Shown here: one piece after another, positions 1 to 64,000 of the stretch
Position numbering within the stretch: position 1 is the stretch's first letter
How the letters are laid out: every line of letters begins with the position of its first letter
Translations under genes and position numbers: made by a program
DNA from: Phycisphaerae bacterium
GTDB taxonomy: Bacteria > Planctomycetota > Phycisphaerae > UBA1845
Length of the DNA: 64,000 nt
Direction of reading: 5' to 3'
Assembly: GCA_963666835.2 (NCBI GenBank)
Contig: CAXXGO010000006.1
Coordinates: 1,184,001-1,248,000, forward strand
The notes under the pieces: model-generated
What the model saw: only the letters and a program-made list of their open reading frames with translations
Databases searched by the model: none
What the model was told of the DNA's origin: nothing

Positions 1-80
1 TGTTGGTCTGCGATGCTTGGGTGCAAGTTGCGTTGTGCGCGGCGGATGTGCGCCGAGAAAAGACTCCCGACCCCTTTTTT
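1..80. mobile_element. Palindromic MITE/REP-like element, copy 1 (left end cut by window edge)
   Basis: Ends in GAGAAAAGACTCCCGACCCCTTTTTT (55-80). The preceding internal segment tgttggtctgcgatgc...caagtt...tgtgcg matches the copies at 1291 and 2393. Confidence 0.75.
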
Positions 81-209
81 GGGGACGACAGGACCGAGAG
101 TCCATTCTCGGTCCTGATAGGCCGCCGAGAAACGAATCTCGGCCGGAGACTCGGAACCACTCGCCGATTGCCGCTGCTGCATCGAGCAACGGTCCGTGGC
201 CTCACGTAC

Positions 210-1256
210 TTAGCTTGTACCCGTGTCGGGTTCTTGCCTTCTCCTGATCACGCAGGTCGCGGCCGAGACGAGCAGAAGAGCCATCACGATCATCCCCCAG
301 CCGGACACCGTTGGCGTTTCTCCGGGTCCGGGATCGGGGTTAATGACGCGTAACACGCTGATCCAGGTTTCTGCGGTACCATTTTCGAAGATGATCGCGT
401 GTCTGCCGTCGATCATGGCATCTCGATCTTCTATCGAAGTCAAGGTGTATGTGCCGTGCATCGGGTTTTCGCAATCCGAGGTTCCGACCGTACCGCACAG
501 ATCGGCGGCCACATGCGATTCCTCGGCGTTGCAGGTTGCGTAACCAACATCAACGCGGGTCCTTCCGGTGAAGCTCCCCGGCGATGTGGTCGGATCGAAA
601 TCGATGTCATACTCCACTTCCCACGTGGCTGAGTTCAGCGTCATGTAGCCCCCCACATCCGGATCCGGATTACCGGGATCCTCCGTGCATGACGTGTGCA
701 TGGCCATACGGTAATGCGAGGGCGGATCTTTGGCGAGGCCGGCCCAGGCTTCTCCGCCGGCGCCCTGGTGAGTCGTATCGGCGTTGAACGTAACGGTCCC
801 GTTGCCCAGGTCATCCAGTTCGTCCGGGAGTATGGTGAAGGTGCCCTTCAGGGGATTGGGGCAACTTCCGGTACAGATCGTGTGGATGAGGTCCGCCGAG
901 GCTGTGCTGCAAGTCGGATAGCCGGCGGCGTTCGCATACACGGCGGCGTTGTCGATCGTAACGTCTCCGCCGGGTGGGTCGGGTGCCACAATTCTGACGT
1001 AGTAGGTCACCTTCATGGTTATGGTATTGACGTCGAAGACGCCATATATTACGGGATCTGCTCCCGAGGGGTCGCCGGAGTCCAACATGGAGCATTGCTC
1101 GTCGAGCAGTGGAGCATAGCGGAACTCTACGGCGTAGACCGGCGAACTCGCCAGCATCATTAGAACTGTCACGCCGAGCGAAAGATGACGCAAGCGTGTC
1201 CGTTTCTCGGTGGGGATACGGGCTCGAGCCCGCCTTTTTGATTTACCGAAGTTCAT
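210..1256 (-). CDS. Secreted Cys-rich protein with two divergent CHRD-like repeats and an IPTL-CTERM-type C-terminal sorting signal
   Basis: RBS GGAGGAG. Signal peptide ends SPVYA|VEF. C-terminus ETPTVSGWGMIVMALLLVSAATCVIRRR resembles IPTLSEWG-TM-basic. Internal duplication is present. ELDDLGNGTVTFNADTTHQGAGGEAWAGL follows the CHRD C-terminal pattern (CHRD call tentative). Confidence 0.7.
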   Translation of the reverse strand: MNFGKSKRRARARIPTEKRTRLRHLSLGVTVLMMLASSPVYAVEFRYAPLLDEQCSMLDSGDPSGADPVIYGVFDVNTITMKVTYYVRIVAPDPPGGDVTIDNAAVYANAAGYPTCSTASADLIHTICTGSCPNPLKGTFTILPDELDDLGNGTVTFNADTTHQGAGGEAWAGLAKDPPSHYRMAMHTSCTEDPGNPDPDVGGYMTLNSATWEVEYDIDFDPTTSPGSFTGRTRVDVGYATCNAEESHVAADLCGTVGTSDCENPMHGTYTLTSIEDRDAMIDGRHAIIFENGTAETWISVLRVINPDPGPGETPTVSGWGMIVMALLLVSAATCVIRRRQEPDTGTS

Positions 1257-1290
1257 CCGTTCTCCTCCAGGACTAAAAGGGGGTCGGACT

Positions 1291-1406
1291 AAAAGGGGGT
1301 CGGGAGTCTCTTGTCTCCTGTTGTCGTGTTAGTCTGCGGTGCATGTGCCCAAGTTCCTCTGTGCGAGGCGGACGTGCGGCGAGAAAAGACTCCCGACCCC
1401 TTTTTT
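1291..1406. mobile_element. Palindromic MITE/REP-like element, copy 2
   Basis: AAAAGGGGGTCGGGAGTCTCTT...GAGAAAAGACTCCCGACCCCTTTTTT terminal inverted repeats. A 16-bp tandem duplication GACTAAAAGGGGGTCG lies at 1271-1302. Confidence 0.75.
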
Positions 1407-2378
1407 GAAGACGAGGGTTCCGCCAATGCACAGCATAAGCACCATCACGATCATTCCCCATTCGGACGTCGTTGGTACGTCAGGAAACTGATCAGCGGGC
1501 ACGACGTCGATCCAGATGGTAGCGGTTCCGTCGTCAAGGACGACGGTGTGGCGTCCGGCCAGCATGGCGTCTTTGTCGGCCACGGTCGCCAGGTTATACG
1601 TGCCGTGCATCGGGCTGTCACAGGCCGGTGTTCCCCCGGTGCCGCAAAGGTCGGCAACTTCGCCGCCGGCGTCACACGATACGTAATCGACATCGACGTA
1701 GACCTTGCCCGTGAACCCTCCCGGTGCGCCGCTCGGATTAAAACCGATATCGAATTCCACATTACCGGTGGCGTAGTCCAGTTTGAAATACCCGGCTACT
1801 TCCGGATCGGGGTTGGGGGGATCTTCCGTGCATTCGGCGTGAGCGCTGGCGCGGCAGTGTCCGGGTGGGTCTTTGAGCAGATCCACCCAGACCTCGCCGC
1901 TGACCGCTTGATGGGTCGTGCTGATGAACACGGAGTGGGTCTGACCAACCATGTCGTTCAGCTCTTGGGCCGTAAGACTATAGCTGCCGTACAGGGGGTT
2001 GGGACAGCTTCCGTTGCACAGTGTCTCGACGATGGTGGCCGAAGCTGTGCTGCACGTCGGATAGCCGGTAACACCGGAGTAGACCGTGGCGTCATCGATC
2101 GTAAGGTCTCCGCTCGGTGGTACCACTCTGATGTAGTACGTCAGCCTCCGAGGCGTGGCGCTAATATCGAATACGCCGTACACCGTCGGGTCGGGGGCAG
2201 ACGGGTTCCCGGGGTCAAGCTTGGTGCATCCGGCGTCGAGCAGTGGATCGTAGCAGAACTCGACGGCGTGTACGGGCAAGCTCGCCAGTGCAGTGAAGAC
2301 GATAGCGCCGAAGCGAAAAAAGGGGTCGGGAGTCTTTTCTCTCCCCCGCACGCCTTTTTTAGGCTGTGACGTGAACAT
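1329..2378 (-). CDS. Paralog of 210-1256: secreted CHRD-like IPTL-CTERM protein
   Basis: Collinear similarity (VEF.Y.PLLD..C..LD.G.PS..DP..YGVFD; GYPTCSTASA; GSCPNPL.G; ADLCGT; PMHGTY). Sorting signal DVPTTSEWGMIVMVLMLCIGGTLVFKK. Confidence 0.75.
   Translation of the reverse strand: MFTSQPKKGVRGREKTPDPFFRFGAIVFTALASLPVHAVEFCYDPLLDAGCTKLDPGNPSAPDPTVYGVFDISATPRRLTYYIRVVPPSGDLTIDDATVYSGVTGYPTCSTASATIVETLCNGSCPNPLYGSYSLTAQELNDMVGQTHSVFISTTHQAVSGEVWVDLLKDPPGHCRASAHAECTEDPPNPDPEVAGYFKLDYATGNVEFDIGFNPSGAPGGFTGKVYVDVDYVSCDAGGEVADLCGTGGTPACDSPMHGTYNLATVADKDAMLAGRHTVVLDDGTATIWIDVVPADQFPDVPTTSEWGMIVMVLMLCIGGTLVFKKGVGSLFSPHVRLAQRNLGTCTAD
2316..2342. repeat. Solo half (one terminal repeat) of the palindromic element inside the 5' coding region of 1329-2378
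   Basis: AAAAAAGGGGTCGGGAGTCTTTTCTCT, which reads as REKTPDPFF on the minus strand. Confidence 0.8.
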
Positions 2379-2392
2379 GGCTCTTCTCCGAG

Positions 2393-2508
2393 AAAAAAGG
2401 GGTCGGGAGTCTTTTCTCTCCTATTCTTGTGTTGGTCTGCGATGCGTGTGCGCAAGTTCCTCTGCACGAAACGAATGTGCGCGGAGAAAAGACTCCCGAC
2501 CCCTTTTT
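2393..2508. mobile_element. Palindromic MITE/REP-like element, copy 3 (most intact)
   Basis: AAAAAGGGGTCGGGAGTCTTTTCTC ... GAGAAAAGACTCCCGACCCCTTTTT perfect ~25-bp inverted repeats around a conserved ~65-bp core. Confidence 0.8.
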
Positions 2509-2591
2509 GGGGCCGATCTACAACGGCCTCGATTCTAACGGGTCGTTGTGGGCGAGGCAAAGCAAATCTCTCCTACACGCGGAGCGCTCGA

Positions 2592-5261
2592 ATGCCGGCG
2601 CGTGACGCACGCCGTTTGACCGACTATGATCACACGAACAGGAACTCCCGGGCAACTTGCACTTCAAAGGATATCGCAGTGTGCGACCCCGAGCGCGAGT
2701 CATCTTCCGACCATCGCTCTGCGAATGACCAGTCGCCAACCGCCGGTGATGAGGCGCTGCTTGCGCGCGCTAAGGAGGCGTTCGACGACATCGGTAGCAG
2801 TCGCCGTTCTGTATCCGCTGCCGGGCGTCCGATGATGGTGGGAGCCTACCGCGTCGTCTCCGTGCTCGGCGAGGGAGGGATGGGGATAGTCTATGAGGCG
2901 GAGCAACAGCACCCTAAAAGACCGGTTGCGCTGAAGGTGGTGCGTAGCGAGCGGCGGATCGATCAGCATTACATTCGTTTGTTCCAGCGGGAGGCCCAGA
3001 CTCTGGCGCGGGTCCGGCACCCGAACATCGCGGCCATCTACGAGTCCGGCTGCACGAACGGTGGGCAGCATTTCTTTGCCATGGAATTGGTGCGGGGTGT
3101 ACGCTTGAACGCATACGTTCAAGCCCGCGGGCTGAATCTCCGGGAACGCCTGGAGATGTTCTGTGTCATCTGCGAGGCGATCAACTATGCCCATCAACGT
3201 GGGGTGATTCACCGGGACCTCAAACCGTCGAATATCCTGATCGACGCGGACGGACATCCGAAGATCCTCGATTTCGGGCTGGCTCGGATAACCGACGTGG
3301 ACATCGCGGTTACGACGATTGTAACTGAGGTCGGGCGGATCCAAGGCACTCTGCCCTACATGAGCCCGGAGCAGGCCCGCGGCAATCCGGACGAGATTGA
3401 CCTGAGGAGCGATGTCTACTCGTTGGGCGTAATCCTCTACGAGCTGGCCACCGATGCGCTGCCGTACGATACCTCGGGCACCATGCTTCACGAGACGGTG
3501 CGCTGCATCTGCGAGGACGAACCGCGCCGCCCGAGTGCCGTTAAGCGCAGCCTCCGCGGTGATCTCGAGACGGTCATACTCAAGGCACTTTCCAAGGAGC
3601 CGGCTCGCCGTTATGCCAGCGCATCGGCACTAGGTGAGGACGTCGAACGCTATCTGGCGAACCAGCCGATCCTCGCCCGTCCCCCCAGCAGCCTCTATCA
3701 GATCCGCAAACTGGTTGCCCGCCACAAGGCGCCTTCGGTGTTCGCGGTCGTCGTGCTTGTGCTGATCGCCTCTTTCGGAGTGTGGATGCGGTCACTCTAC
3801 CAGGCGGAGCACGTTCAGCGCCGCATCGCTATTGAGAACCGGGATCTGGCTCTCGAAGCGGAAAGCCGCGCTGCGAAAGAGGCCGCCACGGCCACCCAGG
3901 TAGTGCGCTTCCTTGAAGGGCTGTTCTCGGCGTCTGATCCGAATCAGACGCGAAGAAGAGAGATCACCGCGCGTGAGATTCTCGATCGGGGGGCCGCGCG
4001 GATCTCGTCAGAGCTTGACGGGCAACCCGCGGTCGAGGCTGGGATCAGAGACGTTATCGGTGTCGTGTATCGACGCCTGGGGTTGTACGATCAGGCGACC
4101 GAGCAATTGAAGGAGGCCGTGCGTCTGCGCCGCGCGGTCTTCGGTGATGAGCACCTTGAATTGGCCGACAGCCTCTACGAGTTGGCTCTGTCGGTGAAAC
4201 ACCAAGCGGACTACGACGACGCAGAGGAGCTGCTTCGGGAAGCTCTGACGATCCGCCGATCTTTGCTGGGGAATGAGGATCCGCTGGTGGCTTGGACCCT
4301 GCTGGTTTTGGGGGCGACTCAAGTGAACAAGGGTGACTACGCCCTGGCCGAGCCATCCCTGCGCGAAGCTCTCGCCATCCAACAGAAAGTGCTCGGGGCA
4401 GAGGACGAGCACGTGTCCGTGACTTTGCAGAAGCTGGGGGATTTGCGGTGCATTCGCGGGGACTATGTGGAGGCGGAGGCTCTGGTCCGCCGGGCTCTGG
4501 CGATGCGCATCAGGTTGCTGGGCGAAGAGCACCCCGATGTCGAGGACGGGCACGAGTCCTTAGCCGCCGTGTTGCGCGCCACGGGCAGGTATGTCGAGGC
4601 TGAGCAGGAGATTCGCGGAGCCCAGGAGATTACGGGAAGCACGTTCAAGGATGAGCACCCGTACTCGGCCTCCGTGTTGGTGTGGCTGGGTGGACTACGC
4701 CACGACCAGAGTGACCTGGCCGCGGCGGAGTCCCACCTCCGGCGCGCGTTGGCTTTGTACGGCGAACGTCTGCAGCCGGATCACCCGCACGTGGGCAGCA
4801 CCAAGAACGAGTTGGCATGGGTCCGGCTGGATCAGGCGGATTATGTCGAGGCAGAGTCACTCTTTCTCGAGGCCCGGACGATTTACCGGGTTAGCTTGGG
4901 TGAGAAACACCCTCGCGTTGGGAGTCCGACCCTTGGGCTAGCCCGAGCGACGCTGGCGCGGGGAGACCTGCGGCGGGCCGAGGCTCTCGCGCGGGAGGTG
5001 GAGTCCATCTATCGAGACGTCTTTGCGGACGGGCATTGGGCGGTTGCCTCCGCCGAGAGCGTTCTCGGTGCGGTTCTAACTGCGCGGGGGAGTTACGATG
5101 AGGCCGAGCCCCTGGTGAAAGGTGGTTACTCGGCGATGAAGGCGGTGCGCGGCCCGCAGGACCGCTATGTTCTGCAGGCTCTGGAACGTGTGATCGAGTT
5201 GTATGAGGCGTGGGGCAAGCCGGACGAGGTCGCTGCGTGGCAGGCCCGGCGGAAGGACTGA
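2592..5261 (+). CDS. Hanks-type Ser/Thr protein kinase with TM helix and C-terminal TPR array
   Basis: LGEGGMGIVY, VALKV, HRDLKPSN, DFGLA, GTLPYMSPEQ, DVYSLG. TM SVFAVVVLVLIASFGVWM. Repeated A..L.R.AL......LG..HP TPRs. Start uncertain: the 2427 start lies inside the repeat element. Confidence 0.92.
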   Translation: MPARDARRLTDYDHTNRNSRATCTSKDIAVCDPERESSSDHRSANDQSPTAGDEALLARAKEAFDDIGSSRRSVSAAGRPMMVGAYRVVSVLGEGGMGIVYEAEQQHPKRPVALKVVRSERRIDQHYIRLFQREAQTLARVRHPNIAAIYESGCTNGGQHFFAMELVRGVRLNAYVQARGLNLRERLEMFCVICEAINYAHQRGVIHRDLKPSNILIDADGHPKILDFGLARITDVDIAVTTIVTEVGRIQGTLPYMSPEQARGNPDEIDLRSDVYSLGVILYELATDALPYDTSGTMLHETVRCICEDEPRRPSAVKRSLRGDLETVILKALSKEPARRYASASALGEDVERYLANQPILARPPSSLYQIRKLVARHKAPSVFAVVVLVLIASFGVWMRSLYQAEHVQRRIAIENRDLALEAESRAAKEAATATQVVRFLEGLFSASDPNQTRRREITAREILDRGAARISSELDGQPAVEAGIRDVIGVVYRRLGLYDQATEQLKEAVRLRRAVFGDEHLELADSLYELALSVKHQADYDDAEELLREALTIRRSLLGNEDPLVAWTLLVLGATQVNKGDYALAEPSLREALAIQQKVLGAEDEHVSVTLQKLGDLRCIRGDYVEAEALVRRALAMRIRLLGEEHPDVEDGHESLAAVLRATGRYVEAEQEIRGAQEITGSTFKDEHPYSASVLVWLGGLRHDQSDLAAAESHLRRALALYGERLQPDHPHVGSTKNELAWVRLDQADYVEAESLFLEARTIYRVSLGEKHPRVGSPTLGLARATLARGDLRRAEALAREVESIYRDVFADGHWAVASAESVLGAVLTARGSYDEAEPLVKGGYSAMKAVRGPQDRYVLQALERVIELYEAWGKPDEVAAWQARRKD

Positions 5262-5300
5262 GCGATCGGGGGGGGGACCGAACTTGCCAGTCGCACGGCC

Positions 5301-5826
5301 GCGGCGGGGTCGACCCCTCGTTGTTCTACGCATCATTCGACGCATTCACCAACTGCAGCCGTTCGATCTCTGATCTCGATTCTCCAGCCCGAAGGGCTCA
5401 GATGAAGTAGCCGGGGGCAACGCCGCGCAGCGGACGCCGCCCCCGGACCCGATCCCCGCAACCTCCCTGACTCTAGGGGTCAAATGGGCCCGGCGAATGT
5501 GCCTCGCGACACCCGCTTCGTAGGGCACGGTCGAGGAACGAGACCTGCCATCGGTTTCTTAAAGAGGTTGGGCAGCGGAAACAGACGCGTGGTTCATCAA
5601 CGCCGCCTCTCTCGCCCTTCAGGGTGATTGGGGTTGTTGGGCTCCCACCCGGGGGCGGCGGCCGCTGCGCGGCGTTGCCCCCGGCTACTATCTTGCAGGC
5701 TTTCAGCCTGAACAACGAACCGGCCTGCAGCTTGTCAGGCTGGGGAATGCGTCGCCGCGGAGTCGGACGGATACGCTTCGCTCGCCCGGCAAAGATGTGT
5801 AGAACAACGAGGGATCAACCCGGCGG
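5301..5826. repeat. Nested inverted-repeat (REP/MITE-like) structure between convergent genes
   Basis: 5407-5446 and 5649-5688 are a 39/40-nt inverted repeat. 5301-5337 and 5791-5826 form an imperfect outer inverted repeat. Short GAA-loop hairpins are present (AGCCCGAAGGGCT, CAGGCTTTCAGCCTG, GCCCTTCAGGGT). Confidence 0.75.
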
Positions 5827-7638
5827 GCGGGGGATGCCCAGCCGAACGAAAATGTCATCATATTGGCACTGCAGGTGCTCGCGGGAAGGCCCGCCTTGCA
5901 GGTGGGACCAGGGGAAGATCTCGTCGCGTCCGCGTTCGCGGTGGGCGTACCAAGCCGGATCGATTCCCGTGGCGGTGAACGCGGATGTCCACACGTCCGC
6001 CCGGAAATGTTCATCCCAGCTATCGAATCGCGCTCCCGCCCGGTAGGCGTGTTCGATTGCGTCGGCCAGGCGGCGATCGCCGCGGGCGAAGACCCCTTCG
6101 AGGATGGAGCGTTCGACCAGATGGGTCTTAATGCGGACGCCGCCTTTCTTCTTTTTGGAGCCTTTGGCGGTGCCCCACAGGAGGCTTTGCAGCCTGATGC
6201 GAGCCTCGTGGAAGTACTCGGCCGTGGCTTGGGCGGACCACTGCATGGGGGTGTGGGGCTTGGGAACCAGCCAACCGACCGACGCGTTGACCCGGGCGGG
6301 TCCTTTGCCGAGCTCCCGCCGGATTTCCGAGACCTGGCGGGCGACGTGGACGATGCCGTCGATATCCTCCGGGCGTTCACCGGGGAACCCGCACATGAAA
6401 TAGAGCTTGACCGTGTGCCAGCCGGCCGCATAGGCCTGGCGGACCCCGTCGAGCAGATCTCCTTTCGTGACGGTTTTGTGGATGGCCTCGCGCATATCCT
6501 GGCTGGCCGCCTCGATGGCCATGGTCAGCCCGCTCTTGCGTACGGAGCCGGCCATCCAGGGAATATCCTGGAGCATCTTGTCGATCCGTAGCGAGGGCAA
6601 CGAAATGTTGACCCGCCGCGGGGCGAAGCGTTCGTTGATTCGCTCGGCGAGTTCCCGCAGTTGCGGATACTCGCCGGTGGACAGTGAGAGGAGTCCGAGT
6701 TCGTCCATGCCGGTAGCACGGTACATCTTCTCGGCCAGATCGAGAATCGTGGCGACGGAGCGAACTCGGATCGGTCTCTTCGTGTGCCCGGCGTGACAAA
6801 ATCGGCAGCGCCGGGGGCATCCGCGCATTATTTCTACGGCCATGCGGTCGTGGACGACCTCAACATGGGGCACGAGGGGACGTTCGGGAAACGGGGCGGC
6901 GTCAAAGTCGCGGGTCCCACAACGCCGGATGCTCTCGGGGATGCCGGCGCAGGCGGGGACGATGGACTCTATTGTGCCATCACTGTGGCATGACACGTCG
7001 TAGAGTGCCGGAGCATAGATCCACTCGAAACGTTTCGCGAGAGCCTCGATCATTTCACGCCGCGGCGTATTGTCGGCTTTGAGTTCCTTAGCCGCTTGGA
7101 TAATGGCGGCGGTGGAGTCTTCACCATCGCCCAGAACGACCAGGTCGAGGAACGGGGCGACCGGCTCGGGGTTATCGGCCTGTGGCCCGCCGGCGATAAC
7201 CAGGGGATGGCGGTCGTCGCGCTGCGCGGCCCGCAGGGGGATGTCGGACAGGTCGAGCAGTTGGAGCATCGAGGTGTAGGCCATCTCGTGCTGCAGGGAC
7301 ACGGCCAGGATGTCCGCGGAGCTGACCGGTTGGCGGGTATCCCAGGTGAACAGCTCGATCTTCTTGTGACGCATGAGTGACTCTGCGTCGGGGGCGGGGC
7401 AATACACTCGTTCGGCGCAACAGCCCTCAGTGTGGTTGATTATCCAGTAGATAATCTGGCAACCGAGGTGGCTCATTCCGATGGCGTACGTGTCCGGGAA
7501 CGCTACGGCGACCCGCAAATCGGCCGCCTGCCAGTCGCCGGGCTCGACGAGCTGGTTAATTTCTCGCCCGATGTACTGGCCCGGCTGACCTACGAACGGC
7601 AACAGCTCAAGTCGTACGCGGTCTGTGAGTTCCTTCAC
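5815..7638 (-). CDS. B12-binding-type radical SAM protein, TIGR03960-like family
   Basis: CxxxCxxC (RGCPRRCRFC). N-terminal PGQYIGREIN, FPDTYAIGMSHLG and AGGP..NPEP. KLYFM.G.P.E, VPKPHTP.QW and GARFD.W.E are also typical of this family. Confidence 0.88.
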   Translation of the reverse strand: MKELTDRVRLELLPFVGQPGQYIGREINQLVEPGDWQAADLRVAVAFPDTYAIGMSHLGCQIIYWIINHTEGCCAERVYCPAPDAESLMRHKKIELFTWDTRQPVSSADILAVSLQHEMAYTSMLQLLDLSDIPLRAAQRDDRHPLVIAGGPQADNPEPVAPFLDLVVLGDGEDSTAAIIQAAKELKADNTPRREMIEALAKRFEWIYAPALYDVSCHSDGTIESIVPACAGIPESIRRCGTRDFDAAPFPERPLVPHVEVVHDRMAVEIMRGCPRRCRFCHAGHTKRPIRVRSVATILDLAEKMYRATGMDELGLLSLSTGEYPQLRELAERINERFAPRRVNISLPSLRIDKMLQDIPWMAGSVRKSGLTMAIEAASQDMREAIHKTVTKGDLLDGVRQAYAAGWHTVKLYFMCGFPGERPEDIDGIVHVARQVSEIRRELGKGPARVNASVGWLVPKPHTPMQWSAQATAEYFHEARIRLQSLLWGTAKGSKKKKGGVRIKTHLVERSILEGVFARGDRRLADAIEHAYRAGARFDSWDEHFRADVWTSAFTATGIDPAWYAHRERGRDEIFPWSHLQGGPSREHLQCQYDDIFVRLGIPRPPG

Positions 7639-7711
7639 GATACGTTCCTGTATTCAATTTTTACATAAAAACTGCAGCCAGGCAGAGCGTTCATGTCCTG
7701 TAACGATAGCG

Positions 7712-7730
7712 TTGTCAACTATCTTGACAA
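7712..7730. promoter_or_regulatory. Perfect inverted repeat giving back-to-back TTGACA hexamers in a divergent promoter region
   Basis: TTGTCAA-CTATC-TTGACAA in an AT-rich intergenic region between divergent genes. No convincing -10 boxes found. Confidence 0.4.
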
Positions 7731-7863
7731 GTGTCGAACGATCAGTGTTTGGTCGAACGGCGTGTTTTGCCGATGAGTCTAATAGCGTGGAATTTTGTGG
7801 AATCGTGTATCATCAATTGTGTTGCGTTTTCCCGAGGTTCCGTGTAGGCTGTTAGTCAGCGCT

Positions 7864-8805
7864 ATGTATAGGATTAGCCATCCATCCCGGGTTTTGAGCC
7901 GTCGGCGTGGCGGTGCAAGACGACAGGCGACGACATTAATCGAGTTGCTTGTTGTGGTGGGGATCATCGGCTTGCTGATCAGCATGCTCATTCCTTCGCT
8001 CAAGCGCACCATGCGGCTGGCGGCATCGACGGTTTGCATGCACAACCTGGTGCAGATCGGGAATTCGCTGACGATGTATCGGGTGGACAGTGACGGGTGG
8101 TTGCCGACGGATCTTGCGACGGATGATGCAAGTGAAGCGGGCACCGTCGCGGGCATGGGCGATGATGACGCTTGGTTCCAACGGCTGTACCCGACGTACA
8201 TGAGCGATCTTCTGGTGATGACCTGTCCGGAGGATCCGTATCGCTATCAGATGGAGGAAGCCATCCGGCGGTGGGATGATCCATCGCTCAAGCAGCATCC
8301 GGACGATCCCGATATTGGGGACTGCGCCAGCTACGGCATAAACGGGTTTATCATGACGGCGGGGGGAGGCAAGCTGGCGGACCTTGACCGCCATCCGGCG
8401 AAGCGCCCGTTGGATACTATTCTCGTGACGGACCTTGGCCCGGACAGCCTGCGAATAGCGTCGAATCGGGCGAGTTCGAGCGGCTCGGGCAAGACCGGCA
8501 TGCGCCGGGAAGGGGCGGTCGCCCGTTGGGATGACGGGTATGATCCGCTCGTGGTCCAGGAAGAAGCCCCCTGGGTGACTCGGCGACACGGGCATGGCAT
8601 CAACATGTTGACAGTTGCTAACGGAGTCCGGTCCGCCCGGACTGTGGATGTCATGCGTGAGTCAGTCCGCGTGTACTACGAAGACTGTGCCGCCGGCGGG
8701 TGCGCGTTGTGCAACCGCACCGACCCCAGCAGACCTTTCATCTATCACTGCTCCTTCGCCAAGGACCGTTTGTTCTGGTGGACCGGGTCCACGAACGTCG
8801 ATTAA
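7864..8805 (+). CDS. Prepilin-type N-terminal cleavage/methylation domain protein (Planctomycete DUF1559/H-X9-DG-like)
   Basis: RRQA|TTLIELLVVVGIIGLLISMLIPSL, CMHNLVQIG, CPED, SYGIN, and C-terminal RRHGHGINMLTVANG. Start taken as ATG 7864. Confidence 0.85.
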   Translation: MYRISHPSRVLSRRRGGARRQATTLIELLVVVGIIGLLISMLIPSLKRTMRLAASTVCMHNLVQIGNSLTMYRVDSDGWLPTDLATDDASEAGTVAGMGDDDAWFQRLYPTYMSDLLVMTCPEDPYRYQMEEAIRRWDDPSLKQHPDDPDIGDCASYGINGFIMTAGGGKLADLDRHPAKRPLDTILVTDLGPDSLRIASNRASSSGSGKTGMRREGAVARWDDGYDPLVVQEEAPWVTRRHGHGINMLTVANGVRSARTVDVMRESVRVYYEDCAAGGCALCNRTDPSRPFIYHCSFAKDRLFWWTGSTNVD

Positions 8806-8811
8806 GAGCAC

Positions 8812-9354
8812 ATGTCACCGCGCGAAGCGAGAGGCCGCGGGTCAGGTCGTCAGCGCCGAAAGGTGCGCATCGTTGAGCCGCGCTCGACTACCCGCATGGC
8901 GCTCATCAGCTTTTTGATTACTGCCGCGGCCGCGGTCTTTTTGCTGGCTGTCTGGCGCTTCTGGCGTATTGAGGAGGCCGCCGCTCCGCACATGCGGGAC
9001 GTCAATGAGACGAGATTGAAATGGCGGTGCGAAGCGGGGCATCACTTCTTCGAATTGGGGCGGGCCGAACCGAGGGCCTGCCCGCGTTGCGGGAAGCCGG
9101 CTTATCCTGTGGGCATTTGGACCTGCCCGGAGCATGGCGAATTCGAGGTGGCTGTGCGGTTCGGGCCCGAGCCGGATGGTCGCGCCCGCGTGTCGGCCTA
9201 CTTGATTCCCGGCCAGGACTGGACCCCGGCGTCCGCCGGGCTGCATTGCCCGAAATGCGGAGCTGAGCTGGTGCGAAAGCCGGATGATCCGTACTCCGAC
9301 ATGCCGAAACAGCCGCGGAAACGAAAAAGCCGAGGCTCTTCGCGCGGAGGGTAG
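8812..9354 (+). CDS. Membrane-anchored hypothetical protein with double zinc-ribbon-like Cys/His motifs
   Basis: TM ALISFLITAAAAVFLLAVW. Motifs CEAGH, CPRC, CPEH, CPKC. Starts 6 bp after the prepilin-like gene. Confidence 0.7.
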   Translation: MSPREARGRGSGRQRRKVRIVEPRSTTRMALISFLITAAAAVFLLAVWRFWRIEEAAAPHMRDVNETRLKWRCEAGHHFFELGRAEPRACPRCGKPAYPVGIWTCPEHGEFEVAVRFGPEPDGRARVSAYLIPGQDWTPASAGLHCPKCGAELVRKPDDPYSDMPKQPRKRKSRGSSRGG

Positions 9355-9400
9355 CGCCGCCGGCGCCGAAGTGGTGGGTGCCCCGCCGGATCAACTGCGA

Positions 9401-10069
9401 TCAGTCTTCCTGCCAAGCGTCCGCGCCGATGAGTTTCACGAATCGGCATCCCAGCGAGCGCGTTTCCGTCGTCCGAGGCCCGCGCCGGTCTATGCACACC
9501 AGGGTCTGCTCGTGCCCTCCGCCGATCGGAGCCACCAGGCGGCCTCCGTCCGCGAGCTGCTCGATCAGGGGGGGCGGGGTGTAAGGAGCGGCCGCGGTGA
9601 CGATTATCCGGTCGAACGGGGCGTGGTCGGCCCAGCCGAGGCTGCCGTCGCCGCAGTGCCCCGTTACGTTGGACAGGCCGAGGTCGGACAGGGTCCGGGC
9701 GGCGCGCTGGTGCAGGGCTTCTATCCGTTCCACTGTGAACACATGGCGGCAGAGCGAGGCCAGGATGGCCGTCTGATAGCCCGTACCGGTTCCGATCTCC
9801 AGGACGCGGCAGGTCGGCGTTACGGCGAGCTGGGCCGTCATGTAGGCGACGATGTACGGTTGGCTGATTGTCTGCCCGAGACCGATGGGCACCGCGTGGT
9901 CTTCGTAAGCGCGCTCCCGAACGTCGTCCGGCATGAAGATCTCGCGTGGTATGTTCGACATCGCAGTAAGGACCGCGGAATCCCGAACACCCCGGCGACG
10001 GATCTGCTCGTCTACCATCGTCAACCTGAGTTGCCGCCAATCCGTCATTTGACTACTACTGTTAGGCAT
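9401..10069 (-). CDS. pcm: Protein-L-isoaspartate(D-aspartate) O-methyltransferase
   Basis: GQTISQPYIVAYM, VLEIGTGTGYQTA, GDGSLGW...APFDRIIVTAAA, FVKLIG. Start 10069 or 10048. Confidence 0.95.
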   Translation of the reverse strand: MPNSSSQMTDWRQLRLTMVDEQIRRRGVRDSAVLTAMSNIPREIFMPDDVRERAYEDHAVPIGLGQTISQPYIVAYMTAQLAVTPTCRVLEIGTGTGYQTAILASLCRHVFTVERIEALHQRAARTLSDLGLSNVTGHCGDGSLGWADHAPFDRIIVTAAAPYTPPPLIEQLADGGRLVAPIGGGHEQTLVCIDRRGPRTTETRSLGCRFVKLIGADAWQED

Positions 10070-10220
10070 CGAAGGATACCTCGGCACTTATACGCCGGGA
10101 GATTACGAATCGCCAATTGTGCTTGCGGATTGAGACGAAGACAAGCGCGGAACAAGGCCAATCCAGGGGGAAGCGGGGCGTCAGTCCGGTTCGGAGCATT
10201 CGGCAAAGGAGGGTGGTTGA

Positions 10221-11012
10221 ATGGCTGTCATCACCTTGACCACTGATTTCGGGACGCAGGACCACTACGTCGGCGTTATGAAGGGAGCGATTCTGCGGAT
10301 TAGCCCAGACGTTAGTCTTGTGGATATCACGCACGAGATTGCACCGGGCGACGTCGAACATGGGGCGTTCATTCTCAGAGAGGCGTGGCCGTTCTTCCCG
10401 CCCGGCACGATTCACCTGGCGGTGGTCGATCCGGGAGTCGGTTCGGATCGGCGGCTTCTCGTCGGCAAGTACGCCGGATGCTGGGTTGTCGCACCGGACA
10501 ACGGCTTGCTTACGTTCATCCACCGCGACTTGGCAGCGCAGGGGTTGTTCTGCATTTCGAACCCGGAGATTCTCCCCGATGAGGTCTCGGCGACGTTCCA
10601 CGGCCGGGATGTTATGGCTCCGGTAGCGGCTCACCTCGCCAACGGCGTTGCTCCGCGACAGTTCGGGCCGGAGTTGGAGAGCCCGGTGCTGCTGCCAGTA
10701 GCAGAGGTTGAGGTGATTGAGGGGCGCGTTGGCGGTCGAATACTGCGTGTCGATCGTTTCGGAACGATGGTGACCAACATCGAGAAGCGGCACCTCAGGG
10801 CGTCATGCGGCCCCGGCCGATTCGCCGAGGTTTTCGTGAACGGTACCAGCATCGGACCAGTCCGCACGACGTTCTCTGACGTCCCCATGGGGCAACCCTT
10901 GGCTTTTCTCGGAAGCGGGGGCTATCTGGAAATCGCCATCAACCGGGGGCGAGCGATTGATTGCTTCGGGCCGCGTGATACCGTTCAGATCGAATTGCGG
11001 TATCCGGAGTAG
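10221..11012 (+). CDS. SAM hydroxide adenosyltransferase / SAM hydrolase (DUF62, chlorinase/fluorinase superfamily)
   Basis: ITLTTDFG, VDITH, HLAVVDPGVGSDRR, APDNGLL, SATFHGRD, VDRFG, LEIAIN.G. Confidence 0.92.
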   Translation: MAVITLTTDFGTQDHYVGVMKGAILRISPDVSLVDITHEIAPGDVEHGAFILREAWPFFPPGTIHLAVVDPGVGSDRRLLVGKYAGCWVVAPDNGLLTFIHRDLAAQGLFCISNPEILPDEVSATFHGRDVMAPVAAHLANGVAPRQFGPELESPVLLPVAEVEVIEGRVGGRILRVDRFGTMVTNIEKRHLRASCGPGRFAEVFVNGTSIGPVRTTFSDVPMGQPLAFLGSGGYLEIAINRGRAIDCFGPRDTVQIELRYPE

Positions 11013-11097
11013 GTACATACCCCGCCATCGCGTAGTTCGCCAGTTCACTTTTTGGTGGGGATAACCCCGCTCGGTTAACTAAAACAGGCAGCTATCT

Positions 11098-11124
11098 TCA
11101 GAATGTCTTTCACCTGGCCGATAC
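11098..11124 (+). promoter_or_regulatory. Possible sigma-28-type promoter
   Basis: TCAG-N15-GCCGATAC versus consensus TAAA-N15-GCCGATAA. The -35 match is weak. Confidence 0.25.
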
Positions 11125-11232
11125 TCGGGTTGACGGTCGGGGAGTTAATCCCCCCATTCTACAGCAATCGGTGCCGATCATTTTAGCTGTAAACGTGTTC
11201 GCAGGCTCACTTACAGTGCAAGGAGAAGGTTT

Positions 11233-11514
11233 ATGAATACTGGAAACAATGCCGGTACGGGATACGATACCAACACTCAGGTTTGGACGAAGGTGCCGTT
11301 CGAGAACATCAACGAACCGGGCTGCTACGTGTGCAACTGGAGCGGTCACCTCCTGCGCGTGCCGGACGACGGCGTTGCGCCGGGACGTTCGCCGCTGATC
11401 AATGTCATCGGGACGGAGACGCTGTATGTAACGAAGATCAGCGATAACCCGTTCATCCCGTTGACCAAGGCCCGCATGATGGCGAGCAACTACGACATCA
11501 ACGTCAACTTCTGA
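11233..11514 (+). CDS. Small hypothetical protein (93 aa)
   Basis: Strong RBS AAGGAGAAGG, GC3-biased codon usage, monocistronic and followed by a hairpin. Confidence 0.8.
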   Translation: MNTGNNAGTGYDTNTQVWTKVPFENINEPGCYVCNWSGHLLRVPDDGVAPGRSPLINVIGTETLYVTKISDNPFIPLTKARMMASNYDINVNF

Positions 11515-11544
11515 CGAAGTCGGCGGAGTTAGGATGAGAGAGAA

Positions 11545-11590
11545 GAGGTCCGGAGGACGAGGTGTTTCGGCATCTTGCCTTCGGACCTTT
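11545..11590 (+). terminator. Putative intrinsic terminator hairpin
   Basis: GAGGTCCGGAGG..GAGGTGT-TTCG-GCATCTTG-CCTTCGGACCTTT. Confidence 0.55.
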
Positions 11591-11886
11591 CCTCGCGCCG
11601 GTGGCTCAAACCGGGGTGTGCCCGAGCGTCACGTCTGCTTTCAGTTGTCTGATTCTCCGGGGTTAATCCCCGACCGTCCTTTGCGGTAGTGCGGAATCTG
11701 AGCGTGTTGCGCTGCAGTCTGCCAGCGGCAGGATACCCGATACCAGTGCTGCGAGTTTCACCCGGGCAGATGGCGTGGTATCTAAGCTACGCGTTGCGCT
11801 GACTTTACTGCAGATGACCGTAGATTCTCGGCTCGGCTCGGATCCGTGCAGAAGGCGGGCGGATTGTGCCAATGCAATCAAGAGAA

Positions 11887-11903
11887 TCGGCAAGATTTGC
11901 CGA
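11887..11903. promoter_or_regulatory. Palindromic operator-like site (ftr-like) upstream of the flagellar-cluster TPR gene
   Basis: TCGGCAA-GAT-TTGCCGA perfect inverted repeat about 65 bp upstream of the ATG. Confidence 0.45.
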
Positions 11904-11967
11904 CATTCACAGGTACCGCGTCAGGAGGATGCGGAAGTGACTCGAGACGTTGCTCAGGATGGGCGCC

Positions 11968-14346
11968 ATGTCGGAATGGTCTGCGCTTAAGGAGCGAGTA
12001 GCCGGGAGGTGGCAGATCCCGCTCTTCGTTTTCTCGCTCTTCATGCTTGCAGGGGCGTTTCTGCGCGTTATTCCCTCCGCGACTCCGTCCACCTTCGCCG
12101 AAATCTCGGAGTATCTGAACACTCTGGTGGCGGGCGGACTTAACGACCAAGTCATCCAATTCGGCGAGCGACTTCTAGCAGATGAAGAGCCTCACACGCC
12201 GGCGGAACTGGCCCCCGTCCATCTGGCTATGGCGCGGGCTCAATACGCCGAGGCCATCCAAAGCCGAGTCCAGACTGCCGGCGCCGGGCAAGCGGTAGTC
12301 GAACACTATTCGCATGCCGTTTCCGGTGGGCTTCCTCTGACTGTGGACGATCGGGTCCGCCGGGGCTGGGCTTACGAATGGCAGAGAGATCACATCGCTG
12401 CCGAGGAGGACTTCAGAAAGGCGGTCGACGAGGGGATCGAAGAAGCCTCCGAGCTGCGCAAACACCTCGTTCAGCTTCATCGAGAGAAGCTGGGCACTCC
12501 GCCGGATGAGGTGCAAGCACTACTCAATGAGCTTCTCGCTCACGTGGAGGACCACCGGCTGGATCTACGTCTTTGGGCGATCGAAGCGCTATTGGAGGTT
12601 GGGGAGGAGCTGGGCACGCTGGAGGAAGCAGCCACTCTATTGGTCCGCAACGAGGATCGCTTCCACGGCACTGACCTGCAGAATCGGTTCGATTTCCTCA
12701 AGGCGCTCGTACTCTTTCGAACGGGGCATTACGACGACGCCGAGACCTTCCTACGTACTCTGCGGAATCGGACAAGACCCGGCGAGGAGACGCATGCGGC
12801 CTCGGGCTGGCTGCTGGGTCGCGTAGTGCTCAGCGACGGAGAGCCGCAACGCCCACTCGAGGCCTTGTCGTTCTTCACGGATGTCATTGCCCATCACCCG
12901 GGAAGCGCCTATGCGGCGGCCAGTCGGGTGGGGCAGGCGGAGGCGTATGTCCATCTTGAGCGCCATGACGATGCGATCAGCACGTATCGAATGGCGATCG
13001 AGGATCTGGAAGCGCTGCGGAGCAAACGTCTGGTAGATCTGGAGGTTCTGCGTACTTCTTTGGGGGTTATGGCTGACCTGCAGAGGCAGAAAGGTGACTC
13101 GGAGGCGTCGCTGGCGTACATTCGGCTGGCGGTTTCGTTGATCGATCGAGAGGACTCGGAGCAGGCGATTCTGCTTCTTTCGCAGCTTGCTCGGGCTCTG
13201 GAGCAACATGCCGGTCAGCTTGGCGGAGTGGATGATGAGGCCGCGGCTGATCCGGAATCGGCCGGCCCGTCCGGCTCGCCGACGATGCGACGCCTGTATG
13301 CCGAAGCGGCGTCGACTTACTTGCGGCTCGCCAAGATGGGTACGCTGAACGAGTCGCGCTCTGCAGGCTGGAACTGGCAGGCCGCGGAGTTGTTCGTCAA
13401 GGCCGGAGAGCTTGCCCGGGCGGTGGACCTGTTTCACGCTTTTGTTGCGGAGCGTCCCGGAAACCCGTTGGTTCCTCGGGCGATTCTGCGCATGGCTCAG
13501 CTTCACTCTGCGATGGGTCATCCGGACGAGTCTATTGCGGCTTATCAGGAGTGCTATCGGAGATTCCCTCGAACCTTGGACGGTTCGCGCGCTCTGGTCC
13601 CGTTGGCAGAGAGTTATCTTGCCAAGGGGCCGGGCAACGAGGAATTGGCGGAGAAGACTCTGCGGATTGTCTTGGAGGACTCGCAGGTATTCACTCCGCA
13701 GGCCCCCGAGTTCGCCAACGCACTCTTTTTGCTGGGGGACGTTCTTAGTCGACAGGGATCGTATGAGCGAGCTATTGCCACGTTCGAAGAGGCTTTGGAA
13801 CGTTATCCGGATGACCCGCGTGCTTCCCGGGCGTACTTTCTGCTTGCGGACGCGTATCGACGGAGCGCTTTGGCTCTGAAAGAGAAGATGGCCGAAGCGA
13901 CATTTGTTGGTGAACTGCAACAGATGCAACGCGAGTCCACGACGAGATTCGAGCAGGCGGGCCGACTCTACCGGCGGCTGATCGACGAGTACGAAGCTCG
14001 CGGAACGGACGAGCTGACGCCGTTGGAAGAACTGCAACGTCGCCACGCAGCTTTGTACGAGGCCGACTGCTGCTTTGAGATCCGTGACTACCGGCGGGCA
14101 CTGAAGCTCTACGAAGAGGCGGCGGCCAAGTTCAAGAACTCCAGTTCCGGGTTGGCGGCGTACGTGCAGATTATCAACTGCCATGTGTTCCTCAGCCGTC
14201 CTTTGGAGGCTCGGGCGGCGCTGGCCCGGGCCTTGATTCTGGTTGACTCAATACCCGGGGACGCGTTCGATCAATCGGTTTCGCCGGAAACGCGGGATGA
14301 TTGGAGACGGTACTTCGAATGGCTGGGAGAATCGGAGCTCTTCTGA
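11968..14346 (+). CDS. Large TPR protein with N-terminal TM anchor at the head of the flagellar cluster
   Basis: WQIPLFVFSLFMLAGAFL hydrophobic segment. Many TPR units (e.g. ALFLLGDVLSRQGSYERAIATFEEALERYPDDP). Only 1 bp separates it from the next gene. Confidence 0.85.
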   Translation: MSEWSALKERVAGRWQIPLFVFSLFMLAGAFLRVIPSATPSTFAEISEYLNTLVAGGLNDQVIQFGERLLADEEPHTPAELAPVHLAMARAQYAEAIQSRVQTAGAGQAVVEHYSHAVSGGLPLTVDDRVRRGWAYEWQRDHIAAEEDFRKAVDEGIEEASELRKHLVQLHREKLGTPPDEVQALLNELLAHVEDHRLDLRLWAIEALLEVGEELGTLEEAATLLVRNEDRFHGTDLQNRFDFLKALVLFRTGHYDDAETFLRTLRNRTRPGEETHAASGWLLGRVVLSDGEPQRPLEALSFFTDVIAHHPGSAYAAASRVGQAEAYVHLERHDDAISTYRMAIEDLEALRSKRLVDLEVLRTSLGVMADLQRQKGDSEASLAYIRLAVSLIDREDSEQAILLLSQLARALEQHAGQLGGVDDEAAADPESAGPSGSPTMRRLYAEAASTYLRLAKMGTLNESRSAGWNWQAAELFVKAGELARAVDLFHAFVAERPGNPLVPRAILRMAQLHSAMGHPDESIAAYQECYRRFPRTLDGSRALVPLAESYLAKGPGNEELAEKTLRIVLEDSQVFTPQAPEFANALFLLGDVLSRQGSYERAIATFEEALERYPDDPRASRAYFLLADAYRRSALALKEKMAEATFVGELQQMQRESTTRFEQAGRLYRRLIDEYEARGTDELTPLEELQRRHAALYEADCCFEIRDYRRALKLYEEAAAKFKNSSSGLAAYVQIINCHVFLSRPLEARAALARALILVDSIPGDAFDQSVSPETRDDWRRYFEWLGESELF

Positions 14347-14347
14347 C

Positions 14348-14845
14348 ATGGTGGACGATAAGATGACTCCAGTATCCGCGACGAACGAACTTCCGGTGGA
14401 CACGCCGGCGGGTGTGGTCTCTCTGTTACGCGAGCAGGTGTCGTTGTACGGCCGGCTCGAGGGTCTGGCCGCGAAGCAGCAATCCCTGGTGGCGGAGGAG
14501 GATACGGGTCCGCTGCTTACGTTGTTGGCCAAGCGCCAGAAGCTCTCGGCGGAGTTGGTCGGCATGCGCAGGCGGCTCGAACCGATCCGACGTGATTGGG
14601 ATCGGCACCGGGAGAATCTTTCCGGGGGTGAACGCGAGGAGGCGGATCGGCTGCTGAAGGAGATCAAGCGGTTGCTCCGGAATGTGATTCAGCGCGACGA
14701 AGAGGACGCCCGGCTGTTGTCGGCGCGCAAGGAGGCGGTGGCGAAGGCTTTACGCGGGAGTCATTCGACGGAGCAGGTTCTCTCGGCGTATCGGTCCCCC
14801 CGCGATAATCCCGGGCGGATCAGCCATTTGGATGAAGCGTCATGA
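14348..14845 (+). CDS. FlgN-like flagellar export chaperone (coiled-coil)
   Basis: LLREQVSLY..L..LA.KQ..LV...D...LL.LL..RQ.L pattern and C-terminal SAY motif. Overlaps the next gene (ATGA). Confidence 0.6.
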   Translation: MVDDKMTPVSATNELPVDTPAGVVSLLREQVSLYGRLEGLAAKQQSLVAEEDTGPLLTLLAKRQKLSAELVGMRRRLEPIRRDWDRHRENLSGGEREEADRLLKEIKRLLRNVIQRDEEDARLLSARKEAVAKALRGSHSTEQVLSAYRSPRDNPGRISHLDEAS

Positions 14846-15708
14846 GCACGGCACCAGTAGTGAGCGGGGCCGAACTGGCCACCGTCATTCAGACCTACAA
14901 CGAGGTTACGGAACGGCTCAAGCAGTCGCACGAGTTGCTCGGGCAGGAAGTCTGCCGCCTGCGCGAGGAGTTGCAGGAGAAGAACCGAGAGCTGGAACGC
15001 CGGGAGCGGCTGGCGGCTTTGGGGGAAATGGCGGCCGGGGTCGCGCACGAGATACGGAACCCGCTGGGGGCGATCGGGTTGTACGCCTCGCTGCTGGGAC
15101 GCGATTTGCAGGACCGACCCAACGAATTGGAGATCTGCCGGCGGATCGGAGCCGGGGTGCGGAACCTCGAGGGTATCGTCGGGGATATTCTGGCGTTCGC
15201 CGGAGGGGCCGAACCTCGCCGTCAGGTTGTCCGTGTGGCGGAGATTCTCGAGACCGTGACCACCCAAACTGCGCCACAGGCGCGGGCTCTGGAAGCCGTG
15301 ATCGAAGTTGATGAGAAGTTGACGGACTTGGAACTTTTCTGCGATGCGGGACAGCTCGAACGGGCGTTGTTGAATCTGGTGTTCAATGCCCTTGATGCCG
15401 TTGGAGCCGGGGGGCGAGTTCGCGTGCGGGCCGGCGAACCGCGCGACGGGGATCGTCTGTTCCCAATCGTTGTCGAGGACAACGGTCCGGGGATTGAGCC
15501 GGCGATTGCCCAGCGCGTGTTCAATCCCTTTTTCACTACCAAGGACACGGGAACCGGGTTGGGCTTGGCGATAGTCCACCGGATCGTCGAATCAAACGGC
15601 GGGGTGATTACGGCGGGACGAGCCGGCTTAGGTGGCGCGGCGATGACGTTGCGGCTGCCCGTGCATGACCGGGAAGACAAGGCGGAAGAACCGGGAGGAA
15701 TCGAATAG
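14842..15708 (+). CDS. Cytoplasmic histidine kinase lacking a sensor domain (FlgS/FlrB/FleS-like)
   Basis: RLAALGEMAAGVAHEIRNPL (H box), NLVFNA, EDNGPGI, FNPFFTTKDTGTGLGL. No TM segment. Confidence 0.9.
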   Translation: MSTAPVVSGAELATVIQTYNEVTERLKQSHELLGQEVCRLREELQEKNRELERRERLAALGEMAAGVAHEIRNPLGAIGLYASLLGRDLQDRPNELEICRRIGAGVRNLEGIVGDILAFAGGAEPRRQVVRVAEILETVTTQTAPQARALEAVIEVDEKLTDLELFCDAGQLERALLNLVFNALDAVGAGGRVRVRAGEPRDGDRLFPIVVEDNGPGIEPAIAQRVFNPFFTTKDTGTGLGLAIVHRIVESNGGVITAGRAGLGGAAMTLRLPVHDREDKAEEPGGIE

Positions 15709-17130
15709 ATGGCTCACATTTGTGTTGTGGATGATAAGGAGATCATGCGGGATTCGGTGTCGACCGCCTTGGTTCGCGAGGACCACACGGTTACGGCATT
15801 CGCGGATTCCGTGGAAGCTCTGGCGGCGGTCAAGCGTGGGAGGTTCGATCTGGTTCTGTCGGATCTGAAGATGCCGCGGATGGATGGACTGACCCTAATA
15901 CGGGAGATTCGCGCCGCCGGTAGCGAGACACCCATCATTATGATGACCGCCTTCGCGACCGTCTCGACTGCGGTAGAGGCCATGAAGCTCGGGGCGTACG
16001 ACTACATCCAGAAGCCCTTCGAGGCGGACTCGCTGGCCGTTCTTGTCGAACGGACTCTGGAGCACGCTCGGCTGCGGCGCGACAACGAGGCCCTGCGGGC
16101 GTCGGTGGACGATCTTTCCAAAGGGCGGACCCTGGTCGGCTCCGGGCCGGCGATGACGGAGCTGAGGGCACAGCTCGATCGCGTTGCGGCCAGTCATGCC
16201 ACGGTCATGATTACGGGCGAGTCGGGCACCGGTAAGGAACTGGTCGCGTCCTATCTTCACAAGGGCTCGCCACGGGCGGATCGTCCGATGTTGTGCCTGA
16301 ACTGTGCGGCGCTGTCGGCCAATCTGCTGGAAAGTGAGCTGTTCGGGCATGAACGCGGGGCCTTTACGGGAGCGGACCGGGCCCGGAAGGGGCGTTTTGA
16401 GCTGGCGGACGGCGGGACGCTACTGCTTGATGAGATATCGGAAATGGCTTTACCGCTGCAGGCGAAGCTGCTTCGTGTGCTTCAGGAGGGCGAGTTCGAG
16501 CGGGTCGGCAGCAGTGTGACCCGGCATGCGGACGTTCGCGTGCTGGCTACGACTAACCGCGACTTGGATGCGGCCGTGTCGCGTAAGCAGTTTCGCGCGG
16601 ATCTCTACTATCGGCTTAACGTCTTGCCGGTGCGAGTGCCGCCGTTGCGGGAGCGAACCGAGGATATTCCCGAGTTGGCCGAGCACTTCCTGGAGCACGC
16701 CGCCCGGCAGGACGGGGCTCGCGCGGCGATGCGTATCGCACCGGATGCGGTCCAGTTGCTGATGGACTACTCGTGGCCCGGCAACGTGCGGGAGCTGGAA
16801 AACCTGTGTCGTCGCGCGGCGACATTGGGGGCTACCGACACGATTGCCTCGGAGCTGCTTCAGCCTTGGTTGCACCCGACGGCGCCCGACTCCGCCGGTT
16901 TCGGGCAGCTTCGTGACGGTCGGTTGCTTCAGGATATGGAGCGGAAGCTGATCGAACGAACTCTGGCGAGATTCGGCGGCCACCGCGCGAAGTCGGCGAA
17001 GGCCCTGGGGATGGGTATTCGAACGCTGGGTATGAAGCTCAAGCAATGGCGAGAGGAGGATGCCGCGAACCAGTCGCTCATGGTCGGGGCCGGTGCGCGG
17101 GAATGCGCCGGTGTGGCTTGCCGCGGGTAG
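15709..17130 (+). CDS. Sigma-54-dependent response regulator (REC-AAA+-HTH; FlgR/FlrC-like)
   Basis: REC (VVDD, DLKMP, K-P), GESGTGKE, ESELFGHERGAFTGA, LDEISE, WPGNVREL, C-terminal Fis-type HTH. Confidence 0.95.
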   Translation: MAHICVVDDKEIMRDSVSTALVREDHTVTAFADSVEALAAVKRGRFDLVLSDLKMPRMDGLTLIREIRAAGSETPIIMMTAFATVSTAVEAMKLGAYDYIQKPFEADSLAVLVERTLEHARLRRDNEALRASVDDLSKGRTLVGSGPAMTELRAQLDRVAASHATVMITGESGTGKELVASYLHKGSPRADRPMLCLNCAALSANLLESELFGHERGAFTGADRARKGRFELADGGTLLLDEISEMALPLQAKLLRVLQEGEFERVGSSVTRHADVRVLATTNRDLDAAVSRKQFRADLYYRLNVLPVRVPPLRERTEDIPELAEHFLEHAARQDGARAAMRIAPDAVQLLMDYSWPGNVRELENLCRRAATLGATDTIASELLQPWLHPTAPDSAGFGQLRDGRLLQDMERKLIERTLARFGGHRAKSAKALGMGIRTLGMKLKQWREEDAANQSLMVGAGARECAGVACRG

Positions 17131-17331
17131 TGGTACGTCACACGTAGGTTTTCGGGTGTGCCACTGCTCTTGAGCAGTGCAGGGATAGGACACGGTGCGG
17201 ATTGGCCCCGAACCTCTACGTGTGACAAAGTACCAGGAGGATTAGCGCAATAACGGCCGATGCGCAAAAACTGCCCTGCTGCGCGAGTCTGAATCGCGGT
17301 TGAGGGTACTGAGAATCGGGTCCGGCGAACG

Positions 17332-17347
17332 TGGTACACCGGATGCA
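17332..17347 (+). promoter_or_regulatory. Sigma-54 (-24/-12) promoter of flgB
   Basis: TGGTACACCGGATGCA versus consensus TGGCACG-N4-TTGCW, with exact GG-N10-GC spacing. Lies 80 bp before the flgB ATG and directly downstream of a bEBP gene. Confidence 0.7.
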
Positions 17348-17426
17348 AAGGGGGCTTTGCCCGACGTCGCGTCCGGAGAGCGGACTAGGCCGGGTCGAGC
17401 CGCTGCTGGCGGAACGAGAGGTACTG

Positions 17427-17864
17427 ATGTTTATCTCGAACATCACTGACCGGGGAGCGACGCCCGCGTTGGTAAAGACGATGGCGTTCAACGAGGCTCG
17501 GCTGAAGATGATCGCCGAGAACATCGCCAACGCCGAGACGCCGGGGTATCGCACGAAGCAACTGGATGCCCGGGCCTTTCAGGCGGCGCTCCGCGATGCT
17601 CTGGAAGCCAGGGGCAGCGATCCGAACAAGCCGTTTGTGGTGCAGGCGGGCGACGAGGTGACGACGGACCAGCAGGGATTTCTGAAAGTGACGCCGACCG
17701 ACAAGCCGGTGGAGAACATCCTGTTCCACGACGGCACCAATATGTCGATTGAGCGGCAGATGGCGGCGTTGGCCGAGACGGGCATGACGCATGAACTGAT
17801 GACTTCGCTTTTGCGGGATCGGTTCGAAGGTCTCCGCAAGGCGATTAGAGGTAGCGGCGGCTAA
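17427..17864 (+). CDS. flgB: Flagellar basal-body rod protein FlgB
   Basis: IAENIANAETPGY, DGTNMSIERQMAALAE. RBS GAGAGG before ATG 17427. Confidence 0.9.
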   Translation: MFISNITDRGATPALVKTMAFNEARLKMIAENIANAETPGYRTKQLDARAFQAALRDALEARGSDPNKPFVVQAGDEVTTDQQGFLKVTPTDKPVENILFHDGTNMSIERQMAALAETGMTHELMTSLLRDRFEGLRKAIRGSGG

Positions 17865-18283
17865 TGTACGGAGCACTGGATACTGCTACGTCTGCGTTAG
17901 TAGCGCAGCGGACTAACCTCGATGTGATTGCCGGTAACATCGGGATGAAGGAGTCCTACCGCATGGAGGGGGACGAGGCGATGCCCTTCCGCCGGCGGGT
18001 GGCTTTGTTCGCGCCGGGGCACCCTTCAGACCCGCAAGGTAAGCCGGGGGTGCGGGTAGCGGACATAGTCGAGGACCCGACCCCGTTTGAGCTGCGCTGG
18101 GCACCGGACGACCCGCACGCGATCAAGAGTGGTCCGCAGGCCGGGTATGTGCGTCTTTCCAACGTGGACTATCACACGGAGATGGTCAATGCGATGGTGG
18201 CGGCGCGGGCGTACGAGGCGAACATAACCGTGATGGAAATGACTAAGTCGATGGCGAAAACGACGCTACGGCTTATTGCTTAA
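17864..18283 (+). CDS. flgC: Flagellar basal-body rod protein FlgC
   Basis: SALVAQRTNLDVIAGNI, PFRRR, GYVRLSNVD...EMVNAMVAARAYEAN. Confidence 0.93.
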   Translation: MYGALDTATSALVAQRTNLDVIAGNIGMKESYRMEGDEAMPFRRRVALFAPGHPSDPQGKPGVRVADIVEDPTPFELRWAPDDPHAIKSGPQAGYVRLSNVDYHTEMVNAMVAARAYEANITVMEMTKSMAKTTLRLIA

Positions 18284-18310
18284 AGGTGAACGCGGCGAGG
18301 AGCGAAACCG

Positions 18311-18622
18311 ATGTCGGACCCGATTCAGTTTCCCGGCTCGATTGCCCCGGTGAGTTCTGCCACAGGTGCGTCGCAGGTGAATGCGGCAGAGGCGCCCAAG
18401 GGGCGGGACTTCAAGACGATCCTGATGGAGAGCCTCGACGAAGTGAACCGGCTGCAAACCGAGGCGGATGCCGGGGTGCAACGGCTGGTGACCGGCGAGA
18501 CGGACAACGTTGCGGAGGTTCTCACGGCCGTGAACAAGGCCGGAGTGGCGTTTGACCTGCTGATGGAGGTTCGCAACAAGCTGACGGACGCTTATCGCGA
18601 CATCCAACAGATGAGGGTCTAG
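18311..18622 (+). CDS. fliE: Flagellar hook-basal body complex protein FliE
   Basis: F...L..SL.EVNRLQ, LVTGE, KAGVAFDLLMEVRNKL..AY. Confidence 0.93.
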   Translation: MSDPIQFPGSIAPVSSATGASQVNAAEAPKGRDFKTILMESLDEVNRLQTEADAGVQRLVTGETDNVAEVLTAVNKAGVAFDLLMEVRNKLTDAYRDIQQMRV

Positions 18623-18784
18623 GCCGGCGGTCCCGGCACCCTCGACCCGGCAACAGGGCACCACAACCGGGCGGCAAGTAACGGATCGGACATGGAGGTC
18701 CGATCTGCCGTCCGCTTTAGTTCGGAGAACGAGTCGCCCGGCCGCCCGCGCGAATGCCGGCCGGCGTTAAGAGGATAACCGATC

Positions 18785-20470
18785 ATGGATCGGCTTCGTC
18801 AACTTACGGCCTACATTGCTGCGCAGATGAGTGTGCTGACCGTGTCACAACGGCTGGCGATCGGGCTTTGCGCGGCGTTGATTGCGGGTTCGCTGCTCTG
18901 GTTACTGCAATGGTCGACCACTCCGGAGCTGGTACCGCTGGTGACGACAGAGCTGTCGTACGACGACGTGACCGCGGCGGAACAGGCGCTGAACGCCGGC
19001 GGTGTTTTCTACGAGACGGTCGGTACGAGAATTCTCGTTCGCCCCGCGGATCGGCATAACGCGCTGCGTATCGTTCATTCGGCAAACGCGCTCCCGGAAG
19101 GGAGTCTGTTCGATATGCAGGCGGTAGTCAGCGATCAGAACCCCTTCTTGGCTCCCGAAGCTCGCAAATTCGCGCAGACGTATGCCAAGGGAAACGAGCT
19201 GGCCAAGGTCATTGCCACATATCCGTTTGTCAAAAGTGCGTCGGTGTTGATTCAGGATCGCGAAAAGAGGCGGATCGGCGGTTCTTCGCATAGTCCTACG
19301 GCTTCCGTAGTGGTGAGGCTGGCGGCGGGCAAGGAAATGGGCGCGGGGATGATCGAGGGGTTTGCGAAGCTGGTCGCCGGGGCGGTCGCCGGGCTCCAAC
19401 CGCACAACGTCAACATTACCGATTCGAGCACCGGGCGGTCCTACAGCATGCCTCACCCGGATGACGCGATGAGCGTGGATTACCTTGATCGCGTCAAGAA
19501 GCACGAAGCTCATCTGCTTCAGAAAATCAGGGACAAACTTGCGGACATTCCCGGTCTTCTCGCGTCGGTGACCGTCGAGCTTGAGACGAGCAAACGGGTC
19601 ACGACGAAGGTCAAGCACGCCTCGGCGCAACCCAAAAGCGAGTCGGAGCAGAACAGCGAGTCGTCTTCCGGTAACCAGCCGACGGAACCCGGAGTCCAAG
19701 CGAATCTGGGCCAAGCCCTCACCGCCGGAGGGAGCTCGCAGACGATGACCACGGGCGATACCAAGACGGAATACTTCGAGCCGAAGATGAGCGAGACCGA
19801 GACGGTCGAGCAGATACCGTTTGTTATGAAACACGCGACCGCGGCCGTGAGTATCCCGCGGAGTTTCATCGTCGGCGTGTTCACGGCCCAGCATCCGGAC
19901 CAGCCGGGTCCCAAAGACGACGACGCCAGTTTCGTGGCGGTCCGCGATGCGCAGGTTGCTCGAGTCAAGGCGAGCGTGGAACGAATCGTCATGGCCAAGG
20001 ACCCGGATGATGTCGAGGTCGACGTCTATCCGGACATGGAGTGGAGCCCGGATGAGCGCCGTTGGATTTCAGGGGATGGCGGGATCGCTATGGCGACCGA
20101 AGAAGCCGGGGCTCTCGATGCTTTCGGCCTGGCACGCACCTACGGACCCCAAGTGGGTCTGCTGGTTTTGGCCATGATGAGCCTGTTCATGATGACGCGC
20201 CTGGTGCGCAGGTCCGCGGAGATCACGGGGAGGGAGCGAGCCCGGGTCTTGGCCGAAACGGAGCCGGAGGAGTTGGAGGGAGGCATTCTCTCCGTAGGTC
20301 CGCAGGCCATCGGCGAGGCGGGTCTGTCGGATAGTCTGTTGACCGGTAAGGAAGTCGACGGCGAGACGCTCCGGTACAAGGAGCTCGGATCGGAGGTGGC
20401 CAAGATGGTTGAGGGCGACCCCGAGGCGGCCGCCGAGTTGATTCGACGTTGGGTGGAAGATATGGGGTAA
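18785..20470 (+). CDS. fliF: Flagellar MS-ring protein FliF
   Basis: Two TM segments, PTASVVV, LVAGAVAGL.P.NVNITD, C-terminal DPEAAAELIRRWV. Located between fliE and fliG. Confidence 0.9.
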   Translation: MDRLRQLTAYIAAQMSVLTVSQRLAIGLCAALIAGSLLWLLQWSTTPELVPLVTTELSYDDVTAAEQALNAGGVFYETVGTRILVRPADRHNALRIVHSANALPEGSLFDMQAVVSDQNPFLAPEARKFAQTYAKGNELAKVIATYPFVKSASVLIQDREKRRIGGSSHSPTASVVVRLAAGKEMGAGMIEGFAKLVAGAVAGLQPHNVNITDSSTGRSYSMPHPDDAMSVDYLDRVKKHEAHLLQKIRDKLADIPGLLASVTVELETSKRVTTKVKHASAQPKSESEQNSESSSGNQPTEPGVQANLGQALTAGGSSQTMTTGDTKTEYFEPKMSETETVEQIPFVMKHATAAVSIPRSFIVGVFTAQHPDQPGPKDDDASFVAVRDAQVARVKASVERIVMAKDPDDVEVDVYPDMEWSPDERRWISGDGGIAMATEEAGALDAFGLARTYGPQVGLLVLAMMSLFMMTRLVRRSAEITGRERARVLAETEPEELEGGILSVGPQAIGEAGLSDSLLTGKEVDGETLRYKELGSEVAKMVEGDPEAAAELIRRWVEDMG

Positions 20471-20559
20471 ACCACTGTGGTTCCCTCGGGCGAGCTTCGT
20501 TGCCCGGGAGTGTCGGGTAATTGACACCGCGCGATGCGGATATCGATAGGACGGCCGAA

Positions 20560-21600
20560 ATGGCGGGTAAACCACAAGGCGACTCGGGTGACGGACCCCC
20601 TCCTCTGCGAGGTATAACCAAAGCGGCGATCTTACTTCTGGCGTTGGGGCGGGATACTTCCGCGACCGTAATGCGGCAGTTGAACCAGGACATCGTCGAA
20701 GAGATCACGCGGGAGATAGCCCACCTCGATCAGGTTGATGTTGTAGAGCAGGGCCGGGTAGTGGAGGAGTTCTACAATCTTGCCCTTGCGACCCAGTACG
20801 CGCAGTCGGGCGGAGTGCTCTACGCGCGAAACCTGTTGGAGAAGGTCCTGCCGCCGGACCAAGCCGCCCGGATCATTCGGGTAATCGAGACTCAGGTCCA
20901 CAAGCGGCCGTTTTCGTTCTTGGCCAAGACCGATTCCGAGAACCTGATGACGTTTATCCAGGACGAGCATCCGCAGACTATCGCATTGATTATGTCTCAC
21001 CTGACGAGTGGGAAGGCCGGCGAGATTCTGGCCGGTCTATCCGCCAGCAAACAGGTCGAGGTCGTCTCTCGCATAGCTCACATGGAGAACACCAACCCGG
21101 AGGTAATCAAGGAAGTCGAGCAGGGGTTGGAGATGCGGCTCTCCGGTGTGGTATCGCAGACGTTCCAGAAGGTCGGTGGGGTCGAGTCGGTGGCCGAGAT
21201 GTTGAACCTGGCGGACCGCAGCACCGAGAAGGCCATCATGGAGGCACTCGAAGCTCAGGATCCGGATTTGGTGGAAGAGATTCGGCGACTGATGTTCATC
21301 TTCGAGGACATCATGCTCGTAAACGACAAGGGTATCCAACTCGTCCTCAAGGAGATCGAGAACGAAGATCTGGCGTTGGCCCTCAAGACCGCCAGCGAGG
21401 AACTGCACGAGAAGATCTTCCGGAACATGTCTGAACGGGCGGCGGAGATGATCCGGGAGGACATGGAGTATATGGGTCCGGTTCGCGTCAGTGACGTGGA
21501 GGCGGCTCAGCAGAAGATCGTCGATGTGGTCCGCCGGCTCGAGGACGCGGGCGAGATCATCATCTCCGGACGCGGCGGCGAGAAGGAAATGATCGTATGA
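20560..21600 (+). CDS. fliG: Flagellar motor switch protein FliG
   Basis: KAAILLLALG, EHPQTIALI, GGVESVAEMLN, MFIFED, NMSERAAEMIRED, GPVRVSDVEAAQ. Confidence 0.96.
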   Translation: MAGKPQGDSGDGPPPLRGITKAAILLLALGRDTSATVMRQLNQDIVEEITREIAHLDQVDVVEQGRVVEEFYNLALATQYAQSGGVLYARNLLEKVLPPDQAARIIRVIETQVHKRPFSFLAKTDSENLMTFIQDEHPQTIALIMSHLTSGKAGEILAGLSASKQVEVVSRIAHMENTNPEVIKEVEQGLEMRLSGVVSQTFQKVGGVESVAEMLNLADRSTEKAIMEALEAQDPDLVEEIRRLMFIFEDIMLVNDKGIQLVLKEIENEDLALALKTASEELHEKIFRNMSERAAEMIREDMEYMGPVRVSDVEAAQQKIVDVVRRLEDAGEIIISGRGGEKEMIV

Positions 21601-21664
21601 TCGAGTTCGCCCGCGCAGCTTGCCGTCCTAAAGGAACGTATCGCCGCCGGGTAGAGGGGGCACG

Positions 21665-22378
21665 ATGGGCACGGTGATCAAAGTCGGCGAATCGGGGCCG
21701 GTTCTCGCACGGTTGTCCACCGTGGATCTGGCCGACCATCTGGCAGAAGCCCAGGCGGTTATCGACGAGGCGCACCGTCGGGCGGCGCAGATCACCGGCC
21801 AAGCCGAACGCGATGCCGAGCGCCAGAAGCGCGAGGCTCGCGAGGCGGGGTTCAAGGAGGGTTATGAGGAAGGCCGGCGTGAGGGGACGCTGGCCGGATG
21901 CCGGGAAGGGTTAGAAAAGTCGCTGAGGCACTATGAGGAAGAGAATGCCAAGATTGTGTCGGTGATGGAGCAGGCCATCGCCGGGGTCGAGGCCGACAAG
22001 GAGGAGCTCCGGGTGGCCGCGGAACGAGACCTGCTCGATTTCGCGGTGGCGGTGGCTCGCCGGCTCACCTTCGAGATAGGCCGGCTTGATAACGAGGCTG
22101 CGAAAGCCAACCTGCAGCGGGCTATTCGACTGGTCGAATCCCGAACCGATCTGACCATCAGGGTTCATCCGGATGACCTGGCGGCGATCGAGACTTTCGC
22201 CGCGGCGGTCCTGCGGCCGGCGGGAGATACGGTGAATACGAAGGTGGTGGCGGATGACACCTTGGCCCGCGGCGGGTGCATGGTCAGCAGCGGCGATACG
22301 GAAGTAGATGCCACGCTTGAGACACAGATAGACGAGATGGTCGGGCTGCTGCTCGGGAGGAGAGCGACGGATGTTTGA
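21665..22378 (+). CDS. fliH: Flagellar assembly protein FliH
   Basis: GxxxG repeats (AGFKEGYEEGRREG), IRVHPDD, RGGC.V.S...EVDATLETQ. Confidence 0.9.
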   Translation: MGTVIKVGESGPVLARLSTVDLADHLAEAQAVIDEAHRRAAQITGQAERDAERQKREAREAGFKEGYEEGRREGTLAGCREGLEKSLRHYEEENAKIVSVMEQAIAGVEADKEELRVAAERDLLDFAVAVARRLTFEIGRLDNEAAKANLQRAIRLVESRTDLTIRVHPDDLAAIETFAAAVLRPAGDTVNTKVVADDTLARGGCMVSSGDTEVDATLETQIDEMVGLLLGRRATDV

Positions 22379-23744
22379 CCTCTTCTCCAACCATCGCTCG
22401 CTGATCGAGGAAGCGGACTTCATCCGGACCACCGGGCGGGTGGTAGAGGTAGTCGGGCTAACCGTCGTGGCCGAGGGACTGGCGCTTCCGGTGGGCACCC
22501 TTTGTCGGGTCCAGCCGCGGGGCTCGGCGGCGATGGCGGCACAGGTGGTGGGTATCCGGGGGCATCAGGCGGTTCTCATGACCCTGCAAGAGCCGCTGGG
22601 CGTGGCCGTGGGCGACGCGGTGACCAGCACTCCGGGGTTGCAACGGGTGCCGGTCGGGCGGCAGATGCTCGGCGCGGTGCTCGACGGTCTGGGGCGCCCC
22701 ATCGACGGGAAAAGGGATTATGTGATTGAGGCGCATTATCCGGTGTATCGCGCCGCGCCGCCGGCGCTGACGCGGACACCGATTGAACAACCGTTGTCAA
22801 CGGGGATTCGCGCCATCGACGCGCTGCACACGGTGGGGGGTGGCCAGCGTCTGGGTATCTTCGCCGGAACGGGGGTGGGCAAGAGCGTCTTGCTCGGCAT
22901 GATCGCCCGGTACACGAAGGCGGATGTCACCGTTGTGGCGCTGATCGGTGAACGTGGTCGCGAAGTAGGCGATTTCATTCGTAAGGACCTGGGCGAGGAG
23001 GGGTGTAAGCGGGTCGTGCTGGTGGTGTCGACTTCCGACGAGTCGCCGGTTTTGAGGGTGCGCGGCGGGTTCGTCGCCACCGCAGTGGCGGAGTACTTCC
23101 GCGACCAGGGCAAAGACGTCTTGTTATTGATGGACTCTACGACGCGTATGGCGATGGCCCAGCGGCAGATCGGGTTGTCCGCGGGCGAACCGCCGACCAC
23201 CAAGGGCTATCCGCCGAGCGTGTTCGGGTTGCTTCCCAAACTGCTCGAGCGCAGCGGGCGGACCGCGGCGGGGAGTATCACCGGGCTCTATACGGTGCTT
23301 GTCGAGGGTGACGATATTACCGAGCCGATCTCGGATGCGGTGCGCGGGACCTTGGACGGTCATATCTGGCTGTCGCGCGATCTGGCCAACCGCGGGCATT
23401 ACCCGGCGATCTCCGTGCTGGAGAGCATCAGCCGGGTGATGGTGGACGTTGTGGACCAGGAGCATCTGGAGGCGGCCGGCGAGCTACGACGCGTCTTGGC
23501 GGTGTGGAACGACATTGAGGATCTGGTCAACGTCGGCGCGTATGCGGCGGGCACGAACGTCGAGTTTGACGTGGCCGTTCGAATGAAGCCGGCGATCGAT
23601 GCCTTCCTGCAACAGGCGATTGCCGAGCCCGCCGATTACGGCGAATCGCGGAAGATTTTGCTCGAGGCGGCGGAGGCAATCAGGGGTTTGCGAACCAAGT
23701 TGTCGGCGGGACGGGCATCCGGGGCGGTCGCCGCGGCGTCCTAA
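22371..23744 (+). CDS. fliI: Flagellum-specific export ATPase FliI
   Basis: GQRLGIFAGTGVGKS, LIGERGREV, LLMDSTTR, GEPPTTKGYPPS, LDGHIWLSR. Confidence 0.96.
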   Translation: MFDLFSNHRSLIEEADFIRTTGRVVEVVGLTVVAEGLALPVGTLCRVQPRGSAAMAAQVVGIRGHQAVLMTLQEPLGVAVGDAVTSTPGLQRVPVGRQMLGAVLDGLGRPIDGKRDYVIEAHYPVYRAAPPALTRTPIEQPLSTGIRAIDALHTVGGGQRLGIFAGTGVGKSVLLGMIARYTKADVTVVALIGERGREVGDFIRKDLGEEGCKRVVLVVSTSDESPVLRVRGGFVATAVAEYFRDQGKDVLLLMDSTTRMAMAQRQIGLSAGEPPTTKGYPPSVFGLLPKLLERSGRTAAGSITGLYTVLVEGDDITEPISDAVRGTLDGHIWLSRDLANRGHYPAISVLESISRVMVDVVDQEHLEAAGELRRVLAVWNDIEDLVNVGAYAAGTNVEFDVAVRMKPAIDAFLQQAIAEPADYGESRKILLEAAEAIRGLRTKLSAGRASGAVAAAS

Positions 23745-23843
23745 TGGGCGGTTCGCGTTATCAGCAGAGGGCGGCAACGCCGGGGATGTAGACGGGAGTG
23801 AGTCAGATGGATCGCGGGGCGGTTCTCGATTCGGATTGAGTTG

Positions 23844-24323
23844 ATGGCGAAGAAGTTCCGATTCACGCTTGACGTTGTCCGGAGGATCCGGCAGCAGGCC
23901 CAGAACGCGCAGAAGCGGGTCGTGGCCGATGCTGTTCGGGCGGTGGCGACGACGCAGGAGCAGATCAGCCGGACGACCCGCGAGTTGAAAGACACCATCG
24001 ACCACTCCCGCAGCTTTCGGGATGTCGCGCGGCCCGACTTGGCATTGCTCCGGGGCAACCAGGTGTATCGGGGATACTTGCACCGGCGAATTCTCGAGTC
24101 TCAGGAAGAGCTGGCCGCGCGGAAGAAGAAGCTGGCAGATGAACGCAAGACGCTCGCCGAGACCACGAAGCAGTTGAAGGTTATCGAGAAGCTCCGCGAG
24201 AAACGTTGGATGCGGTATTTGGCCGAGGTCCGGCGCGAGGAACAGGCCGGTTACGACGAGTCCGCGGCGCAGAGCTACATGCGCAAACGCGCGGTCCAGC
24301 GCGATGAGGCGCGGAGGGCATGA
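23844..24323 (+). CDS. fliJ: Flagellar export protein FliJ
   Basis: KKFRFTLDVVRRIR, coiled coil, KVIEKLREK, EQAGYDE. Follows fliI. Confidence 0.88.
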   Translation: MAKKFRFTLDVVRRIRQQAQNAQKRVVADAVRAVATTQEQISRTTRELKDTIDHSRSFRDVARPDLALLRGNQVYRGYLHRRILESQEELAARKKKLADERKTLAETTKQLKVIEKLREKRWMRYLAEVRREEQAGYDESAAQSYMRKRAVQRDEARRA

Positions 24324-25012
24324 TGAACTCCTCACTGCTCAAAAAGACATACGACGGGATAGCGTTGTTCGCCGTCCTCAATCTTCTGGTGATTGGCGGT
24401 CTTGGGGCTTACCTGATTGGTTCCGGAGCGCTCAACGGGCCGGCCCTAAAGAGAGTGGCTGCGGCGCTGCGCGAGGAAGAAGCAGAAGAGGGCGAAGGAA
24501 ACGAAGTGCCGGTTGCGGGAGAGGGGCAGGAATCGGCGGGTGAGCAAATGGCGGCGGCCGCGCCGCAGGGCGCTGCTGCTGCTGATGGCGGCCCGAACCT
24601 GGAGATCATGCGGCAGGAGGCGGATCGCATTAAGGAAGAGCTCCGGCAGAGGTTGGCGTTGAACAACGGGATTCTCCTGCGGATTACGACGGAACGCGAG
24701 AACTTCCGCAAAGAGCGCGAAGCGGCTGTCAGAGAAGACCAGGTCGATCGCGAGCAGACTGAGCAAGTGGGTTTCGCCAAACAGGTTGAGATCCTCGAGA
24801 ACCTCAAGCCGGCGACGGCTGTAGAGCACCTTCTGGCCATTGGTGATTCGGATGAGATCGCGCGGATGTTGTTGGAGATGGAAACGCGCAAGGCCAAGAA
24901 GATCGTAGAGGCCGCCAAACAGCCCGACCAGATGGAACAGATGAAGTTGGCATTGCAGCGGCTGCGGGAGGTTGCCCCGAGTCGCTCGGACGAACTGGCT
25001 ACAGGAGAATGA
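24320..25012 (+). CDS. MotE/FlbB-like (MgtE-N-like) membrane-anchored flagellar protein
   Basis: N-terminal TM, coiled coil, ILENLKPATA..., MLLEMETRKAKKIV. Sits between fliJ and fliK, as ylxF/flbB does. Confidence 0.65.
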   Translation: MMNSSLLKKTYDGIALFAVLNLLVIGGLGAYLIGSGALNGPALKRVAAALREEEAEEGEGNEVPVAGEGQESAGEQMAAAAPQGAAAADGGPNLEIMRQEADRIKEELRQRLALNNGILLRITTERENFRKEREAAVREDQVDREQTEQVGFAKQVEILENLKPATAVEHLLAIGDSDEIARMLLEMETRKAKKIVEAAKQPDQMEQMKLALQRLREVAPSRSDELATGE

Positions 25013-26337
25013 CCATCGAACCGGTGGCAGGATCATCTTTGACTGTCCGAAACGCTGCGTCGGCGGTGGACCGGACCTCGAGCAGGGAATCTGATTCAGG
25101 CTCGCTCGGTGAGGGCGGTACGGCCGCGCCGTTGGGGGTCCTGTTCGATGCCTTGTTGAGCGCGCAACGGATCTCGCTGCGTGGATCGAGTAGTCGCGGT
25201 CGGGCGTCGGCATCGCAGATGTTCGAGCCCGCGGCAAGCGGCGCCCGCGAACACCGCCGGACAACCATGGCGGCCGAGGATCGGGCCGATCGATTAGCCC
25301 GATCCCAACCGGAGCGTATGGATACGACGAGCGTAAGGGCTCGCAGCGCCAAGCAGGGCGCCGGCGCGGGCGATTGTGTTGCCAAGGAGTCGTCAGAGCT
25401 TTCCGGGCGGGGCAATCTGTCCCGGGAGGCGAGCCGGTCGAAGCTCGGGACCGCTGGCACCGGGTCTTCACTGCAATCTTCGAACCCGGCAGCTCTTCGG
25501 GGAGATGCCACAGCGTCGTCATCCAGTGATGTGCTCGGCAGCGTGGCGAGTCGCTCAGATGCTGGAACCCGCGGGTCGCGCGAACCGGCCATGATGGGAT
25601 TGCAGACGGCTGCCGCTGTGCCGCAGATGGTGTCCACCGGCGCGGCTGAACGAGTTGGGACCAACGGGCGGGCGGACGGGGCGGTCGCGCGACATGTGGC
25701 GGAGATCCTCAGCTCCGGGCGGATTGCGGAACCGGAGTCTGCCCGAGCCGCGGGGTTGCCGGCGGCCGGTGACAGTCGCGAGGCGTCAGCCGAACGCAAG
25801 AGCGCGCAAGAGGCTGCCGGGCGCCAGACGTCGGGTGAAACCAACTCCAAGGCTGCGGGCGGCGGCGCCAAGACCGCTCCCACCGAGTTTGACGAACTGA
25901 TCCGTGCGATTCGCCTTCGCGGCGGAACGCGAAACTCCTCGGCGCGGCTGTATCTGGAGCCGCCGGAACTGGGCCGGGTGCAGATCGACGTGCGTATGAG
26001 CGGAGACGACATCAGGATCGCAGTCCGCGCTGAAACCGTGGAAGCCCGGAAACTTCTAACGCAACGCGCCTCGGCGCTCACCACGGCGCTCGAGCGGAGC
26101 GGCATCAACGTAGAACAGTTGGACGTGGTTGTAGATTCGGACCCCAAAGGCGAGGCAGGGGTGAGCGAACGCGAGAATGCGGATGTGGCCGGCGGGTCCG
26201 GCAGTGAGCAACGATCGCCGGCCGAAGTCCGGTCTTCAGACCGGGTGCCGGATGATCGGGTCGAACAGTTGGTGGGGATGGAGAGTGACTCCTCTCCGGC
26301 AGTCGTGGCGGAGACTCGACTGGACATCAGAGCCTGA
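25009..26337 (+). CDS. fliK: Flagellar hook-length control protein FliK
   Basis: Low-complexity N-terminus and ARLYLEPPELGRVQIDV...L...LERSGINVEQLDV (T3S4 domain). Confidence 0.88.
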   Translation: MTIEPVAGSSLTVRNAASAVDRTSSRESDSGSLGEGGTAAPLGVLFDALLSAQRISLRGSSSRGRASASQMFEPAASGAREHRRTTMAAEDRADRLARSQPERMDTTSVRARSAKQGAGAGDCVAKESSELSGRGNLSREASRSKLGTAGTGSSLQSSNPAALRGDATASSSSDVLGSVASRSDAGTRGSREPAMMGLQTAAAVPQMVSTGAAERVGTNGRADGAVARHVAEILSSGRIAEPESARAAGLPAAGDSREASAERKSAQEAAGRQTSGETNSKAAGGGAKTAPTEFDELIRAIRLRGGTRNSSARLYLEPPELGRVQIDVRMSGDDIRIAVRAETVEARKLLTQRASALTTALERSGINVEQLDVVVDSDPKGEAGVSERENADVAGGSGSEQRSPAEVRSSDRVPDDRVEQLVGMESDSSPAVVAETRLDIRA

Positions 26338-26419
26338 CCCTTCGCGGGGCGGCCGTAGTCTGACATGGGCTGATTCGGCGGAGCCGGGTTGGTCCTGGTG
26401 GCTTCCAAGGAGAACCGAT

Positions 26420-27031
26420 GTGGAAGTGAACATCCTGAGCCCGCAATACGAGACGCAGGCGACCAGCACGAGTGCCGATTCCCTCGGAGGGTTGGGTAGC
26501 GACGATTTTCTGCAGCTACTGATTGCCCAGCTTACGAATCAGGATCCGATGGAGCCGACCAGCAACGAGGAATTGCTGAACCAGATTTCCTCGATCCGGG
26601 ATATTGAGCTGTCCACTTCGCTGACCAGCACTTTGGAGGGGCTTACCGGACAACAGCGGTTCGCCTCGGCGTCGACGTTGATCGGACAGTATGTGACCGG
26701 GCTGCCGGACTCGACCGGTGTCGCCGCCAGTGGAGTCGTCATTGGAGTACGGTTCGAGACGGATGGGCTCCCCGTGCTCCAACTATCCGACGGGACGGAG
26801 CTGGCTATCGAGCAAGTCAACACGATAGAGTCCCCGCGGCAGGCCGCGGAGGCGCTGATCGGCAGCACCGTTGTGGGAGTGGACAAACGACAAGCGACGG
26901 ACCCTGAAGTGGTTGAAGGAGTGGTTGCGGCCGTCCAGGTGGAATCCGACGGCGAGGTACTCTTGGAGTTGGATACCGGTGAGGACCTGAGGTTCCGGGA
27001 TCTGGTCAGCGTTACGGCGGAGGCGGTTTGA
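26420..27031 (+). CDS. flgD: Flagellar hook capping protein FlgD
   Basis: LGSDDFLQLLIAQLTNQDPMEP, ASTLIGQYV. GTG start after RBS AAGGAG. Confidence 0.92.
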   Translation: MEVNILSPQYETQATSTSADSLGGLGSDDFLQLLIAQLTNQDPMEPTSNEELLNQISSIRDIELSTSLTSTLEGLTGQQRFASASTLIGQYVTGLPDSTGVAASGVVIGVRFETDGLPVLQLSDGTELAIEQVNTIESPRQAAEALIGSTVVGVDKRQATDPEVVEGVVAAVQVESDGEVLLELDTGEDLRFRDLVSVTAEAV

Positions 27032-27095
27032 CCCTTTTGCCGGTTCGCAGGCGGATACCGGGATTGTCAGAGACCACTTTTCAGGAAACAACAGG

Positions 27096-28805
27096 ATGTC
27101 ATTAAGCTCGGCCATGCTGGTGGGTTTCACGGGGATCAGGAGCAACAGTGTTGCGGTAGATACGGTTGGAGACAACCTCGCGAACCTCAATACGACGGCC
27201 TTCAAAGGGCAGCGGACTCTGTTCGAGACGCTGATGTATAACACGATTAGCGAAGGCTCGGGTCCGGGGGAGACCAGCGGTGGGACTCTACCGCGCCAGG
27301 TCGGTACCGGATCGACCGTCGCCGCGATTCAACGGGACTACGGGCAGGGAGCCGTGGAGGAGAGCGGCTACCCCAGCGACTTGGCGATTGATGGAGACGG
27401 GTTCTTCATTCTGGACGTAGGGGAGGGTGAGCGGGCTTACACGCGCGACGGGGCTTTTAATCTCGATTCGAGCCAGACTCTGGTAGCCGCCACGAATGGT
27501 AAGCCGGTACAGGTATTCGCGGCCGACGCCGCCGGGAATATCGATACCGGTACTCTTACTGACCTGGTGATTCCCCTGGGAACCGCCAGCGAGGCAATCG
27601 CCACCACCGAAGTCATAATGGACGGACGACTCGACGCGGCGACGGCGGTGGCGTCTACCGCGGCGGTTGTTCAATCAGAGCCTCTGCTTACGTCCGGTGG
27701 CTCCGCGGGAACAACCGGTACGGCCCTGACCGATTTGGCTGCCGAGAACGGACTGCCGCTGTTTAGTACGGGAGATGTACTTACGATCAACGGGACGCGC
27801 GGAGGCGTTGCGGTCACCGAGTCCGAGTTCATTGTGGGCACGACAGGTAGCACCCTGGGCGATCTGGCCGCACATCTGGAGAGCGCCCTGGGGATCAATC
27901 CGGATCCGGCGACCGGCGGGACTCCGGGAGTGACGATCGGCGACGGAACGACCGCCCCGGCCGGGACGCTGGTGATCAACTCTAATCTCGGAGAGATTAA
28001 CGCTATTGAGCTGGACAGTTCGTCCGTAACGAACACGACGGGAGCGGTACCGTCGCCGTTTTCGTTTACGACGGCCACAAGTGCCGTGGGCGGGGGGGGC
28101 GACGGGACTACGACTTCGTTTAAGGTCTTCGACTCGCTGGGCAATGCGGTGGATGTGCGCCTGCGCGTCGCGATGGAATCGAAGTCGGAAACAGGAACCA
28201 CCTGGCGGTTCTTCGCCGAATCGGAAGGTGACACCGATCTGACTCCGGTGCTCGGGACGGGCACGATTTCCTTCGATGCCAACGGGCAGTTTGTCGGGGC
28301 CACCGGTACGGAGCTGTCGATCGATAGGGACGGAGTGGGCTCGACGACGCCGCTGGTCTTCGACTTGGATTTCAGCGGGATGACGGGATTGGCCGGGACC
28401 AACGGCGAGTCCGAGATAATCATGTCGAGCCAGGACGGGGCGGCTGCCGGAGTAATGACCGGATACGGTGTTGATACGGATGGCGTGGTGACGGCGTCGT
28501 ACTCGAACGACCAGGAGCGCGTGCTGGGACAGGTGGCCTTGGCCAAGTTTGCGAACAACGAAGGGCTGCTGGGCCGGAGCGACAATACGTTTACGGTCGG
28601 ACCGAACTCGGGGGACGCGACTATCGTGGCTCCCGGGGAGGCGGCCACGGGCATTATTCGGTCCGGGCATCTGGAGCAGAGTAATGTGGAGGTAACGCGC
28701 GAGTTCGTGAATCTGATCTCCGCCCAGACGGGGATCTCGTCGGCCAGCCGGGTAGTGCGGGTGGCTGATGACCTTTTGCAGGAACTCCTGCTGCTGGCGA
28801 GGTAG
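27096..28805 (+). CDS. flgE: Flagellar hook protein FlgE (with insertion domain)
   Basis: GDNLANLNTTAFK, DLAIDGDGFF, YTRDGAF, VFDSLG, SGHLEQSNVEVTREFVNLISAQ. Confidence 0.93.
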   Translation: MSLSSAMLVGFTGIRSNSVAVDTVGDNLANLNTTAFKGQRTLFETLMYNTISEGSGPGETSGGTLPRQVGTGSTVAAIQRDYGQGAVEESGYPSDLAIDGDGFFILDVGEGERAYTRDGAFNLDSSQTLVAATNGKPVQVFAADAAGNIDTGTLTDLVIPLGTASEAIATTEVIMDGRLDAATAVASTAAVVQSEPLLTSGGSAGTTGTALTDLAAENGLPLFSTGDVLTINGTRGGVAVTESEFIVGTTGSTLGDLAAHLESALGINPDPATGGTPGVTIGDGTTAPAGTLVINSNLGEINAIELDSSSVTNTTGAVPSPFSFTTATSAVGGGGDGTTTSFKVFDSLGNAVDVRLRVAMESKSETGTTWRFFAESEGDTDLTPVLGTGTISFDANGQFVGATGTELSIDRDGVGSTTPLVFDLDFSGMTGLAGTNGESEIIMSSQDGAAAGVMTGYGVDTDGVVTASYSNDQERVLGQVALAKFANNEGLLGRSDNTFTVGPNSGDATIVAPGEAATGIIRSGHLEQSNVEVTREFVNLISAQTGISSASRVVRVADDLLQELLLLAR

Positions 28806-28870
28806 CTGATGACTGCGGTCGGAAAACCGGTGAGGCGGCGGTTAGGGGCTTTTGCCTGGAGGAACACCCG

Positions 28871-29065
28871 ATGATTACCCTGACTCGCCTTGACGAACGC
28901 GTGATCGTAATCAACGCGGAGTTGATCAAGATGCTGGAGGCGACGCCGGACACGATCGTCACGCTGATCAACGGTGACACGGTCATAGTCCGGGAGCCGG
29001 TTGACGAAGTCGTTCGCCGGGCGATCGACTACGCCCGGCAGATCCGGAGTTTCCAGGTGGTATAG
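28871..29065 (+). CDS. flbD: Flagellar FlbD (SwrD/YlzI-type) family protein
   Basis: MITLTRLD....VINAELIK.LEATPDTIVTLING...IVRE..DEVV. Located between flgE and motA. Confidence 0.9.
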   Translation: MITLTRLDERVIVINAELIKMLEATPDTIVTLINGDTVIVREPVDEVVRRAIDYARQIRSFQVV

Positions 29066-29297
29066 GGTTGTGAAGACCCGCGAGGGAGTCTGCGAGCCGA
29101 GCAGTTATCGGGCGGTGGATTCCACAATGGATGGGAAGCCGATGCCTAACGAGGGATGGCTCGGGCGTCGATATCGGATGATATGGGAATGTTGTGCGCC
29201 GGGGTTATGTCCACCGGCGCTGAGCCGTTCGGTGCTGAGGCGGCCGCGGATTGACGTGTGGATCCGCGACCTTGGTGCCGGAGTGTCGGAGTAGGCG

Positions 29298-30077
29298 ATG
29301 GATATCGCGACGATTGTCGGACTGGTCATGGGGACCGGGCTTCTGTTATGGGCCATTATGGGCAAGTCCGACCTGGGGGCCTTCTCCGATGCCGGGTCTG
29401 TGGCAATCGTGATCGGTGGGTCAGCCAGCGCCGTTCTCGTGGCATTCCCTCTGAAGAACTGTCTTGGTGCCCTGAACGTGATCAAGAAGTGCTTCTTCAC
29501 GAAACCGCTCGACCCCATGGATCTGATTGCGGATATGGTCAAGTTCGCGGAGGTCGCCCGGCGGGACGGGATTCTGGCTTTGGAGAATGCCACGGCCGAC
29601 ATCGACGACCCCTTTCTGGTGTCCGGTATCCAGATGGCGGTCGATGGAACCGATCCGGATTTGATCGAAGCGATAATGACCAGCGATCTCGATGCCGTGG
29701 AGGCTCGCCACGGAGACGGTAAGGCCATCATGGAAAGCGTCGGGCGATACGCTCCGGCCTTTGGCATGATCGGTACGCTGGTTGGTCTCGTGATCATGTT
29801 GGGCGGCATGGACGACCCCAACAGTATCGGTCCGGCGATGGCGGTTGCCTTGCTCACTACCATGTATGGCGCGGTGCTGGCGAACTTGGTTGCGTTGCCC
29901 CTGGCGGACAAACTGGCTTTGCGCAGCAGGGAGGAGCTGACCCACAAGATGATCGTGATCAAGGGCGTGATGGCGATTCAGTCCGGGGACAACCCGAGAA
30001 TCGTAGAACAGAAACTCAAGACGTTCCTGCCGAACGCGGCGCGCTCGGGTGGAGACAAGGAAGCCAAGGCCGCCTAG
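29298..30077 (+). CDS. motA: Flagellar stator A subunit (MotA/PomA)
   Basis: MDIATIVG, ARRDGILALE, DPFL..GI.MAVDG, APAFGMIGTLVGL, ALLTTMYG, G.NPR. Confidence 0.95.
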   Translation: MDIATIVGLVMGTGLLLWAIMGKSDLGAFSDAGSVAIVIGGSASAVLVAFPLKNCLGALNVIKKCFFTKPLDPMDLIADMVKFAEVARRDGILALENATADIDDPFLVSGIQMAVDGTDPDLIEAIMTSDLDAVEARHGDGKAIMESVGRYAPAFGMIGTLVGLVIMLGGMDDPNSIGPAMAVALLTTMYGAVLANLVALPLADKLALRSREELTHKMIVIKGVMAIQSGDNPRIVEQKLKTFLPNAARSGGDKEAKAA

Positions 30078-30090
30078 GCGAGGAAGGCCC

Positions 30091-30852
30091 ATGCCCGGAA
30101 AGAAGAAGCAGGAAGCGCCGCAAGGCGCGCCAGAGTGGATGGTGACGTACGGCGACGCCATGACGCTCTTGCTGTGCTTCTTCGTGATCATCGTTTCCAT
30201 GAGCGAGGTCAAACAGGATCAGCGTTTTCAGCAAGTAATGGAGTCGTTGCGGAAGACGTTCGGCGGGTATGTGGGCCAGGTCGGTATGACGCCGGTCGAG
30301 CAGATTCCGGCTAACTCGCTGTTGCAGCGATTGCTGGAGATAGACGTGCGGGTGTTGAAAGACAAAAAGGGGGACTCGGATACCGAGGGGATCCACGGCC
30401 GGGAGTTCCGCGTGACCAACGTGCGCGACGGGCTTGAAGTGGTTGTGGGGGGCCGGGTGACGTTTCCTCGCCACAGCGCGACGTTGATGCCGGAAGGACG
30501 GAGGCTAATCGCCGAGGTTGCGGAACGCTTGCGCGGATACAATACCAAGATCCTCGTTCGCGGACACGCCACGCGGGAGCCGCTTCCTGAGGACTCCATT
30601 TATGATGACGCCCGGGATTTATCGTATCGCCGGGCTAAGGCGGTGGTCAGCGAACTGGAGAAGCACGGGGTCCGGGGTGTTCGGTTGATCCCAGTTGCTT
30701 TGGGTGATACCGAGCCGCTGGTGCGGCAGGCTTACACGGAGGAGCGGCGCGCGCTCAATCGTCGCGTGGAGATTCTGGTTACGGAGGACCTTATCGAAGA
30801 TTTCGCCGGCTCTACGTTGGCGGATGAGATTAAGGAGTCCTCTAATGGGTGA
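30091..30852 (+). CDS. motB: Flagellar stator B subunit (MotB/PomB)
   Basis: WMVTYGDAMTLLLCFFVII. OmpA-like domain (VRGHA, LSYRRA, NRRVEI). Confidence 0.92.
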   Translation: MPGKKKQEAPQGAPEWMVTYGDAMTLLLCFFVIIVSMSEVKQDQRFQQVMESLRKTFGGYVGQVGMTPVEQIPANSLLQRLLEIDVRVLKDKKGDSDTEGIHGREFRVTNVRDGLEVVVGGRVTFPRHSATLMPEGRRLIAEVAERLRGYNTKILVRGHATREPLPEDSIYDDARDLSYRRAKAVVSELEKHGVRGVRLIPVALGDTEPLVRQAYTEERRALNRRVEILVTEDLIEDFAGSTLADEIKESSNG

Positions 30853-31369
30853 TGAACCAGCTACTGGGGCCAACGCTGCGCCGGCGGGCAAGTCTAAGTT
30901 GATGCCGATCATAATCGTCGCAGCTCTGATGATCGGTGAGGGCGTCGGGATCTACTTCGTGGCGAAGGCCCTGCACACGGGACCGGACATCGCTGCCGCG
31001 GGCGAAGGGGTCGAGGAGCCCGAGCCGGAGGGCGCCGTCGGGATGGAGCTGTCCGAGGTTGCCCTGGGGGAGGCTCGCCCCAGCAACAAGATGTCGGGTA
31101 AGTTCATCACGTTCCAGGTTAAGGTCTCTATTCTGGTGGATACCGAACGGCTCGAAGCGACCACAGCGCTTGTGGAAACCAAGCAGGCCCGACTCAAGGA
31201 CCGGATCAACTTCGTGTTCCGAAGCGCCGAACTGAACCACCTGAATGAGCCGGGCTTGGAGACGATCCGTCGACGATTAAAGTTCGAATTTGATCGGGTG
31301 TTCGGTGATGACACGATCGTGAAAGAGGTCTTGATCACCGAGATGTTGCAGTCGAGCTCCGGCGTTTGA
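30845..31369 (+). CDS. fliL: Flagellar basal body-associated protein FliL
   Basis: N-terminal TM, ARLKDRI, L.EPGLETIRRRL, VKEVLI. Follows motB. Confidence 0.82.
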   Translation: MGDEPATGANAAPAGKSKLMPIIIVAALMIGEGVGIYFVAKALHTGPDIAAAGEGVEEPEPEGAVGMELSEVALGEARPSNKMSGKFITFQVKVSILVDTERLEATTALVETKQARLKDRINFVFRSAELNHLNEPGLETIRRRLKFEFDRVFGDDTIVKEVLITEMLQSSSGV

Positions 31370-31439
31370 GTGTCGGCCGCACGCCGGATTCACCGATAAT
31401 ACCCGATAGCATGGAGAGCTGCTCAAGTACCTCGTAGGG

Positions 31440-32381
31440 ATGGAGCCCGTGGACGAGAATGGTAACTCACAACCTGGGCAGGGCGATTTCGATCAGAGCG
31501 ATATAGACGCACTGTTCTCCGGGGGGACGCCCGGAGAAGACGCGAAGGGGGAAGAGACTCCTGCGCCGGATTCCGGCGAAATCAGTCAAGCTGACATCGA
31601 CGCTCTCGTGCAAGGAGGCGGCGCGGCTGAATCGCCGTCCCCGCCCGCTGCGGACGATGGCGAAATAAGCCAAGCCGATATTGATGCCCTCATGCAAGGT
31701 GGTGCTGCTGCTGATGAACCTCCTCCCGCCGCCGCGGACGACGGCGAGATAAGCCAGGCCGACATTGACGCTCTCATGCAAGCCGGTGCCGGCGATGCAC
31801 CGCCTCCTGCCGCTGCGGGCGATGGCGAGATAAGCCAGGCCGATATTGATGCCCTTATGCAGGGTGGGGCCGGTGCTGCGGCGGAGACCCCGCCTGCGCC
31901 GGAGCCGGATACCCGGGTAGACACGCTGGGTCGTCCCTTCGATGAAATGGCTGCGGCTATGGCGGCCGCCATCGAGGAAGAGAAAGCGGCGGCTGCTGCC
32001 GCAGCGGCCAGTGCTCCGCCACCGCCTCCTCCTCCGCCAACGCCACAGGCTCCTCCTATACCCATTGAGACAAGAGCATTCGAGCTGGCCGACCTGAGCG
32101 ATAGCGGCGGCCTCGAAACCAACGCCAAGCGGATCACGATGCTCAACGACGTTGACCTTCGAGTGAAGCTACAGTTGGGGCAGACGCGGATGCTGGTCGA
32201 GGAAGTGCTTAAGCTGGGTGAGGGAAGCGTAGTCGAACTCGATAAGCTCGCCGGTGACCCGGTGGATGTGATTATTAATGACCGGTTGATTGCCCGCGGT
32301 GAGGTGCTCGTGCTGAACGACAGTTTCTGTGTACGGATCAGCGAAGTACTGGCCAATGATCCCCATCGGGTGACGGCATGA
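31440..32381 (+). CDS. fliN: Flagellar motor switch protein FliN with an extended N-terminus of five SQxDIDAL repeats
   Basis: C-terminal SpoA domain LNDVDLRVKLQLGQT..LVEEVLKLGEGSVVELDKLAGDPVD..IN.RLIARGEVLV.ND.F.VRI. Confidence 0.92.
   Translation: MEPVDENGNSQPGQGDFDQSDIDALFSGGTPGEDAKGEETPAPDSGEISQADIDALVQGGGAAESPSPPAADDGEISQADIDALMQGGAAADEPPPAAADDGEISQADIDALMQAGAGDAPPPAAAGDGEISQADIDALMQGGAGAAAETPPAPEPDTRVDTLGRPFDEMAAAMAAAIEEEKAAAAAAAASAPPPPPPPPTPQAPPIPIETRAFELADLSDSGGLETNAKRITMLNDVDLRVKLQLGQTRMLVEEVLKLGEGSVVELDKLAGDPVDVIINDRLIARGEVLVLNDSFCVRISEVLANDPHRVTA
31482..31870 (+). repeat. Intragenic tandem repeat encoding (DG)EISQADIDAL(M)QxG plus Pro/Ala linker
   Basis: FDQSDIDALF, ISQADIDALV and three ISQADIDALM, with a period of about 84-87 bp. 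Confidence 0.9.
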
Positions 32382-33181
32382 TCGCTCAGGCCGGGGTTGG
32401 TGACCGGTGCCGCTGCAGTGCAAACGGCCCGGTGAGATTGCTGACGGTATTGCTGGGTATGACCGCAGCCCTGTCGTTCGCCCAGGCACCGGATGTAGTG
32501 CCTGCTGTGCCGAACGACGGTCAGGTGTCATCGAATCAGAGCGTGGCGTTACCGGATGATCCCGGGCCGGCGGTGGAGAGCAATCTACCCGACGAAGCCG
32601 TGGCCGCTTCGGCGAATGAAGGTCCCCCGAGCCCGACGTTCTCGCGTCGGCGAGCGGTGGCGCGTCGCCCGATACTGGAGACCGAGGCCGAGGCCGGCGG
32701 AGTCGGGCGTTATCAAGGGGCCTCACCCTGGTACCGCACGGGGTTGGGGGCTCTTGGGTTGGTCTTGGCTCTGGTGGCTCTGGTTTACGCTGGGGTTCGG
32801 CGATGGGTTCCTTCGGTGCGCTCCGGCGACAGCGGGTTGATGCGGGTTGTCTCCCGCACCAGTTTGACGCCCAAGCAGCATGTGGTTCTGTTGCAGGTCG
32901 GACGTCGTCTGGTTTTGGTGGGCGTAGGTTCCGATCAGGTGCGAAACCTTTGCGAAATAACTGATCAGAGCGAGGTGGCGGAATTGACGGCCGGTTTGGG
33001 GACTTGGAATTCGCGCGGCTCTTTCGACGACAAGCTGTTCAGCCAGGTGTCCGAGTATCGTGAGGATTGGGAGGAGGAGGGAGCAGCGGATGACCGCTCT
33101 CGCCCGCGGCGGCAACCGGAAAGAGCCGCACCGTTGAAAGAGCTGCTGCTACGACTGCGGGAGTTGAAGATAAAGGAGTAG
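32378..33181 (+). CDS. fliO: Flagellar biosynthetic protein FliO (extended)
   Basis: TM, then MRVVSRTSLTPKQHVVLLQVGRRLVLVGV...V..LCEITD. Located between fliN and fliP. Confidence 0.85.
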   Translation: MIAQAGVGDRCRCSANGPVRLLTVLLGMTAALSFAQAPDVVPAVPNDGQVSSNQSVALPDDPGPAVESNLPDEAVAASANEGPPSPTFSRRRAVARRPILETEAEAGGVGRYQGASPWYRTGLGALGLVLALVALVYAGVRRWVPSVRSGDSGLMRVVSRTSLTPKQHVVLLQVGRRLVLVGVGSDQVRNLCEITDQSEVAELTAGLGTWNSRGSFDDKLFSQVSEYREDWEEEGAADDRSRPRRQPERAAPLKELLLRLRELKIKE

Positions 33182-33194
33182 GCTCGCGGCAAGG

Positions 33195-34055
33195 ATGCGG
33201 CGGGCTTTTGGCGCGTTGGAGAAGCGCATGATCGTCGAGCATGGAGGCTCGCGCATCGGTCGCGGTCTAGTGGTCGGTGCTCTCGCGTTCGCGATGTTTG
33301 GGGGCGTTGCGCGCGCCCAGACCGCCCCTGCGCCGGCGTTCGACAACTCTCTGCAGGTTCCGGATCTCACCAAGATTCTGCCTCCGGCCGGAGACGCTCA
33401 AGGGGTCTCTGCGACGATGCAGATCTTCGTTCTGCTCACCGTTTTGACTCTGGTTCCGTCGATCCTCATGATGATGACGGCCTTTCCGCGCATCGTCATT
33501 GTTCTGTCACTTCTTCGTCAGGCGATGGGCACTCCGCAGATGCCGCCGGCTCAGGTGATGATCGGGCTGTCGGTGTTTCTGACCATGTTGATCATGGCTC
33601 CGACGTGGAGCCGGATTCAAGCTGAAGCAGTTACTCCGTATTTCGACAACCGGATGGGGCAGGCCGACGCGCTGACGATAACGACCGGCCATCTCAAGGA
33701 CTTCATGCACCGCCAGATCGCCCAAGCCGGGAATGACGAAGACATCTTCCTGTTCCTGGAGTACGGCGATAACCGCCAAGTGGCCCCCGGCGATACGATT
33801 GAAGTCGCCGAAGTTCCGATGACCGTGATGATCCCCGCCTTCATCCTGAGCGAACTGAAAACCGCGTTCATCATGGGGTTTAGGATCTACCTGCCGTTTC
33901 TGGTAATCGACATGGTGATCGCCACGATTCTGATCTCGATGGGTATGATGATGTTGCCGCCGGTGCTTATCTCGTTGCCGTTCAAGATCCTGTTGTTCGT
34001 GCTGGCGGACGGATGGCACCTGATCGTGGAGAATCTGCTTTACAGCTTTGCGTAG
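33195..34055 (+). CDS. fliP: Flagellar export gate protein FliP
   Basis: MMTAFPRIVIVLSLLRQAMGTPQMPP, PAFILSELKTAF, LPFLVIDM, MGMMMLPP, LPFKILLFVLADGW. Start may be 33228. Confidence 0.96.
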   Translation: MRRAFGALEKRMIVEHGGSRIGRGLVVGALAFAMFGGVARAQTAPAPAFDNSLQVPDLTKILPPAGDAQGVSATMQIFVLLTVLTLVPSILMMMTAFPRIVIVLSLLRQAMGTPQMPPAQVMIGLSVFLTMLIMAPTWSRIQAEAVTPYFDNRMGQADALTITTGHLKDFMHRQIAQAGNDEDIFLFLEYGDNRQVAPGDTIEVAEVPMTVMIPAFILSELKTAFIMGFRIYLPFLVIDMVIATILISMGMMMLPPVLISLPFKILLFVLADGWHLIVENLLYSFA

Positions 34056-34082
34056 GCGATAGGGCCCGGATAGGAGGATCTT

Positions 34083-34343
34083 ATGGAGTTTGCTGCCGCG
34101 ATTGAGCTGGGACGAAATGCCTTCTGGATGGCAGTGTCGACGTCCGCTCCGATTCTCGTTATGGGGCTGGTGGTCGGGCTGGCGATCTCCTTGTTTCAAG
34201 CGGTGACCCAACTGCAGGAGCAAACCCTGACGTTCGTCCCGAAGATCGCGGCCATGATCGTCGCCGCGACGATCTTCATTCCGTGGATTGCGAATCGGAT
34301 GGTCGTGTTTACGCAGGAGATGTTCAGCTCGCTGCCTTGGTAA
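34083..34343 (+). CDS. fliQ: Flagellar export gate protein FliQ
   Basis: GLAISLFQAVTQLQEQTLTFVPK. Confidence 0.96.
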   Translation: MEFAAAIELGRNAFWMAVSTSAPILVMGLVVGLAISLFQAVTQLQEQTLTFVPKIAAMIVAATIFIPWIANRMVVFTQEMFSSLPW

Positions 34344-34375
34344 CTACCGGCGCGGTGAGAGAATAAGGTACTCGG

Positions 34376-35176
34376 ATGCCGTGGTCGTTGTTTGACATAC
34401 TGTTGGCTCTGCCCGCCTATGCTCTGGTTCTGTTTCGCCTGGTGGGTCTGGCTCTGACCGCGCCGGTCTACGGCAGCCAGATGGTTCCCGCCCGGGTCCG
34501 GGTGGCGCTTATTATGGTGATCGCCGCGATGATCTTCCCGCAGGTGGGCGGTCAGGCTCCGGCTGGTCTGACGCTCACGGGGGCGCTTCTGGGAGTGGTC
34601 GCGGAACTGATGATCGGTCTGACCATCGGGCTGGCGCTAAGCGTGTTCGTAAGCGGAGTCGAGCTGGCAGGGATGATGGTCGGACGCCAATCCGGCATTG
34701 CGCTCGCCCAGGTGTTCGACCCGGCGCAGAACGCGGAAGTGTCGATCCTCGGCCAACTGTACAGCATAACCCTGATGACGCTCTTTCTGCTGGCCGGAGG
34801 GCATCGCGCTACGATGGCGGCGTTGCTCGATACCTTCGATGTAATGCCGCTGATGTCGTTCCAATTCGGCGAACCGATTGTCGTGTTGATTACGGAGATG
34901 CTGACGTCGGCGTTTATCTTCGGGGTTCGTCTTGCCGGTCCGGCGTTGTTGGCGTTGTTCTTAGCCAGTGCCGGATTGGGTTTTCTCTCGCGAACCATGC
35001 CGCAACTCAACATTCTGTCCGTCGGTTTCACGGTGCGGGCGGTCATCGCTTTGGGAGTTGCCGGGCTGGCCATCGCGGGCAGTGAAGATCTGCTTCTTGA
35101 TGCGGTTTGGGACGCGTTGGAGACGGTACGCGTCGGAATGGGACTTGATCCGGACCCGATAGGATTGACCGGCTGA
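34376..35176 (+). CDS. fliR: Flagellar export gate protein FliR
   Basis: VPARVR, ELMIGL, AG...G.Q.G......FDP, GGH, LSRTMPQLNILSVGF. Confidence 0.93.
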   Translation: MPWSLFDILLALPAYALVLFRLVGLALTAPVYGSQMVPARVRVALIMVIAAMIFPQVGGQAPAGLTLTGALLGVVAELMIGLTIGLALSVFVSGVELAGMMVGRQSGIALAQVFDPAQNAEVSILGQLYSITLMTLFLLAGGHRATMAALLDTFDVMPLMSFQFGEPIVVLITEMLTSAFIFGVRLAGPALLALFLASAGLGFLSRTMPQLNILSVGFTVRAVIALGVAGLAIAGSEDLLLDAVWDALETVRVGMGLDPDPIGLTG

Positions 35177-36267
35177 TGCCCGAGGATGTCGGCGATAAGA
35201 CCGAACCACCGACCCCGCGACGTCTCCAGGACGCCCGCCAGCAGGGGCAGGTGGCGCGCAGCCAGGATCTCGCCGCCGCCGTGCTGCTGTTCGTCGGTTT
35301 CCTGGGGTTGGGAGTGCTCGGTCCGAGGCTCTGGGACGCCATGCAGCAGATCCTCCGCGGGGCCTTCACTTCGGAATCACCCACTCAACTTGACGACATG
35401 TGGCCTTTCATGTTGGTGACCGCGAAGGAGGTCATCATGCGACTGGGTCCGCTGCTGTTGGTTATGTTCGCTACGCTCCTGGCCGTGACCTATGCGCAGG
35501 TGGGTTGGCTGTTGACCGCCAAGCCGCTGATCCCCAGTCTCTCGAAGATCAACCCCATCAGCGGGTTCAAGCGGTTGTTCTCCCTTCGCATGCTCATGAT
35601 GGCGGTTACCAACCTGGGCAAACTTCTGGTCGTGACGGTGGTCGGTTACCTGACCATATCGAGCAGTGCCGCGGCAATCATTTACGCCTTCACCCTCGAG
35701 TACGACGACGTGTTTCGCCTGGGGGCCTCCTTGATGTTTACGATGGGGTTGCGGCTGGCCGGGGCGCTGGTCATTTTAGCCCTCTTCGATTTCGCGTGGC
35801 AGAAGTACAAGCACTTGCGCGACTTGCGGATGACCAAGGAGGAAGTGAAGGACGAATACCGGAGCATGGAGGGCGATCCGAGAGTCAAGCAACGTCGCCG
35901 GCAGGTGCAATTCCAGTTGGCGTTACAGCGGTTGAGGAAGGACGTTCCGACTGCTGATGTCATCGTGACCAATCCGACGCATGTGGCCGTGGCAATCCGT
36001 TACGACGCCGAGGTCATGGTTGCTCCTAAGGTTGTAGCCAAGGGGGCCGATCACCTGGCGTTGCGGATTCGTCAGATTGCCGGTGAGTTCGGGATTCCGA
36101 TCGTGCAGCGTGCTCCGCTGGCTCGGGCGATCTACGCCGATGTTGAGGTCGGCCAGTTCCTGCCGGAGCGTTTCTATCAGGCGGTTGCCGAGATCCTGGC
36201 CTACGTTTATGGGCTGGCTGGGCGATCAGTGACGGGACCAAGACGCAATGTTGCCCCGGCCTATTAA
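35176..36267 (+). CDS. flhB: Flagellar export protein FlhB
   Basis: KTEPPTPRRL, KINPISG, MTKEEVKDE...EGDP, autocleavage motif NPTH, APKVVAKG, PLARA. Confidence 0.96.
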   Translation: MPEDVGDKTEPPTPRRLQDARQQGQVARSQDLAAAVLLFVGFLGLGVLGPRLWDAMQQILRGAFTSESPTQLDDMWPFMLVTAKEVIMRLGPLLLVMFATLLAVTYAQVGWLLTAKPLIPSLSKINPISGFKRLFSLRMLMMAVTNLGKLLVVTVVGYLTISSSAAAIIYAFTLEYDDVFRLGASLMFTMGLRLAGALVILALFDFAWQKYKHLRDLRMTKEEVKDEYRSMEGDPRVKQRRRQVQFQLALQRLRKDVPTADVIVTNPTHVAVAIRYDAEVMVAPKVVAKGADHLALRIRQIAGEFGIPIVQRAPLARAIYADVEVGQFLPERFYQAVAEILAYVYGLAGRSVTGPRRNVAPAY

Positions 36268-36291
36268 GGAGAGTCTGTCGACTAACAGCTC

Positions 36292-38370
36292 ATGGCGTTG
36301 AATAGCGTGGCCAAGCAGTGGATTCCGCGGAACTTCGCCAAGCTTCAGGGCGGATTGCTGCCGGTCTGCGCGCTGTCGCTGATTCTGGTCATTCTGATTC
36401 CGCTGCCGACCTCCCTGATGGACCTGCTCCTGCTGATCAACATCTCGCTATCCGGGGTGATCCTGTTGACCGTAATGTACATGAACGGTCCTTTGGAGTT
36501 TTCCTCGTTTCCGTCGCTGCTCCTGGGAATGACCTTGCTGCGGTTGGTGCTCAATACTGCTACTACCCGGTTGATCCTCACCAAGGGTGATGCGGGCACG
36601 GTGATTTTCACGTTCGGAGATTTCGTGGCCCGAGGATCGCTCGCCGTCGCGGTGATTATTTTCGCGATCATTGTGATCATCCAGTTCGTGGTTATTACGA
36701 AAGGGGCGACGCGAATCGCGGAAGTGGCCGCTCGCTTCACGTTGGACGGCATGCCCGGTAAGCAGATGGCCATCGACGCGGATCTCAACGCCGGCGCCAT
36801 TACAGATGAAGAAGCTAAGCAGCGGCGGTCCGACATTTCGCGGGAGGCGGATTTCTACGGGGCTATGGATGGTGCCAGCAAGTTCGTACGCGGTGATGCG
36901 ATCGCCGGGATCATCATAACGCTTATCAACATCCTCGGGGGTATCTTCGTAGGTTTGGTCGAACTGGACCTGCCGCTCGCCGAGACCCTGCGTCGGTTCA
37001 CGATTCTAACGATCGGCGATGGATTGGTCTCGCAGATCCCCGCTTTCATCGTGTCGATCTCCGCCGCGATGATTGTGACGCGGTCCGCCGCGAAGCGGAA
37101 TCTGGGTGAGGAGATCCTGGGCCAACTGGTTAGCCAGCCGATTGCGCTGATTCTGACCGGAGGGTTCCTTTTGGTTCTGGCGTTGACCCCGTTGCCGAAA
37201 CCGCCGCTGTTGCTGTTGACAGCCTCGGCCGGGGTTATGGGCCTGGTCCTCACCAACCGGAAGAAGGTTGCCCTTGCGCAGAGTGTAGCCGCCAAGGCTA
37301 AGCCGACGGGACCTGAGCGGGTTGAGAAGCACTTAGCCCCCGACCCTATGGAACTGGATGTCGGTTACGGACTCATCAAACTGGTTGACCGCAAGCAGGG
37401 CGGAGACCTTCTCGATCGTATCGCCAATCTCCGGCGGCAGATTGCCCAGGAGCTCGGGATCGTAGTCCCGCCGATTCGCATTCGCGATGATATCCAACTA
37501 CAGCCGAACCAGTTCCGGGTCAAGGTCAAGGGACTGGAGTTTGGCACCGGAGAGGTCATGCCGGGGCACGTATTAGCGATCGATGCGGGGAGCGTTACGG
37601 AACCGATCAGCGGGATGGAGACCACCGAGCCGACGTTCGGTTTGCCGGCGTTGTGGATCCCCGAGGATCAGCGGCATGAGGCCGAGCACCGCAACTACAC
37701 CGTCGTAGAGCCATCAAGCGTTGTTAATACCTACCTGACCGAGCTGATTAAACGCCATGCGGATGAGTTGCTTACCAGAAGCGAGGTTAACCGCCTGCTG
37801 GACCACCTCCGCGAGCGTTCGAGTAAGCTGGTCGAGGAGACGGTTCCCGAGGTAGTCAAGCCGGGTGAACTGCAGCGTGTTCTGCAGAGTCTGCTCCGTG
37901 AGCGGGTGCCGATTCGGGATCTGGAGGCCATTCTGGAGGTGGTCGGAGACTGGGCGTCTCGTACGAAGGACACGGAGATCCTCACCGAGTACGCCCGCAA
38001 CGCCCTGGCCCGCACTCTGTGTCACCAGCACAAGGCGGATGACGGGAGGATTCATTGTATCACGCTGGATCCTTCGATTGAGGAACTTATCAGCAAAAGC
38101 CTGCAACGCTCGGAGCATGGGTCCGTCCTGGCCATGCCCGGGGAGCTGCAGACCAAGATCGTCAAGGCGATTCGCACGCGGGTGGAGAAGGTCAGTCCCC
38201 AGATGCGCGGGCGACCACCGGCGGTGTTGTGTCCGCCGCAGATCCGATCGTGGGTCCGCAAGATGATCGAGGTCCAGCTCCCGGCGGTTGCGGTACTGTC
38301 CTACAATGAAGTTGTTCGTGGATTCGAGGTCGAATCGCATGGAATGGTGGTTCTAACGGATGAAGCTTAA
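36292..38370 (+). CDS. flhA: Flagellar export protein FlhA
   Basis: FSSFPSLLL, ITKGATRIAEVAARFTLDGMPGKQMAIDADL, FYGAMDGASKFVRGDAIAG, ERVPIRD. Confidence 0.97.
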   Translation: MALNSVAKQWIPRNFAKLQGGLLPVCALSLILVILIPLPTSLMDLLLLINISLSGVILLTVMYMNGPLEFSSFPSLLLGMTLLRLVLNTATTRLILTKGDAGTVIFTFGDFVARGSLAVAVIIFAIIVIIQFVVITKGATRIAEVAARFTLDGMPGKQMAIDADLNAGAITDEEAKQRRSDISREADFYGAMDGASKFVRGDAIAGIIITLINILGGIFVGLVELDLPLAETLRRFTILTIGDGLVSQIPAFIVSISAAMIVTRSAAKRNLGEEILGQLVSQPIALILTGGFLLVLALTPLPKPPLLLLTASAGVMGLVLTNRKKVALAQSVAAKAKPTGPERVEKHLAPDPMELDVGYGLIKLVDRKQGGDLLDRIANLRRQIAQELGIVVPPIRIRDDIQLQPNQFRVKVKGLEFGTGEVMPGHVLAIDAGSVTEPISGMETTEPTFGLPALWIPEDQRHEAEHRNYTVVEPSSVVNTYLTELIKRHADELLTRSEVNRLLDHLRERSSKLVEETVPEVVKPGELQRVLQSLLRERVPIRDLEAILEVVGDWASRTKDTEILTEYARNALARTLCHQHKADDGRIHCITLDPSIEELISKSLQRSEHGSVLAMPGELQTKIVKAIRTRVEKVSPQMRGRPPAVLCPPQIRSWVRKMIEVQLPAVAVLSYNEVVRGFEVESHGMVVLTDEA

Positions 38371-39616
38371 GACGTTTCGTGGAAGAACGATGGCCGAGAC
38401 GCTCGGCCAGGTGAAACGCCAGTTCGGAAGTGGCGCGGTCATACTGAACACCCGTACCCTTACGAAGGGAGGCCTCCTGGGGATCGGGGGTAAATCCTAC
38501 GTCGAGATAACGGCAGTGCGCGAAATGGCGGATTTGCCGATCCCATTGCGGCGCGGTACCCTAAAGGGCCGGTCGGGGGAAACCGGTCGAGCAGATGGAG
38601 CTGCCAAAACCGTGTCGCCTGCGCCTGCTGCCGTGTCTTCGTCACCGTCGGACGACGTTCTCGCCGAGGTGCGAGATCTGAAAGCCGCGGTCGCCAGCCT
38701 GATCGGGGAGACCCGCAGAGCCCAAGCTCCCGACATCCCCGAGGCACTGTACGGTACCTATCAGCGGTTGGTGGAGAACGAAGTCGCCGAGCAACTTGCC
38801 CGCCAATTAGTGGCCCGGGTATACGATGAACTCACTCCGGATCAGTTGCGCAGCGCCCGCGCCGTCCGCAATAAGCTGGCGGCGCTGTTGGAGTCGTTTC
38901 TGCCCGTAGCCGGGCCGATCCGCTGCCCTCGGAGCGATCGGCCTGCCATGATTGCGCTGATTGGGCCCACCGGCGTGGGAAAGACCACCACGATTGCGAA
39001 GCTCGCCGCGAGTTTCTGTCTGCGCGAGCATCGCAAAGTTGGTTTGATCACGGTGGATACCTATCGGATTGCGGCCGTCGAACAGCTTAAGACCTATGCG
39101 GAGATCATCGACGTGCCGCTGGAGGTGGCGGATACGCCCGCGCGGTTCGGAGAGGCAGTAACCCGCTTGGCGGACCGCGAGGTCATTCTGATGGACACGG
39201 CCGGGCGCAGCCAGCGCGATGAAGGCAAAATGGCGGAGCTACGGGAGTTCTTCTCAGTAGCCAAGCCGGACGAGGTGCATCTGGTGCTCTCCAGCGCGTG
39301 CGGGGAGGCCGTGCTGGCCGATACCGTTGAACGGTTTCGCGAGTTTGGGATCGACCGCGTCATACTGACGAAACTTGATGAGGCGATCGGGTTCGGGGTC
39401 ATCCTGACCTGCCTGGAGAAGGCCAACGCGGGGCTGTCCTATGTGACTACCGGGCAGGACGTGCCCGACGACATAGAAGTCGGCGAGACCAGCGCTCTCG
39501 TCGATCTGATTCTCCGAGATCGAGCTTCTTCAGACCAGGTCGTGTGGACGCCTGCGCGGGCCGGTGCCACGACTGCGTCGGGGCGGAGCCTACTGGCCGG
39601 CGGAGCTGCCGGATGA
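38360..39616 (+). CDS. flhF: Flagellar SRP-type GTPase FlhF
   Basis: MKLKTF...M.E.L..VK...G..AVIL.TR, GPTGVGKTTTIAKLAA, DTYRIAA, DTAGRS, TKLDE, GQDVPDD. Confidence 0.95.
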   Translation: MKLKTFRGRTMAETLGQVKRQFGSGAVILNTRTLTKGGLLGIGGKSYVEITAVREMADLPIPLRRGTLKGRSGETGRADGAAKTVSPAPAAVSSSPSDDVLAEVRDLKAAVASLIGETRRAQAPDIPEALYGTYQRLVENEVAEQLARQLVARVYDELTPDQLRSARAVRNKLAALLESFLPVAGPIRCPRSDRPAMIALIGPTGVGKTTTIAKLAASFCLREHRKVGLITVDTYRIAAVEQLKTYAEIIDVPLEVADTPARFGEAVTRLADREVILMDTAGRSQRDEGKMAELREFFSVAKPDEVHLVLSSACGEAVLADTVERFREFGIDRVILTKLDEAIGFGVILTCLEKANAGLSYVTTGQDVPDDIEVGETSALVDLILRDRASSDQVVWTPARAGATTASGRSLLAGGAAG

Positions 39617-39652
39617 TCGCTCGAGTGGTTGATTGGTGGATAGGTTGCTAGT

Positions 39653-40522
39653 ATGGCTCACACCGGGATCCATCGTCGGGATCAGGCCGCGAGACTCCGG
39701 GAGTTGACCCGCGGGCGGTCCCGGGGCACCGCGATGACCATGGCGGTTACCAGCGGTAAGGGCGGGGTCGGCAAGTCCAACGTGGCCGTGAACCTCTCAA
39801 TCTGCCTGGCGGCACGCGGTCACCGAGTTACGTTGGTCGATGTGGATATGGGCCTCGCCAATGCTGATTTGCTGATGAATTTGCAGACGCGCTACAATCT
39901 TTCGCATGTTGTGTCGGGTTTGCGTGACATTGAGGGGGTTTGCACGGCCGGTCCCGGCGGGGTGCGGTTCGTACCTGGGTCTTCGGGTTTGGACGACTTG
40001 GCCAACCTCTCCGATTTTGAGCGGCGTAACTTGATCGGGCAGCTCCAAGAGCTGGAAAACAGCACTGATATCATGGTTTTGGATTGCGGGGCGGGGATCT
40101 CACGGAACGTGATGGGTTTCGCCCTGGCGGCCGATCGGGTGGCGGTGGTAACTACCTCTGAGCCTACTGCGCTGACTGACGCGTACGTGACGATCAAGTC
40201 GCTGCACCGAGCGGAGTGCCGGGCCGGCGTCGGTTTGTTCGTCAACATGGCCAACAGTCGGGACGAGGCCGTAGCGGTCTATCGACGGCTTTCGGGAGTT
40301 GCATCCAGATTTCTTGATATTTCCATTGCGGACTTCGGATATATGTTGCAAGATACTGCGGTTGAGCTGGCGGTTCAGGAGCGATGCCCGTTTGTTGTTC
40401 GGTATCCGTCCTCGAATGCCAGCGCTTGTATCGCTGCGATGGCGGATAGGCTGGTCAAGAACGACTCGGCCCATACCCGCCGCGGCGGTTTCTTCAAACG
40501 CGTGGTCGGCCTGTTTGCGTAG
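39653..40522 (+). CDS. flhG: MinD-like flagellar number regulator FlhG/FleN
   Basis: DQAARLR, VTSGKGGVGKSN, DVDMGLAN, DCGAG, EPTALTDAY, C-terminal amphipathic GFFKRVVGLF. Confidence 0.93.
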   Translation: MAHTGIHRRDQAARLRELTRGRSRGTAMTMAVTSGKGGVGKSNVAVNLSICLAARGHRVTLVDVDMGLANADLLMNLQTRYNLSHVVSGLRDIEGVCTAGPGGVRFVPGSSGLDDLANLSDFERRNLIGQLQELENSTDIMVLDCGAGISRNVMGFALAADRVAVVTTSEPTALTDAYVTIKSLHRAECRAGVGLFVNMANSRDEAVAVYRRLSGVASRFLDISIADFGYMLQDTAVELAVQERCPFVVRYPSSNASACIAAMADRLVKNDSAHTRRGGFFKRVVGLFA

Positions 40523-40689
40523 GATAAACCGAGTAGCCGGCGACGCGTGGTAATAGGGATCAGCATGGATGCCGGTCCTTAGCCTGCTCGGTTTGGCAAT
40601 GGCCGCGGATGGATCCGTCGCACGTCCATCCTTGTTCATTCCAGAATGACAACCGGTAGGCCTGTTGTTGCGACACGGATGTTGCGCTG

Positions 40690-40998
40690 ATGGTTTCCCG
40701 TTTCGCCGGGGCCAGTTTGGGTTTGTTGGCCTTCGCCATTACGGCAATAGCCGGGTTGTTGGTGCATAACCCGGTCATGGTCGTCCTTTCGCGCAGTATC
40801 CTCGCTTTGGTGGTGTTTTGTGGTATTGGGCTCGTTCTGGGCGCGGCAGCGCAGATCGTGATCAACGAGCATGAGCGGAGTCGAGAGGAAGAGATCCTCA
40901 AGCGGTTCCGCGAAGAACCCAACGAGGCTGATGAGGTTAAGGTCGTTGAGCCGGTCGAGGAGGTTTCCGGGACGGAGAGCACGCCGTCGGCGGCCTGA
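40690..40998 (+). CDS. Small two-TM membrane protein between flhG and fliA
   Basis: Two hydrophobic helices followed by an acidic tail. Co-oriented within the flagellar cluster. Confidence 0.7.
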   Translation: MVSRFAGASLGLLAFAITAIAGLLVHNPVMVVLSRSILALVVFCGIGLVLGAAAQIVINEHERSREEEILKRFREEPNEADEVKVVEPVEEVSGTESTPSAA

Positions 40999-41099
40999 GG
41001 CTCTCTGGGGAACGTTTTGTCTCGGCAGTCAAGGCTTACGTTTAGTGGCGGGCGACAGCTCGTGGGACGGATCTCGCGAACGCATTAGGAGTATGGTTC

Positions 41100-41879
41100 A
41101 TGCAGGTAGCCGTAGCGAAAACGGATGTTGCTGAAACCTGGGGGCGTTTCAAAGCCACCGGGGAGCGGTCGTTACGCAACCTACTCATGGAGAAGTACTT
41201 CCCGATTGTGAAGTACAACGCCGAACGCATCGGGGCCAAGCTCCCGGATGAAGTCGACCGCGACGATCTGGTGTCGGCGGGAGTATTCGGTTTGATAGAT
41301 GCGATTCAGGCCTTCGATCTTGAGCGTGGAGTCAAGTTCGAGACCTACTGCGCGCCGCGTATCCGCGGAGCGATTCTCGATGAACTTCGAAGCATGGATT
41401 GGGTGCCGCGGCTTGTGCGCAGCAGAGCCCACCTACTGGAGCGAGTTTCCCGGGAATTGGAGTCGATGCTCGGACGTCCGCCCACGGAATCAGAGACGGC
41501 CGACCGGATGGGGATCTCCCGGGAGGAGTTCGAGAAGCTGTCGCGGGATGCGACGGCTGTCACGCAGGTGTCATTATCGCGGAAGTACAGCGAGACTGAC
41601 TCGAACAAGGAAGTCTGTGAAATTGACGTGATTCAGGATCGCCGAGGAAAGGACCCGGTTGCCGAGATTCAAAAACGCGACGTTAAGGAATTACTTACCC
41701 GCGGGTTGTCGCGCGCCGAACGCCTGATTCTGATTCTCTATTATTATGAGGAGATGACGATGAAGGAAATCGGCGTTACGCTCGATCTCTCGGAGAGCCG
41801 CGTCTCGCAGATGCACTCGTCCATCCTGGACCGCCTCAAGACCGTACTTAGAAAACGCTGCAAGGAGCTGATCCGCTAA
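41100..41879 (+). CDS. fliA: RNA polymerase sigma factor FliA/WhiG (sigma-28)
   Basis: DDLVSAGVFGLIDA, FETYC..RIRGAILDELR..DWVPR, YYYEEMTMKEIG..L.LSESRVSQMH. Confidence 0.96.
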   Translation: MQVAVAKTDVAETWGRFKATGERSLRNLLMEKYFPIVKYNAERIGAKLPDEVDRDDLVSAGVFGLIDAIQAFDLERGVKFETYCAPRIRGAILDELRSMDWVPRLVRSRAHLLERVSRELESMLGRPPTESETADRMGISREEFEKLSRDATAVTQVSLSRKYSETDSNKEVCEIDVIQDRRGKDPVAEIQKRDVKELLTRGLSRAERLILILYYYEEMTMKEIGVTLDLSESRVSQMHSSILDRLKTVLRKRCKELIR

Positions 41880-41925
41880 TCGGCGCGGTGGGAATCCGGG
41901 TGCGGTACCGTTACGGAGACGTATC

Positions 41926-42246
41926 ATGGCAGAAATCCCATCCGAGATCGCCTCTTCGTCTGCCCAAACCGGATTCCAAGCTCGGGAAGTCGGGATCGGA
42001 CGTGCCGGCCGATTGGCTGCTCAGGCCAGCGCCGCCAACCGCGAGATCAAGTCCATCGATGAATCGGGGACGACGGTCGATACCGATGACGCCGAAACGC
42101 AAGTCTACGCCGATGCCGAGGGTACCGGCAGCCAAGGTCGACCCTTCGAAGAAGAGCAGGGCGAGGAAGGGGAAAGCCCGGCAGAGGCGGACCGCGGAGT
42201 GACCACCGACGACGATGGTCGCCTTCATCTCGACCTGGAAGCCTGA
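41926..42246 (+). CDS. Small acidic hypothetical protein downstream of fliA
   Basis: RBS GGAG, acidic composition, ends HLDLEA. Confidence 0.7.
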   Translation: MAEIPSEIASSSAQTGFQAREVGIGRAGRLAAQASAANREIKSIDESGTTVDTDDAETQVYADAEGTGSQGRPFEEEQGEEGESPAEADRGVTTDDDGRLHLDLEA

Positions 42247-42301
42247 TCGTCTCAGAACCCGGAGTTTCTTGTGCTCCGGGCTCCAGTGTAGAATGTCCGG
42301 C

Positions 42302-43132
42302 ATGGATTTCACGAAGATGCACGGGCTGGGCAACGACTATGTATTCGTCGACATGCGCACCGAGCGGATCGACGACCCGGCGACGCTGGCGCGCGCGCTG
42401 TCGCCGCGGCATACCGGAGTAGGCAGTGACGGCCTCATCTTGATGTTCCCCACCGCGTCGGCGGATGTTCGCATGGAGATCTACAACGCCGACGGGTCGC
42501 GCGCCGAGATGTGCGGCAACGGCATAAGGGGCGTGGCCAAGTTCGTGGTGGAACGCGGCTGGGTCGGCGGACCGGAAGTGCGAATCGAGACGGACGCCGG
42601 GCTCAAACTCGCCTGCTGCGAATCGGTTGGCGGCGTCGTGCGCTCGGTGAGGGTCGACATGGGCTTGCCGTCGCTCTCTTCGGCGGCGATTCCAGCCAAT
42701 ATCGATACCCCCGAGGTTGTAGATTCTATCCTCGACGTCACCGACCCGGCATATCGCGTGACCTGTGTGTCTGTCGGCAACCCCCACGCGGTCGCGTTCG
42801 TTGATGACCTTGAAACGGTCGACCTGGCCGGCGCCGGGCGGGCGATCGAGTACGCTCCTCAGTTTCCTCAGCGGATCAACGTGCATTTTGCCAGGGTGGA
42901 GTCAAGAGGCAGCGTAGCGGTAAGAACCTGGGAGCGCGGCAGCGGGGTGACGCGGGCGTGCGGAACCGGAGCGTGCGCCGTCTGCGTGGCCGGAGTTGTG
43001 ACCGACCGTGTGGATCGGCTTTGCACCGTAGCGCTTCCCGGAGGAGACCTGCAAATCGAATGGGCGCGCGACGACCATCTGTACATGACGGGTCCGGTCG
43101 TCGAGGTGTTCAACGGCTCCTGGCCGGACTAG
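42302..43132 (+). CDS. dapF: Diaminopimelate epimerase
   Basis: FTKMHGLGNDY, NADGSRAEMCGNG, GNPHAV, ERGSG.T.ACGTGACA. Confidence 0.96.
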   Translation: MDFTKMHGLGNDYVFVDMRTERIDDPATLARALSPRHTGVGSDGLILMFPTASADVRMEIYNADGSRAEMCGNGIRGVAKFVVERGWVGGPEVRIETDAGLKLACCESVGGVVRSVRVDMGLPSLSSAAIPANIDTPEVVDSILDVTDPAYRVTCVSVGNPHAVAFVDDLETVDLAGAGRAIEYAPQFPQRINVHFARVESRGSVAVRTWERGSGVTRACGTGACAVCVAGVVTDRVDRLCTVALPGGDLQIEWARDDHLYMTGPVVEVFNGSWPD

Positions 43133-43425
43133 ACATCTGAGACGCTCCCCGGACCTTTCGTATCGTAGCGTGCGAGTTTTACCGGACCTTCGTCGCCCGA
43201 CCACGGCGTGTGGATCGTCCTGTTCACCCGTATCTCCCGCCAGGGGTACTGCCCCGTTCCGATTTCTATTTTTGCGGGCGTGGCGCGTACGAGCGAAACG
43301 CGCTTCGGATGATGAGGCGCCGCGACGGTGCCAACGCTCGGGGCGCACGAGAACAACCGAGTTACGACGTCGGCAGGGTTACGAGCAGTGTCGGCGGGTA
43401 GGGGATTGGAAAGGAGCTATGTCAG

Positions 43426-46400
43426 ATGTCAAATCGAAGATTCAACCTGTGCACGGCCGGTCGCCCGAGGGCGGTGTCGGCGATCGTTACCGCCGTGCTG
43501 TTGGCCGTGCTGTCGGCGACGGCGGCAAGGGCCGGGACAGATGCGACGTGGGTAGGGCCCTATGGCGGAAACTGGTCTGTTGCGGAGAACTGGGATCCTG
43601 CGGTTGTTCCCAACGGCGCCGGGTACGACGTTTTGATCGACACGGACAGCGGTGTGGCGTCGTCGGTCCTGCTGAACGGGACTTATACCGTCGGCACATT
43701 GACTATCGATGCGGGAGACCAGCTAACCATAAGCAACAACCACAACCTGTACCCCACAGGAAACGTCTTCAACAACGGGTTGCTGGCAATCGAGGCGACC
43801 CTCAGCGCCACGTACTTACGCATTGCCGGGGTGGCCGTCACATTTGATGGTAGCGGCGCGTTGGTCATGAGCGACAGCTCTCGGAACAGGATCTCCGCGA
43901 ACGACTGGACTTACCGGCTGACCAACACTGGAAGCCACACGATCCGTGGGGCCGGTGATGTGGGCGGCAACAACATGGTGCTCACCAACAACAGCCTGAT
44001 TCAGGCTGACCAGCTCACGCCACTGGTAATCAACTTGGCCGGAAACGCCGAGCATCAGAACTACAACACAGGTACGATGCAGGCGATTAGCGGAGGCACG
44101 CTGTCGTTGTCGGGGTCGCCCATTGACAATACGGCGGGGGTAATCCAGGCCCTTGATGGGTCGGCGGTGACCTTGTCCGGGAACTCGCATATCTACAATG
44201 GCACGCTGGCGACTCAAGGGACGGGGCAAATCCGCGTGACCGGAGATTCATGGATCGAGAGTCTCTCCAACACGGGTGATCTGTCTGTTGAGAACAACGC
44301 CAATTGCTACGTTCGGGGAATGATTGACAATCCCGGGACGGTATCCGTGAACGCTACGACGAGCAATACGTATCTCCGACTAGACCAAGCGGAGGCCGGC
44401 TTCACCGGCACCGGCGAAATCGTGCTCGGAGACTCCGGCCGTAACATGATCCACGCGAACGACTGGACCTACCGGTTTACCAATACGGGTGGACACACGA
44501 TCCGCGGCGGCGGTAACATCGGCGGAAACAATATGTTGCTCACCAACGCGGCCACTATTCAAGCGGACTGTGCCGGTGTGACGATGTCTGTGGATACCGG
44601 CGGCAGTAGTTATGAGAGCTGCAACACTGGTATCATGAAGGCGACCGGCGGCGGCATCCTGTCGATCAGCGGTTCCACCCTCGACAACACTGGAGGAACG
44701 ATCGAAGCGCAGAACGAATCCTACGTGGATCTGACCCAGGGTACCCACGTGCGTAACGGGACATTGTCCACCGAGGGGACCGGCCTGATTCGTGTTTCTG
44801 CGAACAGCAATGCCTACCTGGACAGTGTTACAAACACAGGCCGCGTCTCCGTGCTTAATAACGCCGATCTCTATGTCCGTGGGGCAATTACAAACGACGG
44901 GACGATCGGCGTGGACTCCCCGGGTAGCAACGCTACCGACATTCGTCTTGATCAGTCTGCGGCGACGCTGACCGGTGACGGCGAGGTCGTGTTGGCGGAC
45001 CACGCGAATAATCGGATTAGTGCGGATGATTGGAGGTACCGGCTCACGAACGCCGGCAATCATACGATTCGCGGTGGCGGCAGCCTCGGACTAAACAACA
45101 TGCTGCTCACCAACGAGTCGCTCATTCAAGCGGATGGGTCGGACGTTACGATGACCGTGGACTTGCCCGGCAATGCGGAAAACGAGAACTTCAACACGGG
45201 TGTTATGCAGGCCGCCGCAGGCGCCGTTTTGAGCTTGTACGCTACGCCAATCAACAACGACTCCGGTGAGATTCGAGCTCTTGATGGATCCTTTGTCAGT
45301 CTGTCCGGCGGGACGCACATATACAACGGAGAACTCGACACAGAGGGTAGCGGCCTGATCCGCGCTTCGGGCGGAAATGCGGCCTGTATCGAGGGCGTGA
45401 CCAGCAACGGGCACATCTCCTTGCTCAATGGCTCCGACTTATATATCCGTGGCACCCTGACGAACAACGGAACGATTGGTGTGGATTCATCCGGTTCAAA
45501 CGCTACGAACTTGCTACTCGACCAAGCGGAGGCGACGCTCACCGGTGATGGTGAGGTCGTCCTGGCGAGTCGCGCCAACAATCGAATCTACGCAAACGAT
45601 TGGACGTACCGGCTTATCAATACCGGCAATCATGCGATTCGCGGCGGCGGCAGCTTCGGACTCAACAACATGCTCCTAACCAACGAATCGCTCATCGAAG
45701 CAGATCAAGCGGGTGTGACGATGTCGCTGGACGTGGCAAACGGCGGGGAGAGCTTGAACACGGGCGTCGTGCAGGCAACCGGAGGTGGAGTTCTGGCCCT
45801 GAGCGGCTCGCCAATCAACAACGATACGGGCGAGATCAAAGCTCTTGACGGGTCCTTTGTTGATCTGTCCGGGGGGACGCACATCTACAACGGTGAGCTT
45901 GATACGGAGGGCAGCGGTCTGATTCGTGTTCCGAACGGACAGACTGCCTACATAGAGAATCTGACCAGCAGCGGGCACATCTCCGTGCTCAATAACGCCA
46001 ACTTCTATCTTCGTGGCGTTGTCACAAACAATGGCACGATTGGTGTGGATTCATCCGGTTCAAACGCTACGAACTTGCTACTCGACCAAGCGGAGGCGAC
46101 GCTCACCGGTGATGGTGAGGTCGTCCTGGCGAGTCGCGCCAACAATCGAATCTACGCAAGCGATTGGACGTACCGGCTTATCAATACCGGCAATCATGCG
46201 ATTCGCGGCGGCGGCAGCTTCGGACTCAACAGCATGCTCCTCACCAACGAGTCGCTCATCGAAGCAGATCAGCCGGGCGTGACGATGGCGATAGATATGG
46301 CAAACGGCGGAGAGAGTTTCAACGGTGGAGTCATGCAGGCCACTGGGGGCGGGACGCTGTACTTGTATGCGTCGCCGATCGACAACGAGTCTGGTGAAAT

Positions 46401-49400
46401 CAAAGCTCTTGATGAATCGTATGTTGACCTGGGTGGTGGGACACACGTGTATAACGGCGAGCTACATACGGAGGGCAGCGGCCTGATTCGCGTTCCGGGC
46501 GGACACTCCGCCTACATCGAGAATCTGACCAGCGACGGGCACATTTCCGTGTGCAATAATGCCGACCTCTATGTTCGTGGCATTGTCACCAACAACGGGA
46601 CGATTGGGGTGGATTCGCCTGGTGTAAACACCACACACTTGCGACTCGACCAGGCCGAGGCAACCCTTGCCGGCGACGGCGAGGTCGTTCTTGCGGATCA
46701 CTCGTACAATCGAATCTACGCCAACGATTGGTCGTATGTACTTACTAACGGCGTCAATCACACGATACGCGGCGGTGGCAGTATTGGTGCGAACAACATG
46801 GGGCTTATCAACCAGGGTTCGATCGTGGCCGACGCCAGCGGAGGGATGACGCTGGACCTCTCCAACGCCGGCTTCGATAACCAGGGTACGCTGCACGTCA
46901 CCAACGAAAGCACGATGTACATCGCCCCGACCCCGTTTACCACGAGCGGGACCGTGACCGTCGACGAGACGTGCGTGCTGACCCGCAGCGGCGATTACCC
47001 GCAGACTGCCGGGCTGACCACCGTGCATGGTGAACTGAGTGTCTCCGCCGGTATCGACCTGCAGGGTGGTGTGCTCGGAGGGAATGGGCTCGTCAGTGCC
47101 TATGTCGGCAACACCGGCGGCGCCGTCGGGCCGGGGGCTTCGGCCGGAACCCTGACCATCGATGACGACTATGACCAAGCCAGCGAGGCCGAGCTGCGGA
47201 TCGAGCTGGGGGGCACGGACGACGGTGAGTTTGACGTCCTCGAAGTGACCGGTACGGCCGCCCTGGCCGGGACGCTGAGCCTGACCGTGATTGACGATTA
47301 CGTCCCCATGCCCGGCGACAGCTTCGTCATTCTAACGGCGGCGTTAGTGGATTCGGAGTTCGAAACCGTGACCGTGGCGGGGCTGCCGGACGGCCTGTGC
47401 GAAGATGTCGGTTACTCAGATACCGAGGTTACTGTCACGATCATCGGAACCGTTATTACTCAGCAACCGACGGATCAGACCGTTTGTCTGGACGATCCGG
47501 TCGAGTTCACTGTCGAGTACACGGGGACCGATCCGGACGGGTACCAATGGCGTAAGGACGGCGTAGATATCCCCGGCGAGGAGGACGCCACGCTCTCGAT
47601 AGAGTCGGTCACAACTGAAGACGCCGGCATGTACGATGTCGTGATCACTAACATCTGCGGGACAATGACCAGTGAACCGGCTACTCTGGTGGTCAACACG
47701 CCGCCGGTGATTGAGGTTGAGCCGGTCGGAGCGACTCTTTGTGAGGGTGGGCCTTTCGAGATCAGCGTCACGGCTTCCGGTACCACCCCCTTCGACTATC
47801 GCTGGCGTAAGGACGGAGTCGAAATCCCCGGCGAGGAGAGCGATACGTTCAGGATCGACGCCGTCACCACGGCCGATGCCGGGGCGTACGATGTCGTAGT
47901 GACCAACGTCTGCGGGACGGCGATTAGCGCCGATGCGGTTCTCGTGGTCAACACGGCACCGGTGATTATCGTCGATCCCGTCGGAGCCACTCTTTGCGAG
48001 GGCGAGCCGCTCGAAATCAGCGTCACGGCTTCCGGCACGACGCCCTACGACTATCGCTGGCGTAAGGACGGAGTCGAGATCCCCGGCGAGGAGAGCGATA
48101 CGTTCGGGATCGACGCCGTCACTACGACCGATGCGGGGGCGTACGACGTCGTTGTGACCAATGTCTGTGGGACGATAATCAGCGCCGATGCGGTTCTGGT
48201 GGTCAATACGGCACCAACGATCATTACCGATCCCGCCGGAGCTACCCTTTGCGAAGGGGCGCCGTTCGAGATCAGCGTTACGGCTTCCGGCACAACGCCC
48301 TACGACTATCGCTGGCGGAAAGACGGCGTGGAGATCCCCGGCGAGAGAAGCGGTACGTTCAGGATCGACGCCGTCACCTCGGCGGATGCCGGGGTGTACG
48401 ATGTCGTGGTGACCAACGTCTGCGGGACGGTGACCAGCGCCGACGCGATTCTGGTGGTCAACACGGCACCCACGATTATTTCCGAGCCGGTCGGGGCCAC
48501 TCTTTGTGAGGGGGCGCCTTTCGAAGTCAGCGTTACGGCTTCCGGCACGACTCCTCTTGACTATCGCTGGCGTAGGGACGGCGTGGAAATCCCCGGCGAG
48601 GAGAGCGATACGTTGAGGATCGACGCCGTCACTACGGCTGATGCCGGGGTCTACGATGTCGTAGTGACCAACGTCTGCGGGACGGTGACGAGCGCCGACG
48701 CTGTTTTGGTGGTCAATACCGCGCCAGCGATTATCACCGAGCCGGTTGGGGCTATCCTGTGTGAGGGTGATCCTTTCGTGCTCAGCGTGACGGTTTCGGG
48801 GACAACGCCCTACGACTATCGCTGGCGTAAGGACGGCGTGGGAATCCCCGGTGAGGAGAGCGATACCTTCAGGATCGACGCCGTCACCACAGCCGATGCC
48901 GGGGCGTATGACGTCGTAGTAACCAACGTCTGCGGGACGGTGACCAGTGTCGATGCGGTTCTGGTGGTTGACGTGGCGCCGACGATCGTGTTGCACCCGG
49001 TCGGTGTATCGGTCTGCGAGGGCACCCCGGTTACGTTTACGGTCGAGGCCGTTGGAACGCTGCCGTTCGATTACATCTGGCGTAAGGATGGTGTTGTACT
49101 GCCCTGGGCTCAGACGGATACTCTGGAGATTGAGTCCGCCGACGCCTCGGATGCGGGCGAGTACGATGTCATCGTGGAAAACGCCTGCGGTAGCGCCCCA
49201 AGCCACGTGGCCACCCTGGAAGTCGAACTATCCGGGCCCGCGGACTTGGATACGGACTGCGATGTTGACCTGGACGATTTCGCCGAGTTCAGTGCCTGTA
49301 TGATTGGCCCTGACTTGCCGGTGCCCAGCGGGTGCGAGGAAGCAGACATCACCGGTGACGGGCAAGTCGATCTGTTAGACTTCGCGGAGTTTGCGGCCCT

Positions 49401-49419
49401 GTACACCGGGGCGCAGTAA
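43426..49419 (+). CDS. Giant secreted adhesin-like protein: six ~188-aa beta-rich repeats, seven Ig-like domains, C-terminal dockerin-like domain
   Basis: Signal peptide and W.G..GGNWS...NW. Six repeats marked by I.ANDW.Y.L.N. Seven YxWR[KR]DG/AGxYDVVxxNxCG units. C-terminus DLDTDCDVDLDD..CMIGP..DITGDGQVDLLD. Confidence 0.9.
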   Translation: MSNRRFNLCTAGRPRAVSAIVTAVLLAVLSATAARAGTDATWVGPYGGNWSVAENWDPAVVPNGAGYDVLIDTDSGVASSVLLNGTYTVGTLTIDAGDQLTISNNHNLYPTGNVFNNGLLAIEATLSATYLRIAGVAVTFDGSGALVMSDSSRNRISANDWTYRLTNTGSHTIRGAGDVGGNNMVLTNNSLIQADQLTPLVINLAGNAEHQNYNTGTMQAISGGTLSLSGSPIDNTAGVIQALDGSAVTLSGNSHIYNGTLATQGTGQIRVTGDSWIESLSNTGDLSVENNANCYVRGMIDNPGTVSVNATTSNTYLRLDQAEAGFTGTGEIVLGDSGRNMIHANDWTYRFTNTGGHTIRGGGNIGGNNMLLTNAATIQADCAGVTMSVDTGGSSYESCNTGIMKATGGGILSISGSTLDNTGGTIEAQNESYVDLTQGTHVRNGTLSTEGTGLIRVSANSNAYLDSVTNTGRVSVLNNADLYVRGAITNDGTIGVDSPGSNATDIRLDQSAATLTGDGEVVLADHANNRISADDWRYRLTNAGNHTIRGGGSLGLNNMLLTNESLIQADGSDVTMTVDLPGNAENENFNTGVMQAAAGAVLSLYATPINNDSGEIRALDGSFVSLSGGTHIYNGELDTEGSGLIRASGGNAACIEGVTSNGHISLLNGSDLYIRGTLTNNGTIGVDSSGSNATNLLLDQAEATLTGDGEVVLASRANNRIYANDWTYRLINTGNHAIRGGGSFGLNNMLLTNESLIEADQAGVTMSLDVANGGESLNTGVVQATGGGVLALSGSPINNDTGEIKALDGSFVDLSGGTHIYNGELDTEGSGLIRVPNGQTAYIENLTSSGHISVLNNANFYLRGVVTNNGTIGVDSSGSNATNLLLDQAEATLTGDGEVVLASRANNRIYASDWTYRLINTGNHAIRGGGSFGLNSMLLTNESLIEADQPGVTMAIDMANGGESFNGGVMQATGGGTLYLYASPIDNESGEIKALDESYVDLGGGTHVYNGELHTEGSGLIRVPGGHSAYIENLTSDGHISVCNNADLYVRGIVTNNGTIGVDSPGVNTTHLRLDQAEATLAGDGEVVLADHSYNRIYANDWSYVLTNGVNHTIRGGGSIGANNMGLINQGSIVADASGGMTLDLSNAGFDNQGTLHVTNESTMYIAPTPFTTSGTVTVDETCVLTRSGDYPQTAGLTTVHGELSVSAGIDLQGGVLGGNGLVSAYVGNTGGAVGPGASAGTLTIDDDYDQASEAELRIELGGTDDGEFDVLEVTGTAALAGTLSLTVIDDYVPMPGDSFVILTAALVDSEFETVTVAGLPDGLCEDVGYSDTEVTVTIIGTVITQQPTDQTVCLDDPVEFTVEYTGTDPDGYQWRKDGVDIPGEEDATLSIESVTTEDAGMYDVVITNICGTMTSEPATLVVNTPPVIEVEPVGATLCEGGPFEISVTASGTTPFDYRWRKDGVEIPGEESDTFRIDAVTTADAGAYDVVVTNVCGTAISADAVLVVNTAPVIIVDPVGATLCEGEPLEISVTASGTTPYDYRWRKDGVEIPGEESDTFGIDAVTTTDAGAYDVVVTNVCGTIISADAVLVVNTAPTIITDPAGATLCEGAPFEISVTASGTTPYDYRWRKDGVEIPGERSGTFRIDAVTSADAGVYDVVVTNVCGTVTSADAILVVNTAPTIISEPVGATLCEGAPFEVSVTASGTTPLDYRWRRDGVEIPGEESDTLRIDAVTTADAGVYDVVVTNVCGTVTSADAVLVVNTAPAIITEPVGAILCEGDPFVLSVTVSGTTPYDYRWRKDGVGIPGEESDTFRIDAVTTADAGAYDVVVTNVCGTVTSVDAVLVVDVAPTIVLHPVGVSVCEGTPVTFTVEAVGTLPFDYIWRKDGVVLPWAQTDTLEIESADASDAGEYDVIVENACGSAPSHVATLEVELSGPADLDTDCDVDLDDFAEFSACMIGPDLPVPSGCEEADITGDGQVDLLDFAEFAALYTGAQ
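47440..49230 (+). repeat. Seven tandem ~255-bp Ig-domain-coding repeats
   Basis: Recurrent GACTATCGCTGGCGTAAGGACGG... at a 255-bp period. Confidence 0.9.
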
Positions 49420-49489
49420 GGTGTAATCGAGGATCGCCGATTCGACACCGATAGCCAAACCGCGTCGAGGGCATCCGGGCATTGAAACC

Positions 49490-49532
49490 GGCGAGGGAGT
49501 CTGAGGTGAGTATCATCTCCGACTCCCTCGCC
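49490..49532. terminator. Hairpin between convergent genes (probable bidirectional terminator)
   Basis: GGCGAGGGAGTC...GACTCCCTCGCC, 12-bp outer stem. Confidence 0.6.
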
Positions 49533-49635
49533 TCTTCTTCCACCTATCGCTCGTTGACGGAAGGAGCGTACGTGTGCGGCTCCGGCGCCGGGCATGGCCA
49601 CGCAAACGCGGACCGCAGCCCCCGGAATGTGTCTG

Positions 49636-51714
49636 TTACTGGAGGAAGTTATTCAGAAGCTCCGCAAGATCGGCGAGGTCGATATCGCCATCGTCATCGA
49701 GATCGAAAGCGTTCAGGCAGGCGTTTGAGCAATTGCCGTTAAGCGGGAGACCGGGTCCAGCCAAGCAGTCCGGCAGCTCTGCGTAATCGCCCAGATCTAC
49801 GTTCCCGTCCTGATCGTAATCCCCGGCCAGATACAGGCGGCAGCTATCCGGAATCGCGTCCCCGTTGCAGTCCTCCGCCGTTGCCGCGACTTGAGTCCGG
49901 ATCATGAGCTCCCATTGAATGAGCACGCCAAGTTCGGCAGGTGTCTCCGCCTGCGTATCCACCACGGCCAACTTCCATATACCGCCGGCGTCCATCCCGT
50001 CGTACGTGGACAGTAATCCGACGGGGGCGTAGCTGCCGAAGAAGGGGGCTGAGCCGTCGGTTATTACCTCTTCCGCCTCGTCATCGAACACGGTTCCTGC
50101 GAAGTCGCTTCCGGTGCCGCCGTGGTTGACCACAAGCTCTACTATCTGACCGCCGTGTTCCAGGCGCAGAGCCAGCTCACCCACAGTGTTGTGTCTGACG
50201 TTTACGCGAACGTCCACGTCAGTAATTGTGCCCGCCGACACCATCATGGGCCAAAACACCGCCCCCGGCGACATTAGAGGTGAGTTGATCCAGCCGGTTG
50301 AGCGAACTTCATAGTGGGTTCCACCCAGTTCACATCCGTCGGGCAGAGAGTTGTTGTTGCAGTCGTCGCAGCCGGCATCGTCGACGCACTCTGCGATCGT
50401 GCAAACGTCTCCTACGCCGTCGCCATCGCAGTCGGCCTGATCAGGATTAGCATCGCCGGAGCAGTTGTCGCAACGATTGCCCACGCCGTCCTGGTCACCG
50501 TCGCTCTGATTTGCGTTTGCTTCATAGGGGCAGTTGTCGCATAGGTCACCCGTTGCGTCCTGGTCCGAATCCGTTTGCGCCGGATTCGCAATATCTACGC
50601 AATTGTCACACGCGTCGCCTACATCGTCCTCGTCCGCGTCATTCTGCGCGGTGTTCGGGGTGTCCGGGCAGTTATCGCAGACGTTGCCCACATCATCTCC
50701 GTCCCCGTCGTTCTGCCCGGAGTTGGCTATGTTGACGCAGTTGTCGCAGGCGTTGCCCACGCCGTCGTTGTCGCGGTCCCACTGGCCACCGTTGGCGACT
50801 TCCGTACAATTATCGCAAGCATCGCCCCATTGATCCGTATCCGAGTTCTGCTGGTCGGGATTCTCGACGGCGATGCAGTTATCTACACAATCCGAGACCA
50901 TGTCCCCGTCGGAATCCGGCTCTTCGACTTGACCGCAACCGCAGTCCCCTGGGTGGGTCTTGTTGGGATCATCAGGGCAATAATCCGATGAGGCAACGTC
51001 GATGAACGCAGCGCCCAACCGAATCTCATCCCATATCGAATCAGCCGATGCTGTTACCGCGGAGATCTTGACTTTGGTGAACGGCACCCGCGCGAAGGTG
51101 ACGTTCGCGGCCGCGTCGCCGTCGGCAGGCGGCGTATCCAGGTCGGGATTGACCCATATTCGGATTCTGCTGGTGGCGCTCATGTCGATCACGCCGACAA
51201 TGAACACCTTCTGGCTGAAAGGCACTCCGAGGTTGTGCCAGCCGGTGGGCAGCTCGAGCGTCCAGTTCGTGCTGCCGTTGACCATCCCGATGGAAATCTC
51301 AGAACTCCAGTCGTCCGTGTAGAAGGAGAGTGTTTCGGCTCCCCCACCCAGGCTTCCTTTGCCGATGAAACTAAACCAGACGGAAGTGCCCGTCGCGCCC
51401 TGCGATTCAGCCAACAGCCGAGTATTGAACCGGAAGGAGTCCTCGAGATACATGGCGTTGCCCACCACGGGATAGGCCGCGCCGGTACTGTCCGTGTACG
51501 TCAACCCCGGAGACCTTACTCGGCTACTCGTGCCGGCCAGCCACTGTTCGGCCCATCCTTCTCCACCGGTCATTCCCCGCAGTACTGTGGCATCGGGGTA
51601 GTTGAAGCCTTCGTAGGCGATTAACTCACCACGAACCACTGGCGCCGACCCGAATACCGCCGACAGACAGACAACGCTCAGCCACGCCCGACCTTTTCCG
51701 CTCAGTAGCTTCAT
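49636..51714 (-). CDS. Secreted protein with thrombospondin type-3 repeats, proprotein-convertase P-domain and dockerin-like C-terminus
   Basis: Signal peptide, then LIAYEGFNY...WDEIRLG domain. Seven or more D.DGD.VG..CDNC...N..Q repeats. ITDVDVRVNVRH..VGEL...L...G.WKL.VVD. GDYDQDGNVDLGD..CLAGP..FDLDDDGDIDLAD. Start 51714 or 51723. Confidence 0.88.
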   Translation of the reverse strand: MKLLSGKGRAWLSVVCLSAVFGSAPVVRGELIAYEGFNYPDATVLRGMTGGEGWAEQWLAGTSSRVRSPGLTYTDSTGAAYPVVGNAMYLEDSFRFNTRLLAESQGATGTSVWFSFIGKGSLGGGAETLSFYTDDWSSEISIGMVNGSTNWTLELPTGWHNLGVPFSQKVFIVGVIDMSATSRIRIWVNPDLDTPPADGDAAANVTFARVPFTKVKISAVTASADSIWDEIRLGAAFIDVASSDYCPDDPNKTHPGDCGCGQVEEPDSDGDMVSDCVDNCIAVENPDQQNSDTDQWGDACDNCTEVANGGQWDRDNDGVGNACDNCVNIANSGQNDGDGDDVGNVCDNCPDTPNTAQNDADEDDVGDACDNCVDIANPAQTDSDQDATGDLCDNCPYEANANQSDGDQDGVGNRCDNCSGDANPDQADCDGDGVGDVCTIAECVDDAGCDDCNNNSLPDGCELGGTHYEVRSTGWINSPLMSPGAVFWPMMVSAGTITDVDVRVNVRHNTVGELALRLEHGGQIVELVVNHGGTGSDFAGTVFDDEAEEVITDGSAPFFGSYAPVGLLSTYDGMDAGGIWKLAVVDTQAETPAELGVLIQWELMIRTQVAATAEDCNGDAIPDSCRLYLAGDYDQDGNVDLGDYAELPDCLAGPGLPLNGNCSNACLNAFDLDDDGDIDLADLAELLNNFLQ

Positions 51715-52485
51715 GTTCAACATCCTGGAGTGCTGGTGTGCCACATGGGCCAACGCAAAGATGGGGATGGTCAGTCTGAGTGGCTGGCCGCCGCCTCCGA
51801 CCTCGCTATAAACCGCTCCCCCCGCCGTGGTGTTCCTGGCGATCCGATTGATGACCCCGGTCACTTATATTGCCGTGAACACGCCTAAGTCAACGCGATT
51901 GCCGGTTGGCTGACGGTATCGGACCCGGGGGCCGTACGTTTTGCTCCAAGCCCGCCTCGCCCATAACTCCACAGGCTTTCCCACAAGACCGGCACGCCGT
52001 TGCGAGCCAAAACGGCTCAGCGACGCTCGAACCGATAATCGCAAAGTGTCTTATTAGTCGCGGTTGCGAGGCCGAATCGAAAGGCCGCCGGGCATCACTA
52101 CCGCGCTTTGGGGAACACGCGGCAGGCATAAAAGCCGGTGAGCCTCCTCATGTTTGTGGACGTTATCGATTGTGCGAAGGCTCGCCACTTCCGTTGCGGC
52201 GATGCTCTCGAACCCTACACGCAGCACCAGAGAAGCGGCCGCCGCGCAGATTAAGTTTCGATTAAGAATGGCGCGGAAAGACCCCGGGGCAGGGTTGTCC
52301 ACCGGGAAACATACGGGCACGTTTGCTGTTCAGACGTCCATCCTGTCGTCCAGGGCAATCGCGCTTGGAATGCTGATTGAGCCACTGTTAAGGGCGTTTC
52401 GTGGGAATTCGCGGACACGAACGGGGAGCTTGCGCGCTGCAACCAAGATGCCTTGGCTTTGTCCGGCGAGGCGGCATCTATAGAT

Positions 52486-52526
52486 GCGCAAAGACGATCT
52501 CTGCAAAACTTCACGTTCGGTTGACA
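52486..52526. promoter_or_regulatory. Conserved upstream motif, copy A (CpxR/OmpR-type box abutting TTGACA)
   Basis: 52495-52526 is 27/32 identical to 63112-63143. Confidence 0.65.
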
Positions 52527-52557
52527 CGCTCCTGACATGTTGGAGCGTTTAATACTA

Positions 52558-52572
52558 GTGAGTCTGACTCAC
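52558..52572. promoter_or_regulatory. Palindromic operator-like site
   Basis: GTGAGTC-T-GACTCAC perfect inverted repeat upstream of the efflux operon. Confidence 0.35.
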
Positions 52573-52829
52573 GGTGGATGCCGGCCGGTTGAGCGTTGGC
52601 CGGCGGGCTTGGGTCATTGTTGTGCGGACGTTTGCCGCCCAGCTTTCGGGGCACGCTGAAGTGAATGGACTACGGGGTTATCCGCGGTGGCAACCGGGCA
52701 CGAGAACGGCCCGCGAGCACGCTCGCGGGGCGGGGTCGGTTGCCTGGTGTATCGCAACAGTGTGCGGATCGGGCGGGCGTCGCGTCAGGGTGAAGTTATG
52801 CAAGGTAAGCTTTCAAGGAGTATCGAGAC

Positions 52830-53639
52830 ATGAAACGAGCGAAGTACGAAGTTGCGGGAGGCGTACTGTGTGCGATCGTGTTGATTGCCGGGACCACGAT
52901 TGCCGGGATGAGATTGGGACACCGTGGTCCGGGGGATGGCGGGGAACGTCCGCCGTGTGAGGATCCCATCTCGGATGATATGCAGGCAGGGCTGCTGGAG
53001 CGTCATGGCTCCGACGGCATTGATGCGGACGGCGACGGCGTCTTGACGTGTGAAGAGGTCGAGGCGTTCTTCGCGGCAAACCCACCCCCGGGTCCGCGGC
53101 ATGGCGGGCATCGTCCGCCGTGCGAGGATCCGATCCCGGACGATATGCAGGCAGGGCTGCTGGAGCGTCATGGCTCCGACGGCATTGATGCGGACGGCAA
53201 CGGCGTCTTGACGTGCGAAGAGGTTGAGGCGTTCTTCGCGGCAAACCCACCCCCGGGTCCGCGGCATGGCGGGCAGCGTCCGCCGTGCGAGGATCCGATC
53301 CCGGACGATATGCAGGCAGGGTTGCTGGAGCGTCATGGCTCCGACGGCATTGATGCGGACGGCAACGGCGTCTTGACGTGCGAAGAGGTTGAGGCGTTCT
53401 TCGCGGAGAATCCACCCCCGGGTCCGCGGCATGGCGGCGAACGCCCGCAGTGCGAGGATCCGATCCCGGACGATATGCAGGCAGGGTTGCTGGAGCGTCA
53501 TGGCTCCGACGGCATTGATGGGGACGGCGACGGCGTCTTGAAGTGCGAAGAGGTCGAGGCGTTCTTCGCGGAGAATCCACCCCCGGGTCCGCGGCATGGC
53601 GGGCAGCATCCGCCGTGTGAGGATCCGATTTCCGGATGA
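52830..53639 (+). CDS. Secreted or membrane-anchored tandem-repeat protein with four 55-aa EF-hand-like units
   Basis: RBS AAGGAG, N-terminal hydrophobic segment, repeat unit CEDPIPDDMQAGLLERHGSDGIDADG[DN]GVLTCEEVEAFFAxNPPPGPRHGGxRPP. Confidence 0.85.
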   Translation: MKRAKYEVAGGVLCAIVLIAGTTIAGMRLGHRGPGDGGERPPCEDPISDDMQAGLLERHGSDGIDADGDGVLTCEEVEAFFAANPPPGPRHGGHRPPCEDPIPDDMQAGLLERHGSDGIDADGNGVLTCEEVEAFFAANPPPGPRHGGQRPPCEDPIPDDMQAGLLERHGSDGIDADGNGVLTCEEVEAFFAENPPPGPRHGGERPQCEDPIPDDMQAGLLERHGSDGIDGDGDGVLKCEEVEAFFAENPPPGPRHGGQHPPCEDPISG

Positions 53640-53775
53640 TACGTAGGCGGAACTGCTGGAATGGTCTGATTCCGAAGACGCTGATGTGGATGGCGATGGC
53701 ATCCTGACGGGCGAAGCGGTCCGAGCGTTCTTCGAGGCGAATCCACCGCCGGGCAGGGATCCTAGCGGGTCATAA
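52956..53775 (+). repeat. 165-bp tandem repeat: four intact copies plus one degenerate copy past the stop codon
   Basis: GAGGATCC recurs at 52959, 53124, 53289, 53454 and 53619. Confidence 0.92.
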
Positions 53776-53932
53776 ACAAGAGGCGATCGGAGCCATCGAT
53801 CCGGCCGATCGCCTCCAGTCCAGGTGTTCGGATGGCGACAAGGCATCCGGGCACGAGGGACAAGATCGCAAGCCCTGCCCGGCGCGGAGGCCATTCCGGT
53901 AGCGTTTGCTTAGCGTTGCGGAAGGCAGACCA

Positions 53933-55804
53933 ATGTCTTGTATTCGCATTATTGTGCTAAGTGTGGTTGTGACGGTTCCGCTTATTGGTTGCCGTTCGCC
54001 GGGGGAGCACCGGCGGGCGGCTGATCGGGTGGCGTACGGGAACATCGCCGAGGAGCGAATGAGAGCCCTGGGACGTGACGAGCCTTTTACAATCGAGACG
54101 CCGGCGGACACGCTCCGGCGGAGGTTGCTGCTGGATCAACACTTGCCGCGCGCCGCGAGTGCCTCGCTGGGCGCGAGCGATCTGGAGCCGATCGAGCAGT
54201 GGCCCGACGATGACTACCTCAAAAAATCCGACGCCGGGGAAGGGCTCGCGGGGGCCTATCAGACCGACCAACCCCTGAACCTGACTTTGGTCGATGCCCT
54301 GCAGATCGCGGCCCATGAGAGTCGCGAGTATCAGAGCCGCAAGGAAACGGTCTTCGAAACGGCTCTGCACCTGGACCTCGAACGGGATTCGTTCCGACAT
54401 ACGTGGTCGGGCGTACTCGAAGGGATGTTCCAGACCGACCTCGAAGAAGAGATCGTAATCGACAACGAAGGTAACACCGATACGCAAAACGTCTCGGGGG
54501 CCGAGTACGGCGGATCGCTCGGCCTGTCCAAGCGTTTCAAGAACGGGCTGACCTTCACCGGCCTGATCGGCATCGATCTCGTTGCTCTGCTTACCCAGAA
54601 CCGGATGTTCTCGCGGTCGGTGTGGGCCGACGCCAGTATCTCGGTGCCGCTGATGCGCGGCTCCGGGGAGTTCGTCGTAACCGAACCGCTCACCCAGGCC
54701 CAGCGCAACGTCGTATACGCCATCTACGAGTTCGAGCGTTACAAGCGGGAGTTTGCGGTCCGAATCGCGGAGAGCTACTTGGGCGTTTTGCAGCAAAATG
54801 ACCAGGTCCGCAATGAAGAAGAGAACTATCGCGGATTGGTGACTTCGACCCGTCGCGCTCGCCGGCTGGCCGAGGCCGGGCGGCTCCCGGAGATTCAAGT
54901 CGATCAGTCCTTCCAGGATGAACTTCGGGCGCGCAACCGGTGGGTGGCTGCTATCGAAAGTTACGACCGGAGACTCGATAGCTTCAAGACGACCCTCGGG
55001 CTGCCGCCCGATGCCGACGTTTCGTTGGATTATACGGAGCTTGAGAGGGTCACGCTTCGGGCTGAGCAGATCATCCAGGAAGAGGAGCCGCGCGAAGAGG
55101 AAGACTCGGCCGCGGCCGATGATCCGATCGTGCTCGTCCCCCCCGGGCAGGGTATCGCGGGGCCGTATGAACTGGATGAGACGGACGCTATTCTCCTGGC
55201 CCTCGAGAAGCGGCTGGATCTTCGGGTCGCCCTGGGGCGGGTCCACGACGCCCAGCGCGGCGTGGCCGTATCCGCCGATCAACTGCGTGCGGATGTCACT
55301 CTTCTGGGAACCGGCTCCGCGGGCCAGCACCGCTCGATTTCATCGGCCACGATGGACGACGGGCGCCTGGCACCCGATGGCGGAATCTACTCGGCTTATC
55401 TGACCATAGACCTTCCGTTCGAGCGGACCTCGGAACGGAACGACTATCGCGTGAGTCTTATCCGCCTGGAGCAGGCGGTGCGGAACTTGCAGGAATTGGA
55501 AGACGAGATCAAGCTTGCCGCCCGTAACCGGCTCAGCGAATTGCTTGAAGCCCGCGAGGCGATTCAGATTCAGGCAATGGCGGTCACGGTTGCCGAGCGG
55601 CGCGTGGACAGTACGAACTTGTTCTTAGAAGCCGGCCGGGCTGAGATCCGGGACGTCCTCGAGGCGCAGGAATCTCTGGTGTCGGCACAGAATGCCTTGA
55701 CGGCGGCACTAGTGAGTTACCGGGTCGGAGAGCTCAGCCTTCAGCGAGATATGGGAGTGCTGGCGGTCAACGAAGAGGGCCTGTGGCAGGAATATACTCC
55801 TTAG
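53933..55804 (+). CDS. TolC-family outer-membrane efflux lipoprotein
   Basis: Lipobox LIGC, LTLVDALQIA, two OEP repeats (EAGRLPEIQVDQ; EAGRAEIRDVLEAQESLVSAQ), DMGVL. Confidence 0.88.
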   Translation: MSCIRIIVLSVVVTVPLIGCRSPGEHRRAADRVAYGNIAEERMRALGRDEPFTIETPADTLRRRLLLDQHLPRAASASLGASDLEPIEQWPDDDYLKKSDAGEGLAGAYQTDQPLNLTLVDALQIAAHESREYQSRKETVFETALHLDLERDSFRHTWSGVLEGMFQTDLEEEIVIDNEGNTDTQNVSGAEYGGSLGLSKRFKNGLTFTGLIGIDLVALLTQNRMFSRSVWADASISVPLMRGSGEFVVTEPLTQAQRNVVYAIYEFERYKREFAVRIAESYLGVLQQNDQVRNEEENYRGLVTSTRRARRLAEAGRLPEIQVDQSFQDELRARNRWVAAIESYDRRLDSFKTTLGLPPDADVSLDYTELERVTLRAEQIIQEEEPREEEDSAAADDPIVLVPPGQGIAGPYELDETDAILLALEKRLDLRVALGRVHDAQRGVAVSADQLRADVTLLGTGSAGQHRSISSATMDDGRLAPDGGIYSAYLTIDLPFERTSERNDYRVSLIRLEQAVRNLQELEDEIKLAARNRLSELLEAREAIQIQAMAVTVAERRVDSTNLFLEAGRAEIRDVLEAQESLVSAQNALTAALVSYRVGELSLQRDMGVLAVNEEGLWQEYTP

Positions 55805-55822
55805 AGAAACGGACGAATCGAG

Positions 55823-57667
55823 ATGAATGCCAAACTGGAAAGGCCGGCAACGAAGCAGGGCGGGTGGCGCATGGCGGCGATCATCGTCGCAATCGTCGTT
55901 GCGTTGGGGGGGCTGGCCGTGACCCGCTCGACCGGATCAAAGGCGACGCAGGGAACAAGGCCGACCAAGAAAGTGCAACAGGGTCCCTTGACCATCAGCG
56001 TCGTCGAATCCGGCACGATCAAGTCACTCGAACAGGTCAGCCTGAAGAATGAAGTCGAGGGCCAGACCACACTGATTTACCTGATCCCGGAAGGCACCCA
56101 GGTGAAGAAAGGAGACTTGCTCGTCGAGTTGGACGCCAGCGGGCTCGAAGATGATCTGATCCAGCAGCAGATTTCGGTGGATAACGCCGAAGCGTCCTTC
56201 ATCCGCGCTCGCGAGGACTTGGCCGTTGCGAAGAACCAGGCGGAGAGTGACATCTCCAGGGCAGAGCTGGACTATCAGTTCGCAATCGAGGACGTCAAGC
56301 AGTACGTCGACGGCGAACACCCGCAGGAAGTGAAAGAAGCGGAATCCAATATTACGCTGGCTCGCGAGGAATTGGAGCGGGCCGCCGAGCAACTCAAGTG
56401 GTCGCAGCGACTCTATGAAGAAAAGTATATCTCGCACACCGAGCTCGAAGCTGATCGGCTCACCCATAGCCGTCAGCAACTCAACTACGAGCTGGCCGTT
56501 GCATCGCTGCAGTTGCTCCAGGACTACACGTCAAAACGCAAGATCGCCGAGCTGGAAAGCGACGTCGACCAGGCAAAGATGGCTCTGGAGCGGGTGAAAC
56601 TGCAGGCCAACGCGGACATCGTCCAGGCCGAGGCGGATCTGAAAGCCAACGAGACCCAGTTCCGCCAGCAACAATCCAAGTTCGCTAAAACCGAAGCCCA
56701 AATAGCGAAGACTAAGATCATAGCTCCGCGCGGGGGTCTTGTTGTCTACGCGACGTCGGTCCAGGGCGGCGGCCGGCACCGGCGGCAAGAACCGCTCGAA
56801 GAGGGGCAGGCGGTCCGCGAGCGGCAGGAATTGATCTACCTACCATCGGCCGAGTCGATGATGGCCGAGATCCCGATCCACGAATCCAGCCTGGACAAGA
56901 TCCGCGTCGGACTGCCGGTGCGCGTGTCCGTCGACGCCATCCCGGGGCAGTCGTTCACGGGACGCGTGGCCAAGATCGCACCCTTACCCGACGCGCAGAG
57001 CGCCTGGCTCAACCCCGACCTGAAGGTCTACCCGACCCAGGTTCATTTGGACGGCAGCCACCCGGAGCTGCGGACCGGTATGAGCTGCCAGGCGGAGATT
57101 ATTGTCGAGCAACATGCCAATGCGCTGTACGTACCGGTGCAGGCCGTGACACGGATCGGGCAGACCCCGACGGTCTACGTGCGCCGCGGAAGTACCTTCG
57201 AACCCCAATCGATCGAAATCGGGTTAGATAATAACTCTAAGGTCCACGTAATCTCCGGTCTGGAGGAGGGGCAGGAAGTGCTCCTGACCCCGCCGCTCGA
57301 AGCGTCTGCAGCCGCCCAAGAAGAGCAACTGACCGAGGCCGGCTCCGATGCGGACTTAACGAGGCGACGCATCGAGGAATCGAAGCAGACGGCCACGACG
57401 CAGGCCCAAAGCCCTTCCGAACACAGCCGAGGCAACAGAGACGAATCACGCGAGTCCGGGCAGCCACAAGGGGATATGCGCCGGCCCTTCGAGAATATGT
57501 CGCCCGAAGAGCGGGAAGCCATGTTCGAACGCATTCGGAATATGACCCCCGAGGAGCGGGAAAAGATGCGCAACCGGTTCGGCGGGAGAAGGCCGTCAGG
57601 AGGCGGTGGGTCGGATCGTGGAGGACCGCCGGCGAGGCCGCAAAACGACCCCGGTGGCGGCGAGTAA
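55823..57667 (+). CDS. Periplasmic adaptor (MacA/HlyD-type MFP) with long coiled coil and disordered tail
   Basis: N-terminal TM, EGTQVKKGDLLVELD, IIAPRGGLVVY, LRTGMSC.AEI, GLEEGQEV. Confidence 0.88.
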   Translation: MNAKLERPATKQGGWRMAAIIVAIVVALGGLAVTRSTGSKATQGTRPTKKVQQGPLTISVVESGTIKSLEQVSLKNEVEGQTTLIYLIPEGTQVKKGDLLVELDASGLEDDLIQQQISVDNAEASFIRAREDLAVAKNQAESDISRAELDYQFAIEDVKQYVDGEHPQEVKEAESNITLAREELERAAEQLKWSQRLYEEKYISHTELEADRLTHSRQQLNYELAVASLQLLQDYTSKRKIAELESDVDQAKMALERVKLQANADIVQAEADLKANETQFRQQQSKFAKTEAQIAKTKIIAPRGGLVVYATSVQGGGRHRRQEPLEEGQAVRERQELIYLPSAESMMAEIPIHESSLDKIRVGLPVRVSVDAIPGQSFTGRVAKIAPLPDAQSAWLNPDLKVYPTQVHLDGSHPELRTGMSCQAEIIVEQHANALYVPVQAVTRIGQTPTVYVRRGSTFEPQSIEIGLDNNSKVHVISGLEEGQEVLLTPPLEASAAAQEEQLTEAGSDADLTRRRIEESKQTATTQAQSPSEHSRGNRDESRESGQPQGDMRRPFENMSPEEREAMFERIRNMTPEEREKMRNRFGGRRPSGGGGSDRGGPPARPQNDPGGGE

Positions 57668-58407
57668 TGTCAGCACCCAATATTGTGACATCAGGAACCG
57701 TATCACCCGCATCGTCGCGGCGAGTCGTTGCCGTGCTCGAAGACGTGACCAAGGTCTACCAGATGGGCCAGGCCCGGGTGCGCGCGCTGGCCGGAGTATC
57801 CGTCGCCTTCCAGGCCGGCGGGTTCTACGCAATCATGGGGGCTAGCGGCTCGGGAAAGAGCACCATGCTGAACCTCCTCGGCTGTCTCGACCGACCGACT
57901 TCGGGCCGCTATATGCTGGAGGGGCAGGACGTGGCGCTGTTGAATGACGACGCGCTCAGCGAGTTTCGACTGCGCCACCTCGGGTTCATCTTCCAAAGCT
58001 TCAACCTTATCCCCCAACTCACCGTGCGCGAGAACATCGAGCTACCGCTCTACTACCTCGACTGGGACGCGCACGACAGCGATGCCCGGATAGAGGAGAT
58101 GGCCGCGCGCGTCGGGCTGGCGGACCGGCTCGAACACCGGCCTACCGAGCTTTCGGGAGGCGAGCAACAGCGGGTCGCCATCGCTCGCGCTTTGGCTACG
58201 GACCCGTCGATTCTGCTCGCCGACGAGCCCACCGGCAACCTCGACTCCCGCACGAGCCAGCAGATTATGGCATTGCTCAGCGACTTGAACGAGCACGGCA
58301 AGACCGTCCTGATGGTAACCCACGAGCCGGAGCTGGCGTCTTACGCAAGCCATCAAATGCACATGCAGGACGGACTGATTGACCGTATTGAAGAGAACTC
58401 CGCATGA
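57667..58407 (+). CDS. ABC transporter ATP-binding protein (MacB/LolD-type)
   Basis: GASGSGKST, GFIFQSFNL, LSGGEQQRVAIARAL, LLADEPTGNLD, MVTHE. Confidence 0.95.
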   Translation: MSAPNIVTSGTVSPASSRRVVAVLEDVTKVYQMGQARVRALAGVSVAFQAGGFYAIMGASGSGKSTMLNLLGCLDRPTSGRYMLEGQDVALLNDDALSEFRLRHLGFIFQSFNLIPQLTVRENIELPLYYLDWDAHDSDARIEEMAARVGLADRLEHRPTELSGGEQQRVAIARALATDPSILLADEPTGNLDSRTSQQIMALLSDLNEHGKTVLMVTHEPELASYASHQMHMQDGLIDRIEENSA

Positions 58408-59675
58408 GACAGGCCAAGCTCCTCAAGAACATCCGTCTCGGGGTCAAGACCCTGCTGCTGCATAAGCTGCGCTCCTTTTTGACCATGATGGGCGTGGTCT
58501 TCGGAGTGGGCAGCGTAGTGGCGATGCTGGCCGTGGGCGAAGGTGCCAGCAAGGAGGCCCTGGAGGAGATCCGCAAGCTCGGTAGCACGAACATCATCAT
58601 CAGTTCGATCAAACCGATCGAGGACGAATCCGGCAGTCAGCGCTCGCCGTTCAGTGTTGTGATGTACGGATTGCTGTACGAGGATGAGCGTCGGGCGCGG
58701 GAGACGTTCGACGCCATCGAGCGGACGGTCCCGGTCAAAATCGTACGGAAAGAAGGACGCCTCGGGGAGCGCACCCTCGACCTGCGTATTATGGGGACGA
58801 CGGCCGACTGGTTCGACCTGGTGCGGCGTCCGCTTATCGCGGGACGCGCGCTTCAGCCGCGCGACGCGCAACGACGAGGCGGCGTGACCGTGCTTACCGA
58901 GTTCGGAGCTCGGAAACTGCTGGCCACCGAACGCTCCATCGGGCAATCACTGCGTATCGGCGGTGAATACTACGAAGTCGTGGGGATTGTCCGAAGCGAG
59001 TCGGCCCAGGAGGGTTCCATCCAGACGCCCGACCAGAACATTGACGCGTACATCCCGGTCGAGGTCGCCCGCGAACGCTACGGCGATTTCCGCACGGAGA
59101 TCAGCGCCGGTTCGGTGTTGCGCGAGGCGGTGGAGCTGCATCAGCTTATCGTTCAAGTTGATTCCATCGGTAATGTCGAATCGGTGGCTAACGGGTTGAC
59201 CCGGATGCTCGAGGGATACCATGCGCGGAAAGACTATGCCATCAGCGTTCCGCTCGAGCTGCTCCGCCAGGCCGAGGCGACGAAACGAACTTTCAACATC
59301 GTGCTCGGCTCGATCGCCGGGATCAGCCTGCTGGTCGGCGGTATCGGCATCATGAACATCATGCTTGCTTCGGTCACCGAGCGCACGCGCGAGATCGGCA
59401 TCCGCCGGGCAATCGGTGCCAAGCGGCGTCAGATCATCGGCCAGTTCCTGATCGAAACCGTAGTGCTCTCGACCGCGGGCGGCCTGATCGGAGTGATGAT
59501 TGGTCTGCTAATTCCGTGGCTCATCACGCATTTAGTCGGTATGCCAACCGTTGTCACTCCGCACAGCATCGTGCTGGCCGTAGGCATCAGCATGACCGTC
59601 GGGATCGTGTTCGGCTTATACCCCGCCCGCCACGCCGCCAACCTCGACCCCATCGAAGCTCTGCGGCATGAGTAG
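58404..59675 (+). CDS. ABC transporter permease (MacB/FtsX-type)
   Basis: HKLRSFLTMMGVVFGVGSVVAM, ISLLVGGIGIMNIMLASVTERTREIGIRRAIGA, GLYPA..AA.LDPIEALRHE. Confidence 0.95.
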   Translation: MRQAKLLKNIRLGVKTLLLHKLRSFLTMMGVVFGVGSVVAMLAVGEGASKEALEEIRKLGSTNIIISSIKPIEDESGSQRSPFSVVMYGLLYEDERRARETFDAIERTVPVKIVRKEGRLGERTLDLRIMGTTADWFDLVRRPLIAGRALQPRDAQRRGGVTVLTEFGARKLLATERSIGQSLRIGGEYYEVVGIVRSESAQEGSIQTPDQNIDAYIPVEVARERYGDFRTEISAGSVLREAVELHQLIVQVDSIGNVESVANGLTRMLEGYHARKDYAISVPLELLRQAEATKRTFNIVLGSIAGISLLVGGIGIMNIMLASVTERTREIGIRRAIGAKRRQIIGQFLIETVVLSTAGGLIGVMIGLLIPWLITHLVGMPTVVTPHSIVLAVGISMTVGIVFGLYPARHAANLDPIEALRHE

Positions 59676-59765
59676 CGAATGACCGGACTGCCATGCGCGT
59701 AGCACGGTTTCGCACGGTTTGCGAGGGCCTGGATCAGTAGTCCCTCCGCCGCTCGAAAAAACGCT

Positions 59766-61247
59766 TCACGCAGTGCCCTCGGACACCGAATCGGTTTCGC
59801 AAGTCACGGCCGGGATGCGCAACTTGACAATGAGCCCGCCCTCCGGAGCCGTGTCTGCGCTTATCGAGCCACCGTGGATGTGGGCCGCACGGGCTGCAAT
59901 GGCCAGCCCCAGCCCGGTTCCGCCGCGGTTTCGGTCTCGGGCATCCTCGACCCTGTGAAACGGCCTGAAAATAGACTCCAGATGCTCTTGCGGTACTCCG
60001 GGGCCGTGATCTCGGATGGTTACTACGGCGTGTGGTTGCCCGCTTTCGATTTGCCGGGAGATTTCAACTTCGACGTCGGTTCCGCGGGCCGTGTACGAGA
60101 TCGCATTGCGCAGTACATTTTCGATAGCGCTGCGTAACAGCGTTTCTACTCCGCGCACGATGCATGAATCTCGTTTGGTGACGCGGACCTTGCACCCTCT
60201 CGCTTCCGCTTCGAAATCCGCATCCGCGGCGACCTCGTTAACGATGACCAGAAGGTCCAACTTGCTTCGTTCCAGGTTCTCGTGGGTTGACTCGAGCCGG
60301 CTCAAGGTCAGCAGTTGGCCGATAAGCTCGTTGAGTTGCTCGGCTTCATGTTCGATGCGGTCAAGGGCATCCTGGGCCTCCGCGCCAGCCTTTCGGGCGG
60401 CAATCCCGAGCGCCAGGTTCAGGCGAGCTAGTGGAGAGCGCAGCTCGTGCGATACGTCCTGCAGCAAACGGCGCTGTGCGGTGATCAGCGATTCAATCCG
60501 AGAGGCCATCGCGTCGAAATCCCGCCCCAGTTCGCCTATGGCATCGCGCCGCGTCGCCACCAGAGGGCCGACCCGCGCCTCCAATTCGCCGGCGGCAAAC
60601 TGCTGAGCCGTTGCCCGAAGTTTCTTGATCGGCGCCGTTAGAGAGTAGGCCAGAGCCAGCGCAACGAATCCGGCCGTTACGATTATGGTGAGCAGCGGCA
60701 TGATCGAGGGGCCGATCCACCCATGCGGTCCGTGATGCGGAATCGACCGGCGTTGGCCGACGGCAACGTACCGTTCACCCTCTGGGCTTTGGACGAGACG
60801 ACCCTCCCAGCGGTTCATATCGAAAGGTTTGCCCCCGGGGCCTCGGCCGTCACGCATTCGCCGAGCCGTTGTGACCGCCTCGTCCGGAACAGTCCGTCCC
60901 AAGACGTCTTGATCCCGATCGTTGAGTATGTAGATCGGGGAGTCCATTGCCGTCGAAAGGCTGTCCAGATATTCCCGGAGGGCCTGCGGCCCCCCGGAAC
61001 TCAGAGCGGAGATCGCCGCCTGTCCGGCGATGCCGACGTGGTTTTCATGATCTCTCGGACCGCGGTCTGGTTTCCCCGATAACGGGCCGGGCGATTGGAT
61101 GACAATATCTTGACTCTCACGACCTCCCGGGCCATGGTCCGGGCTTCCCGGCAAGTCGATGTTCCTCACCAGAAGCATGAACACTGTGAAGACAACGAGG
61201 TGCGTGATCCAACATAATACGAAGATCTTCAGAACCAGGCTTTTCAT
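59766..61247 (-). CDS. CpxA-like sensor histidine kinase (2 TM, HAMP)
   Basis: LTAPIKKLR, RRDAIGELGRDFDAMA, LQDVSHELRSPLARL, LLRSAIENVLRNA, DHGPGVP, GGTGLGLAIA. Confidence 0.93.
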   Translation of the reverse strand: MKSLVLKIFVLCWITHLVVFTVFMLLVRNIDLPGSPDHGPGGRESQDIVIQSPGPLSGKPDRGPRDHENHVGIAGQAAISALSSGGPQALREYLDSLSTAMDSPIYILNDRDQDVLGRTVPDEAVTTARRMRDGRGPGGKPFDMNRWEGRLVQSPEGERYVAVGQRRSIPHHGPHGWIGPSIMPLLTIIVTAGFVALALAYSLTAPIKKLRATAQQFAAGELEARVGPLVATRRDAIGELGRDFDAMASRIESLITAQRRLLQDVSHELRSPLARLNLALGIAARKAGAEAQDALDRIEHEAEQLNELIGQLLTLSRLESTHENLERSKLDLLVIVNEVAADADFEAEARGCKVRVTKRDSCIVRGVETLLRSAIENVLRNAISYTARGTDVEVEISRQIESGQPHAVVTIRDHGPGVPQEHLESIFRPFHRVEDARDRNRGGTGLGLAIAARAAHIHGGSISADTAPEGGLIVKLRIPAVTCETDSVSEGTA

Positions 61248-61307
61248 TGTCTTTTGTCACGAGGAGTGATTGGATGGCTGAGTCTCTAGCCGGCGCTCGC
61301 TTCTCAT

Positions 61308-62057
61308 CTAGGACTCCCCGTCTGCCACCCCTGCAATCGCGTAAAGGTAACCGACTCCGCGAATCGTCTTGATCCTCTCCGCACCGCCCACTCGATGGCC
61401 CAGTTTCTTTCGGAGGTTGCTCGCATGCGTATCGAGGCTGCGATCATAGGGTGTCAAGGCCCGATCCAGCACGGTCTTGGATAGCTCGGTACGTGACACG
61501 ACGGATCCTGCAGAACGCAGTAGAGCTTCGAGGAACGTGAATTCCACGCCGGTCAGTTCAATGCTCTCGCCGGCGCGGCGCACGACTCGAGCGCCCAGGT
61601 CCATTTCTACGTCACCCACGCTAATCCGGTCGGTATCGGCGGATGCCGATTGGGCGTCCGATGAACGGGCGGCCCGCCGCAGGATCGCCCGAATGCGAGC
61701 CGCGAGTTCTCGGGGATTGAAGGGTTTGGGAAGGTAATCATCGGCTCCGATCTCCAAGCCAACGACGCGGTCGACATCCTCACCGCGAGCGGTGAGCATC
61801 AAGACCGGGATGTTCGATTCGGCTCGGATTCGACGCAGTACCTCGAACCCGTTGCATCCGGGAAGCATGACGTCCAGCACGACAAGCGCATGGGCCGCCG
61901 AGAGAGCCCGCTCAAGACCGCGTGTGCCATCGTGTACCGCCTCGATGTCAAACCCCTCGGGTTCGAGATACTCCCTGACAAGGTCGCAGAGCTTGACGTC
62001 ATCATCGATGACGAGCAGACGATCCGGCTGAGCTGTCGGCTTCTCCGTCATGTCCAT
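61308..62057 (-). CDS. CpxR-like OmpR-family response regulator
   Basis: LLVIDDD, LDVMLP, LMLTARGEDVDRVVGLEIGADDYLPKPF, DRSLDTHASNLRKKL, IKTIRGVGY. Confidence 0.93.
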   Translation of the reverse strand: MDMTEKPTAQPDRLLVIDDDVKLCDLVREYLEPEGFDIEAVHDGTRGLERALSAAHALVVLDVMLPGCNGFEVLRRIRAESNIPVLMLTARGEDVDRVVGLEIGADDYLPKPFNPRELAARIRAILRRAARSSDAQSASADTDRISVGDVEMDLGARVVRRAGESIELTGVEFTFLEALLRSAGSVVSRTELSKTVLDRALTPYDRSLDTHASNLRKKLGHRVGGAERIKTIRGVGYLYAIAGVADGES

Positions 62058-62129
62058 AATTCTATCATATACGGCTGGGCAAGCGATCGAGTTCCGCGCA
62101 AAGAAGTGTCAATCGAGCCGTGTTCCCTA

Positions 62130-62158
62130 AAGGAGCATCGGTCGGACGGATGCTCCTT
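62130..62158. terminator. Hairpin downstream of 62245-62970
   Basis: AAGGAGCATC-N9-GATGCTCCTT, 10-bp perfect stem. Confidence 0.55.
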
Positions 62159-62244
62159 GCGGGAGTAGGCCCGATTGACTTGAACACGCTTGGACTGTTA
62201 TCGCCCTACCCGTTTCCGCGGAATGCCCCGCCGTTTCAGCGGTT

Positions 62245-62970
62245 CTACGCCTCCTCATCCACAACTTGGAGAAGATCCAGCAGAGACGGTAGGATGTTCT
62301 GGTTTGTGCTTATCGAGGATTCGGCGAGAAGATCTTCGCCTACTGACCCCGCGCTCGAATTCTCGGCACCGGCCGGTCCGGGCATGCCGGCGGGCGGCTT
62401 GAGTTGATCCGCGTCGATGCCGTACTTCTCGAGGATGCTGTTCACAACGTCCGATACGGACTGTCCCGAGCCGTCGGATTCATCCTCCTCCTCATCTTCG
62501 GTTTCCTGGACGGCTGCGGAAGCCGCCGCCTGCAGTTCCTCAATGAGCGAGGCGGTAGTCTCCGCATCCAGGCCCGCCTCCGCGGCCAGAGTCTCGACCT
62601 GCGCCATCATTGGGTCCTGTCCGCCTCTTGACGGCATGGGCTCTTCCACGCTGATCCCATAATCCGCGAGGACACTCTCGATGGCTGAATGTACGGCCTC
62701 CCGGGGGTCGCCCGATTCAGCAGTCTCGTTCGCATTCTCAAGGGCAGCAGCGATTGCCGCCTGTAGTTCTTCCTGCAAAGTAGCGATGGTCTCCGGATCC
62801 AGGCCTGCTTCCACGGCCAGCGACTCGATTCGCTCCATCATCGGGTTCTGCCCGCCTTCCGGAAGTTCACCCGGAGCAGGTGCAGGCTTGGCGCCCTGCA
62901 GTCCTGTGGCCCGGACGTTGAACTGATTGGGCTCCATGCCGAATCCGCCGATGCTGCTGATGCTGGTCAT
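62245..62970 (-). CDS. Acidic hypothetical protein with an internal duplication
   Basis: RBS GGAGAG. Two copies of GGQ.PMM...E.LA.EAGLD.ET.A.L.EELQAA..AA...V...L..YGI. Confidence 0.8.
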   Translation of the reverse strand: MTSISSIGGFGMEPNQFNVRATGLQGAKPAPAPGELPEGGQNPMMERIESLAVEAGLDPETIATLQEELQAAIAAALENANETAESGDPREAVHSAIESVLADYGISVEEPMPSRGGQDPMMAQVETLAAEAGLDAETTASLIEELQAAASAAVQETEDEEEDESDGSGQSVSDVVNSILEKYGIDADQLKPPAGMPGPAGAENSSAGSVGEDLLAESSISTNQNILPSLLDLLQVVDEEA

Positions 62971-63092
62971 CGTTGCTCTCCGCCATCAAGGGAAGACATC
63001 GTTCACCCTTGCCCTGGTCCAGCCGAATCGCACTTGAGGCTGGTGGGTCAGTGTTTTTATCGACAGAAGCTGCCTGATAGACCCATCTCCGC

Positions 63093-63143
63093 GCGCAAAG
63101 AACCGCAAACGCGATCTTTGCAGAACTTCACGCTTAGTTGACA
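63093..63143. promoter_or_regulatory. Conserved upstream motif, copy B, in a divergent promoter region
   Basis: GCAAA-GAACC-GCAAA followed by CGATCTTTGCAGAACTTCACGCTTAGTTGACA. Confidence 0.65.
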
Positions 63144-63301
63144 GACGCTAACGTGCTCACGCCCTACAAAGTAGTAAGTTGCTTGGCTTCTAGCCGACGC
63201 CCGTGGGTTTCTTCTTCTTGCCCGGACGAGAAGGAGAACGGGCGCCCGTCTGTTGCACAGGCCTGCGATTACAGGACTGTTCGAATAACAGGGAGATCTG
63301 C

Positions 63302-63469
63302 ATGTATAAGAGGGCGAGTATTACCAGGGTCTTGCGACGAGTCGCGGCGATTGCGAGCGGTGCGACGCTGCTTCAAGTTGGCAGTTGCACAGTCGACGAG
63401 GCGTTGCTGACAGAATTTGCCAACTTGGCCGCCGAAACGCTTTTGACGGCGCTGATGGGAAGCGTCTGA
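63302..63469 (+). CDS. Small (55 aa) secreted or lipoprotein-like peptide
   Basis: RBS GGGAG. Basic N-region, hydrophobic stretch ending LLQVGSC, then an amphipathic helix. Confidence 0.6.
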   Translation: MYKRASITRVLRRVAAIASGATLLQVGSCTVDEALLTEFANLAAETLLTALMGSV

Positions 63470-63540
63470 CACGAAGCTGTCGTACGCCTTGGCCGATTGC
63501 GTGCGGTAATCTGCCTTTGCTTATTGAGGAGCCACGAAAC

Positions 63541-64000
63541 GTGGATCGCCATATACAAACTGTTTTGGTGATACTGATCGCCGCTGACGCCGGCTTGTCG
63601 CTGTGTGTCGGGTGCGGTACCCAAGTAGGGATTGCCGCGTCACCCGCCGACGTTTATGTCGAGGTCGGTGATACGGCGGACATTACCGTAGTGGCGGTAA
63701 TGGACATCGGCGCGGCCAGGACCGTGTCATCGCCACTGACCCTGGGCTCCAGCGATGAGACGATTGCGGCGGTGTCTGATGAGGCCGTAATCGGCGTTGC
63801 AGAAGGTGAGGCCGTCGTGGCGATCAGCGACGGGACTTTCAGCACGACGGCCGTTGTTCATGTGGTAGCGGTGGGAACGCTGCCCGATAACCTTGTCGTC
63901 ACTCCGACTTCGGTCGTCTGTGATACGGAATCAGGTGACACTCAGTTGAAGGTCTTCGCGATCTTCGCCACCGGAGCGACTGAGGACGTTACGGATCAGG
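63541..64000 (+). CDS. Bacterial Ig-like (Big-2-type) domain lipoprotein, truncated by the window end (not in the ORF track)
   Basis: RBS GAGGAG plus GTG, open to the end. Translates MDRHIQTVLVILIAADAGLSLCVGC...SSDETIAAVS...GVAEGEAVVAI...QLKVFAIFATGATEDVTDQ. Confidence 0.8.
   Translation, partial: MDRHIQTVLVILIAADAGLSLCVGCGTQVGIAASPADVYVEVGDTADITVVAVMDIGAARTVSSPLTLGSSDETIAAVSDEAVIGVAEGEAVVAISDGTFSTTAVVHVVAVGTLPDNLVVTPTSVVCDTESGDTQLKVFAIFATGATEDVTDQ

Follow-up and report, generated by a model that had tools for sequence, protein, structure and literature searches.

A FliN with five FliM-N-type peptides in a Phycisphaerae flagellar cluster, and comparative evidence on its likely CheY ligand

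In a flagellar gene cluster of a Phycisphaerae bacterium (assembly GCA_963666835.2, here G000; contig CAXXGO010000006.1), fliN follows fliL directly, with no fliM, and encodes a protein whose N-terminal tail repeats five times a peptide of the type found at the N terminus of FliM. This arrangement raises two questions, namely whether the motor lacks FliM and what the peptides on FliN bind. We addressed them for the 64,000-nt stretch that holds the cluster (positions 1,184,001 to 1,248,000 of the contig, forward strand; hereafter the window, to which coordinates refer unless a contig or locus is named), for the rest of the assembly, and for related genomes.

Five peptides on an acidic FliN tail

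The gene at 31440..32381 (+) encodes a protein of 313 aa (P0001) whose N-terminal tail is long, acidic, and for the most part unstructured, followed at the C-terminal end by a SpoA (FliMN_C) domain (PF01052; residues 234-304, 32139..32351 (+), 74.4 bits), the single SpoA domain found by the Pfam scan. It scores above the FliN cut-off (TIGR02480, 96.2 bits against 84.05), and its named homologues are FliN proteins of Phycisphaerae and Planctomycetota. Within the protein, the Pfam scan matched neither the CheC domain (PF04509) nor the middle domain of FliM (PF02154), and the AlphaFold2 model (pLDDT 64.8, pTM 0.27) contains no folded middle domain, featuring instead five isolated short helices and a longer one at residues 169-191. 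The preliminary description, which had claimed a FliN with one SpoA domain and no CheC-like middle domain, was correct on this point. PF28396 is a precomputed annotation on many FliN homologues, and our FliN gave no match to it in the Pfam scan, which used a Pfam copy ending in 2025. All matches of an ESM Atlas search with the tail fell below 0.9, and we treat them as leads only.

The gene lies 70 bp after the end of fliL (30842..31369 (+), PF03748), and its stop codon is overlapped by fliO (32378..33181 (+), PF04347), within a large flagellar cluster that has fliG upstream and flhF and a MinD-like gene downstream. Elsewhere in the window we noted two tandem paralogous proteins of ~350 aa (210-2378 (-)) with a hydrophobic tail end bearing basic residues, presumably resembling a C-terminal sorting signal; a secreted-looking protein of 1997 aa (43426-49419 (+)) with beta-helix-like and Ig-like repeats by eye; a 269-aa protein (52830-53639 (+)) with four EF-hand-like repeats, also by eye; and an efflux cluster whose outer-membrane-factor and adaptor genes (53906-57667) have a near-identical second copy at G000:C3:650317-654117.

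The five peptides start at residues 17, 48, 76, 104, and 131 (period 31/28/28/27 aa). The first is FDQSDIDALF (residues 17-26, 31488..31517 (+), predicted helix 19-26) and the second ISQADIDALV (residues 48-57, 31581..31610 (+), predicted helix 50-58); the other three are identical copies of ISQADIDALM, at residues 76-85 (31665..31694 (+)), 104-113 (31749..31778 (+)), and 131-140 (31830..31859 (+)), with helices predicted for the fourth and fifth. Residues 1-160 carry a net charge of -34, and the tail is rich in Ala, Asp, Gly, and Pro. The locus is thus confirmed as a FliN, with a SpoA domain and no CheC domain, that carries five FliM-N-type ("EIDAL") peptides on acidic linkers. Some 80-125 residues separate the last peptide from the SpoA domain. 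This interval holds a second conserved tail element recognized in the alignment (GRPFD..AAAM..AI.EE; residues 159-191, 31914..32012 (+)), whose predicted helix at 169-191 ends in a poly-Ala run (residues 183-190), and a poly-Pro spacer (residues 193-200, 32016..32039 (+)), both runs being read from the sequence.

The array is real, and its motifs are under selection. When a motif PSSM trained on relatives of this FliN was run over the genome in six frames (7.57 million windows), the five FliN motifs scored 29-33 bits, and the one other match of at least 17 bits fell in an unrelated aminotransferase-like ORF. Because the motif is found strongly only in FliN, the array is not a product of chance, and the five tandem FliM-type peptides of the preliminary description stand. 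Across repeats 2-5, we counted 31 synonymous and 3 non-synonymous changes in the ten motif codons, compared with 17 and 16 in the 8 linker codons upstream of the motifs (sums over six non-independent repeat pairs). An assembly artefact, which the preliminary description had named as what could undo its claim, is ruled out by contigs that span the array. Contigs X1 and X2, from one sample that is possibly the source, each cross it in one piece, and X3, from a strain of another study, crosses it free of gaps, differing over the region by 17 letters, of which 5 lie within fliN and none at a motif position. A further contig, X5, is fragmented across the stretch.

In a PDB sequence search with repeats 3-5, the best match was the N terminus of Salmonella FliM (8umd_C residues 3-39, to which the third peptide aligns), a weak match at E 0.095. 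The peptides share with FliM-N of E. coli and Salmonella the sequence pattern, the short predicted helix, the flexible linker, and the location on a C-ring protein. However, there are five copies rather than one, they sit on FliN rather than FliM and carry D at the E position, and in relatives they are kept alongside a normal FliM. An EIDAL-type peptide on a FliN-type subunit is also known from FliY of Bacillus subtilis and Thermotoga maritima, which combines it with a CheC-like and a SpoA domain (PMC12826062), whereas our protein has several peptides and no CheC-like phosphatase domain. We rejected an identity as FliY: the N-terminal EIDAL-type peptides are present, but PF04509 and a folded middle domain are absent, and NF005995 scores 114 against a cut-off of 218, with a match limited to the SpoA part. 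The protein resembles canonical FliN (TIGR02480) in its SpoA domain, its disordered N-terminal region, and its place before fliOPQR, and differs from it by an N-terminal region of ~230 residues with the peptide array and the second conserved helix.

Full or degenerate EIDAL motifs have been described as sporadic in FliN and FliY (PMC6946799). In the main text of that study, which does not mention Planctomycetes, motif presence is reported for 12 model species, with no tandem arrays and no link to CheY content. Among the matches listed in a full-text literature search, from which subscription journals were mostly absent, we found no paper on tandem EIDAL arrays or on switch proteins of Planctomycetota.

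FliM in the source assembly and in its relatives

The source assembly comprises 6.02 Mb in 7 contigs and is 92.33% complete. No FliM was found in it by PF02154, by an HMM built from the FliM of 20 relatives (five of these sequences were reduced to their C-terminal part by the start-finding pattern), or by tblastn, so that the lack of fliM noted for the cluster extends to the entire assembly. However, a full canonical FliM is present in 39/40 relatives, at a locus unlinked to fliN, and none of the 145 short fliN loci of the lineage holds a piece of fliM. The adjacency of fliL and fliN is therefore the norm in this lineage and should not be taken there as the mark of a FliM-less motor.

The gene aroA lies directly upstream of fliM in 12 of the 20 fliM loci fetched from relatives and scores above its cut-off in 38/41 genomes. 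A search of the G000 assembly returned no aroA, the sole gene of the EPSP-synthase family being MurA, while aroC and aroF are retained; in the less complete G001 (62%), aroA and fliM are both absent too. An 85-residue match at C3:648.5 kb was rejected as aroA, as it traces to the N-terminal portion of a long open frame in one relative and not to the aroA part of that frame. The window's fliG (20521..21600 (+)) has an intact EHPQ(T) motif, the loop that binds the middle domain of FliM (PMC6700473, PMC7355467).

Synteny gave no position for a gap, and fliM neighborhoods differ between genera. The G000 contigs are unbroken at the three anchor genes where close relatives have the neighbors of fliM or aroA (a pilT-like gene at C1:8008, aroF at C1:26433, and a methyltransferase gene at C6:627857), and among ORFs lying up to 2.5 kb from the contig ends no known neighbor of fliM or aroA was recognized. 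Upstream of aroF, at G000:C1:23660-26089, where some relatives have aroA-fliM, we observed a reverse-transcriptase ORF (group II intron-like) and an apparently frameshifted cytidylate-kinase-like gene.

The absence of fliM from G000 probably reflects a segment missing from an incomplete assembly. The simplest reading is that the assembly lacks an aroA-fliM segment; a real deletion is possible, since G000 is continuous at the three anchors and synteny gave the gap no position. That the organism truly lost fliM, with the FliN array standing in for its CheY-binding role, would fit the lack of any FliM or remnant, the contigs running through the anchors with no neighbor near their ends, and a copy number among the highest. 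Yet this reading is scarcely credible, given that nearly all genomes with multicopy arrays are among the relatives with FliM, that aroA has gone as well while aroC and aroF stay (and likewise both genes in G001), that FliG keeps its FliM-binding motif, that the 7-contig assembly reaches 92% completeness, and that an array cannot supply the middle domain of FliM. A FliM-less ring of the injectisome type (SctQ) was also rejected, as our FliN scores 41.8 with TIGR02551 against a cut-off of 100.8 and relatives have FliM. The FliM-less or FliM-rearranged C-ring of the preliminary description is therefore unsupported, and an ordinary FliM is probably still part of the C-ring.

Most relatives have three SpoA genes, namely, FliM, FliN, and an orphan. 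In G000 the orphan lies after fabF, outside the flagellar cluster (G000:C3:325570-325971; L003:9571-9972), and several of its orthologues start with one degenerate EIDAL-like motif. Its product may be a C-ring subunit of the FliN2 type.

Copy number and co-occurrence with chemotaxis genes

Among our FliN and its 120 best homologues, a set biased toward the query, one protein has no motif, 16 have one, 57 two, 33 three, nine four, three five, and two six. For a more even view, we sampled genomes at least 90% complete across the order. FliN orthologues were found in 148/151, and 143 of them were complete, leaving out G060, G091, and G145 as likely truncated and G147 and G111 as cut by the locus edge. 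No motif occurs in 59 of these, one in 32, two in 22, three in 21, four in seven, five in one, and six in one. A count of the motif in orthologues, which the preliminary description had left to be made, thus yields zero to six copies, with the array common in the lineage. Five or more copies are rare (2/143), and copy number varies within genera.

The chemotaxis genes of G000 comprise two clusters, CheV, 10 receptor domains, and, apart from both clusters, a cheX-cheY pair (G000:C3:684890-685770; L269:4891-5771). The CheY of this pair (G000:C3:685396-685770) has as its best structural relatives CheY of Helicobacter pylori and Vibrio; it occurs in 81/151 genomes of the order, at 58-85% identity, and has been kept in several that lack detectable CheW.

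FliN motifs are present in 68/93 genomes with at least two CheW domains versus 9/40 with none (79/93 versus 10/40 with a lenient motif pattern), with binary tests leaving out the 10 genomes that have a single CheW domain. We then considered the cheX-paired CheY, in a post hoc test chosen after the CheW result and with a CheY search that scored at most 29 candidates per genome. At least one motif occurs in 69/77 genomes with the orthologue versus 15/66 without it, and at least two in 50/77 versus 2/66. The same direction is seen in the query's own family (30/30 versus 3/11) and in family f2 (13/14 versus 1/14). Family f7 showed no contrast (16/18 versus 3/4), and family f6 runs opposite (0/4 versus 8/35; lenient pattern, 0/4 versus 17/35), its motifs being confined to CheW-positive genomes (17/28 versus 0/9).

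These associations were also assessed on a phylogeny. PGLS on a tree of 134 tips, built from the FliN core plus FliP (9 further genomes lacked enough FliP), related copy number to the CheY orthologue with p 3e-8, a result that held when genome size and contig number were taken into account, and a CheW term stayed significant beside CheY (p 0.0002-0.008). Genome size alone did not predict copy number (p 0.12-0.22), and a variant with the strict motif, binary CheW, and lambda fixed at 1 was null (p 0.64). Independent pairs drawn over all branches (22-25 pairs) gave ~14-15 up versus 1-1.6 down, with a median p of 0.0005-0.002; treekit pairs confined to supported branches numbered 9-11, an underpowered set with a median p of 0.06-0.25.

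In the chemotaxis-positive genomes, copy number rises with the count of CheW domains (rho 0.61, n=93), as it does within the query's own family (rho 0.51, n=28), which lends some support to the earlier proposal that repeat number could act as a tuning knob. Alternatively, one or two copies might be functional and the excess a neutral repeat expansion, so that five would have no special meaning. The linker DNA shared by repeats 3-5, consistent with recent duplication, the variation within genera, and the rarity of five or more copies would suit such an expansion. However, all five motifs are intact and diverge mainly at synonymous sites, and copy number tracks the CheW count with an effect beside that of CheY, which makes neutrality of the excess distinctly unlikely.

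No CheW match at E 1e-18 was found in 42 of the 151 genomes of the order, which nevertheless keep their flagellar switch genes (within G004-G161). FliN motifs are visibly shortened or decayed in the CheW-less G004, G008, G017, and others, and five of the nine CheW-less genomes that keep motifs have the cheX-paired CheY. The second tail element is likewise lost along with the chemotaxis genes (64/93 CheW-positive versus 3/40 CheW-negative genomes) and is a candidate regulator of the CheY site on SpoA. FliM is present in 29/30 CheW-less genomes, and its own peptide is intact in 20 of the 23 that could be parsed (6 of the 29 loci were left unparsed). This conservation implies that the FliM peptide has a ligand or role outside chemotaxis.

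The MinD-like ATPase FlhG, a ligand that the preliminary description had overlooked along with the commonness of the array in the lineage, bears on the same comparison. CheY-P and FlhG are both known ligands of the EIDAL motif (bioRxiv 2022.04.21.489128, PMC12826062): the motif is both necessary and sufficient for the binding of FlhG in Shewanella putrefaciens (bioRxiv 2022.04.21.489128), and FlhG binds FliY in B. subtilis (PMC12826062). The cluster encodes flhF (38360..39616 (+); TIGR03499, 218 bits against a cut-off of 174), followed by a MinD-like ATPase (39653..40522 (+)) that we read as flhG from this position, its MinD-type matches being below cut-off. The FliN peptides might therefore dock FlhG so as to govern the assembly of the C-ring and the number of flagella, a role played by the motif on FliM in Shewanella and by FliY in Bacillus. 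Yet FlhG is found in 29/40 CheW-less genomes (23/26 in families f1 plus f2 and 1/9 in f6 with the query used), whereas 31 of the 40 lack FliN motifs; the FliM peptide, which persists, is the better candidate for a FlhG site. Since FlhG and the FliM peptide mostly persist in CheW-less genomes and the FliN motifs decay, CheY rather than FlhG is indicated for the FliN copies, and docking of FlhG on FliN is highly unlikely.

What the FliN peptides would do at the C-ring

A co-fold of two CheY with FliN repeats 3-4 scored 0.44, versus 0.00 for the best of three controls, with contact agreement of at least 63% and partner pLDDT of at least 60, and no interface was given. The mark used is reached by 116/157 solved pairs and 2/215 mismatched pairs; the support is weak because at 0.60 or below it is reached by only 18 of the 157 solved pairs and by both mismatches, and the score may reflect memory of solved CheY-FliM-N structures. 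The capture of CheY by the array, as claimed in the preliminary description, thus gains indirect support from the weak 8umd_C match, the co-occurrence with CheY and CheW, and a co-fold that points weakly the same way.

In E. coli, FliM-N is inessential for switching, tethers CheY, and potentiates it for low-affinity sites; without FliM-N, about tenfold more CheY is needed (PMC7957414). The folded domain of FliN provides one low-affinity CheY-P site, and FliM and FliN form a 1:3 complex in a ring of 32-35-fold symmetry (PMC6700473). By contrast, FliY of T. maritima, which has an N-terminal domain as well, shows no raised affinity for activated CheY (PMC7355467). Modeling the action of the FliN tails on that of FliM-N in E. 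coli, we consider it likely, with some reserve, that their peptides are multivalent extra tethers for CheY-P at the base of the C-ring. On the surface of CheY that FliM-N uses, each peptide would adopt a short helix, the probable ligand being the CheY of the cheX-cheY pair (G000:C3:684.9-685.8 kb). Capture would keep CheY-P close to the low-affinity switching sites on the SpoA domain of FliN and on the middle domain of FliM and potentiate it for them. With the stoichiometry of E. coli (three FliN per FliM, 32-35-fold), the FliN tails would add up to 15 tethers per protomer beside the SpoA site, raising the number of sites per protomer from 1 to as many as 16, or ~500 per motor; 16 is a maximum, as some of the FliN positions could be occupied by the orphan SpoA protein. 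The motor would be expected to switch at lower CheY-P. Tandem duplication would change copy number, and the motifs would decay once chemotaxis genes are lost.

Co-occurrence alone cannot separate tethering from sequestration. The peptides could instead bind CheY-P as a sink or buffer, or hold it for dephosphorylation by CheX, in effect a split FliY with the peptide on FliN and the phosphatase in trans, and so lower the sensitivity of the motor. Such a role predicts the identical co-occurrence with CheY; the gene of the CheY that the motifs track is paired with a CheX-like gene, arrays occur on bona fide FliY and CheC proteins too (P0148, P0187, P0132, P0151), and the last motif, at its distance from the SpoA domain, is possibly beyond reach of the switching sites. 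However, FliN itself has no phosphatase domain, a tethered FliM-N raises sensitivity in E. coli (PMC7957414), and the SpoA domain of FliN is itself a CheY-P site (PMC6700473). We therefore hold sequestration to be unlikely, though it deserves more weight than the neutral and FlhG readings, and continue to favor tethering.

Arrays of this kind extend beyond FliN. The tail was used as a query against 1.84 billion representatives, which gave 81 proteins; the majority have 3-19 copies, on FliN, FliY, CheC, TPR, Big_9, and unannotated single-pass membrane proteins; 6 of the 80 scanned have no motif and are low-complexity matches. Among P0122-P0201, we noted 3-19 motifs in tandem on TPR proteins (P0122, P0155, P0171) and Big_9 proteins (P0127, P0144), on CheC (P0132, P0151) and FliY (P0148, P0187), and on single-pass membrane proteins (P0123, P0124, P0128, P0130) whose C termini look FliL-like by eye. 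Two or three of the same motifs, with no SpoA domain, also occur on membrane proteins at L098:1-1134 (Clostridia) and L099:1371-2936 (Bdellovibrionales). The tandem EIDAL array is a general module.

The array of this FliN is a real, lineage-wide variation on a known design, the new part being a comparative test that names a likely CheY ligand. We also put forward, as a tentative proposal, that tandem EIDAL arrays are a mobile module for CheY-P capture and that labor is divided in this lineage: FliM would keep its single copy regardless of chemotaxis, for a role in assembly or with FlhG, and the CheY input would be multiplied on FliN, where zero to six copies would set sensitivity along with the number of chemosensory systems. 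If true, such a module, with up to 19 copies and on FliY, CheC, FliL-like, and TPR membrane proteins as well, would mean that the flagellar switch can generally be adjusted, in evolution, through tether valency.

How CheY-P gives an ultrasensitive switch, and whether FliM-N is mainly a tether or an activator, are long-running questions that have been studied almost only with one peptide per FliM. The natural series of zero to six peptides on FliN, which tracks CheY, offers ready constructs with which to relate the number and position of tethers to sensitivity and cooperativity, and it hints that different subunits can take on the CheY role and the FlhG role of the motif.
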